Shown here piece after piece: positions 1 to 64,000 of a stretch of 64,000 nucleotides of DNA. The notes below the pieces were generated by a model. The model had not been told where the DNA came from. It did not search any database and saw nothing but the letters and a program-made list of their open reading frames with translations. Source of the DNA: Candidatus Omnitrophota bacterium (lineage in GTDB: Bacteria > Omnitrophota > Gorgyraeia > B26-G9); the NCBI GenBank assembly GCA_043805415.1, contig JAZDHZ010000043.1, positions 5,844 through 69,843 on the forward strand, written 5' to 3'. The stretch's first letter is position 1; each line of letters starts with the position of its first letter. The position numbers and the translations under genes were made by a program.

Positions 1-18
1 GCTTTACTGATAGTTGTT

Positions 19-411
19 TTGCCAGGAGGCGTGATTAGCCAAATTTGGCAAGCAAATTGGCGTATTGACGGCAAAATAGAACATAGTTACTTAAATCATT
101 TGTGCTATAAATGCAATAATTCAGCCACTCTCAGTCAAAAATACAGCAATGGCGAAACCTTGTATTTTTGTTCTGAACATAAACCTTTGGAAAAAATTAG
201 ACGCAAGTATGGAGCAAAGAGCAATTCTAAAATAAAGGGATATAATCCTTTATTTTGTACTATAATAATTTTGGCTATTTATCTTGGAAATTTTATTAAT
301 GCTTTATTTAGTTTAATTATTAAGCATAAAAACAAAGCTGGATCAATTATCGGAGCTGGTTGGGGCATTTTTTGGGCAATTATTTTTTTAATTTGGTTTA
401 AAAATTTATAA
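19..411 (+). CDS. hypothetical small protein with Cys-rich N-terminus (CxxC...CxxH) and C-terminal hydrophobic helices
   Basis: ORF track; CYKC...CSEH motif, two C-terminal hydrophobic stretches; no recognisable family. Confidence 0.3.
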   Translation: MPGGVISQIWQANWRIDGKIEHSYLNHLCYKCNNSATLSQKYSNGETLYFCSEHKPLEKIRRKYGAKSNSKIKGYNPLFCTIIILAIYLGNFINALFSLIIKHKNKAGSIIGAGWGIFWAIIFLIWFKNL

Positions 412-481
412 TATTTGCGGGTTTAAAATTAAAATAATTAATTGTTTTAACATCTTCGGGAATTTAGGATAAGGTTTTCAC

Positions 482-2062
482 ATGTTTTTAATTCAAAATT
501 TAAAACTAGCTTTTGATCATACGCAAGAAGATCTTAAAAAAGCAATAGCAAAATCAATAAACATTGATATTAATCGAATTAAGCATTTTGAGATTAAGCG
601 CAAATCAATCGATGCTCGTTCGAAAACCATGATTTGTTTTGTTTATTCACTGTCAGTATCAGTGGATCCGGCTATTGCCGATAAGATTGAGATTGACAAT
701 AAACATATTCTTAATTACTTGCCTGTGGTTTATCAGCTGCCCAGCACAAAACGCAAAATAAACAAGCCGCCGATTATTATTGGTGCTGGTCCGGCCGGGT
801 TATTTGCCGGATTGCTTTTATCCGAAGCCGGGTTTTCGCCGCTAATTCTAGAACAAGGCAAAGATGTTGATGCGCGAACCGCTGATATTCAGCGGTTTTT
901 TAGCCAGGGCAAGCTGAATGAACAGTCTAATGTGCAGTTTGGGGAAGGCGGGGCAGGCACTTTTTCTGACGGAAAACTTTACACTTTGATCAATGACAAA
1001 CGTTCTCAAAAAGTTTTTGAGCTATTTGTGCAAGCCGGCGCGCCGCCGGAAATATTATACAGCGCCAAGCCGCATATCGGCACAGACAAGCTTAGAGAAG
1101 TTGTGAAGAATTTGCGCGAAAAAATCAAGGCCTTAGGCGGTCAGATAAAGTTTAATACCAAAATCACTGATTTTATAATTGAAAATAATAAAGCGCGGGC
1201 TGCCATCAGCGCTAGCAATGAAAGCTTTGAATCTGAAATCATAATCCTGGCTTTGGGCGGCAGCGCTCGCCATACCTTTGAGTTATTATATAAAAAAGGT
1301 CTGCGCATGCAGTCAAAACCCTTTTCCATCGGCGTGCGTATCGAGCATCCGCAAACTCTGATCAGTAAAGCTAAATACCGTAATTTTTACAATGATCCGC
1401 GTTTAGGACCCGCTGAATATAAACTCGCGCATCATGCGCATAATAATCGTTCAGTTTATTCCTTTTGCATGTGCCCGGGAGGAACAGTTGTCGCCTGTTC
1501 CTCGGAAAATGAGGGAATTGTTACTAATGGAATGAGCGAATTTGCCAGAGACAAACAAAATGCCAATAGTGCGATTGTTGTGGGAGTCAGGCCAGAGGAT
1601 TTTGGCTCAGATAATCCGCTGGCGGGAATTGACTTTCAACGTAAATGGGAAAAACTAGCGTTTAAAACCGGAGGCAGTAATTTTATTGCCCCAGCTCAGC
1701 TGGTAGGTGATTTTTTAAACAAAAAAAGATCAAAGCAATTAGGCAGTGTTCAGCCTTCATATCCTTTGGGAATATTGCTGGGAGATTTAACTGAATGTTT
1801 GCCGGAATTTGTAACTGATACCATAAAACAAGGATTAATTGAGTTTGATAAAAAAATAAAAGGTTTTGCCCTGCCTGATGCTGTTTTAACCGGAGTGGAA
1901 ACCAGAACTTCTTCGCCGGTGCGGATTTTAAGAGATGAAAAATACTGCAGCAATATAAAGGGTTTTTATCCGATTGGGGAAGGCGCTGGTTATGCGGGCG
2001 GCATTGTTTCCGCGGCGCTGGATGGGATAAAAGCAGCCGAAGCAATCCTGGGATTAGAATAA
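482..2062 (+). CDS. FAD-dependent dehydrogenase (COG2509-like NAD(FAD)-utilizing dehydrogenase)
   Basis: N-terminal Rossmann dinucleotide-binding motif IIIGAGPAGLFAGLLLSEAG, length 526 aa, C-terminal GEGAGYAGGI motif typical of this FAD family. Confidence 0.7.
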   Translation: MFLIQNLKLAFDHTQEDLKKAIAKSINIDINRIKHFEIKRKSIDARSKTMICFVYSLSVSVDPAIADKIEIDNKHILNYLPVVYQLPSTKRKINKPPIIIGAGPAGLFAGLLLSEAGFSPLILEQGKDVDARTADIQRFFSQGKLNEQSNVQFGEGGAGTFSDGKLYTLINDKRSQKVFELFVQAGAPPEILYSAKPHIGTDKLREVVKNLREKIKALGGQIKFNTKITDFIIENNKARAAISASNESFESEIIILALGGSARHTFELLYKKGLRMQSKPFSIGVRIEHPQTLISKAKYRNFYNDPRLGPAEYKLAHHAHNNRSVYSFCMCPGGTVVACSSENEGIVTNGMSEFARDKQNANSAIVVGVRPEDFGSDNPLAGIDFQRKWEKLAFKTGGSNFIAPAQLVGDFLNKKRSKQLGSVQPSYPLGILLGDLTECLPEFVTDTIKQGLIEFDKKIKGFALPDAVLTGVETRTSSPVRILRDEKYCSNIKGFYPIGEGAGYAGGIVSAALDGIKAAEAILGLE

Positions 2063-2173
2063 CTAAACAGATCGCAATGCTCAAAAACAATATTAACACC
2101 CAAGCGCGAAGCCGCGCTAAAAGACAAAATTGCCGGCAAACTTTAAATTAAAGCTTAGACGGCTGGATTATTT

Positions 2174-3592
2174 ATGAAAAAAATAATAAAACAATTGGCA
2201 AAAAAGATTTTGCTTATTTTCTTGGGGATTATATTTGCTGGTTTAGCAATTGAGCTGAGCTTACAGGCTTTTATCTGTTTTTCGGGATTAGCAAATCAGT
2301 TTGATCAAAAAACAAGGTTCAATTGTAAAAAAGTAAAAATACTCTGTCTTGGTGATTCGTTTACCTACGGCATAGGCGCGGAAAAGGGATTTAGCTACCC
2401 TGAACAGCTGCAAGTAATGCTGAATGAAAAACAAAACCAGCAGGAATTTGAGGTTATTAATTGCGGGCAGCCCGGATTTAATACTGCTTTAATTGTCCAA
2501 AGAGCTTTGTCCCGGATTAAAGACTTAAACCCAAATATTTTAATTATCATGACTGGAGCTAATGATTATTGGAATTTATCAGGTTTGGGCAAGGATACTG
2601 GGAACATTTTACTAGAATTAAACTCTTTGCTGTATAATTTCCGTTCTTACCGTTTAATCCAGATCGGCATGTCTAAGCTGATTCAAAAAAATAATGTTTA
2701 TCAGACCGGCATTAATCAGCTAAGACACAAGCTAAAGCCAAAGGAGTTCGAACAAGCCTTGGAATTCTTGCGCTTTATTAAATATTTCCGGCATTTTAAA
2801 CTTTCCCATAACTATGAACAAGCCTTGATTGCTTTAGATCAGGCCTTAAACCTGCGTTATTTTGATCAGCATGTTTTTGAACTATTGGATGAATTGTTTA
2901 TTGATTGGCGGGATTTTTCCAAAGCAATCTGCTATTATGAAAGACTTAATCAGTTAAATCCGGATGATGGAAACGTTGATATTCGTCTGGCGAGAATGTA
3001 TAAAGCGGTTCAGGACTATGAAAAGTCGCTTACATTTTACAAAAAAGTTCATGCGCTTGATCCGGATTCAGCAGAAGCAGCTGCCGGAATAATTAATGCG
3101 GATAATTTTTTAAAACAAAAAATAAGCAAAAACTTTACGATCAATCCTGATGAGCATTCGCTGGTTTGCAAAAACAATTTTAATTTAAAAGATATTTTTA
3201 GTGAAAACCTGGAATTAGCCGATGAAGATTATGCTTTATTGCTGGATATGATTTTACTGGTACAGAGACCCCAATTTATCAAAGAGAATAAATACCGAAA
3301 ATCTTTAGAGCCTATTTATATGAATAAATTGAAGTTGCTTGCTGATTTATGCGAACAGAAAAAGCTAAAAGTTTTATTTTTAAGTTATCCTAACTTTGTA
3401 AGAGACTATGCGTATAAAGGTTTGAAAAACAAAAATACTGAATTTATTGACCTGAGAGATAAATTCGCCCAAATCGTAAATCCCAAAAACAGAAGCGAAT
3501 ATGAATCGCTTGACGCCCATTGCACAGCAAAAGGTTATCGCCTGATTGCCGATATTGTAAGTGAGCAGATAATTAAGGATTTAGTAAAATAA
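2174..3592 (+). CDS. SGNH/GDSL-type hydrolase domain protein with TPR repeats, N-terminal membrane anchor
   Basis: GDSFTYG block I motif and GANDYW block III-like motif of SGNH hydrolases; TPR-like helical repeats in middle (YYERLNQLNPDD..., YKKVHALDPDS). Confidence 0.55.
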   Translation: MKKIIKQLAKKILLIFLGIIFAGLAIELSLQAFICFSGLANQFDQKTRFNCKKVKILCLGDSFTYGIGAEKGFSYPEQLQVMLNEKQNQQEFEVINCGQPGFNTALIVQRALSRIKDLNPNILIIMTGANDYWNLSGLGKDTGNILLELNSLLYNFRSYRLIQIGMSKLIQKNNVYQTGINQLRHKLKPKEFEQALEFLRFIKYFRHFKLSHNYEQALIALDQALNLRYFDQHVFELLDELFIDWRDFSKAICYYERLNQLNPDDGNVDIRLARMYKAVQDYEKSLTFYKKVHALDPDSAEAAAGIINADNFLKQKISKNFTINPDEHSLVCKNNFNLKDIFSENLELADEDYALLLDMILLVQRPQFIKENKYRKSLEPIYMNKLKLLADLCEQKKLKVLFLSYPNFVRDYAYKGLKNKNTEFIDLRDKFAQIVNPKNRSEYESLDAHCTAKGYRLIADIVSEQIIKDLVK

Positions 3593-3671
3593 GCTGTAAC
3601 GATAAACTCTCTAAGCAGCTTACGGAAAATGATTTGTCAAGGGGTATATTTTTCAGGCGATGTCTTTTTTA

Positions 3672-3700
3672 TTGACGCACTGACAGCAAGGGAGTATTAT
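3672..3700 (+). promoter_or_regulatory. sigma70-like promoter (TTGACG - 17 bp - TATTAT)
   Basis: Near-consensus -35 and -10 hexamers with 17-bp spacer read directly in sequence; a perfect 8-bp-arm palindrome atatcagaTGGtctgatat lies at 3857-3878 just upstream of the next CDS. Confidence 0.4.
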
Positions 3701-3919
3701 TTATTTATCATAATTAAGTAAAAAAAGTCTCTAATACCACAGTGGAGCGGAAGATGAGGCTAAAAATATAATAATATAAAGGCAATTTCTAAGTAAAGGG
3801 ATTGCTTTTTTATTTAGAGCCTTTAGCCAGGATTAAACGCCGCTAAATATAGAAATCTTATAATATCAGATGGTCTGATATTATATTTTAGATAGAGCTA
3901 ATAGCCAAAGGAGATACAT

Positions 3920-4333
3920 ATGAAAACAAAAGCAGGTTTGTGGATTGACCATAAGAAAGCGATTGTTGTAGCGATTACAGATAAAGGCGAAGAAGCGATT
4001 GAAGTAATAATATCAGAAACAGGCAAACAGCCCCGCCGTTCTGGGGATTGCCCGCTTAAGGGTGACTATGAATCACAGCAAGCTCCGGAAAGTGATGTCC
4101 GCCAAAAAACTTTGACCGGACAGCTAAATGTTTATTATAATGAAATAATCGCCAGCATTCGGCAGGCAGAATCTATTCTGATATTTGGCCCGGGTGAAGC
4201 AAAAACTGAACTGAAAAAACGCCTTGAAAAAAGCAGCCTAGGCAAACGCATCGTAGGCGTTGAAACAGTTGATAAGCTGACGGATCATCAGATTGCGGCA
4301 AAAGTACGAAAATATTTTTCAGAAGAAGCTTAA
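3920..4333 (+). CDS. hypothetical protein (possibly host-attachment/baeRF-like fold)
   Basis: 137 aa, good RBS aaaggagat 8 nt upstream of ATG; weak resemblance to release-factor-like small proteins, not verifiable here. Confidence 0.35.
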   Translation: MKTKAGLWIDHKKAIVVAITDKGEEAIEVIISETGKQPRRSGDCPLKGDYESQQAPESDVRQKTLTGQLNVYYNEIIASIRQAESILIFGPGEAKTELKKRLEKSSLGKRIVGVETVDKLTDHQIAAKVRKYFSEEA

Positions 4334-4435
4334 CGAATAAATTAATTGAACGGATTTTTCAGCGGTTAAACTTATCTCAAAGATAGCTTATTTATTTTTT
4401 TATATTTAAGTATTTTAATCTTCGGAGGAAAGATT

Positions 4436-5515
4436 ATGAAACTTTTCAGCAAATTTAATTTAGGAAAACTGGAATTAAAAAACCGTATTGTCATGTCTCC
4501 GATGACCCGCTCCAGAGCCACGGCTGAGCATATACCTAATGAGCTGATGGTTGAATACTATAAACAAAGAGCCAGTGCCGGACTGATAATTACCGAAGGC
4601 ACTGCGCCTTCAGCTAATGGCACGGGTTATCCGCGGATTCCGGGAATTTATAATCCAGCCCAAATCCAAGGCTGGAAGAAAATTACCGATGCCGTGCATG
4701 CTAAACAAGGGAAAATGTTTTTACAGATGATGCATACCGGACGGGTTTCCCATCCTGAGAATATGCCCGCAGGCGCAAAGATTATCGCTCCATCGGCAAT
4801 TGGCCTAAATGGGCAGATTTATACTGATTCCAAAGGCTTGCAGAATTTTCCTGTACCGCGGGAAATGAGTATAGCGGATATTGAACAAGCGCAAAATGAA
4901 TTTGTCCAGGCAGCCAAGAACGCGATTAAGGCGGGTTTTGACGGAGTAGAAATCCATGGAGCCAATGGATATCTGATTGATCAATTTATTAATCCGGCAG
5001 CAAATCAGCGCAACGATAACTATGGAAACACTGTGGAAAACCGCTGCAGGTTTGCCATAGAAGTTGCCCAGAAAGTAGTCAAAGCCATTGGACAGGAAAA
5101 AACCGGCATGCGGCTTTCTCCTTATGGGGTATTCAATGATATGAGTATCTTTGATCAGATTGAACAGACTTATAAATATCTTGCTGATGCCCTGGGCAAA
5201 ATAAAATTAGTTTATATTCATCTGGTAGACCATTCTTCAATGGGATCACCGCAAGTACCTGAAGCTATTGTATCCAATATTCGTAAATTTTTTAAGGGTA
5301 ACATTATTGCTAGCGGAGGATTGGATAAAGAAAAAGCCGAAGCCATATTAAAAGCAGATAAAGCTGATTTAACGGCATTTGGCAGGGCTTTTCTGGCTAA
5401 TCCGGACTTAGTATATAAAATGCAAAATGATGTAGCTTTAAATAATCCTGATTATGATACATTCTATACCCCAGGTGAAAAAGGTTATACTGATTATCCT
5501 ATTTCAGCTAAATAA
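4436..5515 (+). CDS. Old Yellow Enzyme family NADH:flavin oxidoreductase (alkene reductase, NemA-like)
   Basis: NRIVMSPMTRSRA N-terminal OYE signature, HGANGYLIDQF active-site region, TIM-barrel length 359 aa. Confidence 0.8.
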   Translation: MKLFSKFNLGKLELKNRIVMSPMTRSRATAEHIPNELMVEYYKQRASAGLIITEGTAPSANGTGYPRIPGIYNPAQIQGWKKITDAVHAKQGKMFLQMMHTGRVSHPENMPAGAKIIAPSAIGLNGQIYTDSKGLQNFPVPREMSIADIEQAQNEFVQAAKNAIKAGFDGVEIHGANGYLIDQFINPAANQRNDNYGNTVENRCRFAIEVAQKVVKAIGQEKTGMRLSPYGVFNDMSIFDQIEQTYKYLADALGKIKLVYIHLVDHSSMGSPQVPEAIVSNIRKFFKGNIIASGGLDKEKAEAILKADKADLTAFGRAFLANPDLVYKMQNDVALNNPDYDTFYTPGEKGYTDYPISAK

Positions 5516-6078
5516 ATTTATCAAAAAAATAGATGATTTATTTTTTCGGCTTAAGTATAAAGACATCCGTATCTTATCTAATTAAAACAATCGCCTCTTT
5601 TTAAAAACATTATTTACCCAGCAAAACTTTTAAAAATCATGCTTAATTTGGCAAAATCATAATTATGTGATATAATTTAACTAAGATAAGAGTTTATAAA
5701 AGAATGAAATATGTGTTGAGGAAGAGGAAGGTAATTATTTAGTATTTTATATTTATAATAATTATTCTTAAATAACGCAATTGTTTAAACTTATACACCT
5801 GCCTCCTTACTCCTCAAAGTTTTTGGGAAATTGCATTTTTGTATTATGCTTAATTTTTCTAAACCTAAGCAAAGTGCAAGTCTTCGAAAAAAAGCGTTTA
5901 AAGAAATATCCGAAAAGGCAAACCTGTCGAAAGGCAGGGGCATTCTAGTGGAATAACTATAATCGTTAATTCGCTAGAATCCCTTAAAAGGTTTTTTAAG
6001 GGGCAAAGCTATGGATCTAAAGCATATGTGATGATCGCCTGGCTGACCGATAACGAGTTAACCTATATGCCAAGATTG

Positions 6079-6114
6079 CCAAGCTGCCGAATTATTAGCA
6101 GATTGGCTTTTTTT
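6079..6114 (+). terminator. orphan intrinsic terminator-like hairpin (ccaagctgc ... gcagattgg + T7)
   Basis: 9-bp stem with one mismatch followed by TTTTTTT; nearest upstream CDS ends 560 bp away, so it may end an unannotated small transcript. Confidence 0.35.
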
Positions 6115-6204
6115 ATACTTATTAATATGATCCAGAAATAAATATTATATGGTTAGGTATTTTTCGATATTTTATATTTTTCCTTAAACAAATGGGGGCA
6201 AAAA

Positions 6205-9200
6205 ATGGATAAGCGAGCGCAATTAATTAAAATATGTTTAATTCTATATTGTCTTGAAGTTTTTATTCCGAATAGTATTTTTGCCCAACAATTGCCTGAG
6301 CAAACAGAGGCACAGACCGCTATTATTGAGGAATCATTCACTGATGGAAATGTGGAAACTCTGACCATTGCAGCTGACCCAGACACAATTCATTTGGAAT
6401 CAATGCTTTCTTCAGAGCAATTAGCGGAAACTTATGCGTATGCCTTTGACCTGCTTAATGACCAAGGCGCTGAGGATATAATTACTGCTTATCTTGAAAA
6501 TGGCTATAGTTTATCAGCTATTGGAGAAATCCTTAAAAATGCCAGCTTTTCTTTAGAAGATACTTTTAAGGCAATGGTTAATCATTTAGGGGAAGATTCC
6601 CTTGGGGAAATTATCGGAGCTCTGCTGGAAGCTAAATTTAAATCAGGGGATGTATTTAAAGTCGCGATAAATCACTTAAAGCAGGTAAGTCCTGAGCTTA
6701 CTGATAATCAAATTATTGAAAAAGTTTTGGGAACATCCGTAGATCCGGCTAATTTAAAAAGCTTGATGCAGGAGATTTTTATTGAAAAAATTTCCTCAGT
6801 AAGCGATCCGATTAAGTGCGATTTAGTTATAGCTATGATTGATTCGGGATTTAGCTTAAATGAAATAACTAGCGCATTAACTGAAAATGGTTTTAGTATT
6901 GATCAAATTGCTCAAATTTATAGTTTAGGCAGCATTGATATTGGTTTAACTTATGATCTATTGCTAAATACGCCGGGTTCGCAGGAAACGGATGTGATCA
7001 GAGCTTTACTTGCTTCATCTTACACTAAATCAGAAGTATTTGAGTGTATAGTCAATAAACTTTCTGGAACTAAAAGTGTTGAACAAATTGTGTCAACTAT
7101 CATGGGGCAGATTGATGTTGGCGGCCCAAGCGATGAACAATTAAACAATGCTATTGTTCTGTCTGGAGTATTACATGCTGGAGGAATAAGTATTTCTGAA
7201 ATAAGCGGAGCTTTTCTTTCCGCGGGATTTAATTTAGACAATGTTGTGGCTGTGCTTAACGGGATTGGAACTGCTCTGGATGATGCTTTTGCAACTTTGC
7301 TAGGCGCTAATGGCGGACAGAGTATTGCTGATGTGGCAGCAGCTTTAATCAGTAATGGATTTGATGTGCATGCTGTTTTCGCGCTAAGCACTGCAGAATT
7401 TAAAAACCAGGGAGTCGGCTTAACTCAGGTTGTCCAGGCACTTATTGGAACCATTGATCCTGAGAAAGGGCCGACTAAAAACCAGACAGATAATTCGCGG
7501 TTATTAGTAGATGTGTTGCTTAACGCAGATGACTCTTTACAGAACATAGCTGAAGCTTTTATTGCCAATGATTTTGGTTTGGAGAATACGGCTAAATTAT
7601 TTAAAAGCAATGGTGTATCAGCAGTGGATACTTATAATGCTTTAGTTGGGGCTACGGAAGGTGAATACGCGAGCGTAGCAGTGGCAATGACTACTATTGG
7701 TTTTACTGGCAGCATTGTTATTGAGCTTGCGGTAACAGATCTTAAGGCTCATGAATTCAGTAACGCGGATATTATGTCAATGCTAATTGGAACTGTAGAA
7801 GAAGGTAAAATTCCTACTAACCCTCAGATAACTATAGCGGGTTGCTTAACAAAAATTTTAATTGATCAGGGCGTTGCTTTGCCGGAAATCGGAGAAAATC
7901 TTATTAGCCAAGGCTTTAATTTAAATTATACAGCTAAAATATTTAAAAAAGCTGATGTTGATATCACTGAGGCATTTTCGGTTATGATTAAATTGGACGC
8001 CGAGGCAGGCTTTGATGTTGTATGCGCAGATTTGAAAGCCGCCGGCTACAGGGCCGCGGATATATTTAAAGAAGCGGTAACTGCCCTGCAGGAGCAAGGG
8101 CATGGTGTCAGTGAAATTATAAATATTTTAATCACTGCGGTTGATTCTGGAAAAAATGCTACAGGCGCGCAAATTAATAATGCTGGCGACTTGGTAAAGT
8201 ATTTAATTTCCGGGGGCAGCGCATCACAGGAAATTTGCGAAGGGCTCTTGGCTATTAATTTTTCTTTATCTGACATCGCGAAGGTAATGCGAAAAACAAG
8301 CGTAGAACTTGATGTTGTTTTTGCGGAAATCCTTGCTCTGGGTGGCGGGCAGGACATTGGTTTGGTTTCTGAGGCGCTTATTGCCGGAAGCTATGATCGT
8401 AATAGTGTTTTTCAAATAGCAATAGGAGAATTAAAAGCTCAAGATTACAGTACAGCCGCGATTATAAATACGCTAATCGGCGTGGTTGATCCCGAAGAAG
8501 GACAATCCGTTTATCAGAAAACTAATGCCCCATACTTGCTGCTGAGTTTATCTTTGGATGGGGGAAATTTAGAAGAAATCTGCGGCGGTTTTCTTAGTGC
8601 TGGTTTTAGTTTAGACGAAATAGCGTCAGCAACAAAAAAAGTCAACATTGATCTTATCCAAACCTATTCCGCGTTATTAAACGCGAATGGCGGTCAAGAT
8701 TCTGAAGCTGTGATTAACGCGCTTAATAATGCCGGATATGAAATATCGACCTTGTTCGAATTAATTGTTCCAGAGCTTCAGGGTAAGGATTACAGTACAG
8801 CGCAGATAATAACTTTCTTAATCGGCAATGTTAATCCAGTATCTGGACTTTCCGCTAAACAATTAGAAAGAGCGCATATTCTGGTTTATGTTCTAAGCGA
8901 AACAGGGGAATCTATAGAAAATATTTCCACAGCTATGGCTACTGCTGGATTTAAAGTCGAAGACAATGCGAAAATACTTTATCGGAAAATTGGAGATGCT
9001 GCTGAAGCCTACAATCTATTAACTAGTACTTACGGCCAAGAAAGTGTCACTACCATAGCTTTAGGAATGATTAATGCTGGATATGATATAGAATCTGTGC
9101 TCAATATAATTATTCCTATTTTCGAAGATCAAGAACTTTCCATGCCGGATATTATTAGCACAATTATCGGAGTAATCGCTTCAGAAAATAAGCCGACCTC

Positions 9201-11427
9201 TTTGCAGCTGAAACTGGCGGCAAAACTTACGGATATATTTACTGCTAAGGGAAATACTATTGAGGAAATTGCTCAGTGTTTATTTACTGTGGGAATTGGG
9301 CTGGATAATGTAGCGGTTATATTAAAAGCAAAAAGTACTGAGTTTGATAGTGCCTATAGCATTTTAACTAATCTTACCCAAGGGCAAAAACTTATGGATG
9401 TCGCATTTGCATTGATAAACAGCGGATTTGATAATGAAACAGTTGTCAGCACAGTTGTCGATGAACTTAAAATTCAGGGCAAGACTAATGCCGAAATTAT
9501 AAATCTTTTTATCGGAACTGTTGATCTTAAGAGCGGATTAACTGATACGCAGAAACAATGCGCATTGTCTTTAATAAAAAAATTGCGTGCTGAAGAAGGA
9601 GTATCCTTGTCAAGCATTTGCAATGACTTGGGCTCCACGGGATTAACTTTAGAAAAAATCCTTCCGCTTATGAAATCCGCGGAAATTAGTACAGAAGATA
9701 CTTTTAACGCGCTTTTAAGTTTTGACAAAGGACAAGATCCAGTGGAATTGGCAAATGTTTTAATGACTAATAATTATACGCATAAAGAAGTTTTTGAAGC
9801 ACTGGTAAATTATTTAGAGGGACTTGGTTCGGAATATAGTGTTAATAAGATAATTGAGATGGTAATCGGGGATATTGATGCTGAGAACGGATTAAGCGGG
9901 ATACAGCTGGGATACGCGCGTGATCTTGCTAATGCTTTTTTAGCAAATGATACTTCTTTAGAAGTCATTGCCACAGGATTTTTAAATCATGGGGTCACGC
10001 TTACAAATACCGTAATTATTTTAAAACTGGCTGAAGCGGAAGCAGAAGAAACTTACACGGCCCTGATGTCCGCATATGTGCCTAAGGAAGATGAAGTAGC
10101 GATTAGAGAGATAACATCAAAAATGATCAGCGCTGGGTACAGCTCTTTTACTGTTTATGCTTTTGCCGTTAAAAAGCTTGCTGATCAAGGGATCACTAAT
10201 GAAGTTGAAATAGTAGATATATTAATTGGACCGGTTAATTCCGAGGATTCCCAGCAACTTCGCAATGCCGGGAAACTATCGATGGTTATTAATTATAATA
10301 AAGCGATATTAACTGCCCAGAACACTGAGGAATCGTTTATTGTTTTATTTAAACAAGGATTTACCATAGAACAGATTACCCAGATGTTGAATGAAGGAGG
10401 AGTTAGCGACGAGCAAGTAAACGCGACCTTTTTGCAGGGATTTAGTGATATTGTTAAAGAATTAGTCAAATCAGGAATGAGCCCGGAGAGCATTGTTAAG
10501 TTACTTATTAATAAGGATAACAAACTAGATTATGTCCGGCCGCTTGCCGAACAGTTAAGACGCAATGATTTTGCCTCAACGGAAGTGCGCAGCGCTTTTT
10601 ATTCCATGCCTGGAGGCATGTACTCTTCGGATTGGGATCTTATCAGTAATGGTTTAGCAGATGCGGATGATTACCGGATTGAAAATACGCAAGAAGCTCA
10701 GACGATTAATTCGATGCTTAATGAAGGTCAGACTTTAACCGAGATTAGTCAGCATTTCGCGGAACAAGGATATCAGATGTCCTTTATCGGAAAACTGTTT
10801 AAAACTCTCGGACAATCAATTGAAGAAATATTTAATGCTTTGGATAATACTAAAACTTTTTATAGTGATGATCTTCTGGTTAATGATACTGCCGCTTCAA
10901 TTGTATTGCTAAAATATTATTCACACAAGGATGTTTTTACTTGCGCAACCCAATATTATAAGGAAAGGAACGTGAATTCTGAGGGGATTATTTTAAAGCT
11001 GATGAGTTCAGCGATTAAAGTTGATTCAACCAACGTTATCGCGGATACAATTGTAGGAGAGTATTACGCGTCTAAAGCCGATATTCAGACACAGTCTTTT
11101 GTAACTCTTATGGATGCTGGATATTCGGTTATTTGGATAAAAGACGCATTATTGAAAAAGAATTTTACTGCCGAAGCCATTGAAGCATTTATCCAAAATG
11201 GTGACAACTTTAAAGCGATATACCAGGGATTATCTGCCCAGGGATTTAGCGCCAGCAATATTGTTAAGCGTTTTGAAGTTGCGGAAAGCCCGGGAGAATA
11301 TACCGTACTCCTGGCTGAAAATATGATTAAAGATGGTCTCAGTGAAACGGAAGTAACCAGCATTCTTTTAAGTTATAAGGCTGATCCTGATTTAATAAAA
11401 CAAGGCATTGCCAGAGGATTAGCTTGA
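6205..11427 (+). CDS. giant secreted repeat protein (1740 aa), about 10 tandem ~140-aa alpha-helical modules
   Basis: N-terminal signal peptide (LIKICLILYCLEVFIPNSIFAQQ); recurring motifs GFSL(D/N)EI, NGGQDS..V(I/A)..AL...GY, ELK.QDYSTA.II..LIG.VDP..G repeated through the protein; uninterrupted 5.2-kb ORF with RBS gggggcaaaaaATG. Confidence 0.7.
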   Translation: MDKRAQLIKICLILYCLEVFIPNSIFAQQLPEQTEAQTAIIEESFTDGNVETLTIAADPDTIHLESMLSSEQLAETYAYAFDLLNDQGAEDIITAYLENGYSLSAIGEILKNASFSLEDTFKAMVNHLGEDSLGEIIGALLEAKFKSGDVFKVAINHLKQVSPELTDNQIIEKVLGTSVDPANLKSLMQEIFIEKISSVSDPIKCDLVIAMIDSGFSLNEITSALTENGFSIDQIAQIYSLGSIDIGLTYDLLLNTPGSQETDVIRALLASSYTKSEVFECIVNKLSGTKSVEQIVSTIMGQIDVGGPSDEQLNNAIVLSGVLHAGGISISEISGAFLSAGFNLDNVVAVLNGIGTALDDAFATLLGANGGQSIADVAAALISNGFDVHAVFALSTAEFKNQGVGLTQVVQALIGTIDPEKGPTKNQTDNSRLLVDVLLNADDSLQNIAEAFIANDFGLENTAKLFKSNGVSAVDTYNALVGATEGEYASVAVAMTTIGFTGSIVIELAVTDLKAHEFSNADIMSMLIGTVEEGKIPTNPQITIAGCLTKILIDQGVALPEIGENLISQGFNLNYTAKIFKKADVDITEAFSVMIKLDAEAGFDVVCADLKAAGYRAADIFKEAVTALQEQGHGVSEIINILITAVDSGKNATGAQINNAGDLVKYLISGGSASQEICEGLLAINFSLSDIAKVMRKTSVELDVVFAEILALGGGQDIGLVSEALIAGSYDRNSVFQIAIGELKAQDYSTAAIINTLIGVVDPEEGQSVYQKTNAPYLLLSLSLDGGNLEEICGGFLSAGFSLDEIASATKKVNIDLIQTYSALLNANGGQDSEAVINALNNAGYEISTLFELIVPELQGKDYSTAQIITFLIGNVNPVSGLSAKQLERAHILVYVLSETGESIENISTAMATAGFKVEDNAKILYRKIGDAAEAYNLLTSTYGQESVTTIALGMINAGYDIESVLNIIIPIFEDQELSMPDIISTIIGVIASENKPTSLQLKLAAKLTDIFTAKGNTIEEIAQCLFTVGIGLDNVAVILKAKSTEFDSAYSILTNLTQGQKLMDVAFALINSGFDNETVVSTVVDELKIQGKTNAEIINLFIGTVDLKSGLTDTQKQCALSLIKKLRAEEGVSLSSICNDLGSTGLTLEKILPLMKSAEISTEDTFNALLSFDKGQDPVELANVLMTNNYTHKEVFEALVNYLEGLGSEYSVNKIIEMVIGDIDAENGLSGIQLGYARDLANAFLANDTSLEVIATGFLNHGVTLTNTVIILKLAEAEAEETYTALMSAYVPKEDEVAIREITSKMISAGYSSFTVYAFAVKKLADQGITNEVEIVDILIGPVNSEDSQQLRNAGKLSMVINYNKAILTAQNTEESFIVLFKQGFTIEQITQMLNEGGVSDEQVNATFLQGFSDIVKELVKSGMSPESIVKLLINKDNKLDYVRPLAEQLRRNDFASTEVRSAFYSMPGGMYSSDWDLISNGLADADDYRIENTQEAQTINSMLNEGQTLTEISQHFAEQGYQMSFIGKLFKTLGQSIEEIFNALDNTKTFYSDDLLVNDTAASIVLLKYYSHKDVFTCATQYYKERNVNSEGIILKLMSSAIKVDSTNVIADTIVGEYYASKADIQTQSFVTLMDAGYSVIWIKDALLKKNFTAEAIEAFIQNGDNFKAIYQGLSAQGFSASNIVKRFEVAESPGEYTVLLAENMIKDGLSETEVTSILLSYKADPDLIKQGIARGLA

Positions 11428-11610
11428 TCAGAGACTAAACTGATTATTTAGCAATAAATCTATAGTGTATAAACAAAAATAAAAAAAGGAGCATTTTTTA
11501 ATGACTCCTTTTTTTATTGCTTTATCTAATAATTAAAACTGGATTTACTGAACAACAGATTGACAGCTATTTAGACACCTCAAAAAAAATCACTCTTAAA
11601 CATTAAAATG

Positions 11611-11639
11611 TTGAAATTGATAAATATTTTACATATAAT
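11611..11639 (+). promoter_or_regulatory. sigma70-like promoter for tRNA-Ala (TTGAAA - 17 bp - TATAAT)
   Basis: Consensus-like hexamers 17 nt upstream of mature tRNA 5-prime end. Confidence 0.4.
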
Positions 11640-11655
11640 GAGTTAGAAACTTATC

Positions 11656-11731
11656 GGGGCAGTGGCTCAGCTGGGAGAGCACCACGTTCGCAACGTGGGG
11701 GTCGTGAGTTCGAATCTCATCTGCTCCACCA
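11656..11731 (+). tRNA. tRNA-Ala (anticodon CGC)
   Basis: Cloverleaf folds by eye: 7-bp acceptor stem with G3:U70 Ala identity pair, anticodon loop TTCGCAA, T-loop GTTCGAATC, encoded CCA. Confidence 0.85.
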
Positions 11732-11737
11732 TATAAA

Positions 11738-11769
11738 AGAGGCTATTTTTACAATAGTCTCTTTTTTTT
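11738..11769 (+). terminator. rho-independent terminator after tRNA-Ala
   Basis: agaggctatt / aatagtctct stem (one mismatch) followed by T8. Confidence 0.5.
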
Positions 11770-12022
11770 ACGTCGATAAAGCAAGAAAAAGCTCACGGAT
11801 GCTCTACTAAAATAAGAACTTCTCAATTACTACCAATTTATATCAATTATGCTGTATTTTGCTGGATTATAGTCATTATTTAGTCACTAGTCACCAGTAT
11901 GTATGATGCTCAGGAAGCTTAATTATTAGGCTATTTAATTTTTACTCAGGTATATATGGCGAATCAGCTAAAAACAGGGTATACTTAATTGTTTTTAATA
12001 AACCAATATAAAATAGAATGAT

Positions 12023-12793
12023 ATGTCTAAAAAAATTATACTTACATTAATAAATTCAGTTCTAATTCTATTGCTATTTGGCATCTATGCGTTTGCTAAA
12101 AATCAAATTGTTTTAGATGTTTTATCTCCAAAGCTTAATTTAGAAAAAATCTCTTTTGAAAAATATATGTTAAAAGACCGAGTAAAACTGCTTGCCACTT
12201 TAAAGGTTTACACTCAGGAGATTGAGAATCCTTACCAAGTCTTAGGGAGGGTCACGCATCGAATTATGATGAATGATGAGAACTTAATAATCAGGGAACA
12301 AGTTAAAAAGGACGGAATGACAAGAGAAGTACATAATTCTTTATTACGGATCCTAGATGATGGGACTGAGCAGTTATTAGGACAATGTTGGTATAAGATT
12401 AATAGAAACGACGCGATTTTAGCTGGAGATGCTTCTAATATGCGTCTGCCAGCTTTTAAGATCAAGGAAGAAGGAAAGGGCTATGGTACTGTTCTTTTTG
12501 CCGCAGTATTAGAAAGTGCCAGAAATTATGATGTAACATCCTTTACTGTAAACATTGCGCTAACTTCAATATATGAACGTTTTGGATTTAGAGAGGTGGA
12601 ATATGGAATCCTTGATGAATTATATAGAATAATAAACCCAGAAGATCCCTCTTTTTTTAATACTGCAATTGATTTAGCGAAAGAACGGGGTATTACAGTG
12701 AGTTTTACCCTTCAAGAACTACCTTTCTCAGAAAAACCAGTTTTTGCACGATCAATTATCGGACTAGAAAAACCCTTCGCTCAATCAATTTAA
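12023..12793 (+). CDS. membrane-anchored protein with C-terminal GNAT-like acetyltransferase fold
   Basis: N-terminal TM helix; C-terminal EGKGYGTVL...YERFGFREVE resembles GNAT motif A/B; located between tRNA-Ala and tRNA-fragment repeats. Confidence 0.45.
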   Translation: MSKKIILTLINSVLILLLFGIYAFAKNQIVLDVLSPKLNLEKISFEKYMLKDRVKLLATLKVYTQEIENPYQVLGRVTHRIMMNDENLIIREQVKKDGMTREVHNSLLRILDDGTEQLLGQCWYKINRNDAILAGDASNMRLPAFKIKEEGKGYGTVLFAAVLESARNYDVTSFTVNIALTSIYERFGFREVEYGILDELYRIINPEDPSFFNTAIDLAKERGITVSFTLQELPFSEKPVFARSIIGLEKPFAQSI

Positions 12794-13028
12794 TCATCCA
12801 GACATTGCCGCTGTTAAAATACTATCTATTATACTGCCACTAGTTAACAAAAAAATGTTAATTAATATTTTTTAACGAAAAATAAACAAATTTTTCCCTT
12901 AGCTGATATCAAAATCAAGGAAAACAGTTCCTGGGATATCCAGGTCTATAATAAAAAATTGTTTAAAAAAGTCCTATTTGAAAGTTCTTTGGGTTTGGGT
13001 GAATCATATTTTCTTGCCGGAATTCATT

Positions 13029-13062
13029 GCGGGAGGGACGTGAATTTGAATCCAATCTGATC
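13029..13062 (+). repeat. degenerate copy of tRNA-Ala 3-prime half (T-arm + acceptor), putative att remnant
   Basis: gggagggacgtgaatttgaatccaatctgatc aligns base-for-base with gtgggggtcgtgagttcgaatctcatctgctcc of the intact tRNA-Ala at 11698-11730. Confidence 0.5.
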
Positions 13063-13107
13063 TATTCTGGAAATTAATTTTAAAAACAAAAATTGAATAA
13101 TATGAAA

Positions 13108-13587
13108 TTAACTAGTTTTACTTTCTGCTTCTGATTCAAACGCGAAAAAATGATTAAGCAGGGCCTTATACCATTCATCCTGTAAATCATATTTTGCTAT
13201 TTTAATACTAAATTTCAATGTTTCTATAGCTACTTCCGCTTTAAATAACACTTCATTATTTTTATTAATTTCAACATACGGAGTTATTCCTTTGCCGCAG
13301 CCGTAGACAATAAAGTAGATGTCGTATTTACTCCGATATGAAAATTTATGCACTGTTTTATAACCACTATTAGTTTTTTCAGCCCAAACATCTTTTCGCT
13401 CAATAGTCCTATAACTCCAGTCCTTTTCCGCATTGCCTTTGCCAACAAAACCCTCGGCAGCATTTAATTCATCTTGTATGGTTTTTAGGACTCTATAAAT
13501 TTTTAACGCGATTGTACAATCCATTTCTAGCTTTTTTTCTAAATTCTTATCATCCTGCTGTCTTGAGTTTAAATTTTCATCTGGCAT
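13108..13587 (-). CDS. hypothetical protein (159 aa), only minus-strand gene in this stretch
   Basis: ORF track; bracketed by the two tRNA-Ala fragment repeats; no recognisable family. Confidence 0.4.
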   Translation of the reverse strand: MPDENLNSRQQDDKNLEKKLEMDCTIALKIYRVLKTIQDELNAAEGFVGKGNAEKDWSYRTIERKDVWAEKTNSGYKTVHKFSYRSKYDIYFIVYGCGKGITPYVEINKNNEVLFKAEVAIETLKFSIKIAKYDLQDEWYKALLNHFFAFESEAESKTS

Positions 13588-13940
13588 ATAACACCCTTTA
13601 ATTAGTAAAACAATAATTAGATTTAATTAATATATGATACACGAATTAATCCTGTCAATCTAAAGCTATATAGAATCTTCAATTAGGCAAACAAAAACCA
13701 TAGCAATCAGAAAACTTACCTGCCTAATATCCCTTTTTTTATTGACAACTGATAGTAAATATTAGCTGTGACCAAATAAGAAAAGTTTTTATTTAATAAT
13801 AGGCATTATTTAAACACTATCTGCAAAAACCCAATCCTAACAAAATAATTGAAGTTTTATAACTAGAATCATATTATATTTGTACCTGGATAAAAAATCA
13901 ACACTTTTTATTGACGGATTCCATTCGCGAGGTGGGGGCG

Positions 13941-13984
13941 CGCGGGTCGAATCCGATCTGCTCGATTATCAGGAAATTAATTAA
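13941..13984 (+). repeat. second degenerate tRNA-Ala fragment (anticodon arm through acceptor 3-prime strand), putative att remnant
   Basis: ccattcgcgaggtgggggcgcgcgggtcgaatccgatctgctcg parallels cacgttcgcaacgtgggggtcgtgagttcgaatctcatctgctcc; followed by aggaaattaatt shared with fragment 1. Confidence 0.5.
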
Positions 13985-14245
13985 AAATACAAATCAAATG
14001 ATTTTTTTTATAAAACTTTTGAATGCTTTTGCGTTTAGGTATACAATATTAATGTCAGATGAAGCTGATCCTGAATCTGAAGAAAATAAAGCAGTGAAGA
14101 ATCGGTTAAAGGCAAATAGAATAATAAAAATTAATTAAAAATTTCATGAAGCCAGTCGAGATAAATGATCTTAATGGTTTTAATCAGTTTCTGTTGAGTT
14201 CTGTCCATCCGGCAGACGCGTTTAGAAATACCCTCAATAGTTTAT

Positions 14246-14687
14246 TTGATATTTCTAATCAGCAAAAGGAGGCAAGTAATGGCTAAAAAAACAATCAGAA
14301 TATCCCAGCTGGAGGAGCATAGTGATGAGCGGGGTGTTAGCTTTTCCGTTCCCGCGGCGAATCTAAGTTATATTAAGAAAATCAATAATATGCATTTTGC
14401 CACGATTATGCCCGGGGCTGTTCGCGGCAATCATTATCATGAACAAAAGAAAGAATGTCTTTTGGTCATATATTCTGATGCTTGGATTTTTAGTTATCAG
14501 GAAAAAAAAAGCAAAGCAGCCGATGTTTAAACATTTTGAAGGTCAATCAGGAGTTGTGATTGAGGTTGATCCGGGGGTAGCGCATGGGCTTAAAAATACA
14601 GGCACTAAACCGCTGATTGTCGGGGTATTTTCCAATAAAGCAAATGATCTGAATAATCCTGACAATATTAGTAAAATCGTGGTATAA
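14246..14687 (+). pseudogene. cupin-fold protein (sugar ketoisomerase/WxcM-like?) interrupted by +1 frameshift in an A9 tract
   Basis: Two overlapping ORFs (14246-14530 and 14397-14687); cupin motifs RGNHYHEQKKE (frame 1) and GVAHGLKNTGTKPLIV (frame 2) join across aaaaaaaaa at 14502-14510. Confidence 0.5.
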
Positions 14688-14696
14688 TATTTTGAA

Positions 14697-15383
14697 ATGA
14701 AAAACTTTATTTTAAATAATCTAATCATATTGTTTATCCAAATTCTTTTTGTCACCGCGGTGTACGCGGAAGTCGGTATCGGCAGTACCCGGCAAGAGGT
14801 TATCAGTGCTTTTGGTGAGCCTTCGGGAATAATGACTAGCGGCCAGGAAGAAATTCTCAGCTATCCGGGCGGGATGATTGTGATCTTTGACGGCAAAGTT
14901 AGTAATATGGATAAGGATTTTGGCAAACGTTTAGAATCGCGTAAAGAAGAAACAGAATTCAGCGCTCAGCAGCAGGAAAAAGGATTAGTTGAGCACTTAG
15001 GCCAATGGGTAACACCCGCGGAAAAACAAAAAGCGGAAAGTCGAAAAAACCTTAGCCAGCAGATAATGATTTTTTCCAATGGCGGCGCGGAAATAACTGT
15101 TGATCAGATTCTTGTGCCAGGTAAAATAACCTTGCTTGATTTTTATGCTGATTGGTGCGCGCCTTGCAAACAACTCTCGCCTTATCTTGAAAAGCTGGCG
15201 AATAGTGATAAAGATGTTTATCTGCGTAAAGTTAATATTGTTAAATGGGGAACTCCGGTAACTAAACAATTTTCTATAAACAGTGTTCCTGATGTGCGGG
15301 TATTTGACCGCTATGGCCGCATGGTCGGCAGACCAACATATGATTTTAATGAAATTCTATCCTATGTAAAACGCTCCAAATAA
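14697..15383 (+). CDS. secreted thioredoxin-fold protein
   Basis: N-terminal signal peptide; WCAPCK CxxC active site inside thioredoxin-like segment DFYADWCAPCKQL. Confidence 0.7.
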   Translation: MKNFILNNLIILFIQILFVTAVYAEVGIGSTRQEVISAFGEPSGIMTSGQEEILSYPGGMIVIFDGKVSNMDKDFGKRLESRKEETEFSAQQQEKGLVEHLGQWVTPAEKQKAESRKNLSQQIMIFSNGGAEITVDQILVPGKITLLDFYADWCAPCKQLSPYLEKLANSDKDVYLRKVNIVKWGTPVTKQFSINSVPDVRVFDRYGRMVGRPTYDFNEILSYVKRSK

Positions 15384-15577
15384 TAGTGTTCTTAAATCCC
15401 ACAATCTCAAACCTTGCGAATAAACCATTTAAAAAAATACTGGATTAAGCATTAAAACCCTAAAGCTTTGACTATTTCAGCAGTCTAATAAGCATGGCCA
15501 AATTAAGCTTAGAATGCTTAAGAAATAGTAAACAGGGGAAAGCCTAAATAATTTTGGCTTTTGTTCAGCATATTTTA

Positions 15578-15606
15578 TTGACAAGAACTATATTATCAGG
15601 TATAGT
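15578..15606 (+). promoter_or_regulatory. sigma70-like promoter (TTGACA - 17 bp - TATAGT) upstream of antiporter gene
   Basis: Hexamers read directly; followed by a 2x20-nt tandem repeat (cattatgagttagtatgagt) at 15621-15660 in the leader. Confidence 0.4.
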
Positions 15607-15722
15607 TTATGGCAAATAGCCATTATGAGTTAGTATGAGTCATTATGAGTTAGTATAAGATATGATAATCAAGTAAATATTAAGTCAAAATCTAATAAGT
15701 CAGGATTGGAGTTTAAATATAA

Positions 15723-17375
15723 ATGAATATAAATATGCTTTTATTAACCGGAATATCTATATTTTTAGGGACTTTTGGCGGTAAGTTATTTCAAAAATTC
15801 AAAATCCCTCAGGTTGTTGGCTATATAGTAGTCGGGGTTATAATGGGCCAATCAGTTTTAGGCATATTAGATGCCAAGACTATTGAAATGTTTACTCCCT
15901 TAATAAATATAGCCTTAGGGATTATCGGCTTTAGAATCGGGGCTGAATTAAAAGCCGAAGTTTTTAAGAAATACGGCCGTTCGATTTACATGATTTTGTT
16001 TGGGGAAGGGATATTAGCCTTTATTGTGGTTGCGGTATTAGTTACCTTGGTCACAAAAAAGCTGTATTTAGGACTGCTTTTAGGGGCAATTGCCTCAGCA
16101 ACCGCGCCGGCTGCTACTACTGATGTGCTTTGGGAATATAAAGCAAGAGGGCCTTTGACCACAACCCTGTTCGCGATTGTTGCCTTAGACGATGCTTTGG
16201 CACTGATCATCTACGGATTTGCCAGCGTTTTTGCCAAATCAATGCTAGCGCATGCTGATTTCTCTTTTTTTCAAAGCGTGCTAATCCCAATTTTTGATTT
16301 AATTAAATCCTGTCTGATCGGCGCTGGTTGCGGATTCGCGCTTTCCGCACTTTTGCGTCGGATTAAAGATAAAGAACTGATGTTTTCTTTTTCACTTGCC
16401 TTTATTATCTTTACTGTAGGCTTGGCGATATTTTTTCAGCTTGATTTTATATTATCCGCAATGACCTTAGGCGCGGTGTTTGCTAATATCTCTCCCCAGA
16501 TCAGCCGAAAAGTATTTGATACTATTGAATCTTTTAGCCCTCCGATATATGTGATCTTTTTTATTCTTGTTGGCGCGCGTTTGCAAGCCAAGTTATTTCT
16601 AAACGCAAGTATCGCTTTATTGGCAATTGTGTATTTAATCGGCAGAACTTCAGGTAAAATGGCCGGCGCTTATTTGGGCGGTTTTTTTTCCAAAGCACAC
16701 AAGATGGTAACTAAATATTTAGGTTTATGCCTTTTTTCTCAAGCCGGGGTAGCTATTGGTTTAGCAATGGTGGTTTATCACAATTTCAGTTTATTAGGCC
16801 CGGAAGGAGAAAAGGTCGGATTGCTTGTCTTGAATATAATCACGGCCACTACTTTTGTGGTGCAGTTAGTTGGTCCAGCTTGCGTTAAGTTTGCCATAAC
16901 CAAGGCGGATGAAGTCTGGCGCAATGTAAATGAAGAGGATGTAATCGAATCCAGTACTGTCAGTGATTTTATGCGCAAAGATTTTACATTTGTAAAAGAA
17001 AATGCCAGCTTAGACAAGATAATGCGAGCAATTAAAGAAAGAGAGTCATATCACTTTCCGGTGGTTGATAATCAAGGAGAATTAACCGGATTAATATCTT
17101 TGGGAAATTTAAGAAATATATTTGGAGAAGAACAGCTGGGTAATGTTATTTTAGCCAGGGATTTGGCTGAACCTGTACGAAAAGTGCTTTATCCTAACCA
17201 GCCGTTAAAAGAAGCCTTTGAAATCTTTCAAAAAAGAGAAATCGAGTATTTGCCGGTGGTGAAAAATGAAAACTCTAAGGAGATTGTGGGAATAGTCGAA
17301 TACCAGGGATTGGTTGATACGGTAAATCGAAAAACTTTGGAACGCCAAGAAAGTTTGGATAAAAAACATAGCTAA
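15723..17375 (+). CDS. cation:proton antiporter (CPA family) with C-terminal CBS domain pair
   Basis: About 12 predicted TM helices in first 400 aa; C-terminal tandem CBS-like segments (VSDFMRKDF...ISLGNLRN; ILARDLAEP...). Confidence 0.7.
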   Translation: MNINMLLLTGISIFLGTFGGKLFQKFKIPQVVGYIVVGVIMGQSVLGILDAKTIEMFTPLINIALGIIGFRIGAELKAEVFKKYGRSIYMILFGEGILAFIVVAVLVTLVTKKLYLGLLLGAIASATAPAATTDVLWEYKARGPLTTTLFAIVALDDALALIIYGFASVFAKSMLAHADFSFFQSVLIPIFDLIKSCLIGAGCGFALSALLRRIKDKELMFSFSLAFIIFTVGLAIFFQLDFILSAMTLGAVFANISPQISRKVFDTIESFSPPIYVIFFILVGARLQAKLFLNASIALLAIVYLIGRTSGKMAGAYLGGFFSKAHKMVTKYLGLCLFSQAGVAIGLAMVVYHNFSLLGPEGEKVGLLVLNIITATTFVVQLVGPACVKFAITKADEVWRNVNEEDVIESSTVSDFMRKDFTFVKENASLDKIMRAIKERESYHFPVVDNQGELTGLISLGNLRNIFGEEQLGNVILARDLAEPVRKVLYPNQPLKEAFEIFQKREIEYLPVVKNENSKEIVGIVEYQGLVDTVNRKTLERQESLDKKHS

Positions 17376-17485
17376 GTAAGCCTTGATTTATTGAGCTCAA
17401 AGCAGGCTTATTCTCATGGGTCTGAGAATAAAAAGTTCACAGCTTTTATTTTACAAAATAGTATTCTGTGATATAATCCTCTAAT

Positions 17486-17653
17486 ATGAAAGGTCCGAAA
17501 AAACCCTCAGAGCATGATATCTGGTTTGTGAATAAAATCAGGAAAGAGAATTCTCTTAACAAGGTGAATACTCGCCAACAGCGGATAGTCGATCGGGTTA
17601 GACGCTGGGAAAAGTATCATGGACCGATTGATCAACAGGAGTGGAAATTTTAA
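17486..17653 (+). CDS. small basic upstream ORF (55 aa) translationally coupled to crcB (TAATG overlap)
   Basis: ATG 11 nt downstream of an extended -10 (TGaTATAAT, 17469-17477); stop TAA overlaps crcB ATG at 17653; not in ORF track because under 60 aa. Confidence 0.3.
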   Translation: MKGPKKPSEHDIWFVNKIRKENSLNKVNTRQQRIVDRVRRWEKYHGPIDQQEWKF

Positions 17654-18039
17654 TGAGTAAGTTATTGTTTGTTTTTGCTGGCGGGGGAATCGGCACTTTG
17701 TGCCGCTATGGATTGTCTCTGACTGCGGATAAAATATTTAAATCTGATTTTCCTTTGGGAACACTGATTGTGAATCTAATCGGTTCTTTTTTAATCGGCT
17801 TTTTTTGGGGAATTATGCAAACCAAATCAATTAATTCTAATGAAAAAGCTTTTCTGTTTATTGGTTTTCTCGGCGGTTTTACGACTTTTTCCACTTTTAT
17901 GCTGGAAAACCTGACATTTATTCAAAATAAAGCCAACCTCCATGTTATTGGTAATATCCTGGGTTGCAATATTTTGGGTATACTTCTCGTGCTTCTTGGC
18001 TTTTACCTTTCCCATACTTTAATTATGCAAAGAGTTTGA
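17653..18039 (+). CDS. crcB: fluoride ion channel CrcB/FluC
   Basis: GGGIGTLCRYGLS and GFLGGFTTFSTF signatures of CrcB; 4 TM helices; ATG at 17653 preferred over GTG 17641 because of aggag spacing. Confidence 0.8.
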   Translation: MSKLLFVFAGGGIGTLCRYGLSLTADKIFKSDFPLGTLIVNLIGSFLIGFFWGIMQTKSINSNEKAFLFIGFLGGFTTFSTFMLENLTFIQNKANLHVIGNILGCNILGILLVLLGFYLSHTLIMQRV

Positions 18040-18189
18040 GCCGCATAATCATACCAGTTTTTACTTAGGCAGCTAAAAAATTTTGTTTATAAGTCACTTC
18101 ACTTTATGCTATAAATATGATAAACTAATACATTAAGATGAATGTGAATTTTTCTTATTTCGCAGTTTAAAGGAGAGAAAGGAGCTGTT

Positions 18190-18843
18190 ATGGCAAAAAA
18201 CGGATTTTCCGCGGGAGAAGCCTTGCAATTCGGTTGGCAAGCAACTAAAAACAAGTTTTGGTTCTTTAGTGCCATGTTTCTGGTAATTTTTATATTTGCC
18301 TTGGTGCTCAGCGTGGCAATGAATGCTTTAAAGAGCAGCAGCGCCGCGGGATATATGCTGATTAGTCTGTTTACCACGATTTTTAATATCTTTGTAAGTA
18401 TTGGGATCATCACCATTACTTTGGCTGTATGTGATGATAAACCGATTGATGTTTTTGACTTTTTTTCTAATACGCATTTGATTTTAAAGTATTTTGCCGC
18501 ATCGATTATTTACGGAATTATTGTTTTTTTGGGTTGTATATTTTTTATAATTCCCGGGATTATTTTAGCTATCCGCCTGCAGTTTTTTACTTATCTGCTT
18601 GTTGATCAGCAACTCGGACCGATTCAAGCTTTAAAGAAAAGCGCGGAGCTAACCAAAAGCTGTACTTTTTCTTTGTTCTCATTCGGGATTCTGATTATGC
18701 TGATAAATTTTTTTGGAGTTCTTTGTTTCGGCTTTGGCCTATTTGTTTCAATGCCCACAACTTTAATTGCCCTGGCTTATGTATATAAAAAATTATTAGC
18801 GCAAAATGAGAATATTGAGAAGGTAACCTCTGCGGCAAATTAA
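18190..18843 (+). CDS. polytopic membrane protein (DUF975-like)
   Basis: Multiple TM helices; N-terminal FSAGEALQFGWQ resembles DUF975-family starts. Confidence 0.4.
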   Translation: MAKNGFSAGEALQFGWQATKNKFWFFSAMFLVIFIFALVLSVAMNALKSSSAAGYMLISLFTTIFNIFVSIGIITITLAVCDDKPIDVFDFFSNTHLILKYFAASIIYGIIVFLGCIFFIIPGIILAIRLQFFTYLLVDQQLGPIQALKKSAELTKSCTFSLFSFGILIMLINFFGVLCFGFGLFVSMPTTLIALAYVYKKLLAQNENIEKVTSAAN

Positions 18844-18854
18844 AGGTATTTTTT

Positions 18855-19436
18855 ATGTATATTAAAGAGAAAATTGTTTTTGGCATGCTTTGCGCGATAA
18901 TTGGCGGTACGGTTATGATCACCAGTCTAGTGTTTGGGGTAATCCAAACGGCACATAGCAGGTATGATGATCTGTATACTTTTAGCATAAAATTAAGCGG
19001 GCAAAAAAAAGATACTGCTTGCGGTAATTTTGTTGCCAGAAAAAAAGAGCACCTTTCTTTTTGGCTGAAAGTGCCGGATCGGCGAATTGAAAACAGAGAC
19101 TTTCAATTAAGCGTTAATGTCACTGATTTTAATAAAGCGATTGATACAACCTGGAAAAATGATTTTAAATTAGGCTTTTGGCGAAACAGCTCAGAGCAAG
19201 GCCAATATTATCATCTAGGAACTTATGAGTTTAAAAATAATTTCAATGGCTCGATTTGTTATAAAACCAGCGGAAAATGGATAGCGCCTTATAACGGAGC
19301 ACTGATTATCCGCCGGGTAAAGCCGTTTAAAATCTCTTTTCCCGCTTTGGGTTTTTTTAGCGCGGGATTGCTCTTGTTCAGCTTGGTATTAAAAATGTTT
19401 TTAGAAAATAAAAAATATATATCAAATAATCCTTAA
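18855..19436 (+). CDS. hypothetical membrane-anchored protein
   Basis: N- and C-terminal hydrophobic helices; no family recognised. Confidence 0.35.
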   Translation: MYIKEKIVFGMLCAIIGGTVMITSLVFGVIQTAHSRYDDLYTFSIKLSGQKKDTACGNFVARKKEHLSFWLKVPDRRIENRDFQLSVNVTDFNKAIDTTWKNDFKLGFWRNSSEQGQYYHLGTYEFKNNFNGSICYKTSGKWIAPYNGALIIRRVKPFKISFPALGFFSAGLLLFSLVLKMFLENKKYISNNP

Positions 19437-19446
19437 TAAAAAAGCA

Positions 19447-19950
19447 ATGAAACTTTTTGACGAAAAATTTAAAGAAAATAAACTCGGATTTTTACTTCAG
19501 AGTTTATTGGCCACAGCGGTTGTGTTTATTATCCTGCTGGTTCTTGATCCGATTTCCAATTCCGCGGTTATCGCTACTTTAGGCTCAAGCTCTTTTATCG
19601 CTTTTACCATGCCGCATTTAAAAGAATCGCAGCCGCGTTGTCTTGTCGGCGGATATCTAATCGGGATTGTAGTGGGAGCAAGCTGCTATTTCTTATCAAC
19701 TTTGCCGTTTGTCGATAATATTCCTTTTTTACTAAGATATTCAACTGTTATTTTTTGTTCAATCGGCGTGGGAGTGGCGATCTTTTTAATGGTAATCACC
19801 AATACGGAACATCCTCCGGCAGCAGGCATGGCTTTGGGATTATTCATGAATCGTGCTGATCTAAGAACAATTATTGTTGTTATGATCGGCGTTTCAAGTC
19901 TGGTGATTATAAAAACCCTGCTGCGTCCTTATCTAAAAGACTTGGTTTGA
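19447..19950 (+). CDS. HPP family integral membrane protein
   Basis: Conserved HPP motif (NTEHPPAAGMALG) within 4-TM protein. Confidence 0.6.
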   Translation: MKLFDEKFKENKLGFLLQSLLATAVVFIILLVLDPISNSAVIATLGSSSFIAFTMPHLKESQPRCLVGGYLIGIVVGASCYFLSTLPFVDNIPFLLRYSTVIFCSIGVGVAIFLMVITNTEHPPAAGMALGLFMNRADLRTIIVVMIGVSSLVIIKTLLRPYLKDLV

Positions 19951-21512
19951 TTAATAGTAATATAATAAAAGCAAAGACTCTTATGATTTTAAACTTTTAT
20001 TTTTTATCTCAAAAGCCAATCCGACTGCTGCTTACCCTGTCTTATTTGCTGTTTTTTTGCGGATTTTGTTTAATCCTCTGTCCCGGCTGCTTAGCGCAAA
20101 ATAAACTCGAGATCAAGCTGCCGAATGTGCAGGGTGTTTTTTATCCAGCGGATAAAGCCGAACTTGGCCAAATGATTGACGGATTTCTGAATTCGGCTAG
20201 CGATAATAAAATCAAGGCGCATATTTATGGGCTGATTAGTCCGCATGCCGGCTATGTATATTCCGGGCCAGTGGCAGCGCAAAATTATCAAGCAATAAAA
20301 AATAGCGGTTATAAAACCATTATAATTCTGGCGGCATCGCATTATTTTACACTTGCTTCAGCGGCAGTTTATTCCCAGGGTGTTTTTCAAACTCCTTTAG
20401 GCGCTGTGCCGATTGATCAGGATTTTGCTCAGGGTTTAATCAAAAATTATAAAAACTTATTCGCGCGTAATCCTGATGTTTTTGAAAAAGAACATGCCAT
20501 TGAAGTCCAGATCCCTTTTTTGCAGCAAACCCTTAAGGATTTTAAAATAGTGCCGATTATTATTCCCCAGACTTCCTATGGATTAACCCGATCTTTAGCT
20601 CAGGCATTGACCCAGGCCATTGGCAAGAGAGAGGATGTGTTGATTATTGCCAGTTCGGATATGTCGCATTATCATCAGCAGGAAACCGCGTATAAAATGG
20701 ATCAGCAGACATTGGCGCTGATCTTAAACTCCCAGCCTGAACAGCTGTTTAATTGTGTTAGCCTGGGTAAAAATGAACTTTGCGGTTCTGCGGCTGTGGT
20801 GACTTTGCTCCAAGTAATGAAAAATTTACAAGCGGATAATATTCAACTGCTCAAATACGCGACATCAGCAGATTCCGCCTATGTCGAAAATCCGGATAAA
20901 AACCGCGTGGTTGGTTACGCGAGTATTATATTTACGAAAAAACCCGATTCAAACCAAGGGAGTAAAATTATGCTAAATAGCAGTCAAAAAAAAGAATTAC
21001 TGACCGTGGCCCGGAAATCGATTGTGAATATGGTAAAACATAAGCAAAAAAATATAGTTTTATCTGAGGATCAAGTATTGCTTGAACACAGAGGAGCATT
21101 TGTGACAATCTATAAAAATAAATCTCTGCGCGGCTGTATCGGACTGATTGAATCAGATCAGCCTTTAATCAATGTCGTTAATGCTATGGCTATCCAGGCA
21201 GCAACCCGAGATCCGCGCTTTGTTCCGATCAGCATAGACGAGCTGGATAAAATATCGCTGGAAATATCAGTAATGAGCCCGATTCAGCAAATAACCGATA
21301 TAAATCAGATTGAAGTCGGCAAACATGGACTGATTATTCGCCAGGGGTTTAATTCCGGATTATTATTGCCGCAGGTGGCTACAGAGTATAATTGGGATAG
21401 AGAACAGTTTTTAGCGCAGACCTGCAATAAAGCTGGGCTGAATCCAGATGCTTGGAAACAGGGAGCAAAAATATTTATTTTCTCAGCGGAAGTTTTTAAT
21501 GAACAGGAATAA
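19947..21512 (+). CDS. fusion of Memo-like (AmmeMemoRadiSam system protein B) and AMMECR1 domains, with hydrophobic N-terminal segment
   Basis: GLISPHAGYVYSGPVAA and SSDMSHYH motifs (Memo family); C-terminal RGAFVTIYKNKSLRGCIG (AMMECR1 conserved RGCIG); start overlaps upstream stop (ATGA). Confidence 0.7.
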   Translation: MINSNIIKAKTLMILNFYFLSQKPIRLLLTLSYLLFFCGFCLILCPGCLAQNKLEIKLPNVQGVFYPADKAELGQMIDGFLNSASDNKIKAHIYGLISPHAGYVYSGPVAAQNYQAIKNSGYKTIIILAASHYFTLASAAVYSQGVFQTPLGAVPIDQDFAQGLIKNYKNLFARNPDVFEKEHAIEVQIPFLQQTLKDFKIVPIIIPQTSYGLTRSLAQALTQAIGKREDVLIIASSDMSHYHQQETAYKMDQQTLALILNSQPEQLFNCVSLGKNELCGSAAVVTLLQVMKNLQADNIQLLKYATSADSAYVENPDKNRVVGYASIIFTKKPDSNQGSKIMLNSSQKKELLTVARKSIVNMVKHKQKNIVLSEDQVLLEHRGAFVTIYKNKSLRGCIGLIESDQPLINVVNAMAIQAATRDPRFVPISIDELDKISLEISVMSPIQQITDINQIEVGKHGLIIRQGFNSGLLLPQVATEYNWDREQFLAQTCNKAGLNPDAWKQGAKIFIFSAEVFNEQE

Positions 21513-21536
21513 GCCTAAGGTTGAGTAATAAATTGT

Positions 21537-22607
21537 TTAACCAACTAATTTCTTTTTAAGATTTTCCGGGTCACGCGTAACTTGCATTGCTTCATCAGTG
21601 CCAATAAGCTTACGTTTGAGCAGCTCCTGCAATGCCTGGTCAAGGGTTTGCATGCCTTGTTCCCGGCAGGTTTCAATAACCGAATAGATTTGATAAGTTT
21701 TGCCTTCGCGGATTAAATTTCTGATCGCTGAATTAACCACCATAATTTCCACAACCGGCACCCGTCCTTGTTCATCAGAGGTGATCACCAGTTGCTGGGA
21801 AACAACTGCTTGTAGAGTAATTGAAATCTGAGTGCGGATTTGCTGTTGTTGATGGGGCGGAAACACGTCAATTATTCGATCTATGGTTTGCACCGCGTCA
21901 GTAGTGTGCAAGGTAGCAAGCACCAGATGCCCTGTTTCCGCGGCAGTAATCGCGATGCTGATTGTTTCCAGATCACGCATTTCACCGACTAGGATTACAT
22001 CCGGGTCCTGGCGTAAAGTTTCCCGCAGGGCAAAAGCAAAAGAAGAAGTGTCTTGACCGATTTCCCGCTGGGAAACAAGCGATTTTTTATGTGAATGAAA
22101 ATATTCAATCGGATCTTCAAGCGTAATAATGTGACAACTGCGTTCGGCATTGATTAAATCAACAATCGCCGCTAAGGTAGTTGATTTTCCTGATCCAGTT
22201 GCTCCGGTGACCAAAATAAGTCCCCGTCGTCTGCGGGCAATATCTTTTAAAATCGGAGGCAATCCTAAATCAGAGAAACTTAAAATCTGGTTGGGAATAA
22301 ATCTTAAGGCCAAAGCTATGCTGCTGCGCTGGATATAAAGATTTATCCGAAAGCGGCAGAAAAGGTCACGTTTTTCATTTAAATAAGAATATGAAAAATC
22401 CAGTTCATGCTCTTTTTCAAATTTTTCCCTGCGGCTATCATTTAAAATTTCATAAGTTAAGCGTTTGACTTCATCCGGAGTAAGTTTTTCTTTATCAGTA
22501 AAAAACAATTCACCATTAATCCGTATGGCCGGAGGCGCGCCGGCTACTAAATGTAAATCTGAAGCATGTTTTTCAGTAACTTCATCAATCAGGTCAAAAA
22601 TTGTCAT
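21537..22607 (-). CDS. pilT: type IV pilus retraction ATPase PilT
   Basis: Walker A GATGSGKSTTLAA, Asp box, His box, and PilT-specific AIRNLIREGKTYQI motif; 356 aa. Confidence 0.85.
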   Translation of the reverse strand: MTIFDLIDEVTEKHASDLHLVAGAPPAIRINGELFFTDKEKLTPDEVKRLTYEILNDSRREKFEKEHELDFSYSYLNEKRDLFCRFRINLYIQRSSIALALRFIPNQILSFSDLGLPPILKDIARRRRGLILVTGATGSGKSTTLAAIVDLINAERSCHIITLEDPIEYFHSHKKSLVSQREIGQDTSSFAFALRETLRQDPDVILVGEMRDLETISIAITAAETGHLVLATLHTTDAVQTIDRIIDVFPPHQQQQIRTQISITLQAVVSQQLVITSDEQGRVPVVEIMVVNSAIRNLIREGKTYQIYSVIETCREQGMQTLDQALQELLKRKLIGTDEAMQVTRDPENLKKKLVG

Positions 22608-22618
22608 GGATTGTCTCC

Positions 22619-24208
22619 TTAGAAAAATATAATATCGCTTATCAATACCTTTGTCAAGAAATCGGGAAATTCTAACATTACTATTTTTAATAATTTACCT
22701 ACAGCTTCTTCGGGAATATTTATTACACAAGTATGCCAGCACTCATCAGGTTCCAACGGATATTTTGAATTAGTTTTCACAAAGCTTGTTGGTTTGTCTT
22801 TTTCCGGAAGAGTAAATAGTTTTAAACTAAGTTCAGTGCTTGAGTCTTGGCTGGTTTTTGGATCAAATTCAATTTTGAATCTTAAAAGCAGTCTATGCGG
22901 CAGCTCAAAAGGAGAGACTTTTTTACTGACAATATTAAAATCAGAGATGTAAAACCGATTAGACCCAGAGCTGGCAAGCTTTGTCAGAATCATTCCCGGG
23001 TCTTGAAAAACCACACTAGCTGAAGAAGTCCAGTAACTTTCTTGTCCGCTGGTAAAATTTGCCCGGTATTTTATCATTTTATTTTCCAGAGGAATCATTT
23101 CCTCCCCAAGATCAACAAAACCCAGACTGTCAAGTTCCTCAGGAGAGGGAATATCGCTGCGAATAAGTTTATTCTGTAATTGCTCGGGCTTGACTGATTT
23201 AGTAACCACTTCTAAATCAGATATTATATTTTTTTGATACAGTCTTTGCAGCGCCTGATCCAGGGTCTGCATGCCATCAGCACTGCCGCTTTCAATCGCG
23301 GAGTAAATCTGGTGATATTTTTTTTCCCGAATCATATTTTGAATCCCTTGGGTAGAAAACATGATCTCCAAGGCCGGAACCCGGCCATTGCCGTCATGGC
23401 GCATAACCAATTGCTGACAGATGATTGCTTGTAAAACAACTGATAGTTGTGTTCTGATCTGGTGCTGGGTATTTGACGGAAATGCGCCGATTAAGCGCGT
23501 AATCGTTTGAATGGAGTCAGTGGTTGCCATTGTGCCAAAAACAAGAATACCGGTTTCTGCTGCCTGCAGAGCAATATTAATGGTTTCAATATCGCGCATT
23601 TCGCCAATCATGATAATATCCGCGTCTTGGCGAATTGCTTCTCTTAAGGCGCAAGGGAAGCTGATTGAGTCAGTACCGATCTCTCTTTGGGAAAAAAGCG
23701 CTTTATTCGGCTTAAAAAAATACTCAATCGGATTCTCTAAAGTAATGATATGGCAGCCGCGTTTTTGATTTAAAACATCAAGAATAGCAGCCAGGGTGCT
23801 GGTTTTTCCTGATCCGGACGGGCCGCCGATAATAACCAGGCCTTTTTTTAATTGTGTGATTTTATCAATGTTTTCCGGTAAATTAAGTTCTTTGATTGTC
23901 GGCGTATGTTCAGAAAGCGTGTGAAACACACCATTGGTTAAGCCTTTTTGTTTGTAAAAAGTTACCCGAATCCTGCCAATTGATTCCAGAATATAGGTAA
24001 AATTCACGGAATTATCCAGCTTAAATGTTTTGGCTTGCGTCTCGCTCATCAGCGAAACAGCTAGGGTGTCGATTTGCTCACAATCTAGTTTTGTTGAACT
24101 TTCAGGAATTAACCGTCCGTTAATATTAAATAAAGCAGGCAGGCCGGCACTCAGATGCATGCTGGTGGCTTTTTTTTCCTGCATTGTTTTAACTAATTGT
24201 TTGAGCAT
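22619..24208 (-). CDS. PilT-family ATPase paralog with about 185-aa C-terminal extension of unknown function
   Basis: Core GGPSGSGKTSTLAA Walker A and GIQNMIREKKYHQI motif; extra C-terminal region (aa ~345-529) has no recognisable motifs. Confidence 0.75.
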   Translation of the reverse strand: MLKQLVKTMQEKKATSMHLSAGLPALFNINGRLIPESSTKLDCEQIDTLAVSLMSETQAKTFKLDNSVNFTYILESIGRIRVTFYKQKGLTNGVFHTLSEHTPTIKELNLPENIDKITQLKKGLVIIGGPSGSGKTSTLAAILDVLNQKRGCHIITLENPIEYFFKPNKALFSQREIGTDSISFPCALREAIRQDADIIMIGEMRDIETINIALQAAETGILVFGTMATTDSIQTITRLIGAFPSNTQHQIRTQLSVVLQAIICQQLVMRHDGNGRVPALEIMFSTQGIQNMIREKKYHQIYSAIESGSADGMQTLDQALQRLYQKNIISDLEVVTKSVKPEQLQNKLIRSDIPSPEELDSLGFVDLGEEMIPLENKMIKYRANFTSGQESYWTSSASVVFQDPGMILTKLASSGSNRFYISDFNIVSKKVSPFELPHRLLLRFKIEFDPKTSQDSSTELSLKLFTLPEKDKPTSFVKTNSKYPLEPDECWHTCVINIPEEAVGKLLKIVMLEFPDFLTKVLISDIIFF

Positions 24209-24257
24209 AATATTAATTATTACTTATTTAATTGCCTGTTTACTTATAGTAAAAGGT

Positions 24258-26264
24258 TTAATAATTTTCCTGCCAATTAATAAACGAAATTCCGGCAATA
24301 AAATCCGGAGGAGGATCCGGCACCATTTTTGGCACATAGCGCATATCAAGCTCTTTTCTAAGAAAAATATCATTGGCAACAATGCAGCCTTCAAGCTTGA
24401 AAGTTTCCAGATCAACAATCCCGTTTTCGGAAAATATTATTCCGTCAAAATCCCGATCCCGCGGATCTTCCACACCGGTTTCAGTAATATTGCCATCCTT
24501 GGTAATTAAAGTAGGATATTGCGGCCGCCATCTTCTAAAATAAACTCTGCCGCCGGCAGGAGTTATGACTTCTCCGGCGCGCAAGACCATGGTCTGATAG
24601 CTTTGCGCGCCGGCAAAAAAAGTAATATTAAATATCGAATTATCCATGTCGCGATTGCCCATTCCCCAAGTGAAGTTACGGAAATTATTAATCTGCATAT
24701 CAGCATATTGACCAGGAGCTATAGTGATTGTCGGACTAAAGGAAACAATTTGTCCGTCAGAAGCCCGGCCCGATGGCGGCGGATAACTCCAGTTGGTGGT
24801 AAATCCAGCTTGTCCCTGAACCTGGCTTCTCACTTCTTCATAAGCTCCGAGAAATGAAACCAGGGAAGCCCAGGACGCGGACATCGCGGTTATGGTAATC
24901 GGAGCAGTTGTATTGTTCTTGATTTGAAATTCCACATCACTGTTGGTATTAGCTTGTCTGGTAAGTTCAATATAATCCAGGCCAGAGGGGCGATATTCAT
25001 TGATAATATCGATTCCGCCAACAGCGGTAATCATGCATTGGGGAAAATTAAGATTTTTATAATAAGTATTAATTGTCGCTTTACCAGTTATATAATAACT
25101 TTCCCATAAATAATAAGCAGTGCTGGAAAAATCAAAATCAACAAACTTATCATAGCCATTAAATACAAAGTCGCCGTCAACAAATTTAGTTGCCCGGTTC
25201 CGGTAGGCCAGCATATCAACTGAAGGCATACTGACCAAAGGATCTCCCAAAGAACCCTGAGTAATATCACCGTCAATTTCTAAAGCATCAGCCGCGGGAC
25301 TGGAAGCAAGTCCCACGCTTACTGGATAAAAAGTTGATCCATCAGAAAAAGTCACATTAAAAGTAGTATTATCCATATCGCGGCGCGGATTAGAATTACC
25401 GCTAAGTCTACTGCTAAAAGTTTCTAAACGAATCTCAGCAGTAGCCATATTGGCAATAAACACTGGTTCAGTAAAGTTAACAGTTTCTCCGCTGGCAGCC
25501 CGGTTGCCGCCATTATCATAGAGGTCCCAGACACTTCCATAGTTTGTTCCACTGTACACTCTAACCCGGACTTCACTATAATAAGCAGTTGGGCTAGTCC
25601 AGGTGGCAGTTAATTGAGTAAGATTTAATGTTGCTCCGGTTTCATTAGTAACTTCAAAATTTACATTTGAATTAGAGTTCTGATCTCTGGACCCATCAAC
25701 ATAATACAACCCTGATTTAACCCCTATTCCCAATACTGAATTATTGGCGTGAATATCACCTTCTAAACTGCCTGTAGCAGTATCCGCAAAAGTAATATTA
25801 GTATTAGACATTAAGAGAAATTTCCAGGCGCATAAATAAACAATTGCCTCAGTGGTCCGCTGGGCATTGCCGACATAACCAGTGGAAATAATCCGGACAA
25901 AATCCTCACCAATATCTACTGCCTCAGCAACTGTAACAATGTAATAACCATCAGTCATGTTTTCCTGATATGACCAAGGCATGGTATCAACGTTGGGAGT
26001 TTCGACGATTAAGCGCATTGCCCGGTCAATTCCGGCTTCAGCCACAAAAAAAGCTTTTTCTCCGTTTTCCTGATTGCGGGCAATGCCGCTTTCACTAAGC
26101 ATAGTAGACAGGTAAGTGGTACTAAGCATAAATAGCACTACCATGACAATCAAGGCAAGGAGCAAAGCAATGCCTTTGTCTTGTCTTTTTTTAGATTTAA
26201 TGATTATATTTTTATTTACATTTTGATCTAACATCTTGTCCTTATTAATTAAAATCCTACTCAA
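24258..26264 (-). CDS. large pilus-associated protein with PilX-like N-terminal segment and internal tandem duplication
   Basis: N-terminal KGIALLLALIVMVVLFMLSTTYLSTMLSESGIA resembles PilX_N; two homologous segments (…RRDMDNTTFNVTFSDGSTFYP… vs …NRDMDNSIFNITFFAGAQSYQ…); sits downstream of pseudopilins. Confidence 0.45.
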   Translation of the reverse strand: MSRILINKDKMLDQNVNKNIIIKSKKRQDKGIALLLALIVMVVLFMLSTTYLSTMLSESGIARNQENGEKAFFVAEAGIDRAMRLIVETPNVDTMPWSYQENMTDGYYIVTVAEAVDIGEDFVRIISTGYVGNAQRTTEAIVYLCAWKFLLMSNTNITFADTATGSLEGDIHANNSVLGIGVKSGLYYVDGSRDQNSNSNVNFEVTNETGATLNLTQLTATWTSPTAYYSEVRVRVYSGTNYGSVWDLYDNGGNRAASGETVNFTEPVFIANMATAEIRLETFSSRLSGNSNPRRDMDNTTFNVTFSDGSTFYPVSVGLASSPAADALEIDGDITQGSLGDPLVSMPSVDMLAYRNRATKFVDGDFVFNGYDKFVDFDFSSTAYYLWESYYITGKATINTYYKNLNFPQCMITAVGGIDIINEYRPSGLDYIELTRQANTNSDVEFQIKNNTTAPITITAMSASWASLVSFLGAYEEVRSQVQGQAGFTTNWSYPPPSGRASDGQIVSFSPTITIAPGQYADMQINNFRNFTWGMGNRDMDNSIFNITFFAGAQSYQTMVLRAGEVITPAGGRVYFRRWRPQYPTLITKDGNITETGVEDPRDRDFDGIIFSENGIVDLETFKLEGCIVANDIFLRKELDMRYVPKMVPDPPPDFIAGISFINWQENY

Positions 26265-26273
26265 ATAAACTTA

Positions 26274-26843
26274 TCACATGTTTCTTAGATGAACTGCTTT
26301 GCGCATAGTTGATGTATAATCAGATGCTTTACCGATTTTTTTAATCCGCAGAGTCGCGGTAATAAAAAAAACATTGCCTGGGCTTGTGGTTTCACCGGAA
26401 TGTTTATCATAGTATTTCAGATCCAATAAATCCACATAATTAGCCAAAGGCATACCCGCTGATTCTGAATCAAATTTTCTTAATAAATCCGCGCCAAAGA
26501 TTCCGCTCCAAGTATAGGAGAGGATTTCATTGCTGTCCGCGATTTTATTCTCATTTGTGTCTTGGTACCAAAAACGGATCTGATTAGCTGTTATTGTATA
26601 AAATTCACGGCCATGCTTAATTTCATCACACATTTTATCCAATCCGATCCTGGCGTTTTGAATAACCTCGGTTTTATTTTCTCCGGTTTCCCAAGACAAA
26701 GCGCCTTGACGTAAAAACTCATATATCGGATAAAGCACTAGGGCAAGAATTGCCACAGTGCAGATAAGCTCAACCAAGCTCATGCCTGATTTGTTTAAAT
26801 TTAATTTTGCTGTATTTAATTTTAAGGTATTAAGATTATCCAT
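26274..26843 (-). CDS. prepilin-type N-terminal cleavage/methylation domain protein (minor pilin/pseudopilin)
   Basis: KSGMSLVELICTVAILALV resembles class III signal GFTLIEL + hydrophobic helix. Confidence 0.55.
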   Translation of the reverse strand: MDNLNTLKLNTAKLNLNKSGMSLVELICTVAILALVLYPIYEFLRQGALSWETGENKTEVIQNARIGLDKMCDEIKHGREFYTITANQIRFWYQDTNENKIADSNEILSYTWSGIFGADLLRKFDSESAGMPLANYVDLLDLKYYDKHSGETTSPGNVFFITATLRIKKIGKASDYTSTMRKAVHLRNM

Positions 26844-26854
26844 ACTTAGCTGGT

Positions 26855-27436
26855 CTAATAATGAGACATTATTGTTTCCACGGTTTTGTTATTAATTTTT
26901 GGATGCGCGACTGTAACCACAATACTTTTATAATAAGTTGAAGCTCCAGCTGGTTCCCATGTATTATTATTAATTCGCGTGTATTTTACTTTTACGCTTC
27001 TGGTAAAGTCCTTGAAATCAGTTAACACAATGCCGTCAATAGTTTTGGGCGGTTTGCTGCTCCAGTTATTGTAATCATCAATATCATCAAAAGTAGAGCG
27101 GTTATTCGGATCTTCGCCAAAATCAGTGCCCAAAGCTCCCAAACTGACTGGTTCATCAGGAAACTCATTCTCATCAAATCGCTTACCTTTGATTTCTTCG
27201 ATTAAATCATCAGCTAAATCAGTGGCTTGGGTAACTATTTCCGCATTAATATTGCCTTGAAATCCAATATAAAATTGAGATAAGAGAGGGATTAGAGCCA
27301 AGGCCAGAATCATTACTGCCATCAGCACCTCAATATAAGAAAACCCCGCTTGAGCAGATACTCTTGCGAGGTTGGGAAAAAGCGAATAAACTAAATATCG
27401 TATTTGTCTTATTGCTAGCTTAGCTAAGCGTATCAT
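26855..27436 (-). CDS. prepilin-type N-terminal domain protein (minor pilin/pseudopilin)
   Basis: AGFSYIEVLMAVMILALALIPLL prepilin-like motif after a 25-aa leader. Confidence 0.55.
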   Translation of the reverse strand: MIRLAKLAIRQIRYLVYSLFPNLARVSAQAGFSYIEVLMAVMILALALIPLLSQFYIGFQGNINAEIVTQATDLADDLIEEIKGKRFDENEFPDEPVSLGALGTDFGEDPNNRSTFDDIDDYNNWSSKPPKTIDGIVLTDFKDFTRSVKVKYTRINNNTWEPAGASTYYKSIVVTVAHPKINNKTVETIMSHY

Positions 27437-27611
27437 ATGCCAACCGTATTTACAGTTATTTAATTAAAGTTCTAATCAGTTTTATGATAAATTTATTATA
27501 AAAAAACAGGTAACTGTACTATTTTCCGTTATTTATGGTCAAATTTCTTTTGCCTTGATTTTACCATTTGACTGATACTATGTCAAGCCAATTATCGAGG
27601 GAAAACTTTAC

Positions 27612-27641
27612 TTGACAGCTAATTGCCCTTAATGATAAAAT
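27612..27641 (+). promoter_or_regulatory. sigma70-like promoter (TTGACA - 18 bp - TAAAAT) upstream of pilin gene
   Basis: Hexamers read directly; lies in the divergent intergenic region between the minus-strand and plus-strand pilus operons. Confidence 0.35.
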
Positions 27642-27696
27642 TAAACACGGAAACCCTTTTAATTAAATATGTTAAAAAAAAAATTCACTACATAGA

Positions 27697-28161
27697 ATGC
27701 TTGATTTTTTTCCTGCGGTCCGGAAAAATTTTGGGTTTAGTTTGATTGAGCTGCTGATTGTTATTTCGATTATCGGAGTAATGTCTTTATTAGGGATTCC
27801 GCTGTTTAAGGATTATGTGCAATTTTCAGCTTTAAAAAGCGATGCTTGGAAGGTGGTTTCGGATTTTCGTTCATACCGACAACTGGCGATTATTGAGCAT
27901 TGCAATTATCGGTTTGTATTTGATCTAAACAGCGATTCATATAAAATAGAGCAAAGGGATTCCGGAACCAATGCTTTAATTGCAACCATTGCCACCAGAA
28001 CACTTAGCAATGATATTACCCAAGCTGTGGATACTACTTTTATGCCTAAGGGCCAGGCTGATCCAGCAGCAACGATACTGATAAAAGGGAAGAATTCAGC
28101 AGACAAAGTAACGATCACGGTGTTCGCGACTACTGGTTTGTCAAAAATGACTGGGCCATAA
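27697..28161 (+). CDS. type IV pilin (prepilin with class III signal)
   Basis: FGFSLIELLIVISIIGVMS canonical prepilin cleavage/methylation motif (G-F-x-x-x-E) followed by hydrophobic alpha1 helix; 154 aa. Confidence 0.7.
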   Translation: MLDFFPAVRKNFGFSLIELLIVISIIGVMSLLGIPLFKDYVQFSALKSDAWKVVSDFRSYRQLAIIEHCNYRFVFDLNSDSYKIEQRDSGTNALIATIATRTLSNDITQAVDTTFMPKGQADPAATILIKGKNSADKVTITVFATTGLSKMTGP

Positions 28162-28167
28162 AATAAT

Positions 28168-29763
28168 ATGCTACCTAAAATCAAACAAATTAAAGGCAAT
28201 TTAGATCAGGAAATCAATCTTTTTGAGCCAGGACAAAAACTGGTGAGTATTGATATTGGTTCTGAATTGATTAAGCTGGTGGTGCTTAAAGAAGCGCCGA
28301 TCGGCACGCGTTTGATCACTCTGGCTTGTGTGGAAATTCCCCCAGCAGCTGACGCGGAAACACCAGAAGACGCGAACAAAAGAATAAACTCTGCTTTAAA
28401 AAAAGCAATTAGCCAGCTAAGCACCCCAATTAAAAAAGTAAATACAATTATTATTACTCCGTCTTTAAATATTAAAAATATCAGTTTGCCTTTGATGCCG
28501 GATGAAGAATTAAAAGAATCGGTTAAATGGGAAATGGAACAGAATATTACTTATCCTATTGATACCGCTACCGTAGATTTTTTAATTGCCGGAGAAACTA
28601 TCCGTTCAGGAGCCAAGAATCTAGAATTAGAAGTTGTGGCAGCGCAGAATGAAGAGATCAATCAGTTTATCCAGAAATATACGGATAATAAATTGATAGT
28701 AAGCTCGATTAATATCCCGGCTTTTTGTCTTTGGAATACATTTCAAAAATCGAATCAATGGAAAGAAGATGACACAATCGCTTTGGTTGATATTGGCGCC
28801 AGCTCTACAAAAATATGCATTTTTACTAATAATATCCTTAAATTCACCCGGGAAATATTTTTTGGCAGCAAGACAATTACCGCTGCTTTGCAAAAAGATA
28901 ATAATCTTGCTTACGCGGAAGCGGAAAATCTTAAGATCAGGTATGGCTTAACTGAGTCTGCGACTTATTATCAAAGTGTGGCTGATTCGCTTAAAGAACT
29001 GACTGGCCAGATGAATCGATCCTTTGGTTATTATAAAGCCCAATTTCATATTGAACGTGTTGATCGGCTAATTGTTTATGGCGGCACCTCAAAAATGATT
29101 AATTTAGACAAATTTCTTAGTGAAGAACTAGGGATATTTGCTGAAATCGGTAAACCGTTCAATGGTTTATTGTTTAATCAAAAGGCGTTTGAAAATCTTG
29201 ATGATTTCGCGGCTTTTTTCGGCATGGCTATTGGCGCTGCCATGACCAGCGGAAATGCCAAACGAATAAATCTTTTACCTGCTGAACTGCGTAAAGACAA
29301 GACCGTGGGCATGAAAAAAGCTTTGTTTAAGATTATTCCATTACTAATAATCTTTGCTCTGTTTTTCATATACATCAGATTGATCGATACAGAAAAAAAA
29401 CTTACGCGGGAAAAAGTAGCAAAAGAATTAATAATCAGCACTTGGAAAGAACAGCAGGAGTATGAAAGAAAACTAAAATTTCTAAAGTCATTGCCTGACG
29501 CGCAGGATTCATGGATTAAGATTTTTCGGGGAGTCAGTGAGATTATTCCCGAAGGGGTTTGGCTTGACTCAATTACGATTGAAGAGAAAAACAAAAAAAT
29601 TGTTTTAAAAGGCGCCGGACAGACGAATATCATTGTTATGGAACTTGTCCGCAAGCTGGAATCATTGCCTTATTTCAGCAATGTGAGGCTTGAGTCTGTT
29701 GAAGAAAAAGGCGATGAAAAAGCGCCTACGACTTATTTTAAAATAACCATCGGGAAAAAATAA
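28168..29763 (+). CDS. type IV pilus assembly PilM-PilN fusion protein
   Basis: N-terminal actin-like PilM (VSIDIGSELIKLVVL, IDIGASSTKICIF) followed by INLLPAELRKDK + TM helix characteristic of the PilN N-terminus. Confidence 0.7.
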   Translation: MLPKIKQIKGNLDQEINLFEPGQKLVSIDIGSELIKLVVLKEAPIGTRLITLACVEIPPAADAETPEDANKRINSALKKAISQLSTPIKKVNTIIITPSLNIKNISLPLMPDEELKESVKWEMEQNITYPIDTATVDFLIAGETIRSGAKNLELEVVAAQNEEINQFIQKYTDNKLIVSSINIPAFCLWNTFQKSNQWKEDDTIALVDIGASSTKICIFTNNILKFTREIFFGSKTITAALQKDNNLAYAEAENLKIRYGLTESATYYQSVADSLKELTGQMNRSFGYYKAQFHIERVDRLIVYGGTSKMINLDKFLSEELGIFAEIGKPFNGLLFNQKAFENLDDFAAFFGMAIGAAMTSGNAKRINLLPAELRKDKTVGMKKALFKIIPLLIIFALFFIYIRLIDTEKKLTREKVAKELIISTWKEQQEYERKLKFLKSLPDAQDSWIKIFRGVSEIIPEGVWLDSITIEEKNKKIVLKGAGQTNIIVMELVRKLESLPYFSNVRLESVEEKGDEKAPTTYFKITIGKK

Positions 29764-29765
29764 AT

Positions 29766-30332
29766 ATGGATATGCCGTCAATCAGGTTGCCCAATATTCA
29801 GACAAAGTATAAGGTGATAGCCGCTATTGGAATAATTGCCTTGGTTTTCGGCTATTATTATGATCATGCTTATAAGCCGCACGCGAAAAAAATTGAGGAT
29901 TTACAATCAGAATTGCTTACGTTGGAAGATACTTTGAAAATCATTAAAACTTTAGAATATCCTGATGTTAAAACTGATCAAGCGATCTTAAGTAAGATTC
30001 AAATTAAAAAGAATTCATTCCTTTCCCAAATCGACGGGCATGAAAGTAAACTTGCTAATAAAAATCAGTTTTCTAAAATTCTTGAGCAAATAACGCGTCT
30101 TTCTTATGATGTGGGTTTTGATATAAAAGCCTTAGAGCCCAAAGAGTTTACCTTGAAGCAGGATTATAACAGCATGTATTTAAACATGGAGGTGAATTCC
30201 CGGTTTCAAAACTTGCTTGATTTTCTTGAGCGTTTAAAAGAACTTCCGGTTTTCCCGGAAAGTATTTATATTGATATCAGGGAAAGACCGAATTTAGGCA
30301 TTAGACTTAATCTTTCAATCCTGGCTAGGTAG
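29766..30332 (+). CDS. PilO-like pilus assembly protein
   Basis: N-terminal TM, coiled-coil then alpha/beta domain; position after PilMN. Confidence 0.5.
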   Translation: MDMPSIRLPNIQTKYKVIAAIGIIALVFGYYYDHAYKPHAKKIEDLQSELLTLEDTLKIIKTLEYPDVKTDQAILSKIQIKKNSFLSQIDGHESKLANKNQFSKILEQITRLSYDVGFDIKALEPKEFTLKQDYNSMYLNMEVNSRFQNLLDFLERLKELPVFPESIYIDIRERPNLGIRLNLSILAR

Positions 30333-30336
30333 GAAA

Positions 30337-30867
30337 ATGAATAAAATAGCGAAAAATAAAAATCAGATTCTTGAAGTTCTGAACCGGCTTGCCGCAAAGC
30401 GTTTTTCGAATAATGAAAAAATCGCTTTGATTATTATTTTTATTATTATCGGTTTAATCGGTAATTATTATTTTAACAATTGGATTGCCGCTTTAAAAAG
30501 TAAAAATAGTGTGGTTATTCCTATATCGCCGCCGATTATTCCCAAATTGCCTGATCCGCTTATTATAAAACCAGTAAAATTTGAAGAACCGATTTTTCCG
30601 GAAATAAATACTCCGACACTGCGCGATCCATTTCTCTCATCTAAAAATCCGCAAGAACTGAAAACTATTGTCACCAAAAAACCTTCGGTGGAATTAAAAC
30701 TCAGCGGGATTCTCTGGGATGACAAGATCCCCTCGGCAATCATAAACTCAAGTATTGTAAAAATCGGGGATTTGATTGAAGGCAAAACAGTAGTTGACAT
30801 AGAAAAGAACCAGGTAGTTGTGATGGAAGACGGCAAAATTCTTATCCTGGAACTTAGAAAACAATAA
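30337..30867 (+). CDS. hypothetical membrane-anchored pilus-operon protein (PilP-like?)
   Basis: TM helix then Pro-rich linker and beta-rich C-terminus; last gene of pilMNO block. Confidence 0.3.
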   Translation: MNKIAKNKNQILEVLNRLAAKRFSNNEKIALIIIFIIIGLIGNYYFNNWIAALKSKNSVVIPISPPIIPKLPDPLIIKPVKFEEPIFPEINTPTLRDPFLSSKNPQELKTIVTKKPSVELKLSGILWDDKIPSAIINSSIVKIGDLIEGKTVVDIEKNQVVVMEDGKILILELRKQ

Positions 30868-30945
30868 ATTTTTTTCCCGGGATTGGTTCGGCTTTTCATC
30901 TCAGGATATTAATATTTAAAAAAATCTTAAATTATTCTTATAATT

Positions 30946-32130
30946 ATGGAAACAAAACAAAAAAAAATCCGTGTGCTGCATTTAATTACCCGCATGATTG
31001 TGGGCGGAGCCCAGGAAAACACACTATTAACTGTTGTCGGCTTAAATAAAATAGCGGATTATGAGCTCACGCTGTTAACCGGACCTTCTTTAGGCCCAGA
31101 AGGAGCTTTGCTCAATAACCAGACCAGTGGTTTTAAGCTGGAGGTCTGTCCATTTCTAATAAGGAATATTAACCCGATTTTTGATTTAATCGCGTTTTGG
31201 AAAATATATTGGTTTATTAAAAAAAACAAAATCGATATTGTCCATACGCACAGCTCAAAAGCCGGAATCTTGGGCCGTGTTGCCGCAAAATTAGCCAAGG
31301 TTCCGATCATTATTCACACAATTCATGGTTTGCCGTTTTTTGCCGAGCAGAATAATTTAATTAATAAAATCTATATTTTTCTCGAGAAAGCAGCCGCCAG
31401 GTTTACGGACGCGATAATCTGCGTGTCTCAATCAATTATTGATGAAGCGGTGCAAGCCCATATTGCTAAAAAAGAAAAATTTGTAAAAATTTACAGCGGC
31501 ATTGACCTGACTCATTATCATTCGGATGAGCAGATTCGGCAGGCTTATAGAAAAAGACTGTCAATTCCTGAAGACAGTCTGGTGGTAGGGAAATTAGCAC
31601 GCTTATTTAATTTAAAAGGCCATAATTTTCTCTTGGAAGCAGCAGTGATTGTTAAACAAAAATTCCCGAATCTTAAACTCTTATTTATCGGCGATGGGAT
31701 TTTAAAAAAACAATTAGAACAAAAAGCAAAGAAACTCGGGCTTGAGGATTGCCTAATTTTAACGCGTTTAATCCGGCCGGAAGCAGTACCTTATTATCTG
31801 CAGTGTGTGGATGTTTTAGCGCATGTATCTTTGCATGAAGGCTTACCTAGGGCAGTTGTTCAGGGCTTTGCCTTGGAAATTCCAGCGGTTTGTTTTGATT
31901 TAGATGGAGCCAAGGATATTATTCGCAATGGAGTTAATGGTATCTTGGTCAGCCCGAAAAATGTTCCGGAACTGGCAAAAGCCTTGTCTAAACTGCTTGG
32001 CGATAAAGCGCTGCGACGGCAAATGGGTGAGCAAGGTAAAAAAATTGTCCAGGATGCTTTTGACAGCCAAACAATGGTTTTGGCAATTGATTTTGTTTAT
32101 CGAAGATTATTAAAATCATGTGGAAATTAA
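30946..32130 (+). CDS. GT4-family glycosyltransferase
   Basis: EGLPRAVVQGFALEIPAVCFDLDGAKDIIRNGVNGILV matches the GT-B C-terminal E-x7-E region of GT4 enzymes. Confidence 0.75.
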   Translation: METKQKKIRVLHLITRMIVGGAQENTLLTVVGLNKIADYELTLLTGPSLGPEGALLNNQTSGFKLEVCPFLIRNINPIFDLIAFWKIYWFIKKNKIDIVHTHSSKAGILGRVAAKLAKVPIIIHTIHGLPFFAEQNNLINKIYIFLEKAAARFTDAIICVSQSIIDEAVQAHIAKKEKFVKIYSGIDLTHYHSDEQIRQAYRKRLSIPEDSLVVGKLARLFNLKGHNFLLEAAVIVKQKFPNLKLLFIGDGILKKQLEQKAKKLGLEDCLILTRLIRPEAVPYYLQCVDVLAHVSLHEGLPRAVVQGFALEIPAVCFDLDGAKDIIRNGVNGILVSPKNVPELAKALSKLLGDKALRRQMGEQGKKIVQDAFDSQTMVLAIDFVYRRLLKSCGN

Positions 32131-33191
32131 TTTATAGCTATATTTTTATTTTTAGTTTATTTGCTTCCTTGGTCCTGGTAAGCGCTTTTCGCCGCCTGGC
32201 TATCCGCTGGCAGGTTGTTGATCTGCCCCAGGCGCAGAGAAAAATTCATACCCAGTCCACGCCGCTTTTAGGCGGAGCAGCAATGTACGCGGCATTTACT
32301 TTAACCATTGGCCTGAATCTGCTCCTGATTTATTTTTTCTTTGCCAAAGGAATGCTTCCTGAATACATCACTGTGTATCTAGCCGGGATAAAATTAATTA
32401 CACTCCAGCTGAGCGCGATTCTAGGCACAACTTTTGTTTTAGTGCTTATGGGAATTTATGATGATATTAAAGGCCTTGGCGCTAAAACTAAATTAGGCAT
32501 TGAAATAATCCTGGCCAGCATTGTTTTTTTCAGCGGAATCAAAATCAGCTTATTTATCCATAATCCGTTTATTTGCTGGCTGATTACGGTTTTATGGATT
32601 GTCGGGATCAGCAATGCTTTTAATTTACTTGATAATATGGATGGCTTGAGCAGCGGGATTGCTTTAATCTCCAGCATTATATTTTTTCTGGTTGCTGTGT
32701 CTGGCCACCATTTTTTTGTGGCCACGATTCTGGCTTGTTTTTCCGGAGTAATGCTCGGGTTTTTATGGTTTAATTTTCCGCCGGCCAAGGTATTTATGGG
32801 TGATGCCGGCAGTTTATTCATTGGCTATACTTTGAGCCTGCTGACAATCATCAATACTTATTATACCCATTCCGCGCCAACTATCGCGCCGGTAATCATG
32901 CCTTTATTAATCATGGCTGTGCCGATTTTTGATACCTTGTCCGTGATCCGCATCCGTTTAAAAAATAAAGTATCGATTTTTCAGGCTGATAAAAATCATC
33001 TTTCGCACCGCCTGATGCAGCGGGGAATGAGCGTAAAACAGACATTGTTTTTTATTTATCTGTTAAGTTTCGCCATTGGACTGGGCGGATTATTGCTTAC
33101 TGCTTTAAACGCGCAGGGATGTTATCTAGTTTTAATTCAGGCAATCTGCATTATTTTAATCATTGCTATTTTAGAAGGGAATAAACAATGA
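32118..33191 (+). CDS. polyprenyl-phosphate N-acetylhexosamine-1-phosphate transferase (WecA/MraY family)
   Basis: NAFNLLDNMDGL and FMGDAGSLFIGY motifs diagnostic of MraY/WecA superfamily; about 10 TM helices. Confidence 0.8.
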   Translation: MWKLIYSYIFIFSLFASLVLVSAFRRLAIRWQVVDLPQAQRKIHTQSTPLLGGAAMYAAFTLTIGLNLLLIYFFFAKGMLPEYITVYLAGIKLITLQLSAILGTTFVLVLMGIYDDIKGLGAKTKLGIEIILASIVFFSGIKISLFIHNPFICWLITVLWIVGISNAFNLLDNMDGLSSGIALISSIIFFLVAVSGHHFFVATILACFSGVMLGFLWFNFPPAKVFMGDAGSLFIGYTLSLLTIINTYYTHSAPTIAPVIMPLLIMAVPIFDTLSVIRIRLKNKVSIFQADKNHLSHRLMQRGMSVKQTLFFIYLLSFAIGLGGLLLTALNAQGCYLVLIQAICIILIIAILEGNKQ

Positions 33192-35140
33192 TCCGGCTGA
33201 TCTTGGCAATGCTTGTCATAGTCTTATGCTGCTTTTGGCTGGTCTGGCGAAGATTCGACAAAAATATTCCCAATGCCGTACGCTTAATTATTATTTCAAC
33301 CTGCGGGCTTTTTTTCTTAAGAACCATAATCGGTGAAACTTATTTATTTTCCGCTCAGCTGATTTTTCAGGTATTGATTTTTTTTCTTGGTTTTGTTTAT
33401 CTTTTATACCTCTGCATCGGCAAACAACAGCTCGCTAATCAGCCGGTTTGCTTTAGCTTGAATTTATTTGATAAATTATTTTTTCTGTTTATAAGTTTTT
33501 TAACCATAAGCGTTTGGTTTTCGGTTAATAAAGAAGCGAGTATTGCCACGCTGGTTTATTTTTCCTCGCTGTATGTCTGGTATTGGCTGATTGCCAATCT
33601 GCCGCAAGCCAAAAGCATTAACCGGATTTTTCAAGCCATAATTTTTCTTGCCTGCGGTTTATTGATCAGCTATGGTTTTTATCAATATCATATTGGTTTT
33701 CAAACCATGCGCGAGTTTTTAGCTAAAAACCCGGAGTATATGATCCAATCCCGGGAATTTATCCGCAGGATGCAGTCAAACGTTGTATTCGCGACTTTTA
33801 TTTATGCCCCGGCATTTGGCAGCTATTTGACCATGATGTTTTTAACTATCCTGGGATTTTGTTTTGCCCAAGGCAATCTGTTTCAGCCGGCATTTAAACT
33901 GCGATTATGTTTAAAATATGTGCTGCTTTTATTAATCATTCCTTTACTGATTTTAACCAAAGCCAAAGCAGCCTGGCTGGGTTTAGGCATTGGCCTGATT
34001 TGTTTTTTTCTGCTGATTAAACCTAAAACCAGGCAAAAAGGTTTTCTGATCGGAACGCTGCTTAGTTTACTGGGATTATTTACCCTAAGTTTTATCTTGA
34101 TCAGCAGTTCTGATAAAATTCATTTACCCAAACTGGAAAATTTTCTGGTTTCTTTTAAGGTAAGACTGGAATACTGGAAGGCAGCTTTTGCTATGATCAA
34201 ACAGCGGCCTTTGCTTGGCTTTGGCCCTGGAACATTCGGCAGCGTGTATCCTTTGTTTAAAACCCTTAATGCTGAAGAAACAATTATGTGCCACAATAGT
34301 TTTCTTCAGATCTGGGCAGAGGGAGGCAGTTTTGTATTTCTGGCTTTTTGTTTATTTTGGCTGAGCTTTATCCAGCAGGCAATAAGCAGGATTAAAAAGA
34401 TCTTTGGAGCCAGCCGGTTTATCAGTGCTGGCTTATTCTCCGCTATCTTAAGTTTCTTATTTGTCAATCTGCTTGATTTCAGCTTATATGACGGACAAAC
34501 TGCTTTGATTGGTTTTGGGCTTATCGGCTTATTGCAGTATCAGCTTAACTCTGAGCCAAAACTCAATACTGAACATATGCCTAAGCGCAAACTGCATAAA
34601 CTGCTGATTATTTGTATTGGCTGTTTATTTTTAACTTGTGTTCTGGGTTATTCAGGTTTAGTTTATTGCGCGCGGATTTTTGATGATAAAGCTTCTTTTG
34701 AATATAAAAATGCCAGGCTTGAACAGGCATTAGCTTATACCAATAAAGCCATTGGTTTACAGGGGTTTAGCGGAAAATATTATTATCATAAAGGGATTAT
34801 TCTGGAAAAAATGATTTTAAATCCTAAAATCAGCCCTGAGCAGAAAAAGGAATTATTAAACCAGGCAGTTAAAAATTTTGAGCAGGCAGTAAAATTGGAC
34901 TGGTTTATGCCGCATTATCATTATAAATTAGCCACGGTTTTATATTATTTAAATCAGCCGGAAGCTAAACAGCGCGCAGGCAGAGAATTTGAACAAGCCG
35001 CTGCTTTATATCCGGTAAATCCGTTTTATCACGAGCAGCTTGCCGAGTTTTATAATATAAACGGCAAAATTGGTGACGCGCAGAAACAGCAGGCAATTGC
35101 CGCGGAAATGAAAAAATATTTTAAAACCGGAACAAGATAA
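33188..35140 (+). CDS. Wzy_C/O-antigen ligase-family protein with C-terminal TPR repeats (candidate O-oligosaccharyltransferase)
   Basis: Polytopic membrane domain with GFGPGTFGSVYP...HNSFLQIWAEGG Wzy_C signature; C-terminal TPR-like helices. Confidence 0.65.
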   Translation: MIRLILAMLVIVLCCFWLVWRRFDKNIPNAVRLIIISTCGLFFLRTIIGETYLFSAQLIFQVLIFFLGFVYLLYLCIGKQQLANQPVCFSLNLFDKLFFLFISFLTISVWFSVNKEASIATLVYFSSLYVWYWLIANLPQAKSINRIFQAIIFLACGLLISYGFYQYHIGFQTMREFLAKNPEYMIQSREFIRRMQSNVVFATFIYAPAFGSYLTMMFLTILGFCFAQGNLFQPAFKLRLCLKYVLLLLIIPLLILTKAKAAWLGLGIGLICFFLLIKPKTRQKGFLIGTLLSLLGLFTLSFILISSSDKIHLPKLENFLVSFKVRLEYWKAAFAMIKQRPLLGFGPGTFGSVYPLFKTLNAEETIMCHNSFLQIWAEGGSFVFLAFCLFWLSFIQQAISRIKKIFGASRFISAGLFSAILSFLFVNLLDFSLYDGQTALIGFGLIGLLQYQLNSEPKLNTEHMPKRKLHKLLIICIGCLFLTCVLGYSGLVYCARIFDDKASFEYKNARLEQALAYTNKAIGLQGFSGKYYYHKGIILEKMILNPKISPEQKKELLNQAVKNFEQAVKLDWFMPHYHYKLATVLYYLNQPEAKQRAGREFEQAAALYPVNPFYHEQLAEFYNINGKIGDAQKQQAIAAEMKKYFKTGTR

Positions 35141-35197
35141 AGAGCAGTCACAGGTCACAAGACACAAGGTCACAAGCTGCAAGGTCAAATGGCTAAA

Positions 35198-35285
35198 CAG
35201 GGGATTGCTTTTTTGTTGTAATGACGGACAGAAAACTTTGCTTCGAGTAGGGCAAAGCTAAAATAAATAGTCGCTGTCCCTATTT
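35198..35285 (+). repeat. 88-bp structured repeat, copy 1 (nested hairpins GGACAG..CTGTCC and CTTTGC..GCAAAG)
   Basis: Near-identical to 36716-36803 (2-3 mismatches). Confidence 0.6.
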
Positions 35286-35301
35286 TTACTAAAGAGAACC
35301 A

Positions 35302-36057
35302 ATGGGTATATTTGATTTTTTTGTTAAGAAGAAAAAATTTAATCCTGATGGAAAAGTTGCTTGCAAGACTTGCGGTAATATGATTTTACCTATTACAGCC
35401 AATCTCACGGATAATCGATGTAGGCCTTGTTTTAATGCAGTACGCAGAAAACCGCCTTTTGTTGGTGCTTTTCACGATGGATTGGCTACAATTGAACTTG
35501 ACTATAGCGCTCCCAAAGGATTTGTGAATAAAGATAATGTTATTGTGATCAAGCCACGATTTCCTAGGGCATCTAATTTTAGCGAGGGTTTGGCTTGTGT
35601 CTGTGATCCTGAATCATACAAGTATGGATATATTGATAAAAAGGGAAATTATATTATCAAACCCCAGTTTAAAACTGCCGGCGATTTTCATGAGGGACTG
35701 GCTGCGTTTACGCTTGGAGGAACTGAATCTTGGTGCGGGCAGCTTTGGGGATTCATTAATCAGCAAGGTAATGTGGTAATTAAACCAATATATCGTTTTA
35801 ATTCTCCTGATTACACCCCTTATTTTAGCGAGGGGCTGGCGGTAGTTGCCCTAGATTTTCACCTCGGAGAAGCAATACCGGAAATAGATATGGATGTCAT
35901 TGATAGATGGGACCTTGTTTATATTGATAAAAAAGGAGATATTCTTATTCCCGGACCATTTAAAAAAGCATCTGCCTTTAAAAATGGAGTAGCCGAAGTA
36001 GTTATCAAAGGGCGTAATACTACTATTCGTAAAGATGGTTCTATCCAAGAGCAATAA
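35302..36057 (+). CDS. Zn-ribbon + WG-repeat (PF14903-like) protein
   Basis: N-terminal CKTCGN...CRPC zinc ribbon; repeated YIDKKGNYIIKPQF / WGFINQQGNVVIKPIY / YIDKKGDILIP WG-repeat units. Confidence 0.55.
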   Translation: MGIFDFFVKKKKFNPDGKVACKTCGNMILPITANLTDNRCRPCFNAVRRKPPFVGAFHDGLATIELDYSAPKGFVNKDNVIVIKPRFPRASNFSEGLACVCDPESYKYGYIDKKGNYIIKPQFKTAGDFHEGLAAFTLGGTESWCGQLWGFINQQGNVVIKPIYRFNSPDYTPYFSEGLAVVALDFHLGEAIPEIDMDVIDRWDLVYIDKKGDILIPGPFKKASAFKNGVAEVVIKGRNTTIRKDGSIQEQ

Positions 36058-36169
36058 TAATCAGATAAAATGTGGTTTAGAATAGGGGCGAAATCTAAAA
36101 TTCCCCTCTAAAAAAACAGCGGGACAAGCAAGACCTAATCACAATTGTTTTGGGAAGGAAGGAATTGAA

Positions 36170-36580
36170 ATGCAAAAAGTACCATGTGCTATATGCGAAG
36201 TCATGATTTTAACTGGAACAGCAGACAAAACAGGTGGTTTTTGTATTCCTTGTTATAGAAAAAACTTATTTGAGCAAAAAGAATCATTCATTTTAAAGGC
36301 TCAGACCTCTTATGATCAAAAAATGGATAGAGATGAAATAGTGAGCGTATTTTTATTTCGGCAAGAACAAGATTTGCTTAGTGCTTGCAATCGTCTTACC
36401 AAAGAACTTTCCATTTGGTTTGAACTGCGTCGTTCCACAGTAGATGGACAGTTCTCTTATTGGATTGTTGTTAGATACAAGGATGTCAATATCGCGGCTA
36501 AAGCAATTAAGGATTTTGAAGATTTATCACACCCGTTTTATGGCCGTGGAGTTATAGATCAATCAGAATTTTATAAATAG
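36170..36580 (+). CDS. hypothetical protein with N-terminal Zn-ribbon
   Basis: CAICEV...CIPC motif; 136 aa; lies between the two 88-bp repeats. Confidence 0.4.
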   Translation: MQKVPCAICEVMILTGTADKTGGFCIPCYRKNLFEQKESFILKAQTSYDQKMDRDEIVSVFLFRQEQDLLSACNRLTKELSIWFELRRSTVDGQFSYWIVVRYKDVNIAAKAIKDFEDLSHPFYGRGVIDQSEFYK

Positions 36581-36715
36581 TGAAATAAACATCATTGACG
36601 TACTGGGAGTAAAATAGTATTATTTATATATCAAAATACGAATCTTGATCTTACTATGTATTAAGGAATCGGAAGATGACGGCAAAATTAAAATAATCCA
36701 GCAATCTCTAAATAA

Positions 36716-36803
36716 AGGGGATTGCTTTTTTGTTGTAATGACGGACAGAAAACTTTGCTTCGAGTAGGGCAAAGCTAAAATAAATAGCCGCTGTCCCTAT
36801 TTA
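36716..36803 (+). repeat. 88-bp structured repeat, copy 2
   Basis: Direct repeat of 35198-35285. Confidence 0.6.
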
Positions 36804-36887
36804 TTGAAAAAGTAGACAATCCCTTCATACAATGGTAAGATATCGATAATCTTAGCGCAATTAATAATATTATAAAGGAGGAAAACA

Positions 36888-37325
36888 ATGGCAAATATAC
36901 TGGTAATTCATGGGCCGAATTTAAATCTTTTAGGCGAAAGAGAGCCGGATATCTACGGTAAGGTGACTCTGGAAACTATAAATAATAATATTTTAAAATG
37001 GGCAAAGAAAAATGGTGTTAAGATCGATATCATCCAATCAAATCATGAAGGTGAAATTGTCGATATAATCGGCAAAGCCAATTCCACTTATAATGCTTTA
37101 CTGATCAATCCCGCGGCTTATACTCATACCAGCGTGGCGATCCGCGACGCGATCAGCGCTGTGGGCATTCCTACAGTGGAAGTACATTTATCAAATATCT
37201 ATGCCCGGGAAGAATTCCGGCATACTTCTTTAATCGCACCGGTCAGTTCCGGTCAGGTATCAGGATTTGGTCAGCATAGTTATATTTTGGGATTAGAAGC
37301 GATATTAACGATTATAAACAAATAG
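36888..37325 (+). CDS. aroQ: 3-dehydroquinate dehydratase, type II
   Basis: [22 protein letters not shown]-terminal signature; 145 aa. Confidence 0.85.
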
Positions 37326-37358
37326 AATCAAACAATAAATCAAGAAAAAACCCAAAAA

Positions 37359-38402
37359 ATGAGCAATCTTAGAGTAAACAAATTAAAAACCCAGCTTAAA
37401 AAAGCGAATATTGATGCCATGCTGGTCAGTTCTCCGGCTAATGTGCGTTATTTAAGCGGTTTTACTTCTGCTGAGTCCTGGCTGCTGATCAGCCCCAGCC
37501 AGAATATATTTATCAGTGATTTCCGTTATAAGCTCCAGGCTGAACAGGAAATTGATAAAAGTTTTCAAATCGAAATGGTGGCTAATTCTGTATATGCTTT
37601 AGTTGGACAGCTGGTAAATAAACTTAAAATCAGTTCGCTTTGCTTTGAGCCTGACCATATGACCTATAATCAATACAGCCGGATCAAAGCAGCTTTACCC
37701 CCAGATACACGGCTTGTAGCGGCTAAAGGCTTTGTCGAACAGCTGAGAATGCTTAAAAGTCCGCAAGAGATTATCTTAATCCGAAAAGCAGTTAAAATTG
37801 TCAAGAAATCACTAAATCAATTAAAACCTTTGATTAAACCCGGGGTCAGTGAACTGTTTCTTAAAAATAAGCTGGAACAAATGTTAAAAGATAATGGCTC
37901 AACTCAGCCGGCATTTGATACCATTGTTGCTTCAGGACCAAATGCCGCTATGCCGCACGCGGTTACCACCACACGCAAAATCGCTAAAAACGAACCGATT
38001 ATTATTGATGTGGGCGCAACTGTTAATGGTTATAAATCCGACTTGACAAGGACTTTCTTTTCAGGTAAAATTAGCCAGTACATTGAATATTATAAACTCG
38101 TTGCTACTGCTCAAGATAGAGCAATTAAGCTAATCCGGCCGCTGGTTAAGATTCAGAGTATTGACCAAGCAGCAAGACAAGTGCTTAAAAACGCTAATCT
38201 GGATAAGTATTTTGGTCATTCGCTAGGTCATGGAGTTGGTTTAGAAATTCATGAAGGTCCGAATATTTCAGACAAAAACACTATGCGCTTAAAAAGTTCA
38301 ATGGTATTTACAATCGAGCCTGGTATCTATATCCCCGGCTCTGGCGGAATTAGAATAGAGGATATGGTCTTAGTTACTAACAAAGGATGTGAGATTTTAT
38401 AA
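37359..38402 (+). CDS. pepP: Xaa-Pro aminopeptidase / M24 family peptidase
   Basis: HGLGHGVGLEIHEGP metal-binding signature of M24B. Confidence 0.8.
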   Translation: MSNLRVNKLKTQLKKANIDAMLVSSPANVRYLSGFTSAESWLLISPSQNIFISDFRYKLQAEQEIDKSFQIEMVANSVYALVGQLVNKLKISSLCFEPDHMTYNQYSRIKAALPPDTRLVAAKGFVEQLRMLKSPQEIILIRKAVKIVKKSLNQLKPLIKPGVSELFLKNKLEQMLKDNGSTQPAFDTIVASGPNAAMPHAVTTTRKIAKNEPIIIDVGATVNGYKSDLTRTFFSGKISQYIEYYKLVATAQDRAIKLIRPLVKIQSIDQAARQVLKNANLDKYFGHSLGHGVGLEIHEGPNISDKNTMRLKSSMVFTIEPGIYIPGSGGIRIEDMVLVTNKGCEIL

Positions 38403-38404
38403 TT

Positions 38405-38962
38405 ATGATAACAGCAAATCAGTTTAAAACCGGATTAACACTTGAATATGAAGGCGGAATCTATGTGATAGTTGATTTTCAGCCGGTTAAGCCAGGAAAA
38501 GGCGCGGCTTTTACCCGAACAAAAATGCGCAACTTAAGAACTAAAAAGATATTAGAAAGAACATTCAGAGTTGAGGAGAAATTGGAAGTCGCGTTTATTG
38601 AAGAAAAAAAAATGCAGTATCTTTATGCCGCGGGAAATACTTATCATTTCATGGATCAGGAAACATATGAACAAGCAACCATGGATAAAAGTGTTTTAGG
38701 TGATATTGTCGGGTATTTAAAGGAAAATATGGATGTTTCGCTTATCAGCTACAAAAAAGAGCTCTTGGACGTAAATCTGCCGATTTTTGTTGAGCTGACG
38801 ATTACCCATACTGAACCAGGGATAAAAGGCGATACAACCAAGAGTTCTTTAAAACCAGCTACTTTGGAAACCGGAGCAACAATTTCCGTGCCTTTATTTG
38901 TTAATCAGGGTGATCGGATAAAAATTGATACGCGAACCGGCGCGTATGTGGAAAGAGTTTAG
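38405..38962 (+). CDS. efp: translation elongation factor P
   Basis: 185 aa, KPGKGAAFTRTKMRNL motif with the modified-Lys loop. Confidence 0.9.
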   Translation: MITANQFKTGLTLEYEGGIYVIVDFQPVKPGKGAAFTRTKMRNLRTKKILERTFRVEEKLEVAFIEEKKMQYLYAAGNTYHFMDQETYEQATMDKSVLGDIVGYLKENMDVSLISYKKELLDVNLPIFVELTITHTEPGIKGDTTKSSLKPATLETGATISVPLFVNQGDRIKIDTRTGAYVERV

Positions 38963-39061
38963 TTTTTTTCATTTTTAGTATATAATAAAGAAGCAGAATA
39001 ATGAACATTAATCAGGAATAAATAATAAAGCAGTTTGGACTTTTAATGTTAGGAGTTGCTT

Positions 39062-39526
39062 ATGAATTTAAAAGAAATTAAAGAAATGGTAGCATTAATG
39101 AAAGACAATGATCTAACTGAGCTGGAGTTAGAAAAAGAAGGCTTGAAAATTCGTTTAAGCCGAGGTGGTGCTGCAAATAATGTGGTGTTTGAAAGAATGC
39201 CGCAGCAGTCAAATATGGGATATATGGGGCAATCGCCGGATGTGAATCAGCTAGTAACTCAAGCAGTAGCTGCTCCGATAAACGGCGGAATGGAAATAAA
39301 GGCGCCGATGGTCGGAACTTTTTATCGTGCTCCGTCTCCGGATGCAAGTCCTTTTGTGGAAGTCGGCGGTATGGTTGAGATCGGCCAGGTTATCTGTATT
39401 ATAGAAGCAATGAAATTAATGAATGAAATTAAATCTGAAGTTAGAGGTAAGATAAAAGCAATTAATGTGGAAAACGCTGACCCAATCGAATTTGGTCAGG
39501 TACTTTTTGTTATTGAACCAAGCTGA
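39062..39526 (+). CDS. accB: acetyl-CoA carboxylase biotin carboxyl carrier protein
   Basis: EAMKLMNEI biotinyl-lysine motif; ATG at 39062 preferred (aggag 7 nt upstream) over TTG 39056. Confidence 0.85.
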   Translation: MNLKEIKEMVALMKDNDLTELELEKEGLKIRLSRGGAANNVVFERMPQQSNMGYMGQSPDVNQLVTQAVAAPINGGMEIKAPMVGTFYRAPSPDASPFVEVGGMVEIGQVICIIEAMKLMNEIKSEVRGKIKAINVENADPIEFGQVLFVIEPS

Positions 39527-39539
39527 TTAGGGAAAAATT

Positions 39540-40889
39540 ATGTTTTCAAAAATTCTTATAGCCAATAGAGGCGAAATCGCGTTAAGAATCATCCGGGCGT
39601 GTAAAGAAATGGGGATCAGGACTGTAGCGGTTTATTCCGAAGCTGATGCTAGTTCTATGCATGTGCAATTTGCTGATGAATCTGTATGTATCGGGCCAGC
39701 CCAAGGAACAGCGAGTTATTTAAACATTGCCGCGATCATGAGTGCCGCGGAAATTACGGATGTGGAAGCAATTCACCCGGGATACGGCTTTCTTTCGGAA
39801 AACGCGCATTTCGCGGAAATATGTGAATCATGCCATATTAATTTTATTGGACCAACTCCGGATAATATCCGGTCTTTGGGTGATAAAATGATGGCCAAAG
39901 ATTCAATGCGCAAAGCTGGAGTGCCGGTAATTCCCGGATCCGGGGGGCTGATTGATAATAAGGATGTGGCAATTAAAATCGCCAATAAGATAAAATATCC
40001 GGTGATTATTAAAGCCGCCAGCGGCGGCGGGGGAAAAGGCATGCGCGTGGCGCATAATGACGTGCGTCTGGTAAGCTCAATACTCGCGGCTCAAACCGAA
40101 GCAGAAGCAAATTTCGGCAGCGGGAGTGTTTATTTGGAAAAATATTTTGAAAAACCCCGGCATATTGAAGTGCAGATCCTGGCAGATAAATACGGCCATG
40201 TAATTCATTTAGGGGAAAGAGATTGTACAGTACAGCGCAGACATCAGAAATTGATTGAGGAAACTCCTTCTCCGGCCTTGGACGCGAAAACCCGGAAAAA
40301 ACTTCATGAAACAGCGGTGCGCGCGGCCAAAGCTGTAAATTACACCAGCGCCGGAACAATTGAGTTTCTCTTGGATTCTGACGGGAAATTTTATTTTATG
40401 GAGATGAATACCCGGATCCAGGTAGAACATACGGTTACGGAAATGGTAACCGGGGTTGATTTGATTAAAGAACAGATAAAAATCGCGGCCGGAGAAAAAT
40501 TAAAACTCACGCAGGAAGATATAAAAATTAACGGCTGTTCTATGGAATGCCGGATCAATGCCGAAGACCCGGATAATAATTTCATGCCTTGTCCGGGAAC
40601 AATTGAAAGTCTGCATATGCCCGGCGGCAGAGGGATAAGAGTGGATTCGCATGTTTACAGCGGATATAAAATATCGCCTTACTATGATTCTATGATTGCC
40701 AAATTAATTGTCCATGGGAAAGATCGAAAAGAAGCGATAAAAATTATGCAAAGAGCATTGGACGAATTTGTTATCAGCCCGATAAAGACAACGATTCCAT
40801 TTCATAAAGCTGTTTTTACCAATCCGCAGTTTTTAAAAGGGGATTATTATACGAATTTCGTGGAAAAACTTCTGGAAAATAAAGTTTAA
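39540..40889 (+). CDS. accC: acetyl-CoA carboxylase biotin carboxylase subunit
   Basis: ATP-grasp signatures ([28 protein letters not shown]); 449 aa; directly downstream of accB. Confidence 0.9.
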
Positions 40890-40901
40890 AAGGGGGAAGC
40901 T

Positions 40902-41267
40902 GTGACAGAAAAAGATAAAAAAAACGATTTAGGAGTTTTGAAAATCAATAATGAAGTAATTGCTTCTATTGCCCGAAACGCCGCTTTGCAGGTTGACGGA
41001 GTTGAGAGTGTGAAACGCGGTATGTTTTCAATGCTCAGTGACTTGTTCAGTAAAGGATATCATCATAAAGGAATCACTTTGGATATCAGCGACAGTGAAG
41101 TCAAAATCGGAGTAACGATTGTAGTGCGTTATGGCGTGACTATTCCGGATGTTTCCAGTTTAGTTCAGGAAAACATCCGCGCGGCGATTGAAGAAATGAC
41201 TGGATTATCTGTGTCTGAAGTCAATGTGAATATCGCTGACATCCATTCGGAAGAATCCGAAAACTAA
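40902..41267 (+). CDS. Asp23/Gls24 family (alkaline shock protein-like)
   Basis: 121 aa; N-terminal GVLKINNEVIASIARNAALQVDGV typical of Asp23/DUF322. Confidence 0.7.
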   Translation: MTEKDKKNDLGVLKINNEVIASIARNAALQVDGVESVKRGMFSMLSDLFSKGYHHKGITLDISDSEVKIGVTIVVRYGVTIPDVSSLVQENIRAAIEEMTGLSVSEVNVNIADIHSEESEN

Positions 41268-41280
41268 AAAGGGGGAATTT

Positions 41281-41865
41281 ATGCGGATTTTTAACAAGAT
41301 TATTGTTTTTTTCTACTCACTTATCTTTGTTTTAATTGGTACTGGTTTAATTTTTTTCGCGTTTCATTTAGCGGGCAAATATGATTTAAGTATTTTGATT
41401 GAGTATATAATAAATTTCCCTAACTTGCATTTGATTGTCGGTCTAACCGGTATCTTGTTAATTTTAGTCAGTATTTCTCTAGCGAATATTTCCTTTAAGA
41501 AATTTCAGGCGGAAAAAACAATCGGTTATGCTACTAATGGCGGACAGATAATTATTTCTCTGGGAGCGATTGAGGATTTTATCCGTAAACTTGTTAATCA
41601 GCTTCCTGAGGTCAAAGAGCTTCGGTCCGAAGTGTTTGTGACCAGAAAAAGAATTGAAATTGAAACCCGGGTAGTGCTTTGGTCAACTTCCAATATTCCG
41701 GAGATTACAGAGAAAATTCAGTCTTCAATCCAGGTGCAGGTTCAGACCTTATTAGCCGGCATAGAAAAACCGATTATGGTTAATATGCATGTGGTAAAAA
41801 TCGCGCCGAAAGATTTTGATAAAAATAAAAAAATAAAACAGCAGGAAATACCATTTCTGCGTTAA
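41281..41865 (+). CDS. membrane protein, possible Asp23 membrane anchor (AmaP-like)
   Basis: Two N-terminal TM helices, 194 aa, adjacent to the Asp23 gene; family assignment is by context only. Confidence 0.35.
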   Translation: MRIFNKIIVFFYSLIFVLIGTGLIFFAFHLAGKYDLSILIEYIINFPNLHLIVGLTGILLILVSISLANISFKKFQAEKTIGYATNGGQIIISLGAIEDFIRKLVNQLPEVKELRSEVFVTRKRIEIETRVVLWSTSNIPEITEKIQSSIQVQVQTLLAGIEKPIMVNMHVVKIAPKDFDKNKKIKQQEIPFLR

Positions 41866-41869
41866 AATA

Positions 41870-42457
41870 ATGGGGTTAGGTATCCGCATGAAAGCAACTG
41901 TTCAGGAAATATTAATTAATTCTAGCCAGGTGATTCAAGCTGTTGCCGCGAAAAACAGCGAGCAGATAATCGCGATCAGTAAAGCGATTATCGCGGCTTA
42001 TCAAAATGATAAAAAGTTATTGGTATTCGGCAATGGCGGCAGCGCTGCTGATGCTCAGCACATGGCCGCGGAACTTGTCGGCAGGTTTAAAAAAGAACGC
42101 AGAGCATTCGCGGCAATCGCCCTAAGCACTAATACTTCGATTCTCACGGCCTTAGCTAATGATTATAGCTATGATTATGTTTTTGAGCGTCAGGTAGAAG
42201 CCTTATGTCAAAAAGATGATATTGTGATTGGAATTTCCACCAGCGGCAAAGCAAAAAATGTTATTACTGCCTTGAAAAAAGCCCGGGGAAAAGGGGCATT
42301 TACCATTGCTTTAACCGGAGCCAAAGGCGATAATCTGAACGAATTAGCTGATATTTGTCTGATGGTCCCATCTGATGATACTCCGCGCATCCAAGAAGCG
42401 CATATTACGATTATTCATATTATTTGTAAGCTTGTGGAAGATGCTCTGACAAAATGA
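41870..42457 (+). CDS. gmhA: D-sedoheptulose-7-phosphate isomerase (SIS domain)
   Basis: LLVFGNGGSAADAQHMAAELVGRF SIS/GmhA signature; 195 aa. Confidence 0.8.
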   Translation: MGLGIRMKATVQEILINSSQVIQAVAAKNSEQIIAISKAIIAAYQNDKKLLVFGNGGSAADAQHMAAELVGRFKKERRAFAAIALSTNTSILTALANDYSYDYVFERQVEALCQKDDIVIGISTSGKAKNVITALKKARGKGAFTIALTGAKGDNLNELADICLMVPSDDTPRIQEAHITIIHIICKLVEDALTK

Positions 42458-42936
42458 TAAAAGCAAAAATAAAAACACTGCCGATTCTGGCTAAAATTAT
42501 TGCTGAACATAAGCAAGCCAAGAAAAAAATCGTATTTACTAATGGCTGTTTTGATCTTATGCATCGCGGACACGCGAATTATCTGGAAAGAGCCAAGAAA
42601 AAAGGCGATATTCTGGTTGTGGCCATAAATAGCGATGCGTCGGTTAGAAAATTAAAAGGCAAGTCTCGTCCGATTAATAGCCAGCTGGATAGATCTGAGC
42701 TTATTGCCGCGCTTGAGAGCGTTGACTATGTGACAATTTTTTCACAGTCAACTCCGCTTGAGGTAATAAAAAAAATCAGGCCGGATGTTCTGGTTAAAGG
42801 CGCTGATTGGAAGGCCAGTGATATTGTCGGGGCTGATATTTTAAAACAATATGGCGGAAAAATTGCCCGGGAAAAATTTCTCAGCGGCTATTCGACGACT
42901 AAACTGATTGAAAAAATTGCTAAAACAAAACTTTGA
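42454..42936 (+). CDS. D-glycero-beta-D-manno-heptose-1-phosphate adenylyltransferase (HldE domain II / RfaE2-like cytidylyltransferase)
   Basis: VFTNGCFDLMHRGHANYL nucleotidyltransferase HxGH motif; 160 aa; start overlaps gmhA stop. Confidence 0.75.
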   Translation: MIKAKIKTLPILAKIIAEHKQAKKKIVFTNGCFDLMHRGHANYLERAKKKGDILVVAINSDASVRKLKGKSRPINSQLDRSELIAALESVDYVTIFSQSTPLEVIKKIRPDVLVKGADWKASDIVGADILKQYGGKIAREKFLSGYSTTKLIEKIAKTKL

Positions 42937-43369
42937 AAATATTAAGCTGGACAGATTACTTGATGCTAATGCCAATCGGCTAAAAGAAGGCTTGCGCGTA
43001 CTCGAGGATATTACCCGGTTTATTATTGATGATAGCCGCTTGACCGGACAGTTTAAAAAGATTCGCCACGCTGTCACTGCTTGCCTTAAAAGCAATAAAC
43101 TTACCGCGCCGGCGCGGATAATAAAAAAACGCCAGATTCAAACTGATGTGGGTAAAAAAACAATAGTTTCAGAACTAGAGAGAAAAAACATCGCGGATAT
43201 TTTTTTAGCTAATTGTCAGAGAGTAAAAGAGTCAATCCGGGTTTTGGAAGAATGCATGAAACTTTTTGACCGGAAAACCGCTCAGCGCTTTAAGTCAATG
43301 CGTTACAGCATTTATCATCTGGAAAAACGCTCTATTGAAAAAATCGTTAAAATATGTAATAATATTTAG
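42908..43369 (+). CDS. hypothetical helical protein
   Basis: 153 aa ORF overlapping upstream gene by 29 nt; no motif recognised. Confidence 0.3.
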   Translation: MKKLLKQNFENIKLDRLLDANANRLKEGLRVLEDITRFIIDDSRLTGQFKKIRHAVTACLKSNKLTAPARIIKKRQIQTDVGKKTIVSELERKNIADIFLANCQRVKESIRVLEECMKLFDRKTAQRFKSMRYSIYHLEKRSIEKIVKICNNI

Positions 43370-43587
43370 TATTCTTTTTATCGCTGATAAGAAGATAAAT
43401 TACAAAAACAACACAGCTTTTATCGCGGCCTTTAATTATTTGATCTGACTGCCTATAACTGGGAGTTTAATCCCTGTTTGATTTAAAGATAGAGTAATAT
43501 TGTTTATTCCTCTAACTAGTAGTTATTTCCTAATTACAGGGCAATCCTTGCGCCGCTTTTAAACGCTAAACCCAAAGAATAAACAAA

Positions 43588-44862
43588 ATGAAAACTCTAA
43601 TTGAATCCGCCAGATCCGGTAAGTCCACCTTACTTGTTGAGCAAATAGCAAAAAAAGAAAATATCGCCCCCAAACTGCTGTTAGACTACATTGCCCAGGG
43701 TAAAGTAGTTATTCCGGTCAATAATATTCGTAAACTAAAAAAGCCTTGCGGCATTGGCCAAATGATGAGTGTAAAGATAAATGCTAATCTCGGAACATCT
43801 CCGGATGAATCAGACGCCAAAAACGAGCTTAAAAAATTAAAAACCGCGATTGAATTCGGCGCGGATACTGTAATGGATTTAAGCATTGCCGGTGATATCA
43901 GAAAAACCCAAAAGCTGTTGATTGATAACTGCTGTGTGCCTTTAGGCACTGTGCCGCTTTATGAAATCGCTTTATCGGCGAAAAAACTTCGCGGGAGTAT
44001 CTATAATTTAACCAAAGATGATTTTCTCGATATCCTAACCGCGCAGGCTAAAACCGGAGTTGATTTTTTTACGATTCATTCCGGAATCACTAAGCAAACT
44101 TTAAAATGTCTGGAGCAAAATCCCCGGTTTATGGGTATTGTCAGCCGCGGGGGAGCAATAACTGCTGACTGGATTAAAAAAACCCAAAAAGAAAATCCGT
44201 TTTATGAATATTTTGATGATGTAATTAAAATTTGCAAAAAATATGATATTACCCTTAGCTTAGGCGATGGCTTAAGGCCAGGAACAGTTGTTGATGCTAC
44301 GGATAAACCGCAAATCGCTGAGTTAAAGCTGCTCGGGAAACTGGCTAAGCAGGCGCTAGCGCAAGGCGTGCAGGTGATGATTGAAGGTCCGGGACATATT
44401 CCGATTGATCAAATCAGCCGGAATATTGCTTTGCAGAAAAAATATTGCGACGGAGCTCCGTTTTATGTTTTAGGACCATTGGTAACGGATATCGGCATGG
44501 GTTATGACCATATAACCGCGGCCATTGGTTCGGGAATTGCCGCTGCCTGCGGAGCGGATTTTATTTGTTTTGTTACTCCGGCGGAACATATTAAGCTGCC
44601 GAATGTGGAGGATATTAAACTAGGCGTGATTGCCAGCCGGATAGCCGCGCACAGCGGTGATTTAGCCCGCGGCAATAAGCAGGCATGGGAAAAAGACCGG
44701 TTAATGAGTTTAGCGCGGAAAAAAAGAGATTGGGAAAAGCAGATTAACCTGTCGATGGATCCTGAGCTGATCAGAGCTAGTCGCAAAGCTTCTCAGTCCA
44801 AGGTTAATGATGCTTGTACCATGTGCGGTGAATTTTGTTCAATGAAACTTATGGATGATTAA
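43588..44862 (+). CDS. thiC: phosphomethylpyrimidine synthase ThiC (short form)
   Basis: 424 aa; C-terminal CTMCGEFCSMK Fe-S cysteine motif and central MIEGPGHIP block typical of ThiC. Confidence 0.85.
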   Translation: MKTLIESARSGKSTLLVEQIAKKENIAPKLLLDYIAQGKVVIPVNNIRKLKKPCGIGQMMSVKINANLGTSPDESDAKNELKKLKTAIEFGADTVMDLSIAGDIRKTQKLLIDNCCVPLGTVPLYEIALSAKKLRGSIYNLTKDDFLDILTAQAKTGVDFFTIHSGITKQTLKCLEQNPRFMGIVSRGGAITADWIKKTQKENPFYEYFDDVIKICKKYDITLSLGDGLRPGTVVDATDKPQIAELKLLGKLAKQALAQGVQVMIEGPGHIPIDQISRNIALQKKYCDGAPFYVLGPLVTDIGMGYDHITAAIGSGIAAACGADFICFVTPAEHIKLPNVEDIKLGVIASRIAAHSGDLARGNKQAWEKDRLMSLARKKRDWEKQINLSMDPELIRASRKASQSKVNDACTMCGEFCSMKLMDD

Positions 44863-44986
44863 ATAAACATCTGATTGTCTATTGCGGGCGTAGTTTCCGC
44901 CGCCAAAGCGGCGAGACCTCGCCAAAACAAGGTTTTGGCGGGCAGTGGTAATCAGAATCATAGAAGTAAAATAACGCTTAATTATT

Positions 44987-45060
44987 GCGGGCGTAGTTCA
45001 GTGGTAGAACATCAGCTTCCCAAGCTGAATATGAGGGTTCGATTCCCTTCGCCCGCTCCA
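44987..45060 (+). tRNA. tRNA-Gly (anticodon CCC)
   Basis: Acceptor GCGGGCG/CGCCCGC, anticodon loop TTCCCAA, T-loop GGTTCGATTCC, discriminator U, encoded CCA. Confidence 0.85.
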
Positions 45061-45128
45061 TGTATAAGCGACTGGCTAAAATCGGGATATTTTTACAGGC
45101 GCTTAATTAAGTAATGTTTTGAGGAAAA

Positions 45129-45806
45129 ATGAGAGTGGGAATAAGAGTTATATTAATAGTATTGCTTATTTTGACATCTGGCTGCTCCGCCAGACCAAAA
45201 ATTACTACTAGTACTTTGCCTTATGCTGTAGTGCATCCGAATGTAAAAGGCCAGTATCATATTGTAAAAAAAGGGGAAACCCTTTGGAGTATATCCAAGT
45301 GTTACGCGGTTAATTTAGACGCGATTGCCGAAATAAATAAAATTGATAACGCGAAAAGCATTGAAATCGGGCAAAAGATATTTATTCCGGATTCGCTGGC
45401 AAAGGATAATGCTGATTCGCAATGCAGTGTAAGTAATCTTTTTGATTGGCCTTATAAAGGGCAAATCCTACTGGGGTTTAATGAAAAAAAGCAGGATGTA
45501 AACAATCAAGGTATTGATATTGCCGCTAAACCCGGCAGTTCGATCAGCGCCGCAGCCGCGGGAAATATTGTGTTTACCTCGCAGAATTTGCGAGGTTATG
45601 GCCGAACAATAATCATTCGCCATAATAATGATTTTGTAACTGTATATAGTAATAATGATGAAAATTTAGTAAAAACAGGAGATTTCGTTAGACAAGGACA
45701 GGTCATTGCCAAGGCAGGAAGCACAGGCCGTGCTTCTAGTTGTCTGGTACATTTTGAGTTAAGGAAGAAGAATAAACCACAAAACCCGATATTGTATTTG
45801 CCTTAA
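45129..45806 (+). CDS. LysM domain + M23 family metallopeptidase (lipoprotein)
   Basis: Lipobox LTSGC; LysM (YHIVKKGETLWSISKCY...IFIP); M23 motifs GIDIAAKPGSSISAAAAGNIVFT and HFEL. Confidence 0.8.
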   Translation: MRVGIRVILIVLLILTSGCSARPKITTSTLPYAVVHPNVKGQYHIVKKGETLWSISKCYAVNLDAIAEINKIDNAKSIEIGQKIFIPDSLAKDNADSQCSVSNLFDWPYKGQILLGFNEKKQDVNNQGIDIAAKPGSSISAAAAGNIVFTSQNLRGYGRTIIIRHNNDFVTVYSNNDENLVKTGDFVRQGQVIAKAGSTGRASSCLVHFELRKKNKPQNPILYLP

Positions 45807-45827
45807 AGGGTAGAAATCAGGTGATCC

Positions 45828-47447
45828 ATGCTTTCTTTACAAAATAAAGGCCATGAGCGTTCTGATCTTTTAGAACTCCTGGAAAAGCGGGTAAGCGCTT
45901 TTAAGAATAAATACCGCCAGAATATCGCGATTATCGGTCATCAGGCTTTAGGTAAGACCGCTTTGGTTTTTGATTTATTAAAAATCATTAAAGACGGCGC
46001 AATAATTCCGATATATTTGCAGGTTAAAACAAAATCGTTTGAATTATTTACCAAAAATTTTATCGGTGTTCTGCTGTATGAGTATTTAGCTTTAGAAACA
46101 GGGGAAATTGAAGACAGTTTTGAATTTTTATTAGCCAAATGCAAAGAAACCGCCCCGAAAACCGCTAAAGCGATTAATAATATCAATAAATTATTAAAAG
46201 ATGAGGCAGAGTATGATGAGATTTATACTCAGCTATTAGATTTGCCTCAGATCTTATACGATGAAACAAAAAAACCCGTATTGCTGATTTTTGATGAGTT
46301 TCAGAATCTGGAAGATTTTAAACTAAGCAATCCGTTTTTAGAACTGAGCAATAAAATCATGGTGCAGAAAAACACCATGTATATAGTAGTAAGTTCTCAG
46401 ATTCATAATTCATTAAATATCCTTTCAAAAAAATTGAGCCTTTTGTTCGGGAATTTTGAAATGATAAATGTACAGCCTTTTGATAATAATATTGCCGGTC
46501 AGTTCATTGAAAATAAACTTGATAAAATAAAAATTGATTGTTTGCTGAAAAACTTTATTATTCATTTTAGCGGAGCATATCCGTTTTATTTAAGTGTGAT
46601 TTGTGAGCAGCTAAAGTGTATTTGCCTGGAAAATTCGATAGAGACTGTAACGGAAAAGGAATTATTGCTCAGTCTGATCGAGTTAATGCATAATGATCAT
46701 GGAGTGATAAATCAATATTTTAATCATAAATACCATGCTATTTTAAATATTAATCATAAAAATCTTTATCCGCTGATTTTGCTGGTGATTGCCAATGGGA
46801 CAAAAAAAACCTCGCAAATCGGCAAACAGTTAAATAAAAAAGCTCCGGAAATAAATCGGCATTTAACCGCTCTGGCGCAAAAAGATATTATCTCAAAACG
46901 GGGAGTGTTTAATGAAATAAACGACCCCTTATTAATTTATTGGCTTAGGTTTGTTATGGCTAAGCAGGAAAATTCGTTCAGCACTGATCAGGAAAAAGCA
47001 ACGCGAAGATTTGAGGCTGATATCCAGGGGCTTTTAAAACTATTTATTCAGGAATCTGAGAAAAAAGTACCGCAAAGATTAAAAGAAGTATTTGAGCTGT
47101 TTGAAAACGATATTGTGGAATTAGATCGCAAGCGATTTATGCTTACGCATTTTGATGAAATAGATATTCATGATAATAATGGCGCGTGCTTAGTTAATGC
47201 CCGCAGACTTAAAAAATCATGGATTTGCTGCATTGAAAAGAATTTTGTGGATGAAGCTAAAATCGGATATTTTCTTGAAAAAGCAAAGCGCAAAGAGTTT
47301 ATTAAAAAAATCCTCATCACTTTAGACGGCATTGATGCCAATGCCAGATTAAAGGCTTTAGACGCTAAAGTATGGATCTGGGATCAAAATATACTTAATG
47401 AATTATTAACATTATTTGAAAAACCAAGGCTGATAAAATGCGAATAG
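45828..47447 (+). CDS. AAA-type ATPase (Arch_ATPase/DUF234-like)
   Basis: Walker A-like IAIIGHQALGKTALV near N-terminus, Walker B-like LLIFDEFQ; 539 aa. Confidence 0.5.
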   Translation: MLSLQNKGHERSDLLELLEKRVSAFKNKYRQNIAIIGHQALGKTALVFDLLKIIKDGAIIPIYLQVKTKSFELFTKNFIGVLLYEYLALETGEIEDSFEFLLAKCKETAPKTAKAINNINKLLKDEAEYDEIYTQLLDLPQILYDETKKPVLLIFDEFQNLEDFKLSNPFLELSNKIMVQKNTMYIVVSSQIHNSLNILSKKLSLLFGNFEMINVQPFDNNIAGQFIENKLDKIKIDCLLKNFIIHFSGAYPFYLSVICEQLKCICLENSIETVTEKELLLSLIELMHNDHGVINQYFNHKYHAILNINHKNLYPLILLVIANGTKKTSQIGKQLNKKAPEINRHLTALAQKDIISKRGVFNEINDPLLIYWLRFVMAKQENSFSTDQEKATRRFEADIQGLLKLFIQESEKKVPQRLKEVFELFENDIVELDRKRFMLTHFDEIDIHDNNGACLVNARRLKKSWICCIEKNFVDEAKIGYFLEKAKRKEFIKKILITLDGIDANARLKALDAKVWIWDQNILNELLTLFEKPRLIKCE

Positions 47448-47917
47448 GCGTAATTTCCGACACACATATTCCGATTGTCTGCGATGAGTTGCCGCTGGTG
47501 CTGAAAAAATACTTTAAAGGCGTGGATATGATCCTCCATGCCGGAGATCTTGTCGAGCAGTGCGTGCTTGATCAGCTATTGGCATACTGTCCCAAGGTTG
47601 AGGCGGTTTGCGGCAATATGGATTGCGCGCAGCTGCAGACTAAGCTGCCGGCTAAGAAAATTATCCAGGCCGGTAAATACACTATCGGCTTAACGCATGG
47701 CTGGGGTCCGCCGAAAAACATAGCTGATCGGATTGCTAAAGAATTTGACAATGTGGATATTATTGTTTTTGGACATTCGCATACGCCGATGAATGAAACA
47801 AAAAACAATGTTTTATTTTTTAATCCCGGCAGCGCGACTGATATGGTAAACGCTAAAAGATCAATTGGAATTATTGAGTTAAACAAGGAAATTAAAGCGA
47901 AAATAATTTCATTTTAA
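47438..47917 (+). CDS. YfcE/MJ0936-family metallophosphoesterase
   Basis: MRIGVISDTHIP, HAGDL, GHSHTP calcineurin-like motifs; 159 aa; start overlaps ATPase gene by 10 nt. Confidence 0.75.
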   Translation: MRIGVISDTHIPIVCDELPLVLKKYFKGVDMILHAGDLVEQCVLDQLLAYCPKVEAVCGNMDCAQLQTKLPAKKIIQAGKYTIGLTHGWGPPKNIADRIAKEFDNVDIIVFGHSHTPMNETKNNVLFFNPGSATDMVNAKRSIGIIELNKEIKAKIISF

Positions 47918-47962
47918 ATAAATGATTCGGCCTGTGACTCATGATATAATGTAGAATAGAAA

Positions 47963-48086
47963 ATAGCGATTAGCGGTTAGGAAAAGCAAAAAGGGTTTGG
48001 ATAATAGCTGATAGCTAATGGCCGATAGATAAAAAACAAAGAAAAAAGAGTATTGGGTAGTTGGTTCTTTTCACGCAATACGCGAT
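47963..48086 (+). repeat. intergenic repeat family, copy A (upstream of HIT-guaA)
   Basis: agcgattagcgg...ggataatagctgatagctaatggccgataga...ggttggttcttttcacgcaatacgcgatac, about 85% identical to 50208-50347. Confidence 0.55.
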
Positions 48087-48182
48087 ACTCACGGCGCAAT
48101 ACTGAGAATAAAAGACGGAAAACAGAAGACTAAAAAACATTCTACGATAACAAAAAACGGAATTTTGCGGAAAAGAGGCAAA

Positions 48183-48650
48183 ATGGACAAGTTATGGGCG
48201 CCTTGGCGCATAAAGTACATTCAGGCGAAAAAAACAAAAGGCTGTATATTTTGTCTGAAACCAAAACAAAAAAAAGACAAAATAAATTATATTGTTGCCA
48301 GAGGCAAATATGTGTATTCGATTTTAAACATTTTTCCTTATAATAATGGGCATATTATGATCACGCCTTATCGCCATATCGCGGATATTGATAAACTTAA
48401 TGTCCAGGAATGGGCGGAAATGTTTGAGTTTATAAAAAACACCACACAGCTTTTAAAAATAAAACTGCAGGCGCAGGGATTTAATATCGGGTTTAATATC
48501 GGCAAGGTTGCCGGAGCAGGCATTGACCAGCATCTGCATATGCATATTGTGCCCCGCTGGGACGCGGATACTAATTTTATGCCGGTATTAACCGACTCAA
48601 AGGTGATTTCACAGTCTTTGGATGAACTTTATAGGATTTTGACCACATGA
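48183..48650 (+). CDS. HIT family hydrolase
   Basis: [11 protein letters not shown] histidine-triad motif; ATG 48183 with aagagg RBS preferred over TTG 48165. Confidence 0.75.
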
Positions 48651-50185
48651 AAGAATTAATCATAATCATTGATTTTGGTTCACAGTATAGTCAGCTTATT
48701 GCCCGCAGAGTCCGCGAATATAATGTCTATTGCGAGGTGCATCCGCCGCAAATCAGCGCGGCAAAGCTTCAGGAACTTAATCCTCTGGGCATAATTTTCT
48801 CCGGCGGACCGAAAAGTCTTACCCAGAAAAACGCGCCTAAAAGCGACCCGGCAATATTTGATTTAAACATACCTTTGCTCGGAATTTGTTATGGCATGCA
48901 GCTGATCGCGCATCATTTTAAGGGAAATGTCGGCAAATCATCAGCCCGGGAATACGGCAGAACCGAATTATTAATTGATGATGGAAAAGACTTGTTTAAA
49001 GGTCTGGGCAAAAAAATCATTACCTGGATGTCGCATGAAGACAAAGTAAAAAAACTGCCCAAGGATTTTATCGCTTTAGCGCGTACGGCTAATTCCAGCA
49101 TTGCCAGTTTTGCTAATCGAAGAAAAAAAATATTCGGCGTGCAGTTTCATCCGGAAGTTGTCCATACACCCAAGGGAAATATTATTCTGAGGAATTTTCT
49201 GTTTAATGTCTGCGGCTGTAAAGGGCTTTGGACCATGCAGTCATTTATTCATGACTCGATCAAGCAGATCAAGCAGCAGGTGGGAGATGACTCAGTTGTC
49301 TTAGGTCTAAGCGGCGGAGTTGACTCTTCAGTGGCCGCGGTATTATTGCATAAAGCTTTGGGAAAAAAACTGCATTGTATTTTTGTAAACAATGGCTTAC
49401 TCAGAGACGGGGAAGCGGAACAGGTAAGAAACACCTTCGCGAAACATTATAAGATGAATTTTCACTATGCTGAGGCGGAAAAACTTTTCCTGGATAAACT
49501 AAAAAACATTACTGATCCGGAAAAGAAAAGAAAAATCATCGGACGTTTATTTATCGAGGTTTTTGACGCTTATGCCAAGAAACTTAAAAATATAAAATTT
49601 CTCGCGCAGGGCACGCTTTACCCGGATGTAATTGAAAGCCAGTCGGTATTCGGCGGACCAAGTTCAATGATCAAAAGCCATCATAATGTCGGCGGCTTAC
49701 CCAAGAAAATGAAATTAAAATTAGTTGAACCGCTCAAATTTTTATTTAAAGACGAAGTCAGACTGCTGGGCAAAGAGCTCAAAATTCCAGCAGAGTTAAT
49801 TGAGCGCCATCCTTTTCCCGGTCCTGGCCTGGCTATCCGGATATTAGGCGCGGTAAGCAAGGAAAGGCTGGATATCCTCCGCCAGGCGGATAAACGGTTT
49901 ATTGAAGAGATTAAGGCCGCGGGCTTATATCATCAGGTTTGGCAGGCTTTAGCAGTTTTATTGCCGGTAAGAAGTGTCGGGGTTATGGGCGATGAAAGAA
50001 CATATGAGAATACGATTGCTCTGCGGGCAGTAACCAGTGTTGATGGAATGACTGCTGATTGGGCAAAATTACCCATGGATATGTTAGGCATAGTTTCCAA
50101 CAAAATCATAAACGAAGTTAAAGGAGTTAACAGAGTAGTCTATGATATCAGTAGTAAGCCTCCGGCAACTATTGAGTGGGAATAA
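48647..50185 (+). CDS. guaA: GMP synthase (glutamine-hydrolysing)
   Basis: GATase CYGMQL catalytic Cys, ATP-PPase SGGVDSSV P-loop, C-terminal dimerisation domain ending IEWE. Confidence 0.9.
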
Positions 50186-50207
50186 AACAGCGATTAGCGG
50201 ATAGAAA

Positions 50208-50347
50208 AAAGCAGAAGACAGAAAAAGCAAAAAGCACTTGGCTAATAGCTTATAGCTGATGGTCGACAGATAAAAAATCAAAAAAAAGAGTATGGGGTGG
50301 TTGGTTCTTTTCACGCAATAGGCGATACATAATCATAAGTTTAATTT
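50208..50347 (+). repeat. intergenic repeat family, copy B (downstream of guaA); partial inverted copy at 50404-50455
   Basis: Direct repeat of copy A; the segment tcgaccattagctat...tgatacgcgatac at 50404-50455 is the reverse complement of its atagctgatggtcga core plus the gatacgcgatac tail. Confidence 0.55.
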
Positions 50348-50471
50348 TTATTTGGAGTTTGTAGGTTTGGATTTATTTAGGATTTAGCGTTTAGGTTTTT
50401 TAAAAAAGTATCGACCATTAGCTATTGACTATTAGTTTGTTGATACGCGATACAGAAAATTAAGAGATATT

Positions 50472-53400
50472 ATGAAACACAGTGATTTCGTACATTTACA
50501 TGTACATAGCCAATATAGTCTGCTTGATGGCGCCTGTATGCTGCCGAAACTTATTGATCTGGCGCATGAAATGCGCATGCCGGCACTAACAATTACTGAT
50601 CATGGTAATATGTTCGGGGCAATTGAATTTTATTCCCAGGCAATGAAAAAGGGATTAAAACCAATTATTGGCTGCGAAATGTATATGGCCAAAGGCAGCC
50701 GACTGGGCCGGGGAGAAGATGGGCTCAAAGGTCAGCATCATTTAACCTTGCTGGTAAAAGATGAGCAGGGATATAGAAATCTGATTCGGCTTGTGTCTAT
50801 AGCCAATCGCGAAGGCTTTTACTATAAACCCCGGATTGATCAAGAAATGCTCACGCAATATTCCCAGGGGCTGATTTGTTTGAGCGGCTGTTTAAAAGGC
50901 GAGATTGCTTCTTTACTGCTTAGCGGAAAAGAAAAGCAGGCAATTGAATCAGCCGAATTCATGAAACAATTATTCGGTAAGGATAGTTTTTATATCGAGT
51001 TAATGGATCATGGACTAGTTGAGCAGAAAAAAGTAAATAAACTCCTGATCCAGCTTGCCCGCAACCTGGATCTGCCCTTAGTCGCTACCAATGATGTGCA
51101 TTATTTAAAAAAAGAAATGGCCACCGCGCACGAAGTTCTGCTTTGTCTGCAGACTCAGACTACTTTGGCTGATGTTAACCGGATGAAGATGAGCACCAAT
51201 GAATTTTATTTTAAATCTCCGGAAGAAATGAAAAAGCTGTTTGCTGAAGTTCCGGACGCGATAAGTAATACGCTTAAAATCACGGAAATGTGCAATCTGG
51301 AACTGGATTTTAGCAAAACCCATTTACCCAAATATAATCTTCCCGACGGATCAAAAGCAATTGATGTGCTTGGCGATATGTGTAAGCAAAAAATCCCGGA
51401 ATTATATAAAGGCCGGGAAACCCCGGCGCTTGAGCGTTTAGACATGGAACTGGGCGTAATTAATCATTCCGGATTTGCCAGTTACTTTTTAATCACCGCG
51501 GATTTTGTTCATTTTGCCAAGGAAAATAAAATCCCGGTTGGTCCGGGTAGAGGTTCGGCTGCCGGCAGTATTGTGGCTTATTTAATGGGGATTACGGAAA
51601 TTGATCCTTTGAAATATGATCTTTTGTTTGAACGGTTTTTAAATCCCGCGCGGGTAAGCTTTCCCGATATAGATATTGACTTTTGCTTTGAACGCCGCGA
51701 TGAAGTAATTCAGTATGTAATTGATAAATACGGCAAGGACAATGTTGCCCAGATTATAACTTTTGGCACAATGGCAGCTAAAGGCGCGATTCGCGATGTG
51801 GGCAGAGCGCTGGGTATTCCTTATGCCGAAGTAGATAAAATTGCCAAATTAGTCCCGCTAGAGCTTAATATCACCATAACTAAAGCGCTTAGTGTTGAGC
51901 CGGAATTAAAGAATTTATACAAATCAAACCCTAACATTAAAGAGCTGATTGATACAGCGCTGATTCTAGAGGGAATCAATCGGCATGCTTCAACTCATGC
52001 TGCCGGAGTAGTAATCAGTGATAAACCTTTGTATGAGCATATTCCATTATATCGTTCACAGGAAGGCCAGACCACTACCGGCTATACCATGAAATCTTTG
52101 GATAAAATCGGTTTATTGAAGATGGACTTTCTTGGTTTAAAAACCCTGACAATTATTTCCCAGGCTGTTAAAATTATTAAACGCACCAAAGGCATTGATC
52201 TGAATATCAGCACAATTAATCTGGAAGATGAAAAAACTTTTGATTTATTTAAAAAAGCCAAAACTCAGGGTGTGTTTCAGCTGGAAAGTACCGGCATGCA
52301 GGACATTCTTAAGAAACTCAAGCCGGATAAGTTTGAAGATATTATTGCTTTGCTGGCTTTATATCGACCCGGACCTTTAGGCAGCGGCATGGTTGATGAT
52401 TTTATTAAACGCAAACGCTCCGGGGAAAAAGTAAAGTATGATCATCCTTGTCTTGAACCTGTGCTCAAAGATACTTATGGAATTATTCTTTATCAGGAAC
52501 AGGTAATGCGGATCAGCAATGTGCTTGCCGGATTTTCTTTAGCCCAAGCGGATTTGCTCAGAAGAGCAATGGGTAAGAAAATTCCTGAAGTTATTGAGGA
52601 TCTTAAGAAAACTTTTGTTGACGGAGCAGTAAAGAATAATATCAGCCGGGCGATCGCGGAAAAAGTTTTCGGCTTGATCGAATATTTTGCCGGATATGGT
52701 TTTAATAAAAGCCATTCCACAGCCTATGCTTTAATTTCCTATCAAACCGCTTATTTAAAAGCAAATTATCCGGTTGAATTCATGGCCGCGTTACTGACTT
52801 GCGAAAAAGATAATATGGATAAAATCGCCCGTTATATTAATGAATGCAAGCGGATGAAAATTAAAATCCTGCCGCCGGATATTAATGAAAGTTTTTCTCA
52901 GTTTACAGTGGTTAATGATGACGCGATACGCTTTGGGCTTTCCGCGGTTAAAAATGTAGGCTCCGGAGCGGTTGAGCTGATTATTAAGGCGCGAAAATTA
53001 GAAGGCGAATTTACTTCTCTGTTTAACTGCTGTAAGCGGGTTGATTCCAAAGCCGCGAATAAAAAAGTTTTGGAAAGTTTAATAAAATGCGGCGCTTTTG
53101 ACCGCTTAGGCGCTAAGCGTTCTCAGCTGATGGATGGGGTTGAGAAAATCATGAATCTTGCCGGAGCGATCAATAAGGATAAACAAAACGGACAGCTGTT
53201 ATTTTTTGAACAGCCGTCTAATGACGCGAATGATAACGCGGATCTGGCGGATATCGAAGAATGGCCGATATCCAAATTGCTGGCCTATGAAAAAATGATG
53301 CTTGGTTTTTATATTACCGCCCATCCTTTAGATCAGTATAAAAAAATAATTAAAAGATATGATTTGTCAAACACCAGTGATTTGCATAAAATGGATAAAA

Positions 53401-53906
53401 ACGGCCTGGATGTTTCGGTAATCGGAATTTTAGAAAAAATCCGGACTACGGTCACCAAAAGAAAAGCTGAGAAAATGGCAATTGTAAGACTGGAAGACAC
53501 CGAGAGCTTTGTGGAAGTTTTAGTGTTTCCGGAAACTTATAAAAAAACCTATATGAGTTTGGTGGAGGATGAGGTGGTTATTGTTAAAGGCAAACTGGAT
53601 TTAAAAGAAGATACTCCCAAAATTCTGGCTAGTGACATTATTCCGATTGAACAAGCCTCAAATCGTTTGATCGATAGTATTAGTTTGAATATTTCTTCTG
53701 AAGCATCAGGTAAGATATTTCACGAATTAAAAGATATTCTCCAGCTGCATCCGGGAAATACTCCGGTTCATCTGGCGATGGCAAATAAAGAGGGTAGAAC
53801 AATTAAAATTCAGCCAGATACTGGTGTGGCTATTAATAATATACTGCTTTCCGACCTGGAAAAAATTTTAGGTAAAGAAGAAGTATTGATAAAAGTTAAA
53901 AAATAA
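50472..53906 (+). CDS. dnaE: DNA polymerase III alpha subunit
   Basis: 1144 aa; N-terminal PHP domain (FVHLHVHSQYSLLDG), polymerase core GFNKSHSTAYA, OB-fold region. Confidence 0.9.
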   Translation: MKHSDFVHLHVHSQYSLLDGACMLPKLIDLAHEMRMPALTITDHGNMFGAIEFYSQAMKKGLKPIIGCEMYMAKGSRLGRGEDGLKGQHHLTLLVKDEQGYRNLIRLVSIANREGFYYKPRIDQEMLTQYSQGLICLSGCLKGEIASLLLSGKEKQAIESAEFMKQLFGKDSFYIELMDHGLVEQKKVNKLLIQLARNLDLPLVATNDVHYLKKEMATAHEVLLCLQTQTTLADVNRMKMSTNEFYFKSPEEMKKLFAEVPDAISNTLKITEMCNLELDFSKTHLPKYNLPDGSKAIDVLGDMCKQKIPELYKGRETPALERLDMELGVINHSGFASYFLITADFVHFAKENKIPVGPGRGSAAGSIVAYLMGITEIDPLKYDLLFERFLNPARVSFPDIDIDFCFERRDEVIQYVIDKYGKDNVAQIITFGTMAAKGAIRDVGRALGIPYAEVDKIAKLVPLELNITITKALSVEPELKNLYKSNPNIKELIDTALILEGINRHASTHAAGVVISDKPLYEHIPLYRSQEGQTTTGYTMKSLDKIGLLKMDFLGLKTLTIISQAVKIIKRTKGIDLNISTINLEDEKTFDLFKKAKTQGVFQLESTGMQDILKKLKPDKFEDIIALLALYRPGPLGSGMVDDFIKRKRSGEKVKYDHPCLEPVLKDTYGIILYQEQVMRISNVLAGFSLAQADLLRRAMGKKIPEVIEDLKKTFVDGAVKNNISRAIAEKVFGLIEYFAGYGFNKSHSTAYALISYQTAYLKANYPVEFMAALLTCEKDNMDKIARYINECKRMKIKILPPDINESFSQFTVVNDDAIRFGLSAVKNVGSGAVELIIKARKLEGEFTSLFNCCKRVDSKAANKKVLESLIKCGAFDRLGAKRSQLMDGVEKIMNLAGAINKDKQNGQLLFFEQPSNDANDNADLADIEEWPISKLLAYEKMMLGFYITAHPLDQYKKIIKRYDLSNTSDLHKMDKNGLDVSVIGILEKIRTTVTKRKAEKMAIVRLEDTESFVEVLVFPETYKKTYMSLVEDEVVIVKGKLDLKEDTPKILASDIIPIEQASNRLIDSISLNISSEASGKIFHELKDILQLHPGNTPVHLAMANKEGRTIKIQPDTGVAINNILLSDLEKILGKEEVLIKVKK

Positions 53907-53920
53907 AAAAAGGAGTAAGA

Positions 53921-55315
53921 ATGGATAATTCAATGGATTTTTACGCGGAAATGCGGGCCAATACGAGAATTCGTTCGAGGATCAGCGTTTCTTATCAAAT
54001 TATTAATCCTGATGGATCGCTGCAGACATCAGCCAAGACCTTTGCCCGCGACATTAGTTCAACCGGGATTTTTATTGTTTTAAAAAAGCCTCTGGATCTT
54101 AATACTAAACTGCGGTTTGAATTCAGGCTGCCTAAGATCAACAATCTTATTGAAATAATTTCTCACGTTGTGCGGATTGAAGAAATTGAGAATAGTGAAT
54201 TTGGAATCGGCATTCTGTTTGATCAAATCCTAAATGAAAATCAGGATGAAATTCTCAAATGCATAGAGTCAATGGACCTTGTCCGATTACTCCAAATTAC
54301 TGCTCAGAAAAAAGCATCGGATTTGCATCTTACCTATAATCGTCCTCCGATCATGCGTTTACACGGAAAACTGGTGCCAATGGAATTAGAGGCATTGGGA
54401 ACAACTGAACTAAAGAATTTAATTTTCAGCATACTTAGTGATGAGCAAATCGCGAGATTTGAAAAATTCAAAGAATTAGATTTTGCTTTTTCGCCTCACC
54501 CGGATTTGCGGTTCAGAGCGAATGTGCATATGCAGCGGGGAAATGTGGAAGCTACTTTCCGGGTAATCATGCCGGACCTTAAAACCATCCAGGAATTAGG
54601 ACTGCCCAGCGTTGTGGAAAAACTCGCTTTATTAAAAAAAGGAATTGTGATTATTGCCGGCCCAACCGGATCAGGGAAAACAACTACGCTCGCGGCAATG
54701 GTGGACATCATTAATCGGCAAAGACAATCAGTTATTATTTGTTTGGAAGATCCGATTGAATATATCCACGCGAATTTAAATTGTATTATTAAGCAAAGAG
54801 AAATCGGTACAGATACGCTTTCTTTTTCCGTTGCTTTAAAACGGACTTTAAGACAAGATCCTGATGTTATTGTTGTCGGGGAGCTTTTAGACGCGGAAAC
54901 AGTGCGCACAGTTATTACCGCAGCGGAAACCGGACATCTGGTTCTCACTTCTTTGCATGCGCCTGATACGATTCAGGCAATTGACCGCTTGATCAGTATT
55001 TTCCCTCCGCAGCAGCGGCAGCAAGCATGTATTCAGGTAGCCAATAGTTTGCAAGGTATTGTTACCCAGTCACTTATACCAAAAAAAGATCGCGAAACAA
55101 GAGTTTTGGCAACAGAAGTAATGATCATGACTGACGCGATTCGTAATCATATCAGAGAGGGGCAGACCATTCAGATTCCCTCGACAATTCAGACCGGAGC
55201 ACGCTATCAAATGCATACTATGGCTGAGAGTCTTAAGCGATTATATTATGGACATATGATTTCCAAAGAAACAGCTATTGATTACGCGCCTGAGCTTGCG
55301 GAAATAATAACTTGA
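53921..55315 (+). CDS. PilZ-domain / PilT-family ATPase fusion
   Basis: N-terminal PilZ motifs RIRSR...DISSTGIF; then Walker A GPTGSGKTTTLAA and PilT-type AIRNHIREGQTIQI. Confidence 0.7.
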   Translation: MDNSMDFYAEMRANTRIRSRISVSYQIINPDGSLQTSAKTFARDISSTGIFIVLKKPLDLNTKLRFEFRLPKINNLIEIISHVVRIEEIENSEFGIGILFDQILNENQDEILKCIESMDLVRLLQITAQKKASDLHLTYNRPPIMRLHGKLVPMELEALGTTELKNLIFSILSDEQIARFEKFKELDFAFSPHPDLRFRANVHMQRGNVEATFRVIMPDLKTIQELGLPSVVEKLALLKKGIVIIAGPTGSGKTTTLAAMVDIINRQRQSVIICLEDPIEYIHANLNCIIKQREIGTDTLSFSVALKRTLRQDPDVIVVGELLDAETVRTVITAAETGHLVLTSLHAPDTIQAIDRLISIFPPQQRQQACIQVANSLQGIVTQSLIPKKDRETRVLATEVMIMTDAIRNHIREGQTIQIPSTIQTGARYQMHTMAESLKRLYYGHMISKETAIDYAPELAEIIT

Positions 55316-55377
55316 CAGTTTTTGTGTGATATGATAACATTTTAACAGTAGTTGTTGTTAACAAGAAGGATACGAAA

Positions 55378-55863
55378 ATGATAGATAAAATTTTAGAAGG
55401 TAAGATTACGCAGTTAAGTGATTTTGTTGAGTTGTGGGCTTCATTTTATGAACTATATAAACGGGCTACAGATCAACAAACGTTCACTGAAGAGGAAGAA
55501 AAAAACTTTTTGGAATTAAAAAGTAGCTTAGCAAGAAAATATCAAGGTTTAATGGATTCGCTGGGGATCAAGCCAACTGCTGAAGATAGAACTTTTGATG
55601 TAATCTCGCAAGTTATGAGTTTAAAAAGCATTACCACTTTATCTCCGCTGCAGCTGGAAAAATTAGAAAATGATTGGCACAATTCTTATATTACTTTAAA
55701 TAAGATAATGGGTTCTTTGGAAAATAGAAAAGGCGAGTTGGCTAAAATTAATGTTTTCGCGTTAAAATGTAAGCGTTTATTGCTTAATCCTTTTTTCGCG
55801 TTGATCTTAATTATAATAGTTATATCGTTTATCTATTATTTTATTAAAAACTTTTTCTCTTAA
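55378..55863 (+). CDS. hypothetical protein with C-terminal TM helix
   Basis: ORF track; helical, C-terminal LLNPFFALILIIIVISFIYYFI anchor. Confidence 0.3.
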   Translation: MIDKILEGKITQLSDFVELWASFYELYKRATDQQTFTEEEEKNFLELKSSLARKYQGLMDSLGIKPTAEDRTFDVISQVMSLKSITTLSPLQLEKLENDWHNSYITLNKIMGSLENRKGELAKINVFALKCKRLLLNPFFALILIIIVISFIYYFIKNFFS

Positions 55864-55913
55864 ATTAACCCTAAATTTGTTCTGCCAGTATTGTTGAAAG
55901 GAGGACTCCGAAA

Positions 55914-56186
55914 ATGACTAAGAAAGATATAGTGCTCAAGATTGCGACTGAAACAAAGATGAAGCAACAGGACATTAAGAAAGTTGTACAAAAAGCGCTT
56001 GACGCGATCATCGATAGTCTAGTAAATGGTCAAACCGTAGAATTACGCAATTTTGGTATTTTTAAAGTTAAATCCAGACGGGGAAGAACTGGCCGTAATC
56101 CTAGAACCGGTCAGGTAGTTCCAGTACCTCCAAAAAAAGTTGTAGTTTTTAAGCCAGGACTGGAAATGAAAAAACTGGTAAAATAA
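55914..56186 (+). CDS. hup: DNA-binding protein HU
   Basis: 90 aa; ELRNFGIFKVKSRRGRTGRNPRTGQVVPVP arm signature of HU/IHF. Confidence 0.85.
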   Translation: MTKKDIVLKIATETKMKQQDIKKVVQKALDAIIDSLVNGQTVELRNFGIFKVKSRRGRTGRNPRTGQVVPVPPKKVVVFKPGLEMKKLVK

Positions 56187-56221
56187 TTATCAGTTCAGAT
56201 TATAATTTGCTAATATTACAT

Positions 56222-56249
56222 AAAACCTCAATTACAGAATTGGGGTTTT
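56222..56249 (+). terminator. rho-independent terminator after hup
   Basis: aaaacctcaatt-acag-aattggggtttt: 12-bp stem (one G:U) ending in T4. Confidence 0.5.
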
Positions 56250-56271
56250 ATGCTTAAATTTGTAGGTTCAG

Positions 56272-57546
56272 ATGAAAATAAACGCCCTTAAGGGAGTTCA
56301 AGACATACTTCCCGAACAAATTTCTCAATGGAATTATCTGCATGATCTTGCCCAAGAAATTTTTTCCTGCTATGGATATAAGCAAATAATTATTCCGATT
56401 ATTGAAGAAAGCGCGCTTTTTACCAGAAGTATCGGGCAGCAAACCGATATTGTGGAAAAAGAAATGTATTCTTTTGTTGATCGGGGAATGCGGAATATTT
56501 CCTTGCGCCCGGAAGCCACTGCCTCAGTTGTCAGAGCTTATCTCGAACATGCTCTGGATAAAGAAGGTTATTCAAAACTTTTCTACAGCGGCCCGATGTT
56601 CCGAGGAGAAAAGCCGCAAGCCGGAAGAAACCGCCAATTTTATCAAATCGGAATAGAAGCTTTGGGCTCTTATAATCCCTTGCTTGACGCTGAGGTTATA
56701 AAACTTGCCGTGGATTATTTAAAAGCAATTGGGCTTAAGGATTTTAAGCTGTTGATTAATTCTGTGGGTACAACTAAAGATAAGCATGATTTCGGCAGCG
56801 CGCTTAAAATTTTTCTCCAGGATAAACAGGACAGTTTATGCGACAGCTGCAAAGCGCGCTATGAGCGGAATGTTTTAAGAATTCTTGACTGTAAAAGCCG
56901 CAACTGCAAAAAAGTTCTCCAAGACGCTCCGATTATTTTAGATAATTTGTCCGAAGAATCTAAACATGATTTCGCCCGGTTAAAATCCGGATTAGACGAA
57001 TTAAACGTTGAATATCAAGTTATGCCTTATCTTGTCCGCGGCCTGGATTATTATACAAAAACTGTTTTTGAAATTACTCACGATAAACTCGGCGCGCAGA
57101 ATACGATTCTTGCTGGAGGAAGATATGATAATTTAATCAGTGATTTAGGGGGACAGCCAGCCGGCGCGGTCGGCTTTGCCTGCGGAGTAGAAAGACTAAT
57201 GCTTGCCGCAAACGCTGATTTAGTAAAATTCCCCGAAACCAATAAACCCGCGGTATTTGTGATCGGCCTAGGCAGTAAAGCCCATAGCAAAGCTTTCGCG
57301 ATTGCTGACCAATTAAGGCAGCAGAGGATTGTGACTTATATTGATTTTCAGGATCGGTCTTTAAAAGCCCAAATGCGCCAGGCAAATAAGCTTGATTGCG
57401 CATATGTTTTAATTCTCGGCGAAGATGAGTTAAAAAATAATAATATTCAGTTAAAAAATATGCGGCAAGGCACGCAGCAGCTGCTTTGCCTGGATTCTTT
57501 GGCAGAACATGTAAAAACCATTATTCTAAAACACTCAGCCACATAA
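56272..57546 (+). CDS. hisS: histidyl-tRNA synthetase
   Basis: Class II motifs (FRGEKPQAGRNRQFYQIG motif 2, GGRYDNL motif 3), C-terminal anticodon-binding domain; 424 aa. Confidence 0.85.
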   Translation: MKINALKGVQDILPEQISQWNYLHDLAQEIFSCYGYKQIIIPIIEESALFTRSIGQQTDIVEKEMYSFVDRGMRNISLRPEATASVVRAYLEHALDKEGYSKLFYSGPMFRGEKPQAGRNRQFYQIGIEALGSYNPLLDAEVIKLAVDYLKAIGLKDFKLLINSVGTTKDKHDFGSALKIFLQDKQDSLCDSCKARYERNVLRILDCKSRNCKKVLQDAPIILDNLSEESKHDFARLKSGLDELNVEYQVMPYLVRGLDYYTKTVFEITHDKLGAQNTILAGGRYDNLISDLGGQPAGAVGFACGVERLMLAANADLVKFPETNKPAVFVIGLGSKAHSKAFAIADQLRQQRIVTYIDFQDRSLKAQMRQANKLDCAYVLILGEDELKNNNIQLKNMRQGTQQLLCLDSLAEHVKTIILKHSAT

Positions 57547-57679
57547 TTTTATTGTGTTTGTAAGCTTAGGATTAAATTATTCTCTTGACAAGCATATGTG
57601 ATGTTTTATAATAGAGATATAGATGGAAAATAAAGTTTTTTTAAAAGTTTAAAAAGCTTTTAAACAATGGAGGTATAGT

Positions 57680-58057
57680 ATGGATGCTAGGAATTTTCAG
57701 GATGAAAAAAGGCAGTATAAAAGAGTTGCTTTGCCTGGTGTAAGCTGTAGTTTTAAATTGCTTGACCCTCGGACATGGTCTACTTACCTGGATAAAACTC
57801 TCAATGATGTTCAGGATATAAGCATTGGCGGACTGCGGTTTAGCACAAAAAATGAACTTAGCCTCAAAGCACCGGTTGGTGTTGATATAAAGATTAATCC
57901 CAGTCAGGAAGCAATCCGCACTTTTGGTAGAGTCGCCTGGATTAAAAAAGAAAATCCGGCAGATGCTGACTATTCAGTAGGAATAAGCTTTTCCTGGTGG
58001 AAAAATGACGAAGAAAAAAAATTAGTATACGATGCTATCTCAAAACAAATCTCCTAA
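57680..58057 (+). CDS. stand-alone PilZ domain protein
   Basis: RQYKRV (RxxxR) and DISIGGLRF (DxSxxG) c-di-GMP-binding motifs; 125 aa. Confidence 0.65.
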   Translation: MDARNFQDEKRQYKRVALPGVSCSFKLLDPRTWSTYLDKTLNDVQDISIGGLRFSTKNELSLKAPVGVDIKINPSQEAIRTFGRVAWIKKENPADADYSVGISFSWWKNDEEKKLVYDAISKQIS

Positions 58058-58081
58058 TAAAATCAAGAGGCCTGACTTAAA

Positions 58082-59581
58082 ATGAAAAATCCCTACCAAG
58101 AAGAATTATTTGCTAAGCTGGTTGATCATCCTTCATGGCGGCATGAGTCAAAGTCATTGAGTCTTATAATTGGCCCAGCAATTTGGTTAATTATCCCTTC
58201 AGGGATTGAAGAACCGATTAAATCGCAAAAAAACCAATTTGTAAATATTGAACAGGAAAATGAATTTCGGCCAATTATTTTGTCTTTACTCAGCGAAGCA
58301 AAAAAAACTAATCATATCCAAAAAGTTTCGATTAGCGATGGAAGTAATTTTTATTGCATTCCGATAAATCGCAAAGATGAGTCTTATGGATATGTATTGA
58401 TTTGTAATTTAGCGACAACTATTCCGGAAAAAATCTTCAGATTAATTAATTCATACACGTGCACAACAATTGAAAATGTGCAAAAAGAATTAGAAGTAGC
58501 CAAATTGTATGAAACAATCCGCCCAAAAACAATCGCTCTGTCTACAGTGCATACGGTAGGCAGAATTATTAGCTCCACGCTGGAACTAGAAGAGCTTTTG
58601 CCCAGAATTGCTCGTCTTAGTTTGCAGGTTTTACGCGCGCAGCGCTGCTGCATCATGCTTGTTGATAAATATAAACGTAATCTTGTCTCACATGCTGTTG
58701 TTGATGTGCAAAATAAAAATGTTAAGCAAAAGACGCTTAAAATCGGCGAGGGCATTCCGGGAAAAGTTGTGAAAAATGGAAATGCTATTGTCGGTCCGAA
58801 AATTTTATGCGTTCCGCTTATTGCTGAAGAGCATATAATCGGAACAATAACCATGTCGCAACGTTTGAATAATAAGCCATTTGGAATTTTTGATAAAGAA
58901 ATATTAACTACTCTTTCCGAGCAAGCGGTAATCGCGATTAAAAACGCGCAGTTATATGATGAACAGGAAAAATTAACGCTCAATAGCATTAAAGCTTTGG
59001 CTTCAATTTTAAGTTCAGGGGTCGCGGATAATTATGGCCGCTCTAATCTATTTATCAATGTGATTATGTCAATCGGCATGGAATTAAAATTAGGTTCTGA
59101 TCAAATGCGAATGCTTTACTACGCGGCAATACTGCACAATGTGAGTCAAATGGGTCTGCCGAAAAAAATTCTGAGAAAGTCAACAAAGCTTACTGGTAAG
59201 GATTATGAAATTATTAAAGAGCAGCATATTAAAGGTACTCAGCTGATAACGCCCATAGGCGGCAGACTAAAAGCTGTTCTGCCGATTATAATTCATCATC
59301 ATGAGCGTTATGATGGAAATGGCTATCCCAGCGGGCTAAGGGGAGAGGATATTCCTTTAGGCGCTCGGATTTTAGCAATTGCTGATTCATTTGAAGCCAT
59401 GATCTCAAAACGCCCCTATCGGAGAAAATTGTCGATTTCTCAGGCAGTTTCAGAAATAGTTAATTCCAGCGGTGAGCAATTTGACCCAGTAATTGTCGAC
59501 GCTTTTGTCCGGGTAATAAAGCGGTCAAAGAATAAAATTTTTAAAAATAAAGGAAAAGCCTGGATTTGGAAAAAAATGTAG
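58082..59581 (+). CDS. GAF domain + HD-GYP domain protein (HD dyad degenerate: HN)
   Basis: C-terminal HHHERYDGNGYPSGL HD-GYP signature; the position matching the canonical LHDIGK reads LHNVSQ; central GAF-like region. Confidence 0.7.
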   Translation: MKNPYQEELFAKLVDHPSWRHESKSLSLIIGPAIWLIIPSGIEEPIKSQKNQFVNIEQENEFRPIILSLLSEAKKTNHIQKVSISDGSNFYCIPINRKDESYGYVLICNLATTIPEKIFRLINSYTCTTIENVQKELEVAKLYETIRPKTIALSTVHTVGRIISSTLELEELLPRIARLSLQVLRAQRCCIMLVDKYKRNLVSHAVVDVQNKNVKQKTLKIGEGIPGKVVKNGNAIVGPKILCVPLIAEEHIIGTITMSQRLNNKPFGIFDKEILTTLSEQAVIAIKNAQLYDEQEKLTLNSIKALASILSSGVADNYGRSNLFINVIMSIGMELKLGSDQMRMLYYAAILHNVSQMGLPKKILRKSTKLTGKDYEIIKEQHIKGTQLITPIGGRLKAVLPIIIHHHERYDGNGYPSGLRGEDIPLGARILAIADSFEAMISKRPYRRKLSISQAVSEIVNSSGEQFDPVIVDAFVRVIKRSKNKIFKNKGKAWIWKKM

Positions 59582-59795
59582 GATTAGCGACTGAAAAAGC
59601 CTGCTGTTTTTCTGCTAATAATAGCTTATTATTCTGGATTGCGGCTTTAATTTTGATTTTATAAGTTATTTATTAATAAATAACTTATAAAATAAGTCGA
59701 TTATTATTTAAAAACATGTTGTTATTTGCTGATTTTTTGATATAATAATTTTAATAAAATATTTTTAAAGAATTGCTGATACAGGAGGTATCTCA

Positions 59796-60416
59796 ATGAC
59801 TTATAAGAACAGGGAGGTTCAGCCCGAGCTTTTTTGCAAAACCAAAAAAGAGCAAAAACAGAATTTACTTAATAAGAATATTTTCTGTTCCCATTATAAA
59901 TCAGCGATCTCAGTTTCTTTGGATACTTTGATCGTTATTATTATTGGGGTAATGATGGTTAATTTAACTGCTTTTGTTCTTGGCATTGAAAAAGGCAAGC
60001 TTATTGCCGCTAAAAACGAACAAACCAAAACAATAGTTTTGGAACCTGTAGGAAATGCGGCTGTACCTTCAAAACAGAAAAAAAAGCTAATTGTTCCGGC
60101 GGTAATTGAACCAGAAAAAAATATCGAAATAAATACTGAAATAAATACTATTGAAGAAAAACAGATAGTTAAAAATATTGAACATCCTGCTGATGGGTAT
60201 ATAATTCAGCTTGTGACTTATAGCAGTGATTCAAACGCGAATAGCGAAGTAGATCGTTTAAACGCTCAGGGTTTGCAAGGGCATGTTTTAAAATCCGGAG
60301 AATATTATATCGTGTATTCCGGAATGTATAATTCTAAAATAAAAGCAAATGAAAAAGTGACGAGTTTTAAACAACGCTATAAAGATTGCTTTGTGCGTTT
60401 GTTAAAAAAATCTTGA
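59796..60416 (+). CDS. SPOR-domain membrane protein
   Basis: TM helix then C-terminal YIIQLVTYSSDSNANSEVDRLNAQGL...GEYYIVYSGMY resembling the SPOR peptidoglycan-binding fold. Confidence 0.55.
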   Translation: MTYKNREVQPELFCKTKKEQKQNLLNKNIFCSHYKSAISVSLDTLIVIIIGVMMVNLTAFVLGIEKGKLIAAKNEQTKTIVLEPVGNAAVPSKQKKKLIVPAVIEPEKNIEINTEINTIEEKQIVKNIEHPADGYIIQLVTYSSDSNANSEVDRLNAQGLQGHVLKSGEYYIVYSGMYNSKIKANEKVTSFKQRYKDCFVRLLKKS

Positions 60417-60436
60417 TTTGAAAGGAGTATATACTA

Positions 60437-60685
60437 ATGTCGATTCACCCAAGTTTAAAGGCAACCAAAGGAAATAAACAAAGAAGTGTTTTAAAGCGTT
60501 ATGAACGCATTGAAAAGCTTAAGAGTGCCGGTAAATGGCAAGAAGAAAAATCTGCTTTTGGTTTGATCAAAGGTAAGGTTTTAAAAATTAAGATTAAGAA
60601 ACCTGTAAAAACTGCTGAAGCAAAAACCGCGGAAGCAGGTAAGGAAGCGGCAAAACCAGCAGCAGCAAAACCTAGTAAAAAATAG
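60437..60685 (+). CDS. small basic protein with Lys/Ala-rich tail (histone H1-like tail)
   Basis: 82 aa; strong RBS gaaaggag; C-terminal KTAEAKTAEAGKEAAKPAAAKPSKK. Confidence 0.3.
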   Translation: MSIHPSLKATKGNKQRSVLKRYERIEKLKSAGKWQEEKSAFGLIKGKVLKIKIKKPVKTAEAKTAEAGKEAAKPAAAKPSKK

Positions 60686-60699
60686 ATCATACCTTAAAA

Positions 60700-61722
60700 A
60701 TGAAAAAAACAATATTTAACATACTGTTAATCGGATGTGTTTTTATTTTTTCAAGCTTGGCCAATGATTCTGCTTTTTCGCGAGAAGCGGAAAATCAGGT
60801 ATTCACGGGAATTATTAATGATAACTCGGTTAATATCCGCAGCGGACCTGGGGTTAATTTTGAAATTTTAAGAAAAATGGATAAAGATGAACTTGTCCTT
60901 GTCCTGGGAAATGAACTTGACTGGTACAAGCTAAAACTTCCCCGAAACAGTAAAGCCTATATCCATAACCAATTCATCAAAATGGGCGACACTAATTATG
61001 GCTATATTAATACTGATAGGGTTAATGTCCGAGCAGGCAAAGGCACAAATTTTAATGTCATTGGCCAGCTGAACGCGAATGATTTAGTTGAAGTCATTGA
61101 TCAGGATAATGAATGGGCCCAGATTTTTACAGATATTAATTGTTTTGCCTGGGCACACAAGGATTTTGTCAATAATCATGGCCCAGCTTCGATTTATATT
61201 TCAAAAGAAAATGTTAACCAGGAAGCCTGGAAACTGCTGCAGCAGGCAAAGCAGTTTGAACAAGCATCTGGGATTACGGATACAGATGAAAAACAAGCTG
61301 CCTGTATCCAAAAATATAACGCGATTATCCGCGATTATCCGCAAACGATCGCGGCAAACAGCGCGAAAAAATGTATAACCCGATTAAGCAAAATAATCCC
61401 GGTAATCAAAAAACCTGAACCAGTGTCCGATGAACTTGTAAAAAACCAAGCTCAAATCCAAACTGAGAAAAAAAGACTTTTGGTAAAACCCGCGACGAAT
61501 CCGATTGCTCAGGGAAAAGTTGTTGAATCCGGCAGATTTTTTTACCGGCCGGGAACACATAAATTAATTGAGAATAATCAAACCGGCTATTTCCTTAAAA
61601 GCGACACTATTGATTTAAATAGCTATATATATCATAATGTTCAGATTTGGGGAAAAATAATCAGTTCTGATAAAACAAAGATTCCGACAATTGAAGTTGA
61701 ATACGTGAATCAACTTAACTAA
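60700..61722 (+). CDS. secreted protein with two bacterial SH3-like domains
   Basis: Signal peptide; VNIRSGPGVNFEIL...WYKLKL and VNVRAGKGTNFNVIGQL...WAQIF SH3b-like units. Confidence 0.55.
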   Translation: MKKTIFNILLIGCVFIFSSLANDSAFSREAENQVFTGIINDNSVNIRSGPGVNFEILRKMDKDELVLVLGNELDWYKLKLPRNSKAYIHNQFIKMGDTNYGYINTDRVNVRAGKGTNFNVIGQLNANDLVEVIDQDNEWAQIFTDINCFAWAHKDFVNNHGPASIYISKENVNQEAWKLLQQAKQFEQASGITDTDEKQAACIQKYNAIIRDYPQTIAANSAKKCITRLSKIIPVIKKPEPVSDELVKNQAQIQTEKKRLLVKPATNPIAQGKVVESGRFFYRPGTHKLIENNQTGYFLKSDTIDLNSYIYHNVQIWGKIISSDKTKIPTIEVEYVNQLN

Positions 61723-61725
61723 ATA

Positions 61726-62310
61726 ATGTCTGAAAGTGGATCAATTATAATCAGCTTTTTTCAAAATCTGCCGGCATTTTTAATTGCTTTAGTTGTTCAT
61801 GAATATGCCCATGGGTTTGTAGCGCATAAACTGGGTGATAATACTGCTAAGCAGATGGGCCGATTAACTTTAAATCCCCTGGCTCATGTGGACATGTTTG
61901 GAACAATTTTTTTACCTCTGTTTTTAATTATTTCCGGATCTCCTTTTGTATTTGGCTGGGCAAAACCAGTTCCGGTTAATTTCTATAATTTAACTAATCC
62001 GAAAAAAGATATGATTTGGGTGGGATTAGCCGGACCCGCGGCAAATTTTTTAACTGCCTTAATTGTGTTTTTAATTTTAGTAACCGGTATAGCTAAAAAC
62101 GTAATCCTCGCTGAATTTCTAGTTAAAGTTTTAATCATCAGTATATTTCTTGGCGGGTTTAATCTTATTCCGATTCCGCCTTTAGACGGTTCGCGGATTT
62201 TAATGGGATTGCTGCCGATGAAACTGGCCAGAGCCTATAGCCGGATTACCCCGGGAGCGGGCATGGTTTTACTAATTATACTGCTGTCATTATTGCGGAG
62301 ATATTTTTAA
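61726..62310 (+). CDS. site-2 protease family (M50-like) small membrane metalloprotease
   Basis: HEYAHGFVAH (HExxH) in first TM helix, LDGSRIL third-ligand motif; 194 aa. Confidence 0.7.
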   Translation: MSESGSIIISFFQNLPAFLIALVVHEYAHGFVAHKLGDNTAKQMGRLTLNPLAHVDMFGTIFLPLFLIISGSPFVFGWAKPVPVNFYNLTNPKKDMIWVGLAGPAANFLTALIVFLILVTGIAKNVILAEFLVKVLIISIFLGGFNLIPIPPLDGSRILMGLLPMKLARAYSRITPGAGMVLLIILLSLLRRYF

Positions 62311-63398
62311 TGAAAATAGTTAAGCTTGAACTTGAAGATCGATCTTATCCCATAGTTATTACTAAAGATGATTTTAAAAACCTGGCTTTAAGATTAAAAC
62401 AACTGGCTTTGGGTAATGAGGCGTTTATTATCAGCAATCCGATAATTTCAGGATTATATGCTAGCCAGCTTAAAGCTGCTCTTTTGGCTGTGGGCATAAG
62501 CTCTGTGGTATATAATATTAAAGATTCAGAGTCAAGCAAGTCAATTGGCCAATACATCAAAACTATCAGCAAAATATCTGCTATTGATACAAAAAAACGC
62601 TTATTCTGCATTGCTTTAGGCGGGGGAGTGGTAGGGGATTTGACGGGATTTGTGGCAGCAACCTATAAGCGGGGAATTGCTTATGTCCAGGTACCAACAA
62701 CGCTTTTAGCGCAAGTCGATTCAGCGATTGGCGGTAAGACCGCGATTGATTTAGCCTCAGGCAAAAACCTGGTCGGAGCTTTTTTTCAGCCAAAGTTAGT
62801 TTATTCTAATGTTTCCTTATTAAGCAGTTTGCCGGCGCGTCAGATCAGCAGCGGTTTGGCTGAGGTTGTTAAATACGGGGTAATTGTTGATAAAAATTTA
62901 TTTTCTTTTCTTGAGAAAAATTATCAGCAGATTCTTAAATTAGATAAAGATTGTCTGATCAGGATCATCAGCACTGCCAGCAAAATCAAAGCTCAAATTG
63001 TCGCGGCTGATGAAAAAGAAACTAAAGGTTTGCGGACAATTCTTAATTTCGGGCATACAATCGGTCATGCCATGGAAACCGCGACTGATTATTCTAATTT
63101 AAATCATGGCGAAGCAATCAGCATCGGTATGGTCGCGGCTTGTGAGATCGCGCGGGAAATCGGGATTTTAGAGCCAAAGGTTCAGCATCGCCTGGCTGAT
63201 CTTTTGTTGAAATTTAATTTACCGATAAAAGCTAAGAAAATTAATTTAAACAAAGTCTATCAGGCGTTTTATCGCGATAAGAAATTTATCAACGGAAAAA
63301 TTCGGATGGTGGTTCCCAGCCGGATCGGACATGTAATTGTAACAGAGGATATTCCCTTTAAAATTATTCAAAAAATCATTCAAAGGAGCGTAAGCTGA
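62310..63398 (+). CDS. aroB: 3-dehydroquinate synthase
   Basis: GGGVVGDLTGFVAATYKRGIAYVQVPTTLLAQVDSAIGGKTAID NAD/metal-binding signature; 362 aa. Confidence 0.85.
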   Translation: MKIVKLELEDRSYPIVITKDDFKNLALRLKQLALGNEAFIISNPIISGLYASQLKAALLAVGISSVVYNIKDSESSKSIGQYIKTISKISAIDTKKRLFCIALGGGVVGDLTGFVAATYKRGIAYVQVPTTLLAQVDSAIGGKTAIDLASGKNLVGAFFQPKLVYSNVSLLSSLPARQISSGLAEVVKYGVIVDKNLFSFLEKNYQQILKLDKDCLIRIISTASKIKAQIVAADEKETKGLRTILNFGHTIGHAMETATDYSNLNHGEAISIGMVAACEIAREIGILEPKVQHRLADLLLKFNLPIKAKKINLNKVYQAFYRDKKFINGKIRMVVPSRIGHVIVTEDIPFKIIQKIIQRSVS

Positions 63399-63400
63399 TT

Positions 63401-63880
63401 ATGGAAATTAAAATCCGCCAATTTAAAGAAGAAGACACTGCGCAAGTAATAAAACTGATTACTTCAATTCTTAAAACTGAATTTGATTTAGAAAAAGAAA
63501 CTTATGCTGATTTTGATCTAAAAAACATCAAAGAAGTTTACGGCGGAAAAAGAGATTTATTTTTAGTTGCTGTGATCGGACATACGATTATCGGCACTAT
63601 CGCGATTAAAGAAGATGATAATAATAGTGCTTTGTTAAGAAGGGTTTTTGTTGCTTCTGAGTTTCGCGGTGTTGGCTTAGGTAAAAAACTGGTTGTAAAA
63701 GCTATTGAATTTTGCGAAGAAAAAGATTATAGTGTTATAAATTTTTGTTCAACTGATAAGATGACAGCTGCTAATAATCTTTGCAAAAAAAGCGGTTTTA
63801 CCAGACGCGCGTGCATGACACTGGGCCCGGTTAAATTATTACGTTTTGCCCGCAGATTGCGTCATGTGGGACGTAATTAG
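63401..63880 (+). CDS. GNAT family N-acetyltransferase
   Basis: RRVFVASEFRGVGLGKKLV motif A (Q/RxxGxG/A). Confidence 0.75.
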   Translation: MEIKIRQFKEEDTAQVIKLITSILKTEFDLEKETYADFDLKNIKEVYGGKRDLFLVAVIGHTIIGTIAIKEDDNNSALLRRVFVASEFRGVGLGKKLVVKAIEFCEEKDYSVINFCSTDKMTAANNLCKKSGFTRRACMTLGPVKLLRFARRLRHVGRN

Positions 63881-63887
63881 CAATTCA

Positions 63888-64000
63888 ATGAAAAAAATCT
63901 CGGAAAAGCTGGTTTTTGAAGGCAATTGGCTGTTAGTAAAAGAAACCCTGCATATTAATAAACATGGTCAAGAAGTTATTTGGGAAACAGTCCAGCGCAA
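63888..64000 (+). CDS. partial CDS (5-prime end only), possibly NUDIX/ADP-ribose pyrophosphatase-like
   Basis: MKKISEKLVFEGNWLLVKETL... resembles NudF N-termini; truncated by window edge. Confidence 0.3.
   Translation, partial: MKKISEKLVFEGNWLLVKETLHINKHGQEVIWETVQR

What the first reader, a model, noticed from the sequence alone, without database searches (positions are those of the whole stretch)
6205..11427. 1740-aa secreted protein made of about ten 140-aa helical repeat modules, adjacent to a tRNA integration hotspot
A single 5.2-kb ORF encodes a signal-peptide protein with no enzymatic motifs. It is built from a recurring three-part module. The first part is ...GFSL(D/N)EI(A/T)..., the second is ...NGGQ(D)S..V(I/A)xAL.xAGY....VFE.(I/V)..., and the third is ...EL(K)xQDYSTAxII.xLIG.VDPxxG. 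Examples are at aa ~680-820, 820-960, 960-1100. The module is rich in A/L/G/I/S/E, has no Cys, and resembles no repeat class I can name (not TPR, ankyrin, Sel1, HEAT or RTX). Its position immediately 5-prime of tRNA-Ala and a decayed island suggests a surface or host-interaction role.
Basis: seen in the sequence. Interest (0 to 1): 0.7.

Follow-up and report, generated by a model that had tools for sequence, protein, structure and literature searches.

The report
Riboswitch-gated exported helical repeat protein
A 1740-residue, signal-peptide-bearing, very acidic all-helical repeat protein of an uncultured Omnitrophota bacterium has no relatives in curated families or solved natural structures. 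It sits behind a conserved c-di-GMP riboswitch, so its production is tied to the bacterial signal that usually governs attachment.

Summary
The ORF (6205-11427, +, 1740 aa) is real and intact in at least 10 independent assemblies. The repeat is real, but its period is about 115 aa, not 140. There are eleven full modules (nine strong, two divergent) plus degenerate helical copies at both ends. There are 12 Cys, not none.

AlphaFold2 gives a confident all-alpha model with seven short helices per module (pLDDT 91, pTM 0.81). The best PDB matches are de novo designed helical repeats and, weakly, RecX. Pfam, NCBIfam and PDB sequence searches find no family. The protein has a conserved Sec-type signal peptide, pI 4.3 and no known sorting signal.

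A c-di-GMP-I riboswitch (5907-6091) with an overlapping intrinsic terminator (6078-6114) lies directly upstream. It recurs upstream of 8 of 10 orthologue lineages (29-59% identity). It also recurs, at 72-85 bits, upstream of two remote module-bearing subfamilies. PilZ genes flank the gene in five lineages.

Best reading: an exported alpha-solenoid scaffold or adhesin that c-di-GMP turns on by antitermination. The regulation is well supported. The location beyond the inner membrane, the role, and the ON direction are inferred. This is a new protein family under a known kind of control. Interest is moderate.

The parts
5648..5676 (+). Sigma-70-like promoter (TTGGCA-17-TATAAT, with TG extension), the likely start of the leader transcript
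   Evidence: 11 of 12 consensus matches. This is a consensus match only. The transcription start was not mapped.
5907..6091 (+). c-di-GMP-I (GEMM-I) riboswitch aptamer, carrying a 75-nt insertion on the P1 side and a 40-nt insertion in the P2 loop
   Evidence: RF01051, 41.6 bits (gathering score 35), E 9.6e-5. Orthologous leaders also hit. Remote relatives hit at 72-85 bits. The core GCAAAGCYRYGGRTCTAAAGC is present in 10 loci.
6033..6056 (+). 'Copy A': a near-duplicate of the aptamer's 3' strand (GATCGCCTGGCTGACCGATAACGA) inside the P2-loop insertion. It is nearly invariant across leaders and its role is unexplained.
   Evidence: It can pair with the P2 5' strand (6007-6017) at 8-10 of 10 positions.
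6074..6085 (+). 'Copy B': the aptamer P2 3' strand (GATTGCCAAGCT). It overlaps the 5' arm of the terminator.
   Evidence: It pairs at 9-10 of 10 positions in every leader. Covariation is three-way, between the P2 5' strand, copy B and the terminator 3' arm.
6078..6114 (+). Intrinsic terminator of the expression platform (GCCAAGCTGC...GCAGATTGGC followed by T7)
   Evidence: It forms in the minimum-free-energy fold. The stem is 94.4% paired across 8 leaders, with 3 compensatory pairs; slid controls give 20-41%. Enforcing P2 removes it at a cost of +1.4 to +8.6 kcal/mol.
6205..11427 (+). ORF of 1740 aa (stop codon included): an exported acidic helical-repeat protein
6205..6285 (+). Predicted Sec signal peptide (aa 1-27), with cleavage after ...SIFA and before QQLP
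   Evidence: The n-region is basic, this is the only strong hydrophobic segment, and A|Q(Q/N)LP is conserved. No signal-peptide predictor was available.
6379..6564 (+). Partial, degenerate module (aa 59-120)
6565..6951 (+). Module 1 (aa 121-249). It is divergent from the module consensus but is the region best conserved between orthologues.
   Evidence: mean pairwise identity 0.62.
6952..10053 (+). Nine canonical modules of about 115 aa with seven helices each (aa 250-1283)
   Evidence: AlphaFold2 on aa 591-935 gives pLDDT 91.4 and pTM 0.81.
10054..10419 (+). Module 11 (aa 1284-1405), divergent
10420..11424 (+). C-terminal all-helical region (aa 1406-1740) built from the same short-helix motif, with a conserved end ...SPGEYTVLLAENMI...GIxRGLA
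11478..11518 (+). Terminator hairpin that closes the monocistronic unit
   Evidence: -18.2 kcal/mol, z-score -5.7. The downstream tRNA-Ala has its own promoter and terminator.

Best explanation
The locus is a self-contained, monocistronic unit: promoter, c-di-GMP-I riboswitch with terminator, gene, terminator.

Regulation. When c-di-GMP is low, the leader folds into an intrinsic terminator whose 5' arm is the 3' strand of aptamer helix P2, and transcription stops before the ORF. When c-di-GMP is high, the ligand-bound aptamer holds that strand, the terminator cannot form, and the 5.2-kb ORF is transcribed. This is an ON switch.

Product. The protein is exported through Sec by a cleavable signal peptide. 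Mature, it is a 184-kDa, very acidic (pI 4.3), all-alpha solenoid. It is built from eleven positionally conserved 115-aa seven-helix modules, flanked by better-conserved helical end regions.

Role. It most likely acts outside the cytoplasm as an elongated, non-enzymatic scaffold or adhesin of the attached (high c-di-GMP) state of this Omnitrophota cell. The conserved ends would do the specific binding or anchoring, and the module array would serve as a spacer or interaction surface.

Shown: the ORF, the repeat architecture, the fold class, the aptamer, the terminator with its overlap, and the conservation of the pairing. Inferred: ligand identity, switch direction, cleavage and export, location beyond the inner membrane, and the adhesive or scaffold role.
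For: Aptamer:
- It scores at or above the Rfam gathering score in the window.
- It is also found upstream of orthologues in L004, L007, L002, L001, L009 and L011 and L013.
- L006 scores 33.4 bits, E 1e-4. L014 scores 57 bits as the clan variant RF03167.
- That is 8 of 10 lineages, spanning 29-59% protein identity and different gene neighbourhoods.
- Two remote module-bearing subfamilies carry strong aptamers directly upstream: L015 at 72.4 bits and L016 at 84.7 bits.

Terminator and switch direction:
- The terminator stem shows covariation and three-way covariation with P2.
- The minimum-free-energy fold has the terminator and no P2 in 5 of 6 leaders. Enforcing P2 abolishes the terminator.
- The compact L016 leader has a single 3' strand that overlaps its terminator, which gives a clean ON logic.

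Other c-di-GMP links:
- PilZ genes lie directly downstream in L001, L007, L012 and L013, and inside the operon in L015.
- ComFB genes and pseudopilin genes lie next to the L016 gene.

Export:
- The signal peptide is conserved, and the whole family is acidic.

Fold:
-. No enzymatic or known domain was found.

Architecture:
- The eleven-module layout and positional orthology are fixed across homologues. The ends are more conserved than the middle.

Precedent:
- The Bacillus thuringiensis c-di-GMP-I riboswitch Bc2 is an ON switch for a collagen adhesion protein (PMC4933901).
- Large Omnitrophota ORFs have been proposed to be adhesins (PMC10066038).
Against: - No adhesin domain, cell-surface anchor or outer-membrane secretion signal was found. 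In a diderm, a Sec signal alone delivers only to the periplasm.
- Known c-di-GMP-controlled adhesins are beta-rich, not alpha-solenoids.
- Main-family aptamers score only 33-43 bits because of their insertions.
- The aptamer's 3' strand is duplicated (copy A and copy B), so an OFF logic is not excluded.
- Two lineages lack an intact aptamer: L003/L010 and L012.
- I could not inspect model coordinates, so the overall shape (rod or superhelix) is inferred.
- The multiple alignment used for AlphaFold2 mixed paralogous modules.
Confidence: 0.5

Rival explanations
1. The unit and the export are as described, but the protein stays in the periplasm or cell envelope. There it acts as a fixed-length structural strut, ruler or scaffold for an envelope machine such as a type IV filament or secretion apparatus, rather than as an external adhesin.
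For: - Only a Sec signal is present, with no outer-membrane secretion or anchoring signal.
- The number of modules (eleven) and the total length (1732-1773 aa) are fixed down to 29% identity, and modules are positionally orthologous.
- Pseudopilin (N_methyl) and DUF7305 genes lie next to the remote relative in L016.
- PilZ proteins, the neighbours here, often regulate envelope machines (general knowledge).
Against: - One lineage (P0104, 1915 aa; P0010) has recently amplified modules, so the length is not strictly fixed.
- A rod of roughly 1700 helical-repeat residues would probably exceed the width of the periplasm. This is a rough inference that I did not measure.
- No conserved envelope-machine genes lie next to the main-family loci.
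Confidence: 0.2
2. The riboswitch is an OFF switch. c-di-GMP locks the aptamer with the upstream duplicate 3' strand (copy A), which frees copy B to form the terminator. The protein would then be made at low c-di-GMP, in the motile, dispersing or free-living state.
For: - Copy A (6033-6056) is nearly invariant and is transcribed before copy B. It pairs with the P2 5' strand at 8-10 of 10 positions.
- cmscan used copy A as the aptamer strand in L013.
- Copy B pairing with the P2 5' strand would then be a classical antiterminator.
Against: - Copy B fits the Rfam consensus better. cmscan chose it in most leaders despite the 40-nt insertion penalty.
- Copy B covaries with the P2 5' strand, whereas copy A carries mismatches at the covarying position in 4 lineages.
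- Aptamer-with-A plus terminator is already the lowest-energy state without ligand, which would leave nothing to switch.
- The compact relative L016 has one strand only, and it overlaps the terminator.
Confidence: 0.15
3. It is a secreted effector directed at a host or prey cell. The tandem helical modules would act as a protein-binding platform, in the manner of the tandem WY/LWY helical effectors of oomycetes or the helical-repeat effectors of Legionella.
For: - Omnitrophota are inferred to be host-dependent or predatory (PMC10066038).
- Positional orthology suggests that each module has its own partner.
Against: - The matches are at generic helical-repeat level.
- No delivery system or toxin domain was found.
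- Strong conservation, with no sign of diversifying variation or copy-number change, is unlike typical effectors.
Confidence: 0.08
4. It is an S-layer or surface-coat protein.
For: It has a signal peptide, a large size, pI 4.3, very low Cys and Trp content, and a hydrophobic-plus-acidic composition. These are typical S-layer traits by general knowledge.
Against: - No SLH or other anchoring domain is present.
- S-layer proteins are usually beta-rich and constitutively highly expressed, not gated by a terminator riboswitch.
- The family is rare: 11 representatives at E <= 1e-30 among 1.84 billion.
Confidence: 0.05
5. It is a cytoplasmic array of helix-turn-helix or UBA-like nucleic-acid-binding or protein-binding units. 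One remote relative is annotated 'lambda repressor-like'.
Against: - The signal peptide is conserved.
- The net charge of -121 (-86 to -212 in homologues) is incompatible with DNA binding.
- No single Pfam domain passes on its own.
Confidence: 0.02

Closest known systems
Bc2 c-di-GMP-I riboswitch controlling the collagen adhesion protein Cap in Bacillus thuringiensis (PMC4933901), and the c-di-GMP riboswitch-controlled adhesin and pilus genes of Clostridioides difficile (PMC6200980)
   Same: A class-I (or class-II) c-di-GMP aptamer lies in the 5' UTR of a single large exported, non-enzymatic protein. A terminator-based platform is read through when c-di-GMP is bound.
   Different: - Those proteins are beta-rich, cell-wall-anchored adhesins of Gram-positives with known binding domains.
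- This one is an all-alpha solenoid with no anchor, in a PVC-group candidate phylum.
- This aptamer carries large insertions and a duplicated 3' strand.
Alpha-solenoid repeat proteins (HEAT, ARM, TPR, Sel1, PPR) and de novo designed helical repeat proteins (DHRs, e.g. 5cwb, 8cwy)
   Different: - The unit is a 115-aa, seven-helix super-repeat, not a 30-45-aa helix pair.
- No Pfam repeat profile matches.
RecX (tandem three-helix repeats; 3c1d, 3dfg, 3e3v)
   Different: - RecX is a small, basic, cytoplasmic RecA regulator with three repeats.
- No sequence relation was found.
- Here there are about 100 helices, a signal peptide and pI 4.3.
Giant c-di-GMP-controlled adhesins of the LapA/FrhA/CraA type (PMC6890996)
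   Same: These are large repetitive exported proteins whose presence at the surface follows c-di-GMP.
   Different: - They are T1SS substrates with RTX and Ig-like beta repeats, controlled post-translationally by LapD/LapG.
- Here there is no RTX or T1SS signal, the protein has a Sec signal and all-alpha repeats, and control is transcriptional by riboswitch.
Large and giant ORFs of Omnitrophota proposed as adhesins (PMC10066038; bioRxiv 10.1101/2023.11.21.568195; 10.64898/2026.06.07.730766)
   Same: The phylum is the same. The proteins are exported or membrane-associated, repetitive and poorly annotated.
   Different: - This protein is far smaller than those giants.
- It belongs to a distinct all-alpha family.
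- In the two of these papers whose text I searched for such terms (PMC10066038; 10.64898/2026.06.07.730766), none mentions c-di-GMP or a riboswitch.

Membership tests
c-di-GMP-I riboswitch (Rfam RF01051, GEMM-I) | The covariance-model score reaches the curated gathering score | tested here: met
   Window 5907-6091 scores 41.6 bits against 35. Orthologous leaders score 35.4-43.2 bits. Remote relatives score 72.4 and 84.7 bits.
c-di-GMP-I riboswitch (Rfam RF01051, GEMM-I) | The P2 helix and the conserved junction (GCAAAGC...CUAAAG) are maintained, with covariation | tested here: met
   P2 pairs at 9-10 of 10 positions in all leaders, with a U-A to C-G compensatory change. The core motif is present in 10 loci.
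c-di-GMP-I riboswitch (Rfam RF01051, GEMM-I) | An expression platform is coupled to the aptamer | tested here: met
   The terminator overlaps the P2 3' strand. It shows covariation and mutually exclusive folding. The direction of the switch (ON) is inferred.
c-di-GMP-I riboswitch (Rfam RF01051, GEMM-I) | Ligand-contacting nucleotides are of the c-di-GMP type (G20, A47, C92 in Vc2 numbering), and c-di-GMP actually binds | not testable with these tools
   By eye the sequence follows the consensus at AAAGGCAAACC, GCAAAGC and GCUGCCGAA. The Vc2 numbering is from memory. Binding needs in-line probing or ITC. L014 scores best as the GGC variant.
TPR / HEAT / ARM / Sel1 / ankyrin / PPR repeats | A match to the family's sequence profile at its curated threshold | tested here: not met
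   Pfam gives only PPR_3 at 14.7 bits (cut-off 25) and PC_rep at 13.1 bits (cut-off 21). No TPR, HEAT, ARM, Sel1 or ankyrin hit appears at E <= 1.
TPR / HEAT / ARM / Sel1 / ankyrin / PPR repeats | A repeat unit of about 30-47 aa forming a helix pair (or helix-loop-helix with a beta-hairpin) | tested here: not met
   The period is about 115 aa with seven helices. There is only weak evidence for one internal 22-aa sub-motif duplication (E 1.7e-4, probability 49%).
RTX / LapA-like T1SS adhesins | RTX nonapeptide repeats, a C-terminal T1SS signal and beta-rich Ig-like repeats | tested here: not met
   There is no HemolysinCabind or Ig-like hit. The models are all-alpha. Only a remote sub-motif relative, P0019, has RTX repeats.
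RecX-like three-helix repeat proteins | The RecX sequence profile and a three-fold three-helix architecture | tested here: not met
UPF0180 (PF03698) | A domain-level match above the curated cut-off | tested here: inconclusive
   The whole-sequence score of 29.1 exceeds 25.4, but no single stretch passes. This is most likely a summation over repeated helix-turn-helix-like motifs.
Surface-anchored or sorted proteins (LPXTG, PEP-CTERM, T9SS C-terminal domain, autotransporter, SLH) | A recognisable sorting or anchoring domain | tested here: not met
Sec-exported proteins | An N-terminal signal peptide with n-, h- and c-regions and an AXA-like cleavage site | tested here: inconclusive
   The features are present and conserved. 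No dedicated predictor (SignalP or DeepTMHMM) was available.

The most novel reading that the evidence does not exclude
The 115-aa seven-helix module defines a previously undescribed class of natural, almost 'designed-looking' alpha-solenoid rod proteins. These proteins would form a recurrent output of c-di-GMP-I riboswitches in uncultured lineages: the main Omnitrophota family plus at least two remote subfamilies, with PilZ, ComFB and pseudopilin neighbours. In ultra-small Omnitrophota, the protein would be the c-di-GMP-induced extracellular tether or attachment organelle that links the cell to its host or substrate.
Probability: 0.3. Interest if true: 0.7.

Novelty: new variant of a known kind. 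Interest (0 to 1): 0.52.

Why it matters
- Large exported Omnitrophota proteins are widely suspected to mediate host attachment, but they have almost no annotated domains and no known regulation. Here a conserved riboswitch gives a direct, testable regulatory handle: in vitro transcription with and without c-di-GMP, and metatranscriptome read-through ratios.
- The finding extends the set of c-di-GMP riboswitch outputs from beta-rich adhesins and pili of Firmicutes and Proteobacteria to an all-alpha solenoid family in a candidate phylum.
- It provides a confidently modelled natural repeat fold whose nearest solved neighbours are computationally designed proteins. This is of interest for fold evolution and protein engineering.
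- The duplicated aptamer 3' strand may be an unusual expression-platform design.

Tried and rejected
1. Self-BLAST of the whole protein returned only the identity hit. I replaced it with a single-module query and an HMM.
2. A 49-row alignment of overlapping three-module windows was staggered by MAFFT into 1051 columns and was useless. I replaced it with 21 non-overlapping windows.
3. The search for homologous proteins with the module alignment returned nothing, probably because of its word prefilter. The exhaustive representative search worked.
4. The afdb50 fold library was unavailable.
5. Pfam hits to MerR, RepB_primase_C, UBA_3, ACT, HTH_62 and the like, here and in relatives, have no domain that passes on its own. 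I treated them as summation over a generic helix-G(F/Y)-turn-helix motif.
6. NCBIfam gave nothing, and PHROGs nothing meaningful.
7. On the island or integration idea:
   - No att-like repeat and no integrase were found.
   - The ORFs downstream of the tRNA are orphans or weakly GNAT-like, not PilZ.
   - The tRNA-Ala is syntenic in relatives.
8. I looked for conserved gene partners. The neighbourhoods differ between lineages, apart from PilZ and the citrate synthase-YjbQ-LpoB block in one clade.
9. The P0025 subfamily (L018/L019) has no GEMM core motif by pattern search.
10. Model coordinates are not exposed, so I could not measure superhelical pitch or rod length.
Full report
**What is there.** The window carries a single ORF at 6205-11427 on the + strand, encoding 1740 aa. 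An exact copy is deposited as a hypothetical protein of a Candidatus Omnitrophota MAG. The window has 35-42% G+C, and the ORF does not differ in composition from its surroundings.

**The repeat.**
- A query of aa 820-960 hits the protein ten times, with starts at 249, 362, 476, 591, 706, 820, 938, 1051 and 1166. The period is therefore 113-118 aa.
- An HMM built from these copies recovers nine strong copies (aa 250-1283, 118-136 bits each). It also recovers two divergent full-length copies (aa 121-248 and about 1284-1405) and partial copies near both termini.
However, the stated 140-aa register is wrong, and the protein has 12 Cys.
- A profile self-comparison gives weak evidence (E 1.7e-4) that a 22-aa 'G-x-S-x-x-x-I-x-x-x-L-x-x-x-G-F/Y' helix-turn-helix unit occurs twice within a module.

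**Family.**
- The word-indexed search found only seven proteins, all 1732-1750 aa and 35-59% identical.
- An exhaustive profile search of 1.84 billion cluster representatives found 98 proteins at E <= 1e-3, and only 11 at E <= 1e-30.
- Full-length members (P0008, P0009; 38% and 29% identity) are also from Omnitrophota MAGs.
- Every full-length member checked with the module HMM has the same eleven-module layout.
- Module i of one protein is most similar to module i of another. The array therefore predates these lineages and is not being homogenised or resized.
- One exception is P0010/P0104 (1915 aa), which has recently amplified near-identical modules.
- The end regions (aa 59-249 and 1484-1740) are more conserved (0.54-0.62 mean pairwise identity) than the central modules (0.40-0.44).

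**Structure.**
- AlphaFold2 on three modules (aa 591-935), with a 21-row alignment of orthologous and paralogous windows, gives pLDDT 91.4 and pTM 0.81. The model is all-alpha, with seven helices of 8-16 residues per module joined by 3-4-residue turns at the G-F/Y positions.
- The C-terminal 574 aa (seven-row alignment) gives pLDDT 87.4. It has 36 more short helices and no distinct domain.
- Foldseek gives the same designed proteins at TM about 0.2.
- A PDB sequence-profile search finds only designed repeats at E >= 1e-3.
- Pfam, NCBIfam and PHROGs give no family.
- So this is an alpha-solenoid in class, but a member of no described repeat family.

**Export and chemistry.**
- The N-terminus has a basic n-region and the only strong hydrophobic segment in the protein. 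It ends in a conserved small-residue site followed by QQLP.
- The same holds for distant relatives.
- The mature protein is about 184 kDa with pI 4.3 and net charge -121. Homologues range from -86 to -212.
- No lipobox is apparent by eye. No anchor, barrel or C-terminal sorting domain was found.
- Export across the inner membrane is therefore likely. The destination beyond that is unknown.

**The riboswitch.**
- Rfam finds a c-di-GMP-I aptamer at 5907-6091, 113 nt upstream of the start codon (41.6 bits, gathering score 35).
- A strong sigma-70-like promoter lies at 5648-5676.
- The aptamer is followed by a hairpin plus T7 run at 6078-6114. The hairpin's 5' arm (CCAAGCTGC) overlaps the P2 3' strand (GATTGCCAAGCT).
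- Across eight leaders the terminator stem is 94% paired with three compensatory pairs, against 20-41% for slid controls.
- One A-to-G change in the shared strand is compensated both in the P2 5' strand and in the terminator 3' arm.
- In 5 of 6 distinct leaders the minimum-free-energy fold has the terminator and no P2. Enforcing P2 removes the terminator at a cost of 1.4-8.6 kcal/mol.
- The simplest reading is an ON switch, as shown experimentally for Bc2-cap in B. thuringiensis (PMC4933901).
- The gene ends with its own terminator at 11478-11518. The tRNA-Ala that follows has its own promoter and terminator. The unit is therefore monocistronic.

**Conservation of the pairing.**
- The aptamer lies upstream of the orthologue in L004/L005, L001, L007/L009/L011, L002 and L013, at or above the gathering score. 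In L006 it scores 33.4 bits. In L014 it scores 57 bits as the clan variant RF03167.
- Only the 5' half survives in L003/L010, and the aptamer is absent in L012.
- Gene neighbourhoods differ between lineages, so the riboswitch travels with the gene.
- Two remote subfamilies that share the 110-115-aa module, the signal peptide and the acidity also have strong aptamers directly upstream. P0012 (L015, 72.4 bits) heads an operon that includes a PilZ gene. P0020 (L016/L017, 84.7 bits) lies next to two pseudopilin genes, DUF7305, ComFB and ComFB-CheR.
- ComFB is a described c-di-NMP receptor family (PMC12448109).
- PilZ genes lie directly downstream in L001, L007, L012 and L013.
- A third remote subfamily (P0025, L018/L019) shows no aptamer motif.

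**A complication.**
- In the main family and in L013-L015, the aptamer's 3' strand occurs twice.
- Copy A (6033-6056) is nearly invariant and sits in what Rfam treats as a P2-loop insertion.
- Copy B (6074-6093) is also the terminator arm.
- Copy B fits the consensus and covaries better, and the compact L016 leader has only one copy, which overlaps its terminator. I therefore keep the ON model, at about 0.7.
- An OFF logic through copy A is not excluded. It is listed as a rival and needs a transcription assay.

**Interpretation.**
- Shown: a real, conserved, exported-looking, all-alpha repeat protein of a new family, under a conserved c-di-GMP-class riboswitch with a terminator platform.
- Inferred: c-di-GMP is the ligand, the switch direction is ON, the product leaves the cytoplasm, and it acts as a non-enzymatic scaffold or adhesin of the attached state.
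- The last step rests on four things. First, c-di-GMP generally controls attachment. Second, riboswitch-controlled adhesins are a precedent (PMC4933901, PMC6200980). Third, the neighbours are PilZ, ComFB and pseudopilin genes. Fourth, large Omnitrophota ORFs have been proposed to be adhesins (PMC10066038).
- Rivals: a periplasmic strut or ruler, favoured by the fixed module number and the lack of any outer-membrane signal; a secreted effector; an S-layer protein; and a cytoplasmic helix-turn-helix array. The last is disfavoured by the signal peptide and the charge.

**Novelty and score.**
- Riboswitch control of an exported structural protein is a known kind of system. The protein family and fold variant are new, and the link to c-di-GMP in Omnitrophota was not mentioned in the two Omnitrophota papers whose text I searched.
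- I rate it a new variant of a known kind, with moderate interest (0.52). The interest lies mainly in the regulatory handle, which makes function testable, and in the fact that the fold's nearest solved neighbours are designed proteins.

Noticed in passing
window 5925-6000 and 6026-6066; L013 447-612; L014 7831-7951; L015 4180-4302; L016 5752-5834: The main-family aptamers carry a lineage-specific insertion of about 60-75 nt (two hairpins) on the P1 side. They also carry a 40-nt P2-loop insertion. L014, L015 and L016 lack the P1 insertion, and L016 lacks both insertions.
   Followed up: partly
window 6033-6056 versus 6074-6093: The aptamer's 3' strand is present twice, as copy A and copy B. 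Copy A is almost invariant across leaders and resembles the Vc2-type ...ACCGAU... ending (the Vc2 sequence is recalled from memory). Its role as decoy, alternative aptamer or tertiary element is unexplained.
   Followed up: partly
L003 200-528 and L010 upstream of 10001; L012 9440-10000: Two orthologue lineages have lost the switch. L003/L010 keep only the 5' half of the aptamer, followed by AT-rich sequence. L012 has no aptamer at all but keeps a PilZ gene downstream.
   Followed up: partly
L001 about 595-735; L007 378-527; L013 736-846: A small ORF of 36-49 aa encoding a hydrophobic, single-transmembrane-like peptide lies between the riboswitch and the big gene. It occurs in the three lineages that also have two PilZ genes downstream, and it is absent from the window.
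   Followed up: no
L001 6103-7560; L007 6219-7705; L013 6251-7640; L012 15451-16137; L015 4889-5263: PilZ-domain genes lie immediately next to the repeat-protein gene in five lineages. In one clade they are followed by a syntenic citrate synthase-YjbQ-LpoB block, which is also present without PilZ in L014.
   Followed up: partly
L016/L017 108-5539 and 9208-10449: The remote relative P0020 sits between two groups of genes. Upstream are ComFB, ComFB-CheR, two N-terminal-methylation (pseudopilin) genes and DUF7305. Downstream is a gene with weak CBM, BNR and beta-propeller-like hits. This is a cell-surface and c-di-NMP signalling neighbourhood.
   Followed up: no
L014 7831-7951: This orthologous leader scores best as the c-di-GMP-I-GGC variant (RF03167, 57 bits, just under its gathering score of 59) rather than RF01051. 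By eye its junction nucleotides look like the parent type.
   Followed up: no
window 11656-11731 and 11732-15700; L003 6822-6897; L010 16300-16375; L004 15242-15314: tRNA-Ala(CGC) is syntenic downstream of the gene in three related lineages, while the genes beyond it differ (orphans and a weak GNAT here, a PIN gene in L003, a PMT_2/TPR gene in L004). Window 12-14 kb drops to 31.7% G+C. No att repeat or integrase was found. tRNA-Pro(CGG) lies upstream of the riboswitch in L011 and L014.
   Followed up: partly
L018 759-977 and 1033-5013; L019 620-838 and 894-4874: In the P0025 subfamily the signal peptide (…IPNLNA|QVSPEE, similar to the main family's) lies on a separate 72-aa ORF just upstream of a GTG-started 1326-aa ORF. 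This is seen in two assemblies, which suggests a conserved split, a frameshift or a miscalled start. A Fic/RhuM gene lies downstream. The C-terminal third of the protein is not helical-repeat-like by eye.
   Followed up: no
P0010 / P0104 (L014 8001-13748); P0009 aa 756-1083: Near-identical neighbouring modules indicate recent module amplification in two distant lineages. This contrasts with the frozen eleven-module array elsewhere.
   Followed up: no
L009 (CAYTGV010000051.1): The record is titled 'uncultured Planctomycetia bacterium'. Its leader is identical in the aligned stretch (about 240 nt) to those of L007 and L011, and all named relatives are Omnitrophota. Taxonomic mislabelling or mis-binning is possible.
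   Followed up: no
P0016, P0019, P0023, P0028: A separate family of repeat proteins (…ALWNSGY…LADLLWDEGA…IGQA…LGFSLETIADA…) matches only the 35-aa sub-motif of the module. One member also has RTX calcium-binding repeats.
   Followed up: no
window 15618-15657: Three tandem 10-nt-offset copies of AG(C/T)(C/T)A(T/G)TATG lie just upstream of the Na+/H+ exchanger gene.
   Followed up: no
L011 1574-1715: An FMN riboswitch (94 bits) lies upstream of riboflavin genes. This is ordinary.
   Followed up: no

Follow-up and report, generated by a model that had tools for sequence, protein, structure and literature searches.

A probable decayed genomic islet at a tRNA-Ala(CGC) gene in an Omnitrophota genome

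The DNA downstream of a tRNA-Ala(CGC) gene in the genome of an uncultivated Omnitrophota bacterium is probably a decayed genomic islet, made through site-specific integration by a family of elements that targets this tRNA. We put the probability of this reading at about 0.6. In the window, by which we mean the whole 64-kb stretch of DNA that was analysed, from an 83.7-kb contig that covers only part of the MAG, the intact tRNA gene is followed by two tRNA-derived direct repeats, the arm to their left recurs in another genome, the gene content of the locus is hypervariable and no integrase was found among the 40 ORFs scanned. The islet is decaying, as seen in the repeat scars, in the remnant of an OLD/GajA-like gene and in a frameshifted cupin gene (Table 1). 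The mechanism is a textbook one and the islet, lacking an integrase, is of a familiar kind; there is no new mechanism here and the finding is modest. It would document tRNA-targeted integration and islet decay as operating in the Omnitrophota, which to our knowledge are known almost entirely from metagenome-assembled genomes and have almost no described mobile elements.

Table 1. Features of the tRNA-Ala locus, in positions of the window
Feature	Position	Strand	Basis or remark
tRNA-Ala(CGC) gene, intact	11656-11731	+	ARAGORN; Rfam tRNA model, 64.4 bits
Terminator hairpin and T-tract directly 3' of the tRNA	11735-11773	+	Terminator scan, 13-pair stem
Motif M	11814-11887	+	Last conserved block 3' of the tRNA
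256-aa ORF, secreted, weakly GNAT-like (segment 1 cargo)	12023-12793	+	ORF list
Copy 1 of the repeat unit	13009-13090	+	Smith-Waterman 26 against tRNA, 47 against copy 2
Copy 1, left arm	13009-13026	+
Copy 1, degenerate tRNA-Ala 3' half	~13027-13062	+
Copy 1, right flank	13063-13090	+
159-aa orphan ORF (segment 2 cargo)	13108-13587	-	ORF list
Promoter-like site of the orphan gene	13629-13658	-	Promoter scan; TTGACA, 18-nt spacer, TATATT; 11/12 matches, by consensus only
Copy 2 of the repeat unit	13906-13993	+	Smith-Waterman 33 against tRNA
Copy 2, left arm	13906-13923	+
Copy 2, tRNA-Ala 3' half	13924-13965	+
Copy 2, right flank	13966-13993	+
3' remnant (pseudogene) of an OLD/GajA-like ATPase-nuclease gene	13995-14283	+	tblastn with the L190 protein
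Cupin gene (Polysacc_synt_C / WxcM-like), frameshift-split	14279-14687	+	Conserved right border of the islet
Thioredoxin-family gene	14697-15383	+	Pfam Thioredoxin, 5.4e-14

Two repeat units derived from tRNA-Ala

ARAGORN and Rfam gave the tRNA-Ala(CGC) gene the same placement, in agreement with a sequence-only reading made earlier. This gene is the presumed integration target and would form the attL side of the islet. The tRNA-Ala of one relative, L188 (6399-6474), is identical to it. L082, L188 and L194 keep the ~140 nt that follow the tRNA, and this tRNA-downstream block, to which the terminator hairpin belongs, lies at L082 1-196, L188 6389-6537 and L194 925-1082. In all relatives that carry motif M, variable DNA begins directly after it (~11887). 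Motif M occurs once in the window and three times in L194. It is 100% identical over 49 nt to L194 4562-4610 (blastn), and additional copies lie at L194 1525-1598, at L082 about 150-196 and at L086 764-798. On both strands, no conserved RNA fold was found in the motif.

The tRNA 3' half (11682-11731) was aligned to positions 11732-14700 by Smith-Waterman, with 200 shuffles as the null. The two top matches, both on the strand of the tRNA, were 13924-13963 (score 33, tRNA positions 6-45, from the anticodon loop TTCGC) and 13035-13062 (score 26, tRNA positions 18-45), and the best of the 200 shuffles scored 25. Since both exceed every shuffle, the alignment of these fragments to tRNA-Ala is above chance and the two degenerate 3'-half copies described in the sequence-only reading are confirmed at their places. 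The start of copy 2, which had been set at 13941, has to be moved, as its tRNA homology begins at 13924. Identity to the tRNA is roughly 75% over the locally aligned stretches. Both copies hold the 3' half only, with no 5' half, in direct orientation with the tRNA. In copy 2 the tRNA part runs from the anticodon loop to the discriminator base, and the loop TTCGCGA retains CGC.

Each fragment sits in a repeat unit of ~85 nt that consists of a non-tRNA left arm (~18-25 nt), the tRNA-like core and a shared right flank (~25 nt). Aligned with each other, the two units scored 47, and none of 500 shuffles went above 25; nhmmer gave E = 6e-5. The extension 3' of both copies, noted in the sequence-only reading, is therefore real; on its left side the repeat also continues for ~18-25 nt beyond the tRNA-like part, which had been missed. 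This left arm has the consensus TTTTnTTGMCGGAWTYCA and is not tRNA sequence. The copies, now only ~70% identical, are closer to each other than either is to the tRNA, and both flanks are common to both. The intact tRNA has its canonical downstream block 3' of the gene and not the right flank of the copies, and neither the tRNA terminator nor motif M is present with the copies. Two T-stem pairs of copy 2 differ from the tRNA on both sides with pairing kept (G:C to C:G and A:T to G:C). This is a weak hint, with chance put at about 0.1, that the 3' half of copy 2 may have come from a different functional tRNA-Ala allele.

Apart from the unit in L194 described below, no additional repeat unit was found in the window or in 190 fetched loci. 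Three candidates for extra relics, at 11904-11925, at 13560-13583 (p = 0.04) and a 15-mer at 14128-14142, were not significant or of low complexity. L082 3734-3749 (TCGTGAGTTgCGAATC) was considered as an orthologue of copy 1 (p about 0.02) and is a weak hint at most, as alignment of the whole unit gives no support. A left-arm-like 18-mer at 24286-24303 falls in a pilX-like coding sequence, is followed by nothing that resembles a tRNA and is a chance match.

Gene content and borders of the locus

The thioredoxin gene served as the conserved anchor for finding relatives, and L082, L086, L188, L190 and L194 were compared. Their thioredoxin orthologues share 73-83% amino-acid identity, and at this distance a clean empty site could be recognised in none of them. 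The genes between the tRNA-Ala block and the conserved cupin-thioredoxin pair differ in every genome examined, that is, in the window and the five relatives. The window has the GNAT-like gene and the orphan; L082 has PMT_2/TPR, a GNAT-like gene and three further genes; L086 encodes a PEP-CTERM-like protein and small Cys-rich proteins; L188 encodes a 264-aa protein and DUF4135; L190 has an OLD-like nuclease, and L194 five further genes. This variation among the five relatives indicates that the locus is a hypervariable islet. Its GC content is 27-33%, compared to 36-44% in the flanks. None of the relatives compared shares the same arrangement of tRNA fragments. In a wider scan of a genome collection anchored on a Na+/H+ exchanger, 0 of 80 loci had a DNA or translated match to 11400-14700 and none of them carried a copy motif. 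A metagenome scan with the thioredoxin protein returned one close relative only, L086.

Both cargo ORFs of the sequence-only reading are present in the ORF list; the two intervals contain no others, and neither of the two has a recombinase domain. Segment 1 (1.3 kb) holds the gene for the 256-aa protein, which had been called membrane-anchored and GNAT-like. Its hydrophobic N-terminus resembles a signal peptide more than a membrane anchor, and the GNAT assignment comes through sub-threshold Pfam matches: three GNAT families hit residues 150-193 (E 1.5e-3 to 7.6e-3) with 17-19 bits, all under their cut-offs of 20.7-27. The protein further contains an LSPKLNL motif and a C-terminal QSI, and only 6 representative clusters of it were found in 1.84 billion proteins. 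An orthologue occupies the same position in L082 (2853-3623), where segment 1, comprising the GNAT-like gene and its promoter, is syntenic. Segment 2 (0.9 kb), with the orphan, is unique to the window. A search of 5.8 billion proteins returned no homologue of the 159-aa orphan protein but itself, and the protein matches no Pfam, PHROG, PADLOC or NCBIfam family and no PDB sequence. AlphaFold2 models of the 256-aa and 159-aa proteins (pLDDT 56 and 52, respectively) had no Foldseek match in the PDB at or below 1e-3 and yielded no function, and an exact-sequence lookup of both proteins in assemblies found nothing on record. The suggestion that islets of this kind often hold toxin or defence cargo is not borne out by either ORF, neither having a convincing match; an OLD/GajA-like remnant, however, adjoins copy 2.

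This remnant abuts copy 2 on its right side. In tblastn the intact L190 protein (607 aa) aligned to it over residues 506-559 (52% identity) and 564-607 (68% identity), and the L190 protein itself matches Old (1e-20) and GajA (3.5e-15) in PADLOC. Positions 14000-14055, once considered as a conserved cupin promoter, are part of the OLD-like gene remnant. The cupin gene is divided between two reading frames, its halves matching positions 12-52 and 53-110 of the PF14667 profile, and intact versions of 135-136 aa occur in L082, L086, L188, L190 and L194.

An attR-like junction in a second genome and a model of integration

At L194 895-1082, in a different Omnitrophota genome, the same left arm recurs, joined to a far less degenerate tRNA-Ala 3' half. 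This 3' half agrees with the tRNA at every position of its last 23 nt (T-loop to 3' end), after which come the normal terminator and then motif M. In nhmmer searches copy 1 matched L194 902-971 (E 5e-4) and copy 2 matched L194 895-968 (E 3e-6). In copy 2, as in L194, similarity to the tRNA sets in at the anticodon loop, and the perfect block in L194 extends only from the T-loop to the 3' end, so that the crossover may lie in either the anticodon loop or the T-loop. A left arm joined to a tRNA-Ala 3' half has the structure of an attR junction, which makes an element family targeting this tRNA the best explanation. The derivation of the window fragments from the tRNA, as direct repeats of its 3' half only, is supported.

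We propose that a single element family carried an att site in which the left arm was joined to a copy of the tRNA 3' part. Site-specific recombination would take place inside the tRNA gene; the left limit of the tRNA similarity lies at the anticodon stem-loop. Sublocation classes of tDNA integration sites were reportedly set out by Williams in 2002. Every integration would restore the tRNA and displace the old 3' half, together with the left arm of the element, which would remain as an attR scar at the distal end. Copies 1 and 2 would represent two such scars, bounding the 1.3-kb GNAT-like and the 0.9-kb orphan segments. We infer that a tyrosine integrase made the junctions, and the order of events given here is likewise putative. 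The recombinase and any transfer genes would have been lost or would act in trans. The orphan cassette most likely entered via a pre-existing scar, duplicating it, and probably involved no separate hit on the tRNA, because the two scars have both flanks in common and resemble each other most. The cassette may have arrived by site-specific recombination, using a secondary att site, or by one crossover within the ~85-nt homology.

The sequence-only reading had proposed two serial integrations into the tRNA. Of this proposal the tRNA derivation and the attR-like structure stand, and the independence of the two events, with the age order that it implies, is not supported. Because the copies are mutually closer than either is to the tRNA, and share both flanks, they are duplicates of one ~85-nt unit rather than independently displaced tRNA halves. 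The GNAT-like gene is syntenic in L082 and the distal orphan is unique, an age order opposite to the one that serial insertion at the tRNA would produce. Since the tRNA is followed by the canonical block and not by the right flank of the copies, extra assumptions are needed to make a textbook attL-E2-attR2-E1-attR1 array fit. Two further points count against the integration model. The segments, at 0.9-1.3 kb, are far below typical island size. In addition, neither the interval, in line with the earlier reading, nor a scan of 40 ORFs across the window yielded an integrase, excisionase or transposase, and no complete integrase-bearing element of this family was found in the genome and metagenome collection scans or in three viral scans. 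Among viral contigs, the 21 matches to the copy-2 17-mer were chance ones within coding sequence, the 24 matches to the left-arm 16-mer were likewise due to chance, and the tRNA 3' 23-mer hit a single, unrelated phage tRNA-Ala(UGC). The att-site signature, TTTTnTTGMCGGAWTYCA plus the tRNA-Ala 3' half, can be used to seek integrase-bearing elements.

The tDNA islands in Islander consist of a regenerated tDNA paired with a displaced fragment; 3760 of the 3919 islands have 3' fragments, with 2083 anticodon-centred sites and 125 tandem arrays (Hudson, Lau and Williams 2015, PMC4383910). Like these islands, which include tandem arrays, the window has an intact target tRNA followed by same-orientation fragments of its own 3' part, and an AT-rich interval whose gene content varies among relatives; the start of the similarity at the anticodon stem-loop may be a further likeness. 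Unlike them, it has no integrase in its intervals, which measure 0.9-1.3 kb rather than many kb, and its fragments are ~70-75% identical to the tRNA and share flanks that are absent at the tRNA. CIMEs are decayed, integrase-less and att-bounded elements, and accretion at att sites is documented (PMC5704250). For streptococcal ICE/IME systems, that review credits CIMEs and tandem accretion at att sites to Pavlovic 2004 and Bellanger 2011. In the window the tRNA and the repeat units bound both segments, and no recombinase or transfer genes were found. The islet may thus resemble a cis-mobilizable element, an ordinary kind of feature. As in CIMEs, attL/attR-type repeats are kept and the integration and transfer genes are gone, and insertion of new elements at an att site of a resident remnant, which yields tandem structures, is a CIME feature. 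In contrast to CIMEs, the islet has no sign of ICE/IME derivation and its att-like scars are degenerate; we know of no related functional element in Omnitrophota, and any mobility of the islet in cis or in trans would be hypothetical. Integron cassette arrays are similar in having small single-gene units, each with a similar repeat of ~85 nt, and cargo that differs between genomes. However, the window has neither an IntI gene nor an attI site, its repeats are tRNA-derived and share no significant fold comparable to the conserved imperfect-palindrome structure of attC, and its orphan gene lies on the opposite strand with its own promoter-like site.

Other readings of the repeats and of the variable cargo

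Cassettes could also have been swapped by homologous recombination with no dedicated integrase, the tRNA fragments being old passengers rather than active att sites. We consider this unlikely. Exchange would run through conserved blocks on either side, to the left the tRNA-downstream block plus motif M and to the right the OLD remnant plus the cupin gene, and the 85-nt unit would have been duplicated by a single crossover with a circular or linear fragment carrying it. A Campbell-type crossover would yield what is seen at the copies, where both flanks are common over ~85 nt, and the breakpoints between genomes lie at the ends of conserved blocks, at motif M (~11887) and at the OLD remnant (~13995). 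Motif M, present three times in L194, keeps its full identity over 49 nt where thioredoxin is at 73% in protein and ~74% in DNA, and the lack of an integrase among the window ORFs scanned also agrees with this route. It leaves unexplained why a tRNA 3' half is fused to a specific arm in two genomes. As the copies are only ~70% identical, any single-crossover event would be old, and its age makes it indistinguishable from site-specific insertion.

An origin of the copies by local duplication of the tRNA-Ala region, with no mobile element involved and decay into pseudo-tRNA relics ever since, seems to us quite unlikely. The tRNA-Ala(CGC) gene does appear dispensable in the clade: the syntenic place in L001 (3401-3473) has only a degenerate full-length tRNA-Ala-like sequence with its T-loop deleted, and L086 has no recognisable tRNA beside motif M. 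However, relics of this kind do not account for two copies that both lack the 5' half and start at the anticodon stem-loop, that have in common a non-tRNA left arm found also in L194, and along with which neither the tRNA terminator nor motif M was copied.

A functional role for the 85-nt units as structured RNA or DNA that only resembles a tRNA (tRNA-like processing signals, terminators or integron-attC-like sites) is scarcely credible: copy 2 could form a hairpin (CGGATTC...GAATCCG, GC-rich inner stem, -22 kcal/mol), but folding of both strands gave no stable structure common to both copies (+ strand z-scores of +0.68 and -0.68 for copies 1 and 2, respectively), each has lost part of its T-stem pairing (2/5 and 3/5 pairs kept, read from the alignment), neither copy matched the tRNA clan (RF00005) or any other Rfam family at E up to 10, and in the window and 190 fetched loci L194 alone has a further copy. 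Rfam at permissive thresholds, applied to the window segment, L086 and L001, returned only the tRNA itself.

Beyond integration by a tRNA-targeting element family, the tRNA-Ala locus might serve as a cassette platform. Integrase-less units of ~1-3 kb would be swapped by an unlinked recombinase and bounded by a tRNA-Ala-derived att site with the conserved left arm and/or motif M; their cargo would be mostly unrelated secreted proteins with an N-terminal L-[SA]-P-x-[LIV]-x-[LIV] and a C-terminal x-S-I tail. We regard this extension as a long shot. If true, the platform would be a tRNA-based analogue of the integron that feeds a lineage-specific sorting pathway.

Unrelated secreted proteins encoded at the locus share N-terminal LSPxLxL-type and C-terminal xSI motifs. 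These shared terminal motifs may point to an undescribed sorting signal, a by-product of the analysis that has more potential than the integration finding.

The tRNA-derived copies and their repeat unit

The sequence-only reading had placed two degenerate copies of the tRNA-Ala(CGC) 3' half downstream of the intact gene. We aligned the tRNA 3' half locally to the 3 kb downstream, with 200 shuffles as the null, and the copies were borne out: the two best matches, at 13924-13963 (copy 2, score 33) and 13035-13062 (copy 1, score 26), exceeded the best shuffle (25). Both copies lie on the + strand, and nothing 5' of the tRNA's 3' part is represented in them. In copy 2 the anticodon loop TTCGCGA is preserved and the alignment is ungapped through to the discriminator base; the tRNA likeness of copy 1 is clear from the variable loop on. 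The Rfam tRNA model matched neither copy at E values up to 10, T-stem pairing is broken in both (alignment A6), and neither copy folded better than shuffled sequence or had a fold in common with the other. The copies are therefore relics and do not function as tRNA-like RNAs. A stretch weakly similar to the tRNA 3' half at 13560-13583 (p = 0.04), at the 5' end of the 159-aa orphan ORF, and the 15-mer AAATTAATTAAAAAT of the copy-2 right flank, found again at 14128-14142 inside the remnant of an OLD/GajA-like gene, are probably AT-rich coincidences.

The likeness between the copies extends beyond the tRNA-like part. Their mutual alignment scored 47, where the best of 500 shuffles reached 25 (nhmmer E = 6e-5), and defines a repeat unit with a non-tRNA left arm of ~18-25 nt (TTTTCTTGCCGGAATTCA in copy 1, TTTTATTGACGGATTCCA in copy 2), a tRNA-like core and a right flank of ~25-30 nt (ATT[CA]T..GGAAATTAATT..AAA.ACAAA). 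The common 3' extension noticed earlier is real and corresponds to this right flank. Both copies have derived states relative to the tRNA in common (GAATCC[AG]ATCTG versus GAATCTCATCTG). They go back to one unit, and not to the present tRNA 3' half having been displaced twice.

Features of the islet and of related Omnitrophota loci
Locus	Positions	Strand	Feature	Remark
Window	5907-6091		c-di-GMP-I riboswitch	41.6 bits, above gathering score; 5' of 1740-aa protein gene
Window	6205-11427		1740-aa repetitive secreted protein	other side of tRNA from islet
Window	11656-11731	+	tRNA-Ala(CGC)	ARAGORN and Rfam
Window	11814-11887		motif M
Window	12023-12793	+	256-aa GNAT-like protein	V1747_09945; both terminal motifs
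Window	13009-13090		repeat unit with copy 1
Window	13108-13587	-	159-aa orphan	V1747_09950
Window	13906-13993		repeat unit with copy 2
Window	13995-14283		3' remnant of OLD/GajA-like ATPase-nuclease gene	directly right of copy 2; gene intact (607 aa) in L190
Window	14279-14687		cupin (Polysacc_synt_C / WxcM-like) gene	split by frameshift into two overlapping ORFs
Window	15723-17375		Na+/H+ exchanger-CBS gene	downstream of thioredoxin
L194	895-1082		attR-type junction
L194	1050-1598		~440-nt insert	in tRNA-downstream block
L194	1525-1598, 4562-4610		motif M
L082	about 150-196		motif M
L086	764-798		motif M
L001	3401-3473		tRNA-Ala-like sequence	directly upstream of thioredoxin gene
L188	10823-11677		LSP...QSI protein(s)	right of thioredoxin
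L190	3056-3910		LSP...QSI protein(s)	right of thioredoxin
L081	3855-5555		LSP...QSI protein(s)	right of thioredoxin
L082	3809-4528		protein with both terminal motifs
L188	6610-7404, 7790-9184, 10823-11677		proteins with both terminal motifs
L194	3011-4384, 4770-5939		proteins with both terminal motifs
L081	3855-4676, 4695-5555		proteins with both terminal motifs

Related loci and an attR-type junction

Most genes of the window are housekeeping genes on the + strand (type IV pilus, glycosyltransferases, DnaE, HisRS, GuaA and others), and its GC content is 27-33% at 11800-14200 and 36-44% outside. With the flanking genes and homologues of the 256-aa protein as anchors, we recovered five Omnitrophota contigs that were informative. 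In L188 (thioredoxin 82% identical to that of the window), the genes upstream form the same backbone as in the window (FAD-dependent protein, GDSL lipase, OYE); an identical tRNA-Ala(CGC) and the same terminator (92% identity over 150 nt) precede a 264-aa gene, a DUF4135 gene, cupin and thioredoxin. L082/L081 (73%) starts in the tRNA-Ala 3' part. The sequence downstream is conserved for ~190 nt and leads to an 836-aa PMT_2/TPR gene, an orthologue of the 256-aa gene, promoter included, then three more genes, cupin and thioredoxin. In L086 (80%) motif M is retained, and a PEP-CTERM-like gene and small Cys-rich genes come after it; in L190 (83%) the cupin gene is directly preceded by a 607-aa OLD/GajA-like nuclease gene. 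Motif M (TATCAATTATGCTGTATTTTGCTGGATTATAGTCATTATTTAG), the last conserved block 3' of the tRNA, marks the start of variable DNA. L194 has three copies of it, and over 49 nt it is 100% identical in L194 and the window, whereas their thioredoxin genes are only 73% (protein) and ~74% (DNA) identical; no conserved RNA fold was found for it.

By definition, an attR junction joins a specific foreign arm, the target tRNA's displaced 3' part and the native downstream flank, in this order. The most informative sequence comes from the 10.5-kb contig L194, which has no intact tRNA: ATTTTTATTGCCGGAATTCA, a tRNA-Ala 3' half that equals the tRNA in all of its final 23 nt, and then the canonical terminator with motif M after it. 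Using nhmmer, the copy-2 unit (E = 3e-6) and the copy-1 unit (E = 5e-4) both matched this region, the non-tRNA left arm included. That such a junction exists in a second genome supports a putative element family integrating into tRNA-Ala(CGC) more strongly than any other observation.

On both sides of the L194 insert, the local sequence CAGAA(A)ACAACTGCGCAATTACTA is directly repeated, so that the locus has a further small insertion flanked by a duplication. In L188, tRNA-Ala directly follows the OYE gene, and the 6-kb window block of riboswitch and 1740-aa protein gene is therefore an insertion or was deleted in L188. The tRNA-Ala-like sequence of L001 is full-length and degenerate (anticodon loop TTAGCAA, T-loop cut to ~3 nt, 3' end CTCCACCA) and was called by neither ARAGORN nor Rfam; L086 has no recognisable tRNA beside motif M. 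This clade may be able to do without tRNA-Ala(CGC). Downstream of thioredoxin, relatives have one or two copies of a 273-286-aa LSP...QSI protein, its gene frameshifted in L194 and L001, in place of which the window has the Na+/H+ exchanger-CBS gene. Variability thus extends to the right side of the locus.

Fit to serial integration

Island ends are marked by regenerated tDNA and a displaced fragment, and repetition gives tandem arrays (the Islander principle, PMC4383910). The locus resembles such islands in fragment orientation and 3'-only fragments, and perhaps also in the anticodon-side boundary. Unlike in a plain attL-E2-attR2-E1-attR1 array, what follows its intact tRNA is not the right flank of the copies; it is the canonical terminator with motif M, both also present in L188, L082 and L194. 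Variable DNA begins only past motif M (~11887), the proximal GNAT-like segment is shared with L082 while the distal orphan segment is unique, the reverse of the age order expected, and both flanks are common to the two scars. The proposal of a decayed integration site is supported in kind and is strengthened by the L194 junction, and in line with the missing integrase no recombinase lies in the interval or in any of the 40 ORFs scanned across the window; the specific two-step history needs revision.

The simplest account would start from a single old scar downstream of the GNAT-like gene. A 0.9-kb orphan cassette would later have inserted into this scar or recombined through it, and its entry would have duplicated the repeat unit. 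The documented analogue of this entry is the accretion of elements at att sites in decayed remnants that lack an integrase (CIMEs; PMC5704250). A Campbell-type homologous crossover may instead lie behind the duplicated unit and would give the same picture as cassette entry at the old scar. The feature is a further example of a well-known kind, in a little-studied phylum.

Cargo, decay and terminal motifs

Toxin or defence cargo had been suggested, and this description needs revision: neither protein annotated by NCBI in the islet (Candidatus Omnitrophota MAG, 83.7-kb contig) is a recognisable toxin or defence protein. The 256-aa protein gave only sub-threshold GNAT matches, limited to the acetyl-CoA-binding segment, and 1.84 billion proteins yielded six representative clusters for its family. 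The 159-aa ORF, a true orphan, has a near-consensus promoter and no family, structure or defence match. Because the chance of so long an open frame in 30% GC DNA is ~2e-6 by our own arithmetic, it is a gene or was one until recently. The sole defence-type gene at the locus is the OLD-like remnant, which is shorter in L188 and reduced to the first ~56 nt, at the DNA level, in L082. The cupin gene is intact in all relatives (135-136 aa), and its split form in the window is either a pseudogene or an assembly error.

Unrelated proteins of this locus in various genomes have the motif L-[SA]-P-x-[LIV]-x-[LIV] after a signal peptide and end in x-S-I, mostly QSI. All-against-all BLASTP placed the proteins with these motifs in several unrelated families, and distant members of the GNAT-like family retain both. 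A C-terminal [QF][SA]I was found in 12 of 204 ORFs of related sequences (~0.2 expected by chance). The two motifs may be a lineage-specific sorting or processing signal.

Follow-up and report, generated by a model that had tools for sequence, protein, structure and literature searches.

A PilX-class minor pilin with a duplicated inserted domain, a candidate modular tip subunit, in a type IV pilus operon of Omnitrophota

The Omnitrophota, a group of uncultured nanobacteria, are thought to rely on other cells; type IVa pili have been put forward as their means of host attachment and are a leading candidate for it (PMC10066038). Which subunit of such a pilus might touch the target is the question raised by one large open reading frame in the stretch of DNA analysed here (the window, 64,000 nucleotides from a Candidatus Omnitrophota bacterium). 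From the sequence alone, its product had been read as a PilX-like pilus protein with an internal duplication and as a candidate tip adhesin. Our analysis points to a modular minor pilin of the PilX/GspK capping class, which would occupy the distal end of a retractable type IVa pilus and display two binding modules; we assign this reading a probability of roughly 60%.

The locus and the class of pilin

The open reading frame extends to a TTG codon (Table 1), but an AAGGA Shine-Dalgarno sequence lies 4–5 nucleotides on the 5' side of its first in-frame ATG (26234), and the 658-residue product from this ATG is 100% identical to an NCBI protein (P0001). The Shine-Dalgarno sequence and the database match make ATG 26234 the probable true start, with a product of 658 rather than 668 amino acids.

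Two prepilin genes precede the reading frame and a pair of PilT genes follows it, as the sequence-only reading had described. A third, divergently transcribed prepilin gene leads into a block encoding the platform proteins. For the neighbouring prepilins, the PilV and GspH assignments are weak and the PilW assignment is by position only. The gene order is kept at the loci of a 40%-identical homologue (L001) and of a 349-residue orthologue devoid of the inserted domains described below (L002), and the PilT pair is also present in both. The window contains no major pilin, PilB, PilC, PilQ or prepilin peptidase; the assignment to type IVa pili therefore rests on PilT, PilM, PilN and PilO.

The N-terminal part of the protein matches the PilX_N family (E = 2.2e-6); its score of 28.0 bits exceeds the cut-off of 25.5, and 14 of 14 homologues pass this cut-off too. 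AlphaFold2 predicts one long helix, spanning residues 11–78 (658-residue numbering), as expected for a prepilin. The proposed PilX_N-like hydrophobic start is thus borne out, as is the placing of the protein in the PilX class: it is a minor pilin of that class within a type IV pilus minor-pilin operon. The putative mature end (G↓IALLL) is preceded by a lysine and has a leucine at position +5 instead of a glutamate, whereas the three neighbouring prepilins keep Glu5 (G↓[FM]-S-x-x-E).

PilY1 is often encoded after the minor pilins, where this large protein is found, and a comparison with PilY1, PilC adhesins and ComGG had been suggested for it. A Pfam search of the 14 homologues (E ≤ 1) revealed no beta-propeller or other PilY1 signature and no vWA domain, and the pilin-type N-terminal helix has no counterpart in PilY1. 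For ComGG (NF041014), the likeness is limited to the same helix, and its 13.9 bits stay under the cut-off of 40. Both identities are refuted as regards family membership; the protein is almost certainly neither a homologue of ComGG nor a non-pilin adhesin of the PilY1/PilC type.

GspK, the tip pseudopilin of type II secretion, offers a closer comparison: it shares the lack of Glu5, the capping position, an insertion in the pilin fold and a weak likeness at the N-terminus (NF037980, T2SS_GspK; E = 0.003). Together with weak GspH-, GspI- and XpsI-like matches among the neighbouring pilins, this could indicate the GspK of a type II secretion-like pseudopilus and not a subunit of a surface pilus. 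However, the match covers only the helix region (residues 30–88) and its 17.1 bits fall far under the equivalog cut-off of 130, the alpha-helical inserted domain of GspK is absent, two PilT-family ATPases with PilM, PilN and PilO are hallmarks of type IVa pili, and none of the GspC, D, E, F and L genes is present at the locus. We regard a pseudopilus as very unlikely. A match to DUF7305, seen in one homologue only and just under the cut-off, was not used.

Table 1. Positions of the protein, its segments and the neighbouring genes in the window
Feature	Coordinates	Strand	Remarks
Whole reading frame, PilX-class modular minor pilin	24258..26264	-	668 aa from TTG
PilX_N segment, hydrophobic alpha-1 helix after K-G	26028..26177	-	residues 30-79; Pfam PF14341
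Four-stranded antiparallel sheet of pilin module	25836..25976	-	residues ~97-143; AlphaFold2
Beta-solenoid segment a	25716..25829	-	residues ~146-183; invariant G-D-[IV]-H-A-N turn
R1, first inserted beta-sandwich (predicted)	25302..25715	-	residues 184-321; HMM E=4e-55
Beta-solenoid segment b, between inserts	24987..25301	-	residues 322-426
R2, second inserted beta-sandwich (predicted)	24573..24986	-	residues 427-564; HMM E=3e-52
Beta-solenoid segment c and conserved C-terminal tail	24261..24572	-	
Upstream prepilin, 189 aa	26274..26843	-	G↓MSLVE; PilW/GspJ-like by position only
Upstream prepilin, 193 aa	26855..27436	-	G↓FSYIE; PilV/GspI-like; TIGR02523 PilV E=4.5e-6, below model cut-off
Divergent prepilin, 154 aa	27697..28161	+	G↓FSLIE; GspH/FimU-like
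PilM-PilN fusion (platform)	28168..29763	+	platform block 28168..30867
PilO (platform)	29766..30332	+	
Small protein at PilP position (platform)	30337..30867	+	
PilT-family retraction ATPase 1, 529 aa	22619..24208	-	downstream; ~190-aa C-terminal extension
PilT-family retraction ATPase 2, 356 aa	21537..22607	-	downstream; pair spans 21537..24208

Duplicated domains and the predicted fold

At the sequence level, the internal duplication is real and lies far beyond chance. R1 and R2 are 34% identical over 137 alignment columns (blastp with composition-based statistics, E = 7e-24), and their Smith-Waterman score of 207 compares with 32.5 ± 5.9 (maximum 69) in 2000 shuffles, corresponding to z = 29. 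The self-similarity expected by the sequence-only reading is therefore significant, but its two homologous segments of about 200 residues shrink to a unit of about 138 residues, with the copies about 105 residues apart and an unrelated stretch of beta-solenoid as the spacer. Nor do the copies form two halves of the protein, which is rather a core with two inserted 138-residue domains: syntenic orthologues from other Omnitrophota have zero, one or two of them, and those without both are 349–350 amino acids long. In the alignment with P0018 and P0019, from which R1 is absent, both domains appear as clean insertions; P0023 bears the second insert only.

The AlphaFold2 model of the whole protein has a pLDDT of 78.9 and comprises the long helix, a four-stranded sheet (residues 87–93, 96–104, 112–121 and 124–133, 658-residue numbering), many short strands of the kind seen in solenoids and two compact all-beta domains. 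In this model, R1 and R2 are discrete beta-sandwich domains, each set into a different loop of the beta-solenoid core. Modelled alone, R1 reaches a pLDDT of 94.2; with this and the existence of module-free orthologues, the protein combines a pilin module and an independently folding extra module, as do modular pilins in the definition of Raynaud et al. (2021). The C-terminal tail, P-D-P-P-P-D-F-I-A-G-I-S-F-I-x-W-Q-E-N-Y, contains several invariant positions, but the monomer model assigns it low pLDDT; it is probably the last strand of the pilin fold or an interface with a partner.

The best match of the whole model in the PDB is the tip pilin ComZ (6qvi_B), found by Foldseek with a probability of 0.99. 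The pattern of predicted secondary structure fits a pilin fold with a large beta-solenoid before the C-terminal strand, bearing in mind the low confidence of the tail and the low TM-scores with ComZ (0.22/0.28). A profile of the 14 homologues, compared with all PDB sequences, retrieved nothing at E ≤ 10, ComZ included. The Foldseek results for the whole model consisted mostly of two-domain matches (factor V/VIII C1-C2, neuropilin b1b2 and CBM32 pairs); with TM-scores around 0.1 and RMSD values above 20 Å, these are spurious, and we do not read them as signs of a discoidin fold.

Within the protein, R2 and R1 evolve fastest and alpha-1 slowest; R2 is the most variable region, with a mean pairwise identity of 43% against 75% for alpha-1. 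Faster evolution of peripheral domains has trivial causes, which makes this conservation gradient weak evidence.

A family of domains borne by pilins

Neither Pfam, NCBIfam nor the PDB contains a match for the R1/R2 domain, and no ligand-binding family was matched. With the domain alignment as query, a word-indexed search of proteins returned nothing, while an exhaustive profile search recovered a family of 188 representative clusters from several phyla. Among 100 of its proteins scanned with Pfam, 40 matched N_methyl, 16 T2SSG and four PilX_N. The domain occurs on several classes of pilin, including many GspG-like and PilV-like ones, at times in three copies, and 91 of 151 near-complete copies end within 15 residues of the C-terminus. 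In the window and the loci L001–L005, the domain HMM detected copies in the expected proteins only.

Comparisons of R1 and R2 with known folds yielded leads below threshold. Profiles of the domain gave no significant match to PDB sequences, and a Foldseek search of the PDB with R1 returned weak, generic beta-sandwich matches only (E ≥ 1.2e-3, TM ≤ 0.48). The weak matches to R1 in the PDB and among viral models include the receptor-binding domain of diphtheria toxin, TTHA1873, an archaeal pilin, BslA and CBM3a. Two of these leads recur. The archaeal flagellin family (Arch_flagellin, PF01917) matches 11 of 60 domain copies, the best with E = 9.6e-5, at 13–19 bits under a gathering cut-off of 29.5, and the archaeal pilus 8fk7 aligns with R1 at a TM-score of 0.45. 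For CBM3, the profile search against the PDB picked up four CBM3a chains at a non-significant E = 0.04–0.17, Pfam CBM_3 stayed at E ≥ 0.12, and Foldseek paired R1 with the CBM3a structures 4jo5 and 1nbc at E = 0.024–0.045. The globular domain of PF01917 and CBM3 share the all-beta sandwich with the repeated domain, but every match is under curated or significance thresholds, and homology to either may be taken as a lead.

It is conceivable, and we offer it tentatively, that R1 and R2 belong to an undescribed multi-phylum family of pilin-borne beta-sandwich modules, possibly derived at a distance from the globular domain of archaellins and archaeal pilins or from CBM3-like glycan binders, which would be shuffled among PilX-, PilV- and GspG-type pilins as interchangeable heads for target recognition. 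In ultra-small, host-dependent Omnitrophota, the two fast-evolving copies at the tip would then set which surface of a host or prey cell is latched onto.

The N-x-S/T sequons pointed out as numerous are present (14) and enriched, although mildly so: shuffled sequences have 7.7 ± 2.5 (p ~0.015, about 1.8-fold). Four of them fall in conserved motifs of the domain family, F-x-V-x-N-x-T-G and F-N-[IV]-T-F. No PglB/STT3-type oligosaccharyltransferase was seen among the open reading frames scanned. The idea of an N-glycoprotein was set aside given the weak enrichment, the location of sequons partly within conserved strand motifs and the lack of a visible oligosaccharyltransferase.

Proposed display at the pilus tip

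The core of the protein, as predicted, appears to resemble the class of tip pilins formed by ComZ and cyanobacterial PilX and is unrelated to PilY1/PilC. ComZ of Thermus thermophilus (PDB 6QVI) joins a GspK-like pilin module to a large beta-solenoid and has adjacent genes for partner minor pilins; it binds DNA and has been argued to sit at the tip only (PMC6561018). It does not have inserted beta-sandwich domains, and its sequence has no detectable likeness to the Omnitrophota protein. In ComZ and cyanobacterial PilX, the beta-solenoid pilin caps the tip and can replace PilY1 (PMC6561018; bioRxiv 10.64898/2026.02.12.705559). The solenoid of cyanobacterial PilX has been proposed to act as plug and adhesin, and some members bear extra domains (bioRxiv 10.64898/2026.02.12.705559). 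These proteins (PilX-Com and the HpsA-like PilX-EPS) are capping subunits which, like the Omnitrophota protein, lack Glu5, and they have a beta-solenoid within the pilin fold. They belong to another phylum, and the extra domains of the Omnitrophota protein are a specific duplicated beta-sandwich family in the solenoid loops; the NCBIfam Hps-family models do not match the Omnitrophota protein. A location at the tip is our best inference, based on the PilX_N domain, the missing Glu5, the predicted ComZ-like combination of pilin and beta-solenoid, and the PilV-, PilW- and FimU/GspH-like partners (PMC6561018; bioRxiv 10.64898/2026.02.12.705559).

In the mechanism we propose, the protein would form a priming complex with the neighbouring PilV-, PilW- and FimU/GspH-like pilins on the PilM-N/O platform. 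Without Glu5, it would allow no further subunit above it and would remain at the far end while the fibre elongates; as a subunit of about 70 kDa with two lateral domains, it would also need to pass the secretin. Its solenoid would plug the tip, a role played elsewhere by PilY1, with R1 and R2 facing outward as candidate ligand-binding modules through which the protein may act as an adhesin. Retraction by the two PilT ATPases would pull the cell toward the bound target, most plausibly the surface or a glycan of another cell, given that these bacteria are ultra-small and probably host-dependent.

The likeness to ComZ also suggests a different ligand. The pilus might serve competence, its tip solenoid binding extracellular DNA, alone or together with R1 and R2, and PilT retraction importing it: the nearest solved architecture is that of a DNA binder (PMC6561018), cyanobacterial PilX-Com variants with the same architecture are needed for transformation (bioRxiv 10.64898/2026.02.12.705559), and two PilT ATPases adjoin the gene. 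Yet sequence likeness to ComZ is lacking, no comEA, comEC or dprA was seen beside the locus, and lysine is scarce (2.8%, with 4.8% arginine) while acidic residues are commoner (6.6% aspartate, 4.8% glutamate). The presence of the inserted domain on many GspG-like and PilV-like pilins also fits a generic display module, and a DNA receptor seems unlikely.

Orthologues with no or one domain fill the same place in the operon, so the core role does not require the inserts. R1 and R2 could then lack an external ligand and be parts of a purely structural cap: they might make the tip plug more stable or wider, protect it against proteases or phages, or touch partner minor pilins. Two points agree with such a role: no binding family was matched, and the cyanobacterial solenoid has been suggested to be a plug. 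Against it, independently folded, fast-evolving domains that recur at the exposed C-termini of many pilin classes, at times in three copies, are more typical of displayed functional modules (PMC8179133); we consider a structural cap rather unlikely.

For the binding modules we favour, a close parallel lies in modular pilins, which display grafted binding modules (PMC8179133). In PilB (vWA) and PilC (lectin) of Streptococcus sanguinis and in CofB, a pilin also carries grafted, independently folded modules that are presented on the filament, probably at its tip (PMC8179133, PMC9934059). Those modules belong to known families and are attached by linkers at the C-terminus; here an undescribed domain is present twice and internal to the solenoid, and the N-terminus is of the PilX_N type, not the canonical N_methyl motif. 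Beta-solenoid tip pilins and modular pilins were thus already known, and the new element, as far as sequence and model comparisons indicate, is a duplicated, undescribed beta-sandwich domain inside solenoid loops.

The locus thereby points to the subunit that would most likely make first contact, with a putatively exposed part built from a domain without a match in Pfam, NCBIfam or solved structures. The authors of the modular-pilin catalogue expected it to be incomplete, with many modules lacking signatures (PMC8179133), and the family of 188 clusters is a sizeable unannotated addition. The orthologues with zero, one and two inserts provide a natural series for determining what the modules add.

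The PilX gene and its operon

The open reading frame of the PilX protein lies where the sequence-only reading had placed it, on the minus strand, and encodes 668 residues when read from a TTG codon. Its first ATG, at position 26234, has AAGGA upstream at Shine-Dalgarno distance, and the product from this codon is exactly (100% identity) a 658-residue NCBI protein of a Candidatus Omnitrophota MAG (P0001, named 'pilus assembly PilX N-terminal domain-containing protein'); for both reasons, 658 residues is likely to be the true length. Residue numbers below refer to the 668-residue version unless stated otherwise. Pfam PilX_N matches residues 30–79 above the gathering score, bearing out the PilX-like start noticed before, and is matched in all 14 full-length homologues. 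The mature ends of the three neighbouring prepilins have the canonical sequence G|F/M-S-x-x-E; that of the PilX protein is K-G|I-A-L-L-L. The protein is a PilX-class minor pilin without Glu5.

As had also been read correctly, the gene follows two prepilin genes and precedes a pair of PilT-family ATPase genes. Divergent from it are genes for a GspH/FimU-like prepilin, a PilM-PilN fusion, PilO and a small protein at the PilP position. This set of minor-pilin, platform and PilT genes forms a conserved operon. The gene of P0019, a shorter orthologue from another member of the Omnitrophota, lies in the same operon, with Wzy_C, GT4, GT1, PilP-position, PilO, PilMN and GspH-like pilin genes on one side and two pilins, the PilX gene, PilT (530 residues), PilT (357 residues) and a Memo/AMMECR1 gene on the divergent side; the gene order around a two-domain homologue, 40% identical to the PilX protein, is the same.

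Features in and around the PilX operon (L001, locus of the 40%-identical homologue; L002, locus of a domain-less 349-residue orthologue)
Feature	Position	Strand	Remark
1740-residue open reading frame	6205-11427	+	
PilT-family ATPase, second	21537-22607		
PilT-family ATPase, first	22619-24208	-	pilT_fam, 380 bits
PilX protein	24258-26264	-	
Prepilin	26274-26843	-	upstream of the PilX gene
Prepilin	26855-27436	-	upstream of the PilX gene
PilM-PilN fusion	28168-29763	+	single 531-residue protein; fusion kept in L001 and L002
GT1-type glycosyltransferase, GT4 (WecA-like) initiating transferase, 650-residue Wzy_C+TPR protein	30946-35140	+	directly after pilMNO(P); adjacency kept in L001 and L002
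PilZ-T2SSE fusion	53921-55315	+	464 residues

The first PilT-family ATPase carries a C-terminal extension of about 190 residues (approximately 341–529) without a Pfam or NCBIfam match; in both L001 and L002 an ATPase of this long form (530–534 residues) likewise adjoins the PilX gene. The pilin O-oligosaccharyltransferases PglL and TfpO belong to the Wzy_C family, so pilins may be O-glycosylated here. Farther away, a PilZ domain, of the c-di-GMP receptor family, is fused N-terminally to a T2SSE secretion/pilus ATPase domain, and in the 1740-residue reading frame all Pfam matches are sub-threshold fragments, none making a credible domain.

A predicted solenoid with two inserted domains

An AlphaFold2 model built from the 14-sequence alignment (mean pLDDT 78.9) predicts, in 658-residue numbering, a single long helix (residues 11–78), as expected for a prepilin-like N-terminus, followed by an antiparallel four-stranded sheet (residues 87–133) and a long series of short strands, as is usual in a beta-solenoid. 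The solenoid is predicted to be interrupted by two compact all-beta domains (pLDDT around 85–92), R1 (residues 184–321) and R2 (residues 427–564) in 668-residue numbering. R1 modelled alone (pLDDT 94.2, pTM 0.89) has nine beta-strands and one short helix. The self-alignment confirms the internal duplication, with 34% identity over 137 columns, a blastp E-value of 7e-24 with composition-based statistics, and a Smith-Waterman score of 207 against 32.5 ± 5.9 for 2000 shuffles (z=29); the unit, first estimated at about 200 residues, measures about 138, and the motifs quoted for it are its conserved strands. About 105 residues of unrelated sequence separate the copies, both of which start with S-G-[LVI]-x-Y-[VI].

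Two PilX_N proteins of other Omnitrophota found by profile search, P0018 and P0019 (349–350 residues), align to both terminal parts and the middle of the PilX protein and lack exactly R1 and R2, while another relative, P0023, has the second insert only. R1 and R2 are paralogous modules that fold independently and that orthologues may have or lack. In a neighbour-joining tree built without bootstrap support, the R2 copies, including the single domain of P0023, form one clade, with two groups of R1 copies lying outside it; the duplication therefore predates the family.

A pilin-associated beta-sandwich family

When 1.84 billion representative proteins were searched exhaustively with a profile, the domain turned up in 188 clusters at E≤1e-3, of which 83 reached E≤1e-10. 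Named members come from MAGs of Planctomycetota, Fidelibacterota/FCB-group and Omnitrophota, and are called 'hypothetical protein' except for one JGI entry, 'MSHA pilin protein MshD'. Among 100 domain-bearing proteins, a Pfam scan found the N_methyl prepilin motif in 40, CarboxypepD_reg in 26, the T2SSG (GspG-like) pilin domain in 16 and PilX_N in four. Some proteins have three copies, and 91 of 151 near-complete copies end within 15 residues of the protein C-terminus. C-terminal copies on GspG-like pilins (P0015–P0017, P0021, P0028) have one cysteine near the start and another in the last two or three residues (…D-C…G-x-C-P), probably tying both termini as a disulfide; R1 and R2 lack both. 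The pair suggests that the termini of the domain are close together, so that it could be spliced into a loop. One of these pilins, P0016, is encoded among four prepilin genes in a row (6009–9928 of its locus, L004) adjoining a TonB-dependent receptor, a context unlike the Omnitrophota PilX operon.

Pfam and NCBIfam contain no model for the domain. PF01917, the archaeal flagellin globular domain, matches 11 of 60 copies below threshold (best E=9.6e-5, profile positions about 59–155); equally below threshold are CBM3a in profile comparison with the PDB (E=0.04–0.17), and the archaeal pilin 8fk7 and CBM3a structures 4jo5 and 1nbc in Foldseek (E=0.018–0.045). The top PDB fold match is TTHA1873 (E=1.2e-3, TM 0.45). 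With all recurrent similarities sub-threshold, the domain represents a beta-sandwich family that is associated with pilins and has no described relative, and archaellin or CBM3 kinship is a lead rather than a result. Since the domain has no Pfam, NCBIfam or PDB match and no mention in the papers on pilins compared here, the family appears to be undescribed. Modular pilins, PilX_N proteins and tip pilins with a solenoid are known kinds, but an architecture in which solenoid loops hold two copies of the same domain appears to be new.

Tip pilins and a possible role

The whole model finds ComZ of Thermus thermophilus as its top PDB match (probability 0.99, TM 0.22/0.28). In ComZ, a large beta-solenoid is inserted into a GspK-like pilin, which on steric arguments is confined to the tip and binds DNA there (PMC6561018). 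The modelled core of the PilX protein resembles ComZ in pilin-plus-solenoid architecture; their sequences show no detectable similarity. All cyanobacterial PilX proteins are reported in a 2026 preprint to have this design, some with additional domains of unknown function; without Glu5 they cap the filament, and their solenoid is proposed to substitute for the PilY1 plug and adhesin where PilY1 is absent (bioRxiv 10.64898/2026.02.12.705559). The PilX protein, too, lacks Glu5, and its model fits that design. Given the absent sequence similarity to ComZ, we claim for the modelled protein a shared architecture, short of demonstrated homology. By their defining tests it belongs to none of PilY1/PilC, ComGG (comparisons the sequence-only reading had proposed) or GspK. 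The PilX-like character and a probable tip location thus survive from that reading, the latter on the missing Glu5 and ComZ-like architecture, but the PilY1-like character does not, and the adhesin function stays putative.

We propose that the PilX protein would top the priming complex and ride at the pilus tip, where its solenoid would plug the tip and R1 and R2 would be displayed as putative binding heads; retraction by PilT would then pull the cell to a bound target. Less likely rival readings are a DNA receptor like ComZ, a structural cap that has no ligand, and the tip of a pseudopilus of type II secretion-like kind. Display on a retractile pilus fits with the adhesive function of grafted modules in other pilins (PMC8179133) and with the proposal that Omnitrophota attach to hosts by type IVa pili (PMC10066038). 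It also fits with the faster evolution of the two modules, mean pairwise identity being 43% for R2 and 53% for R1, compared with 55–65% for the rest of the core and 75% for alpha-1.
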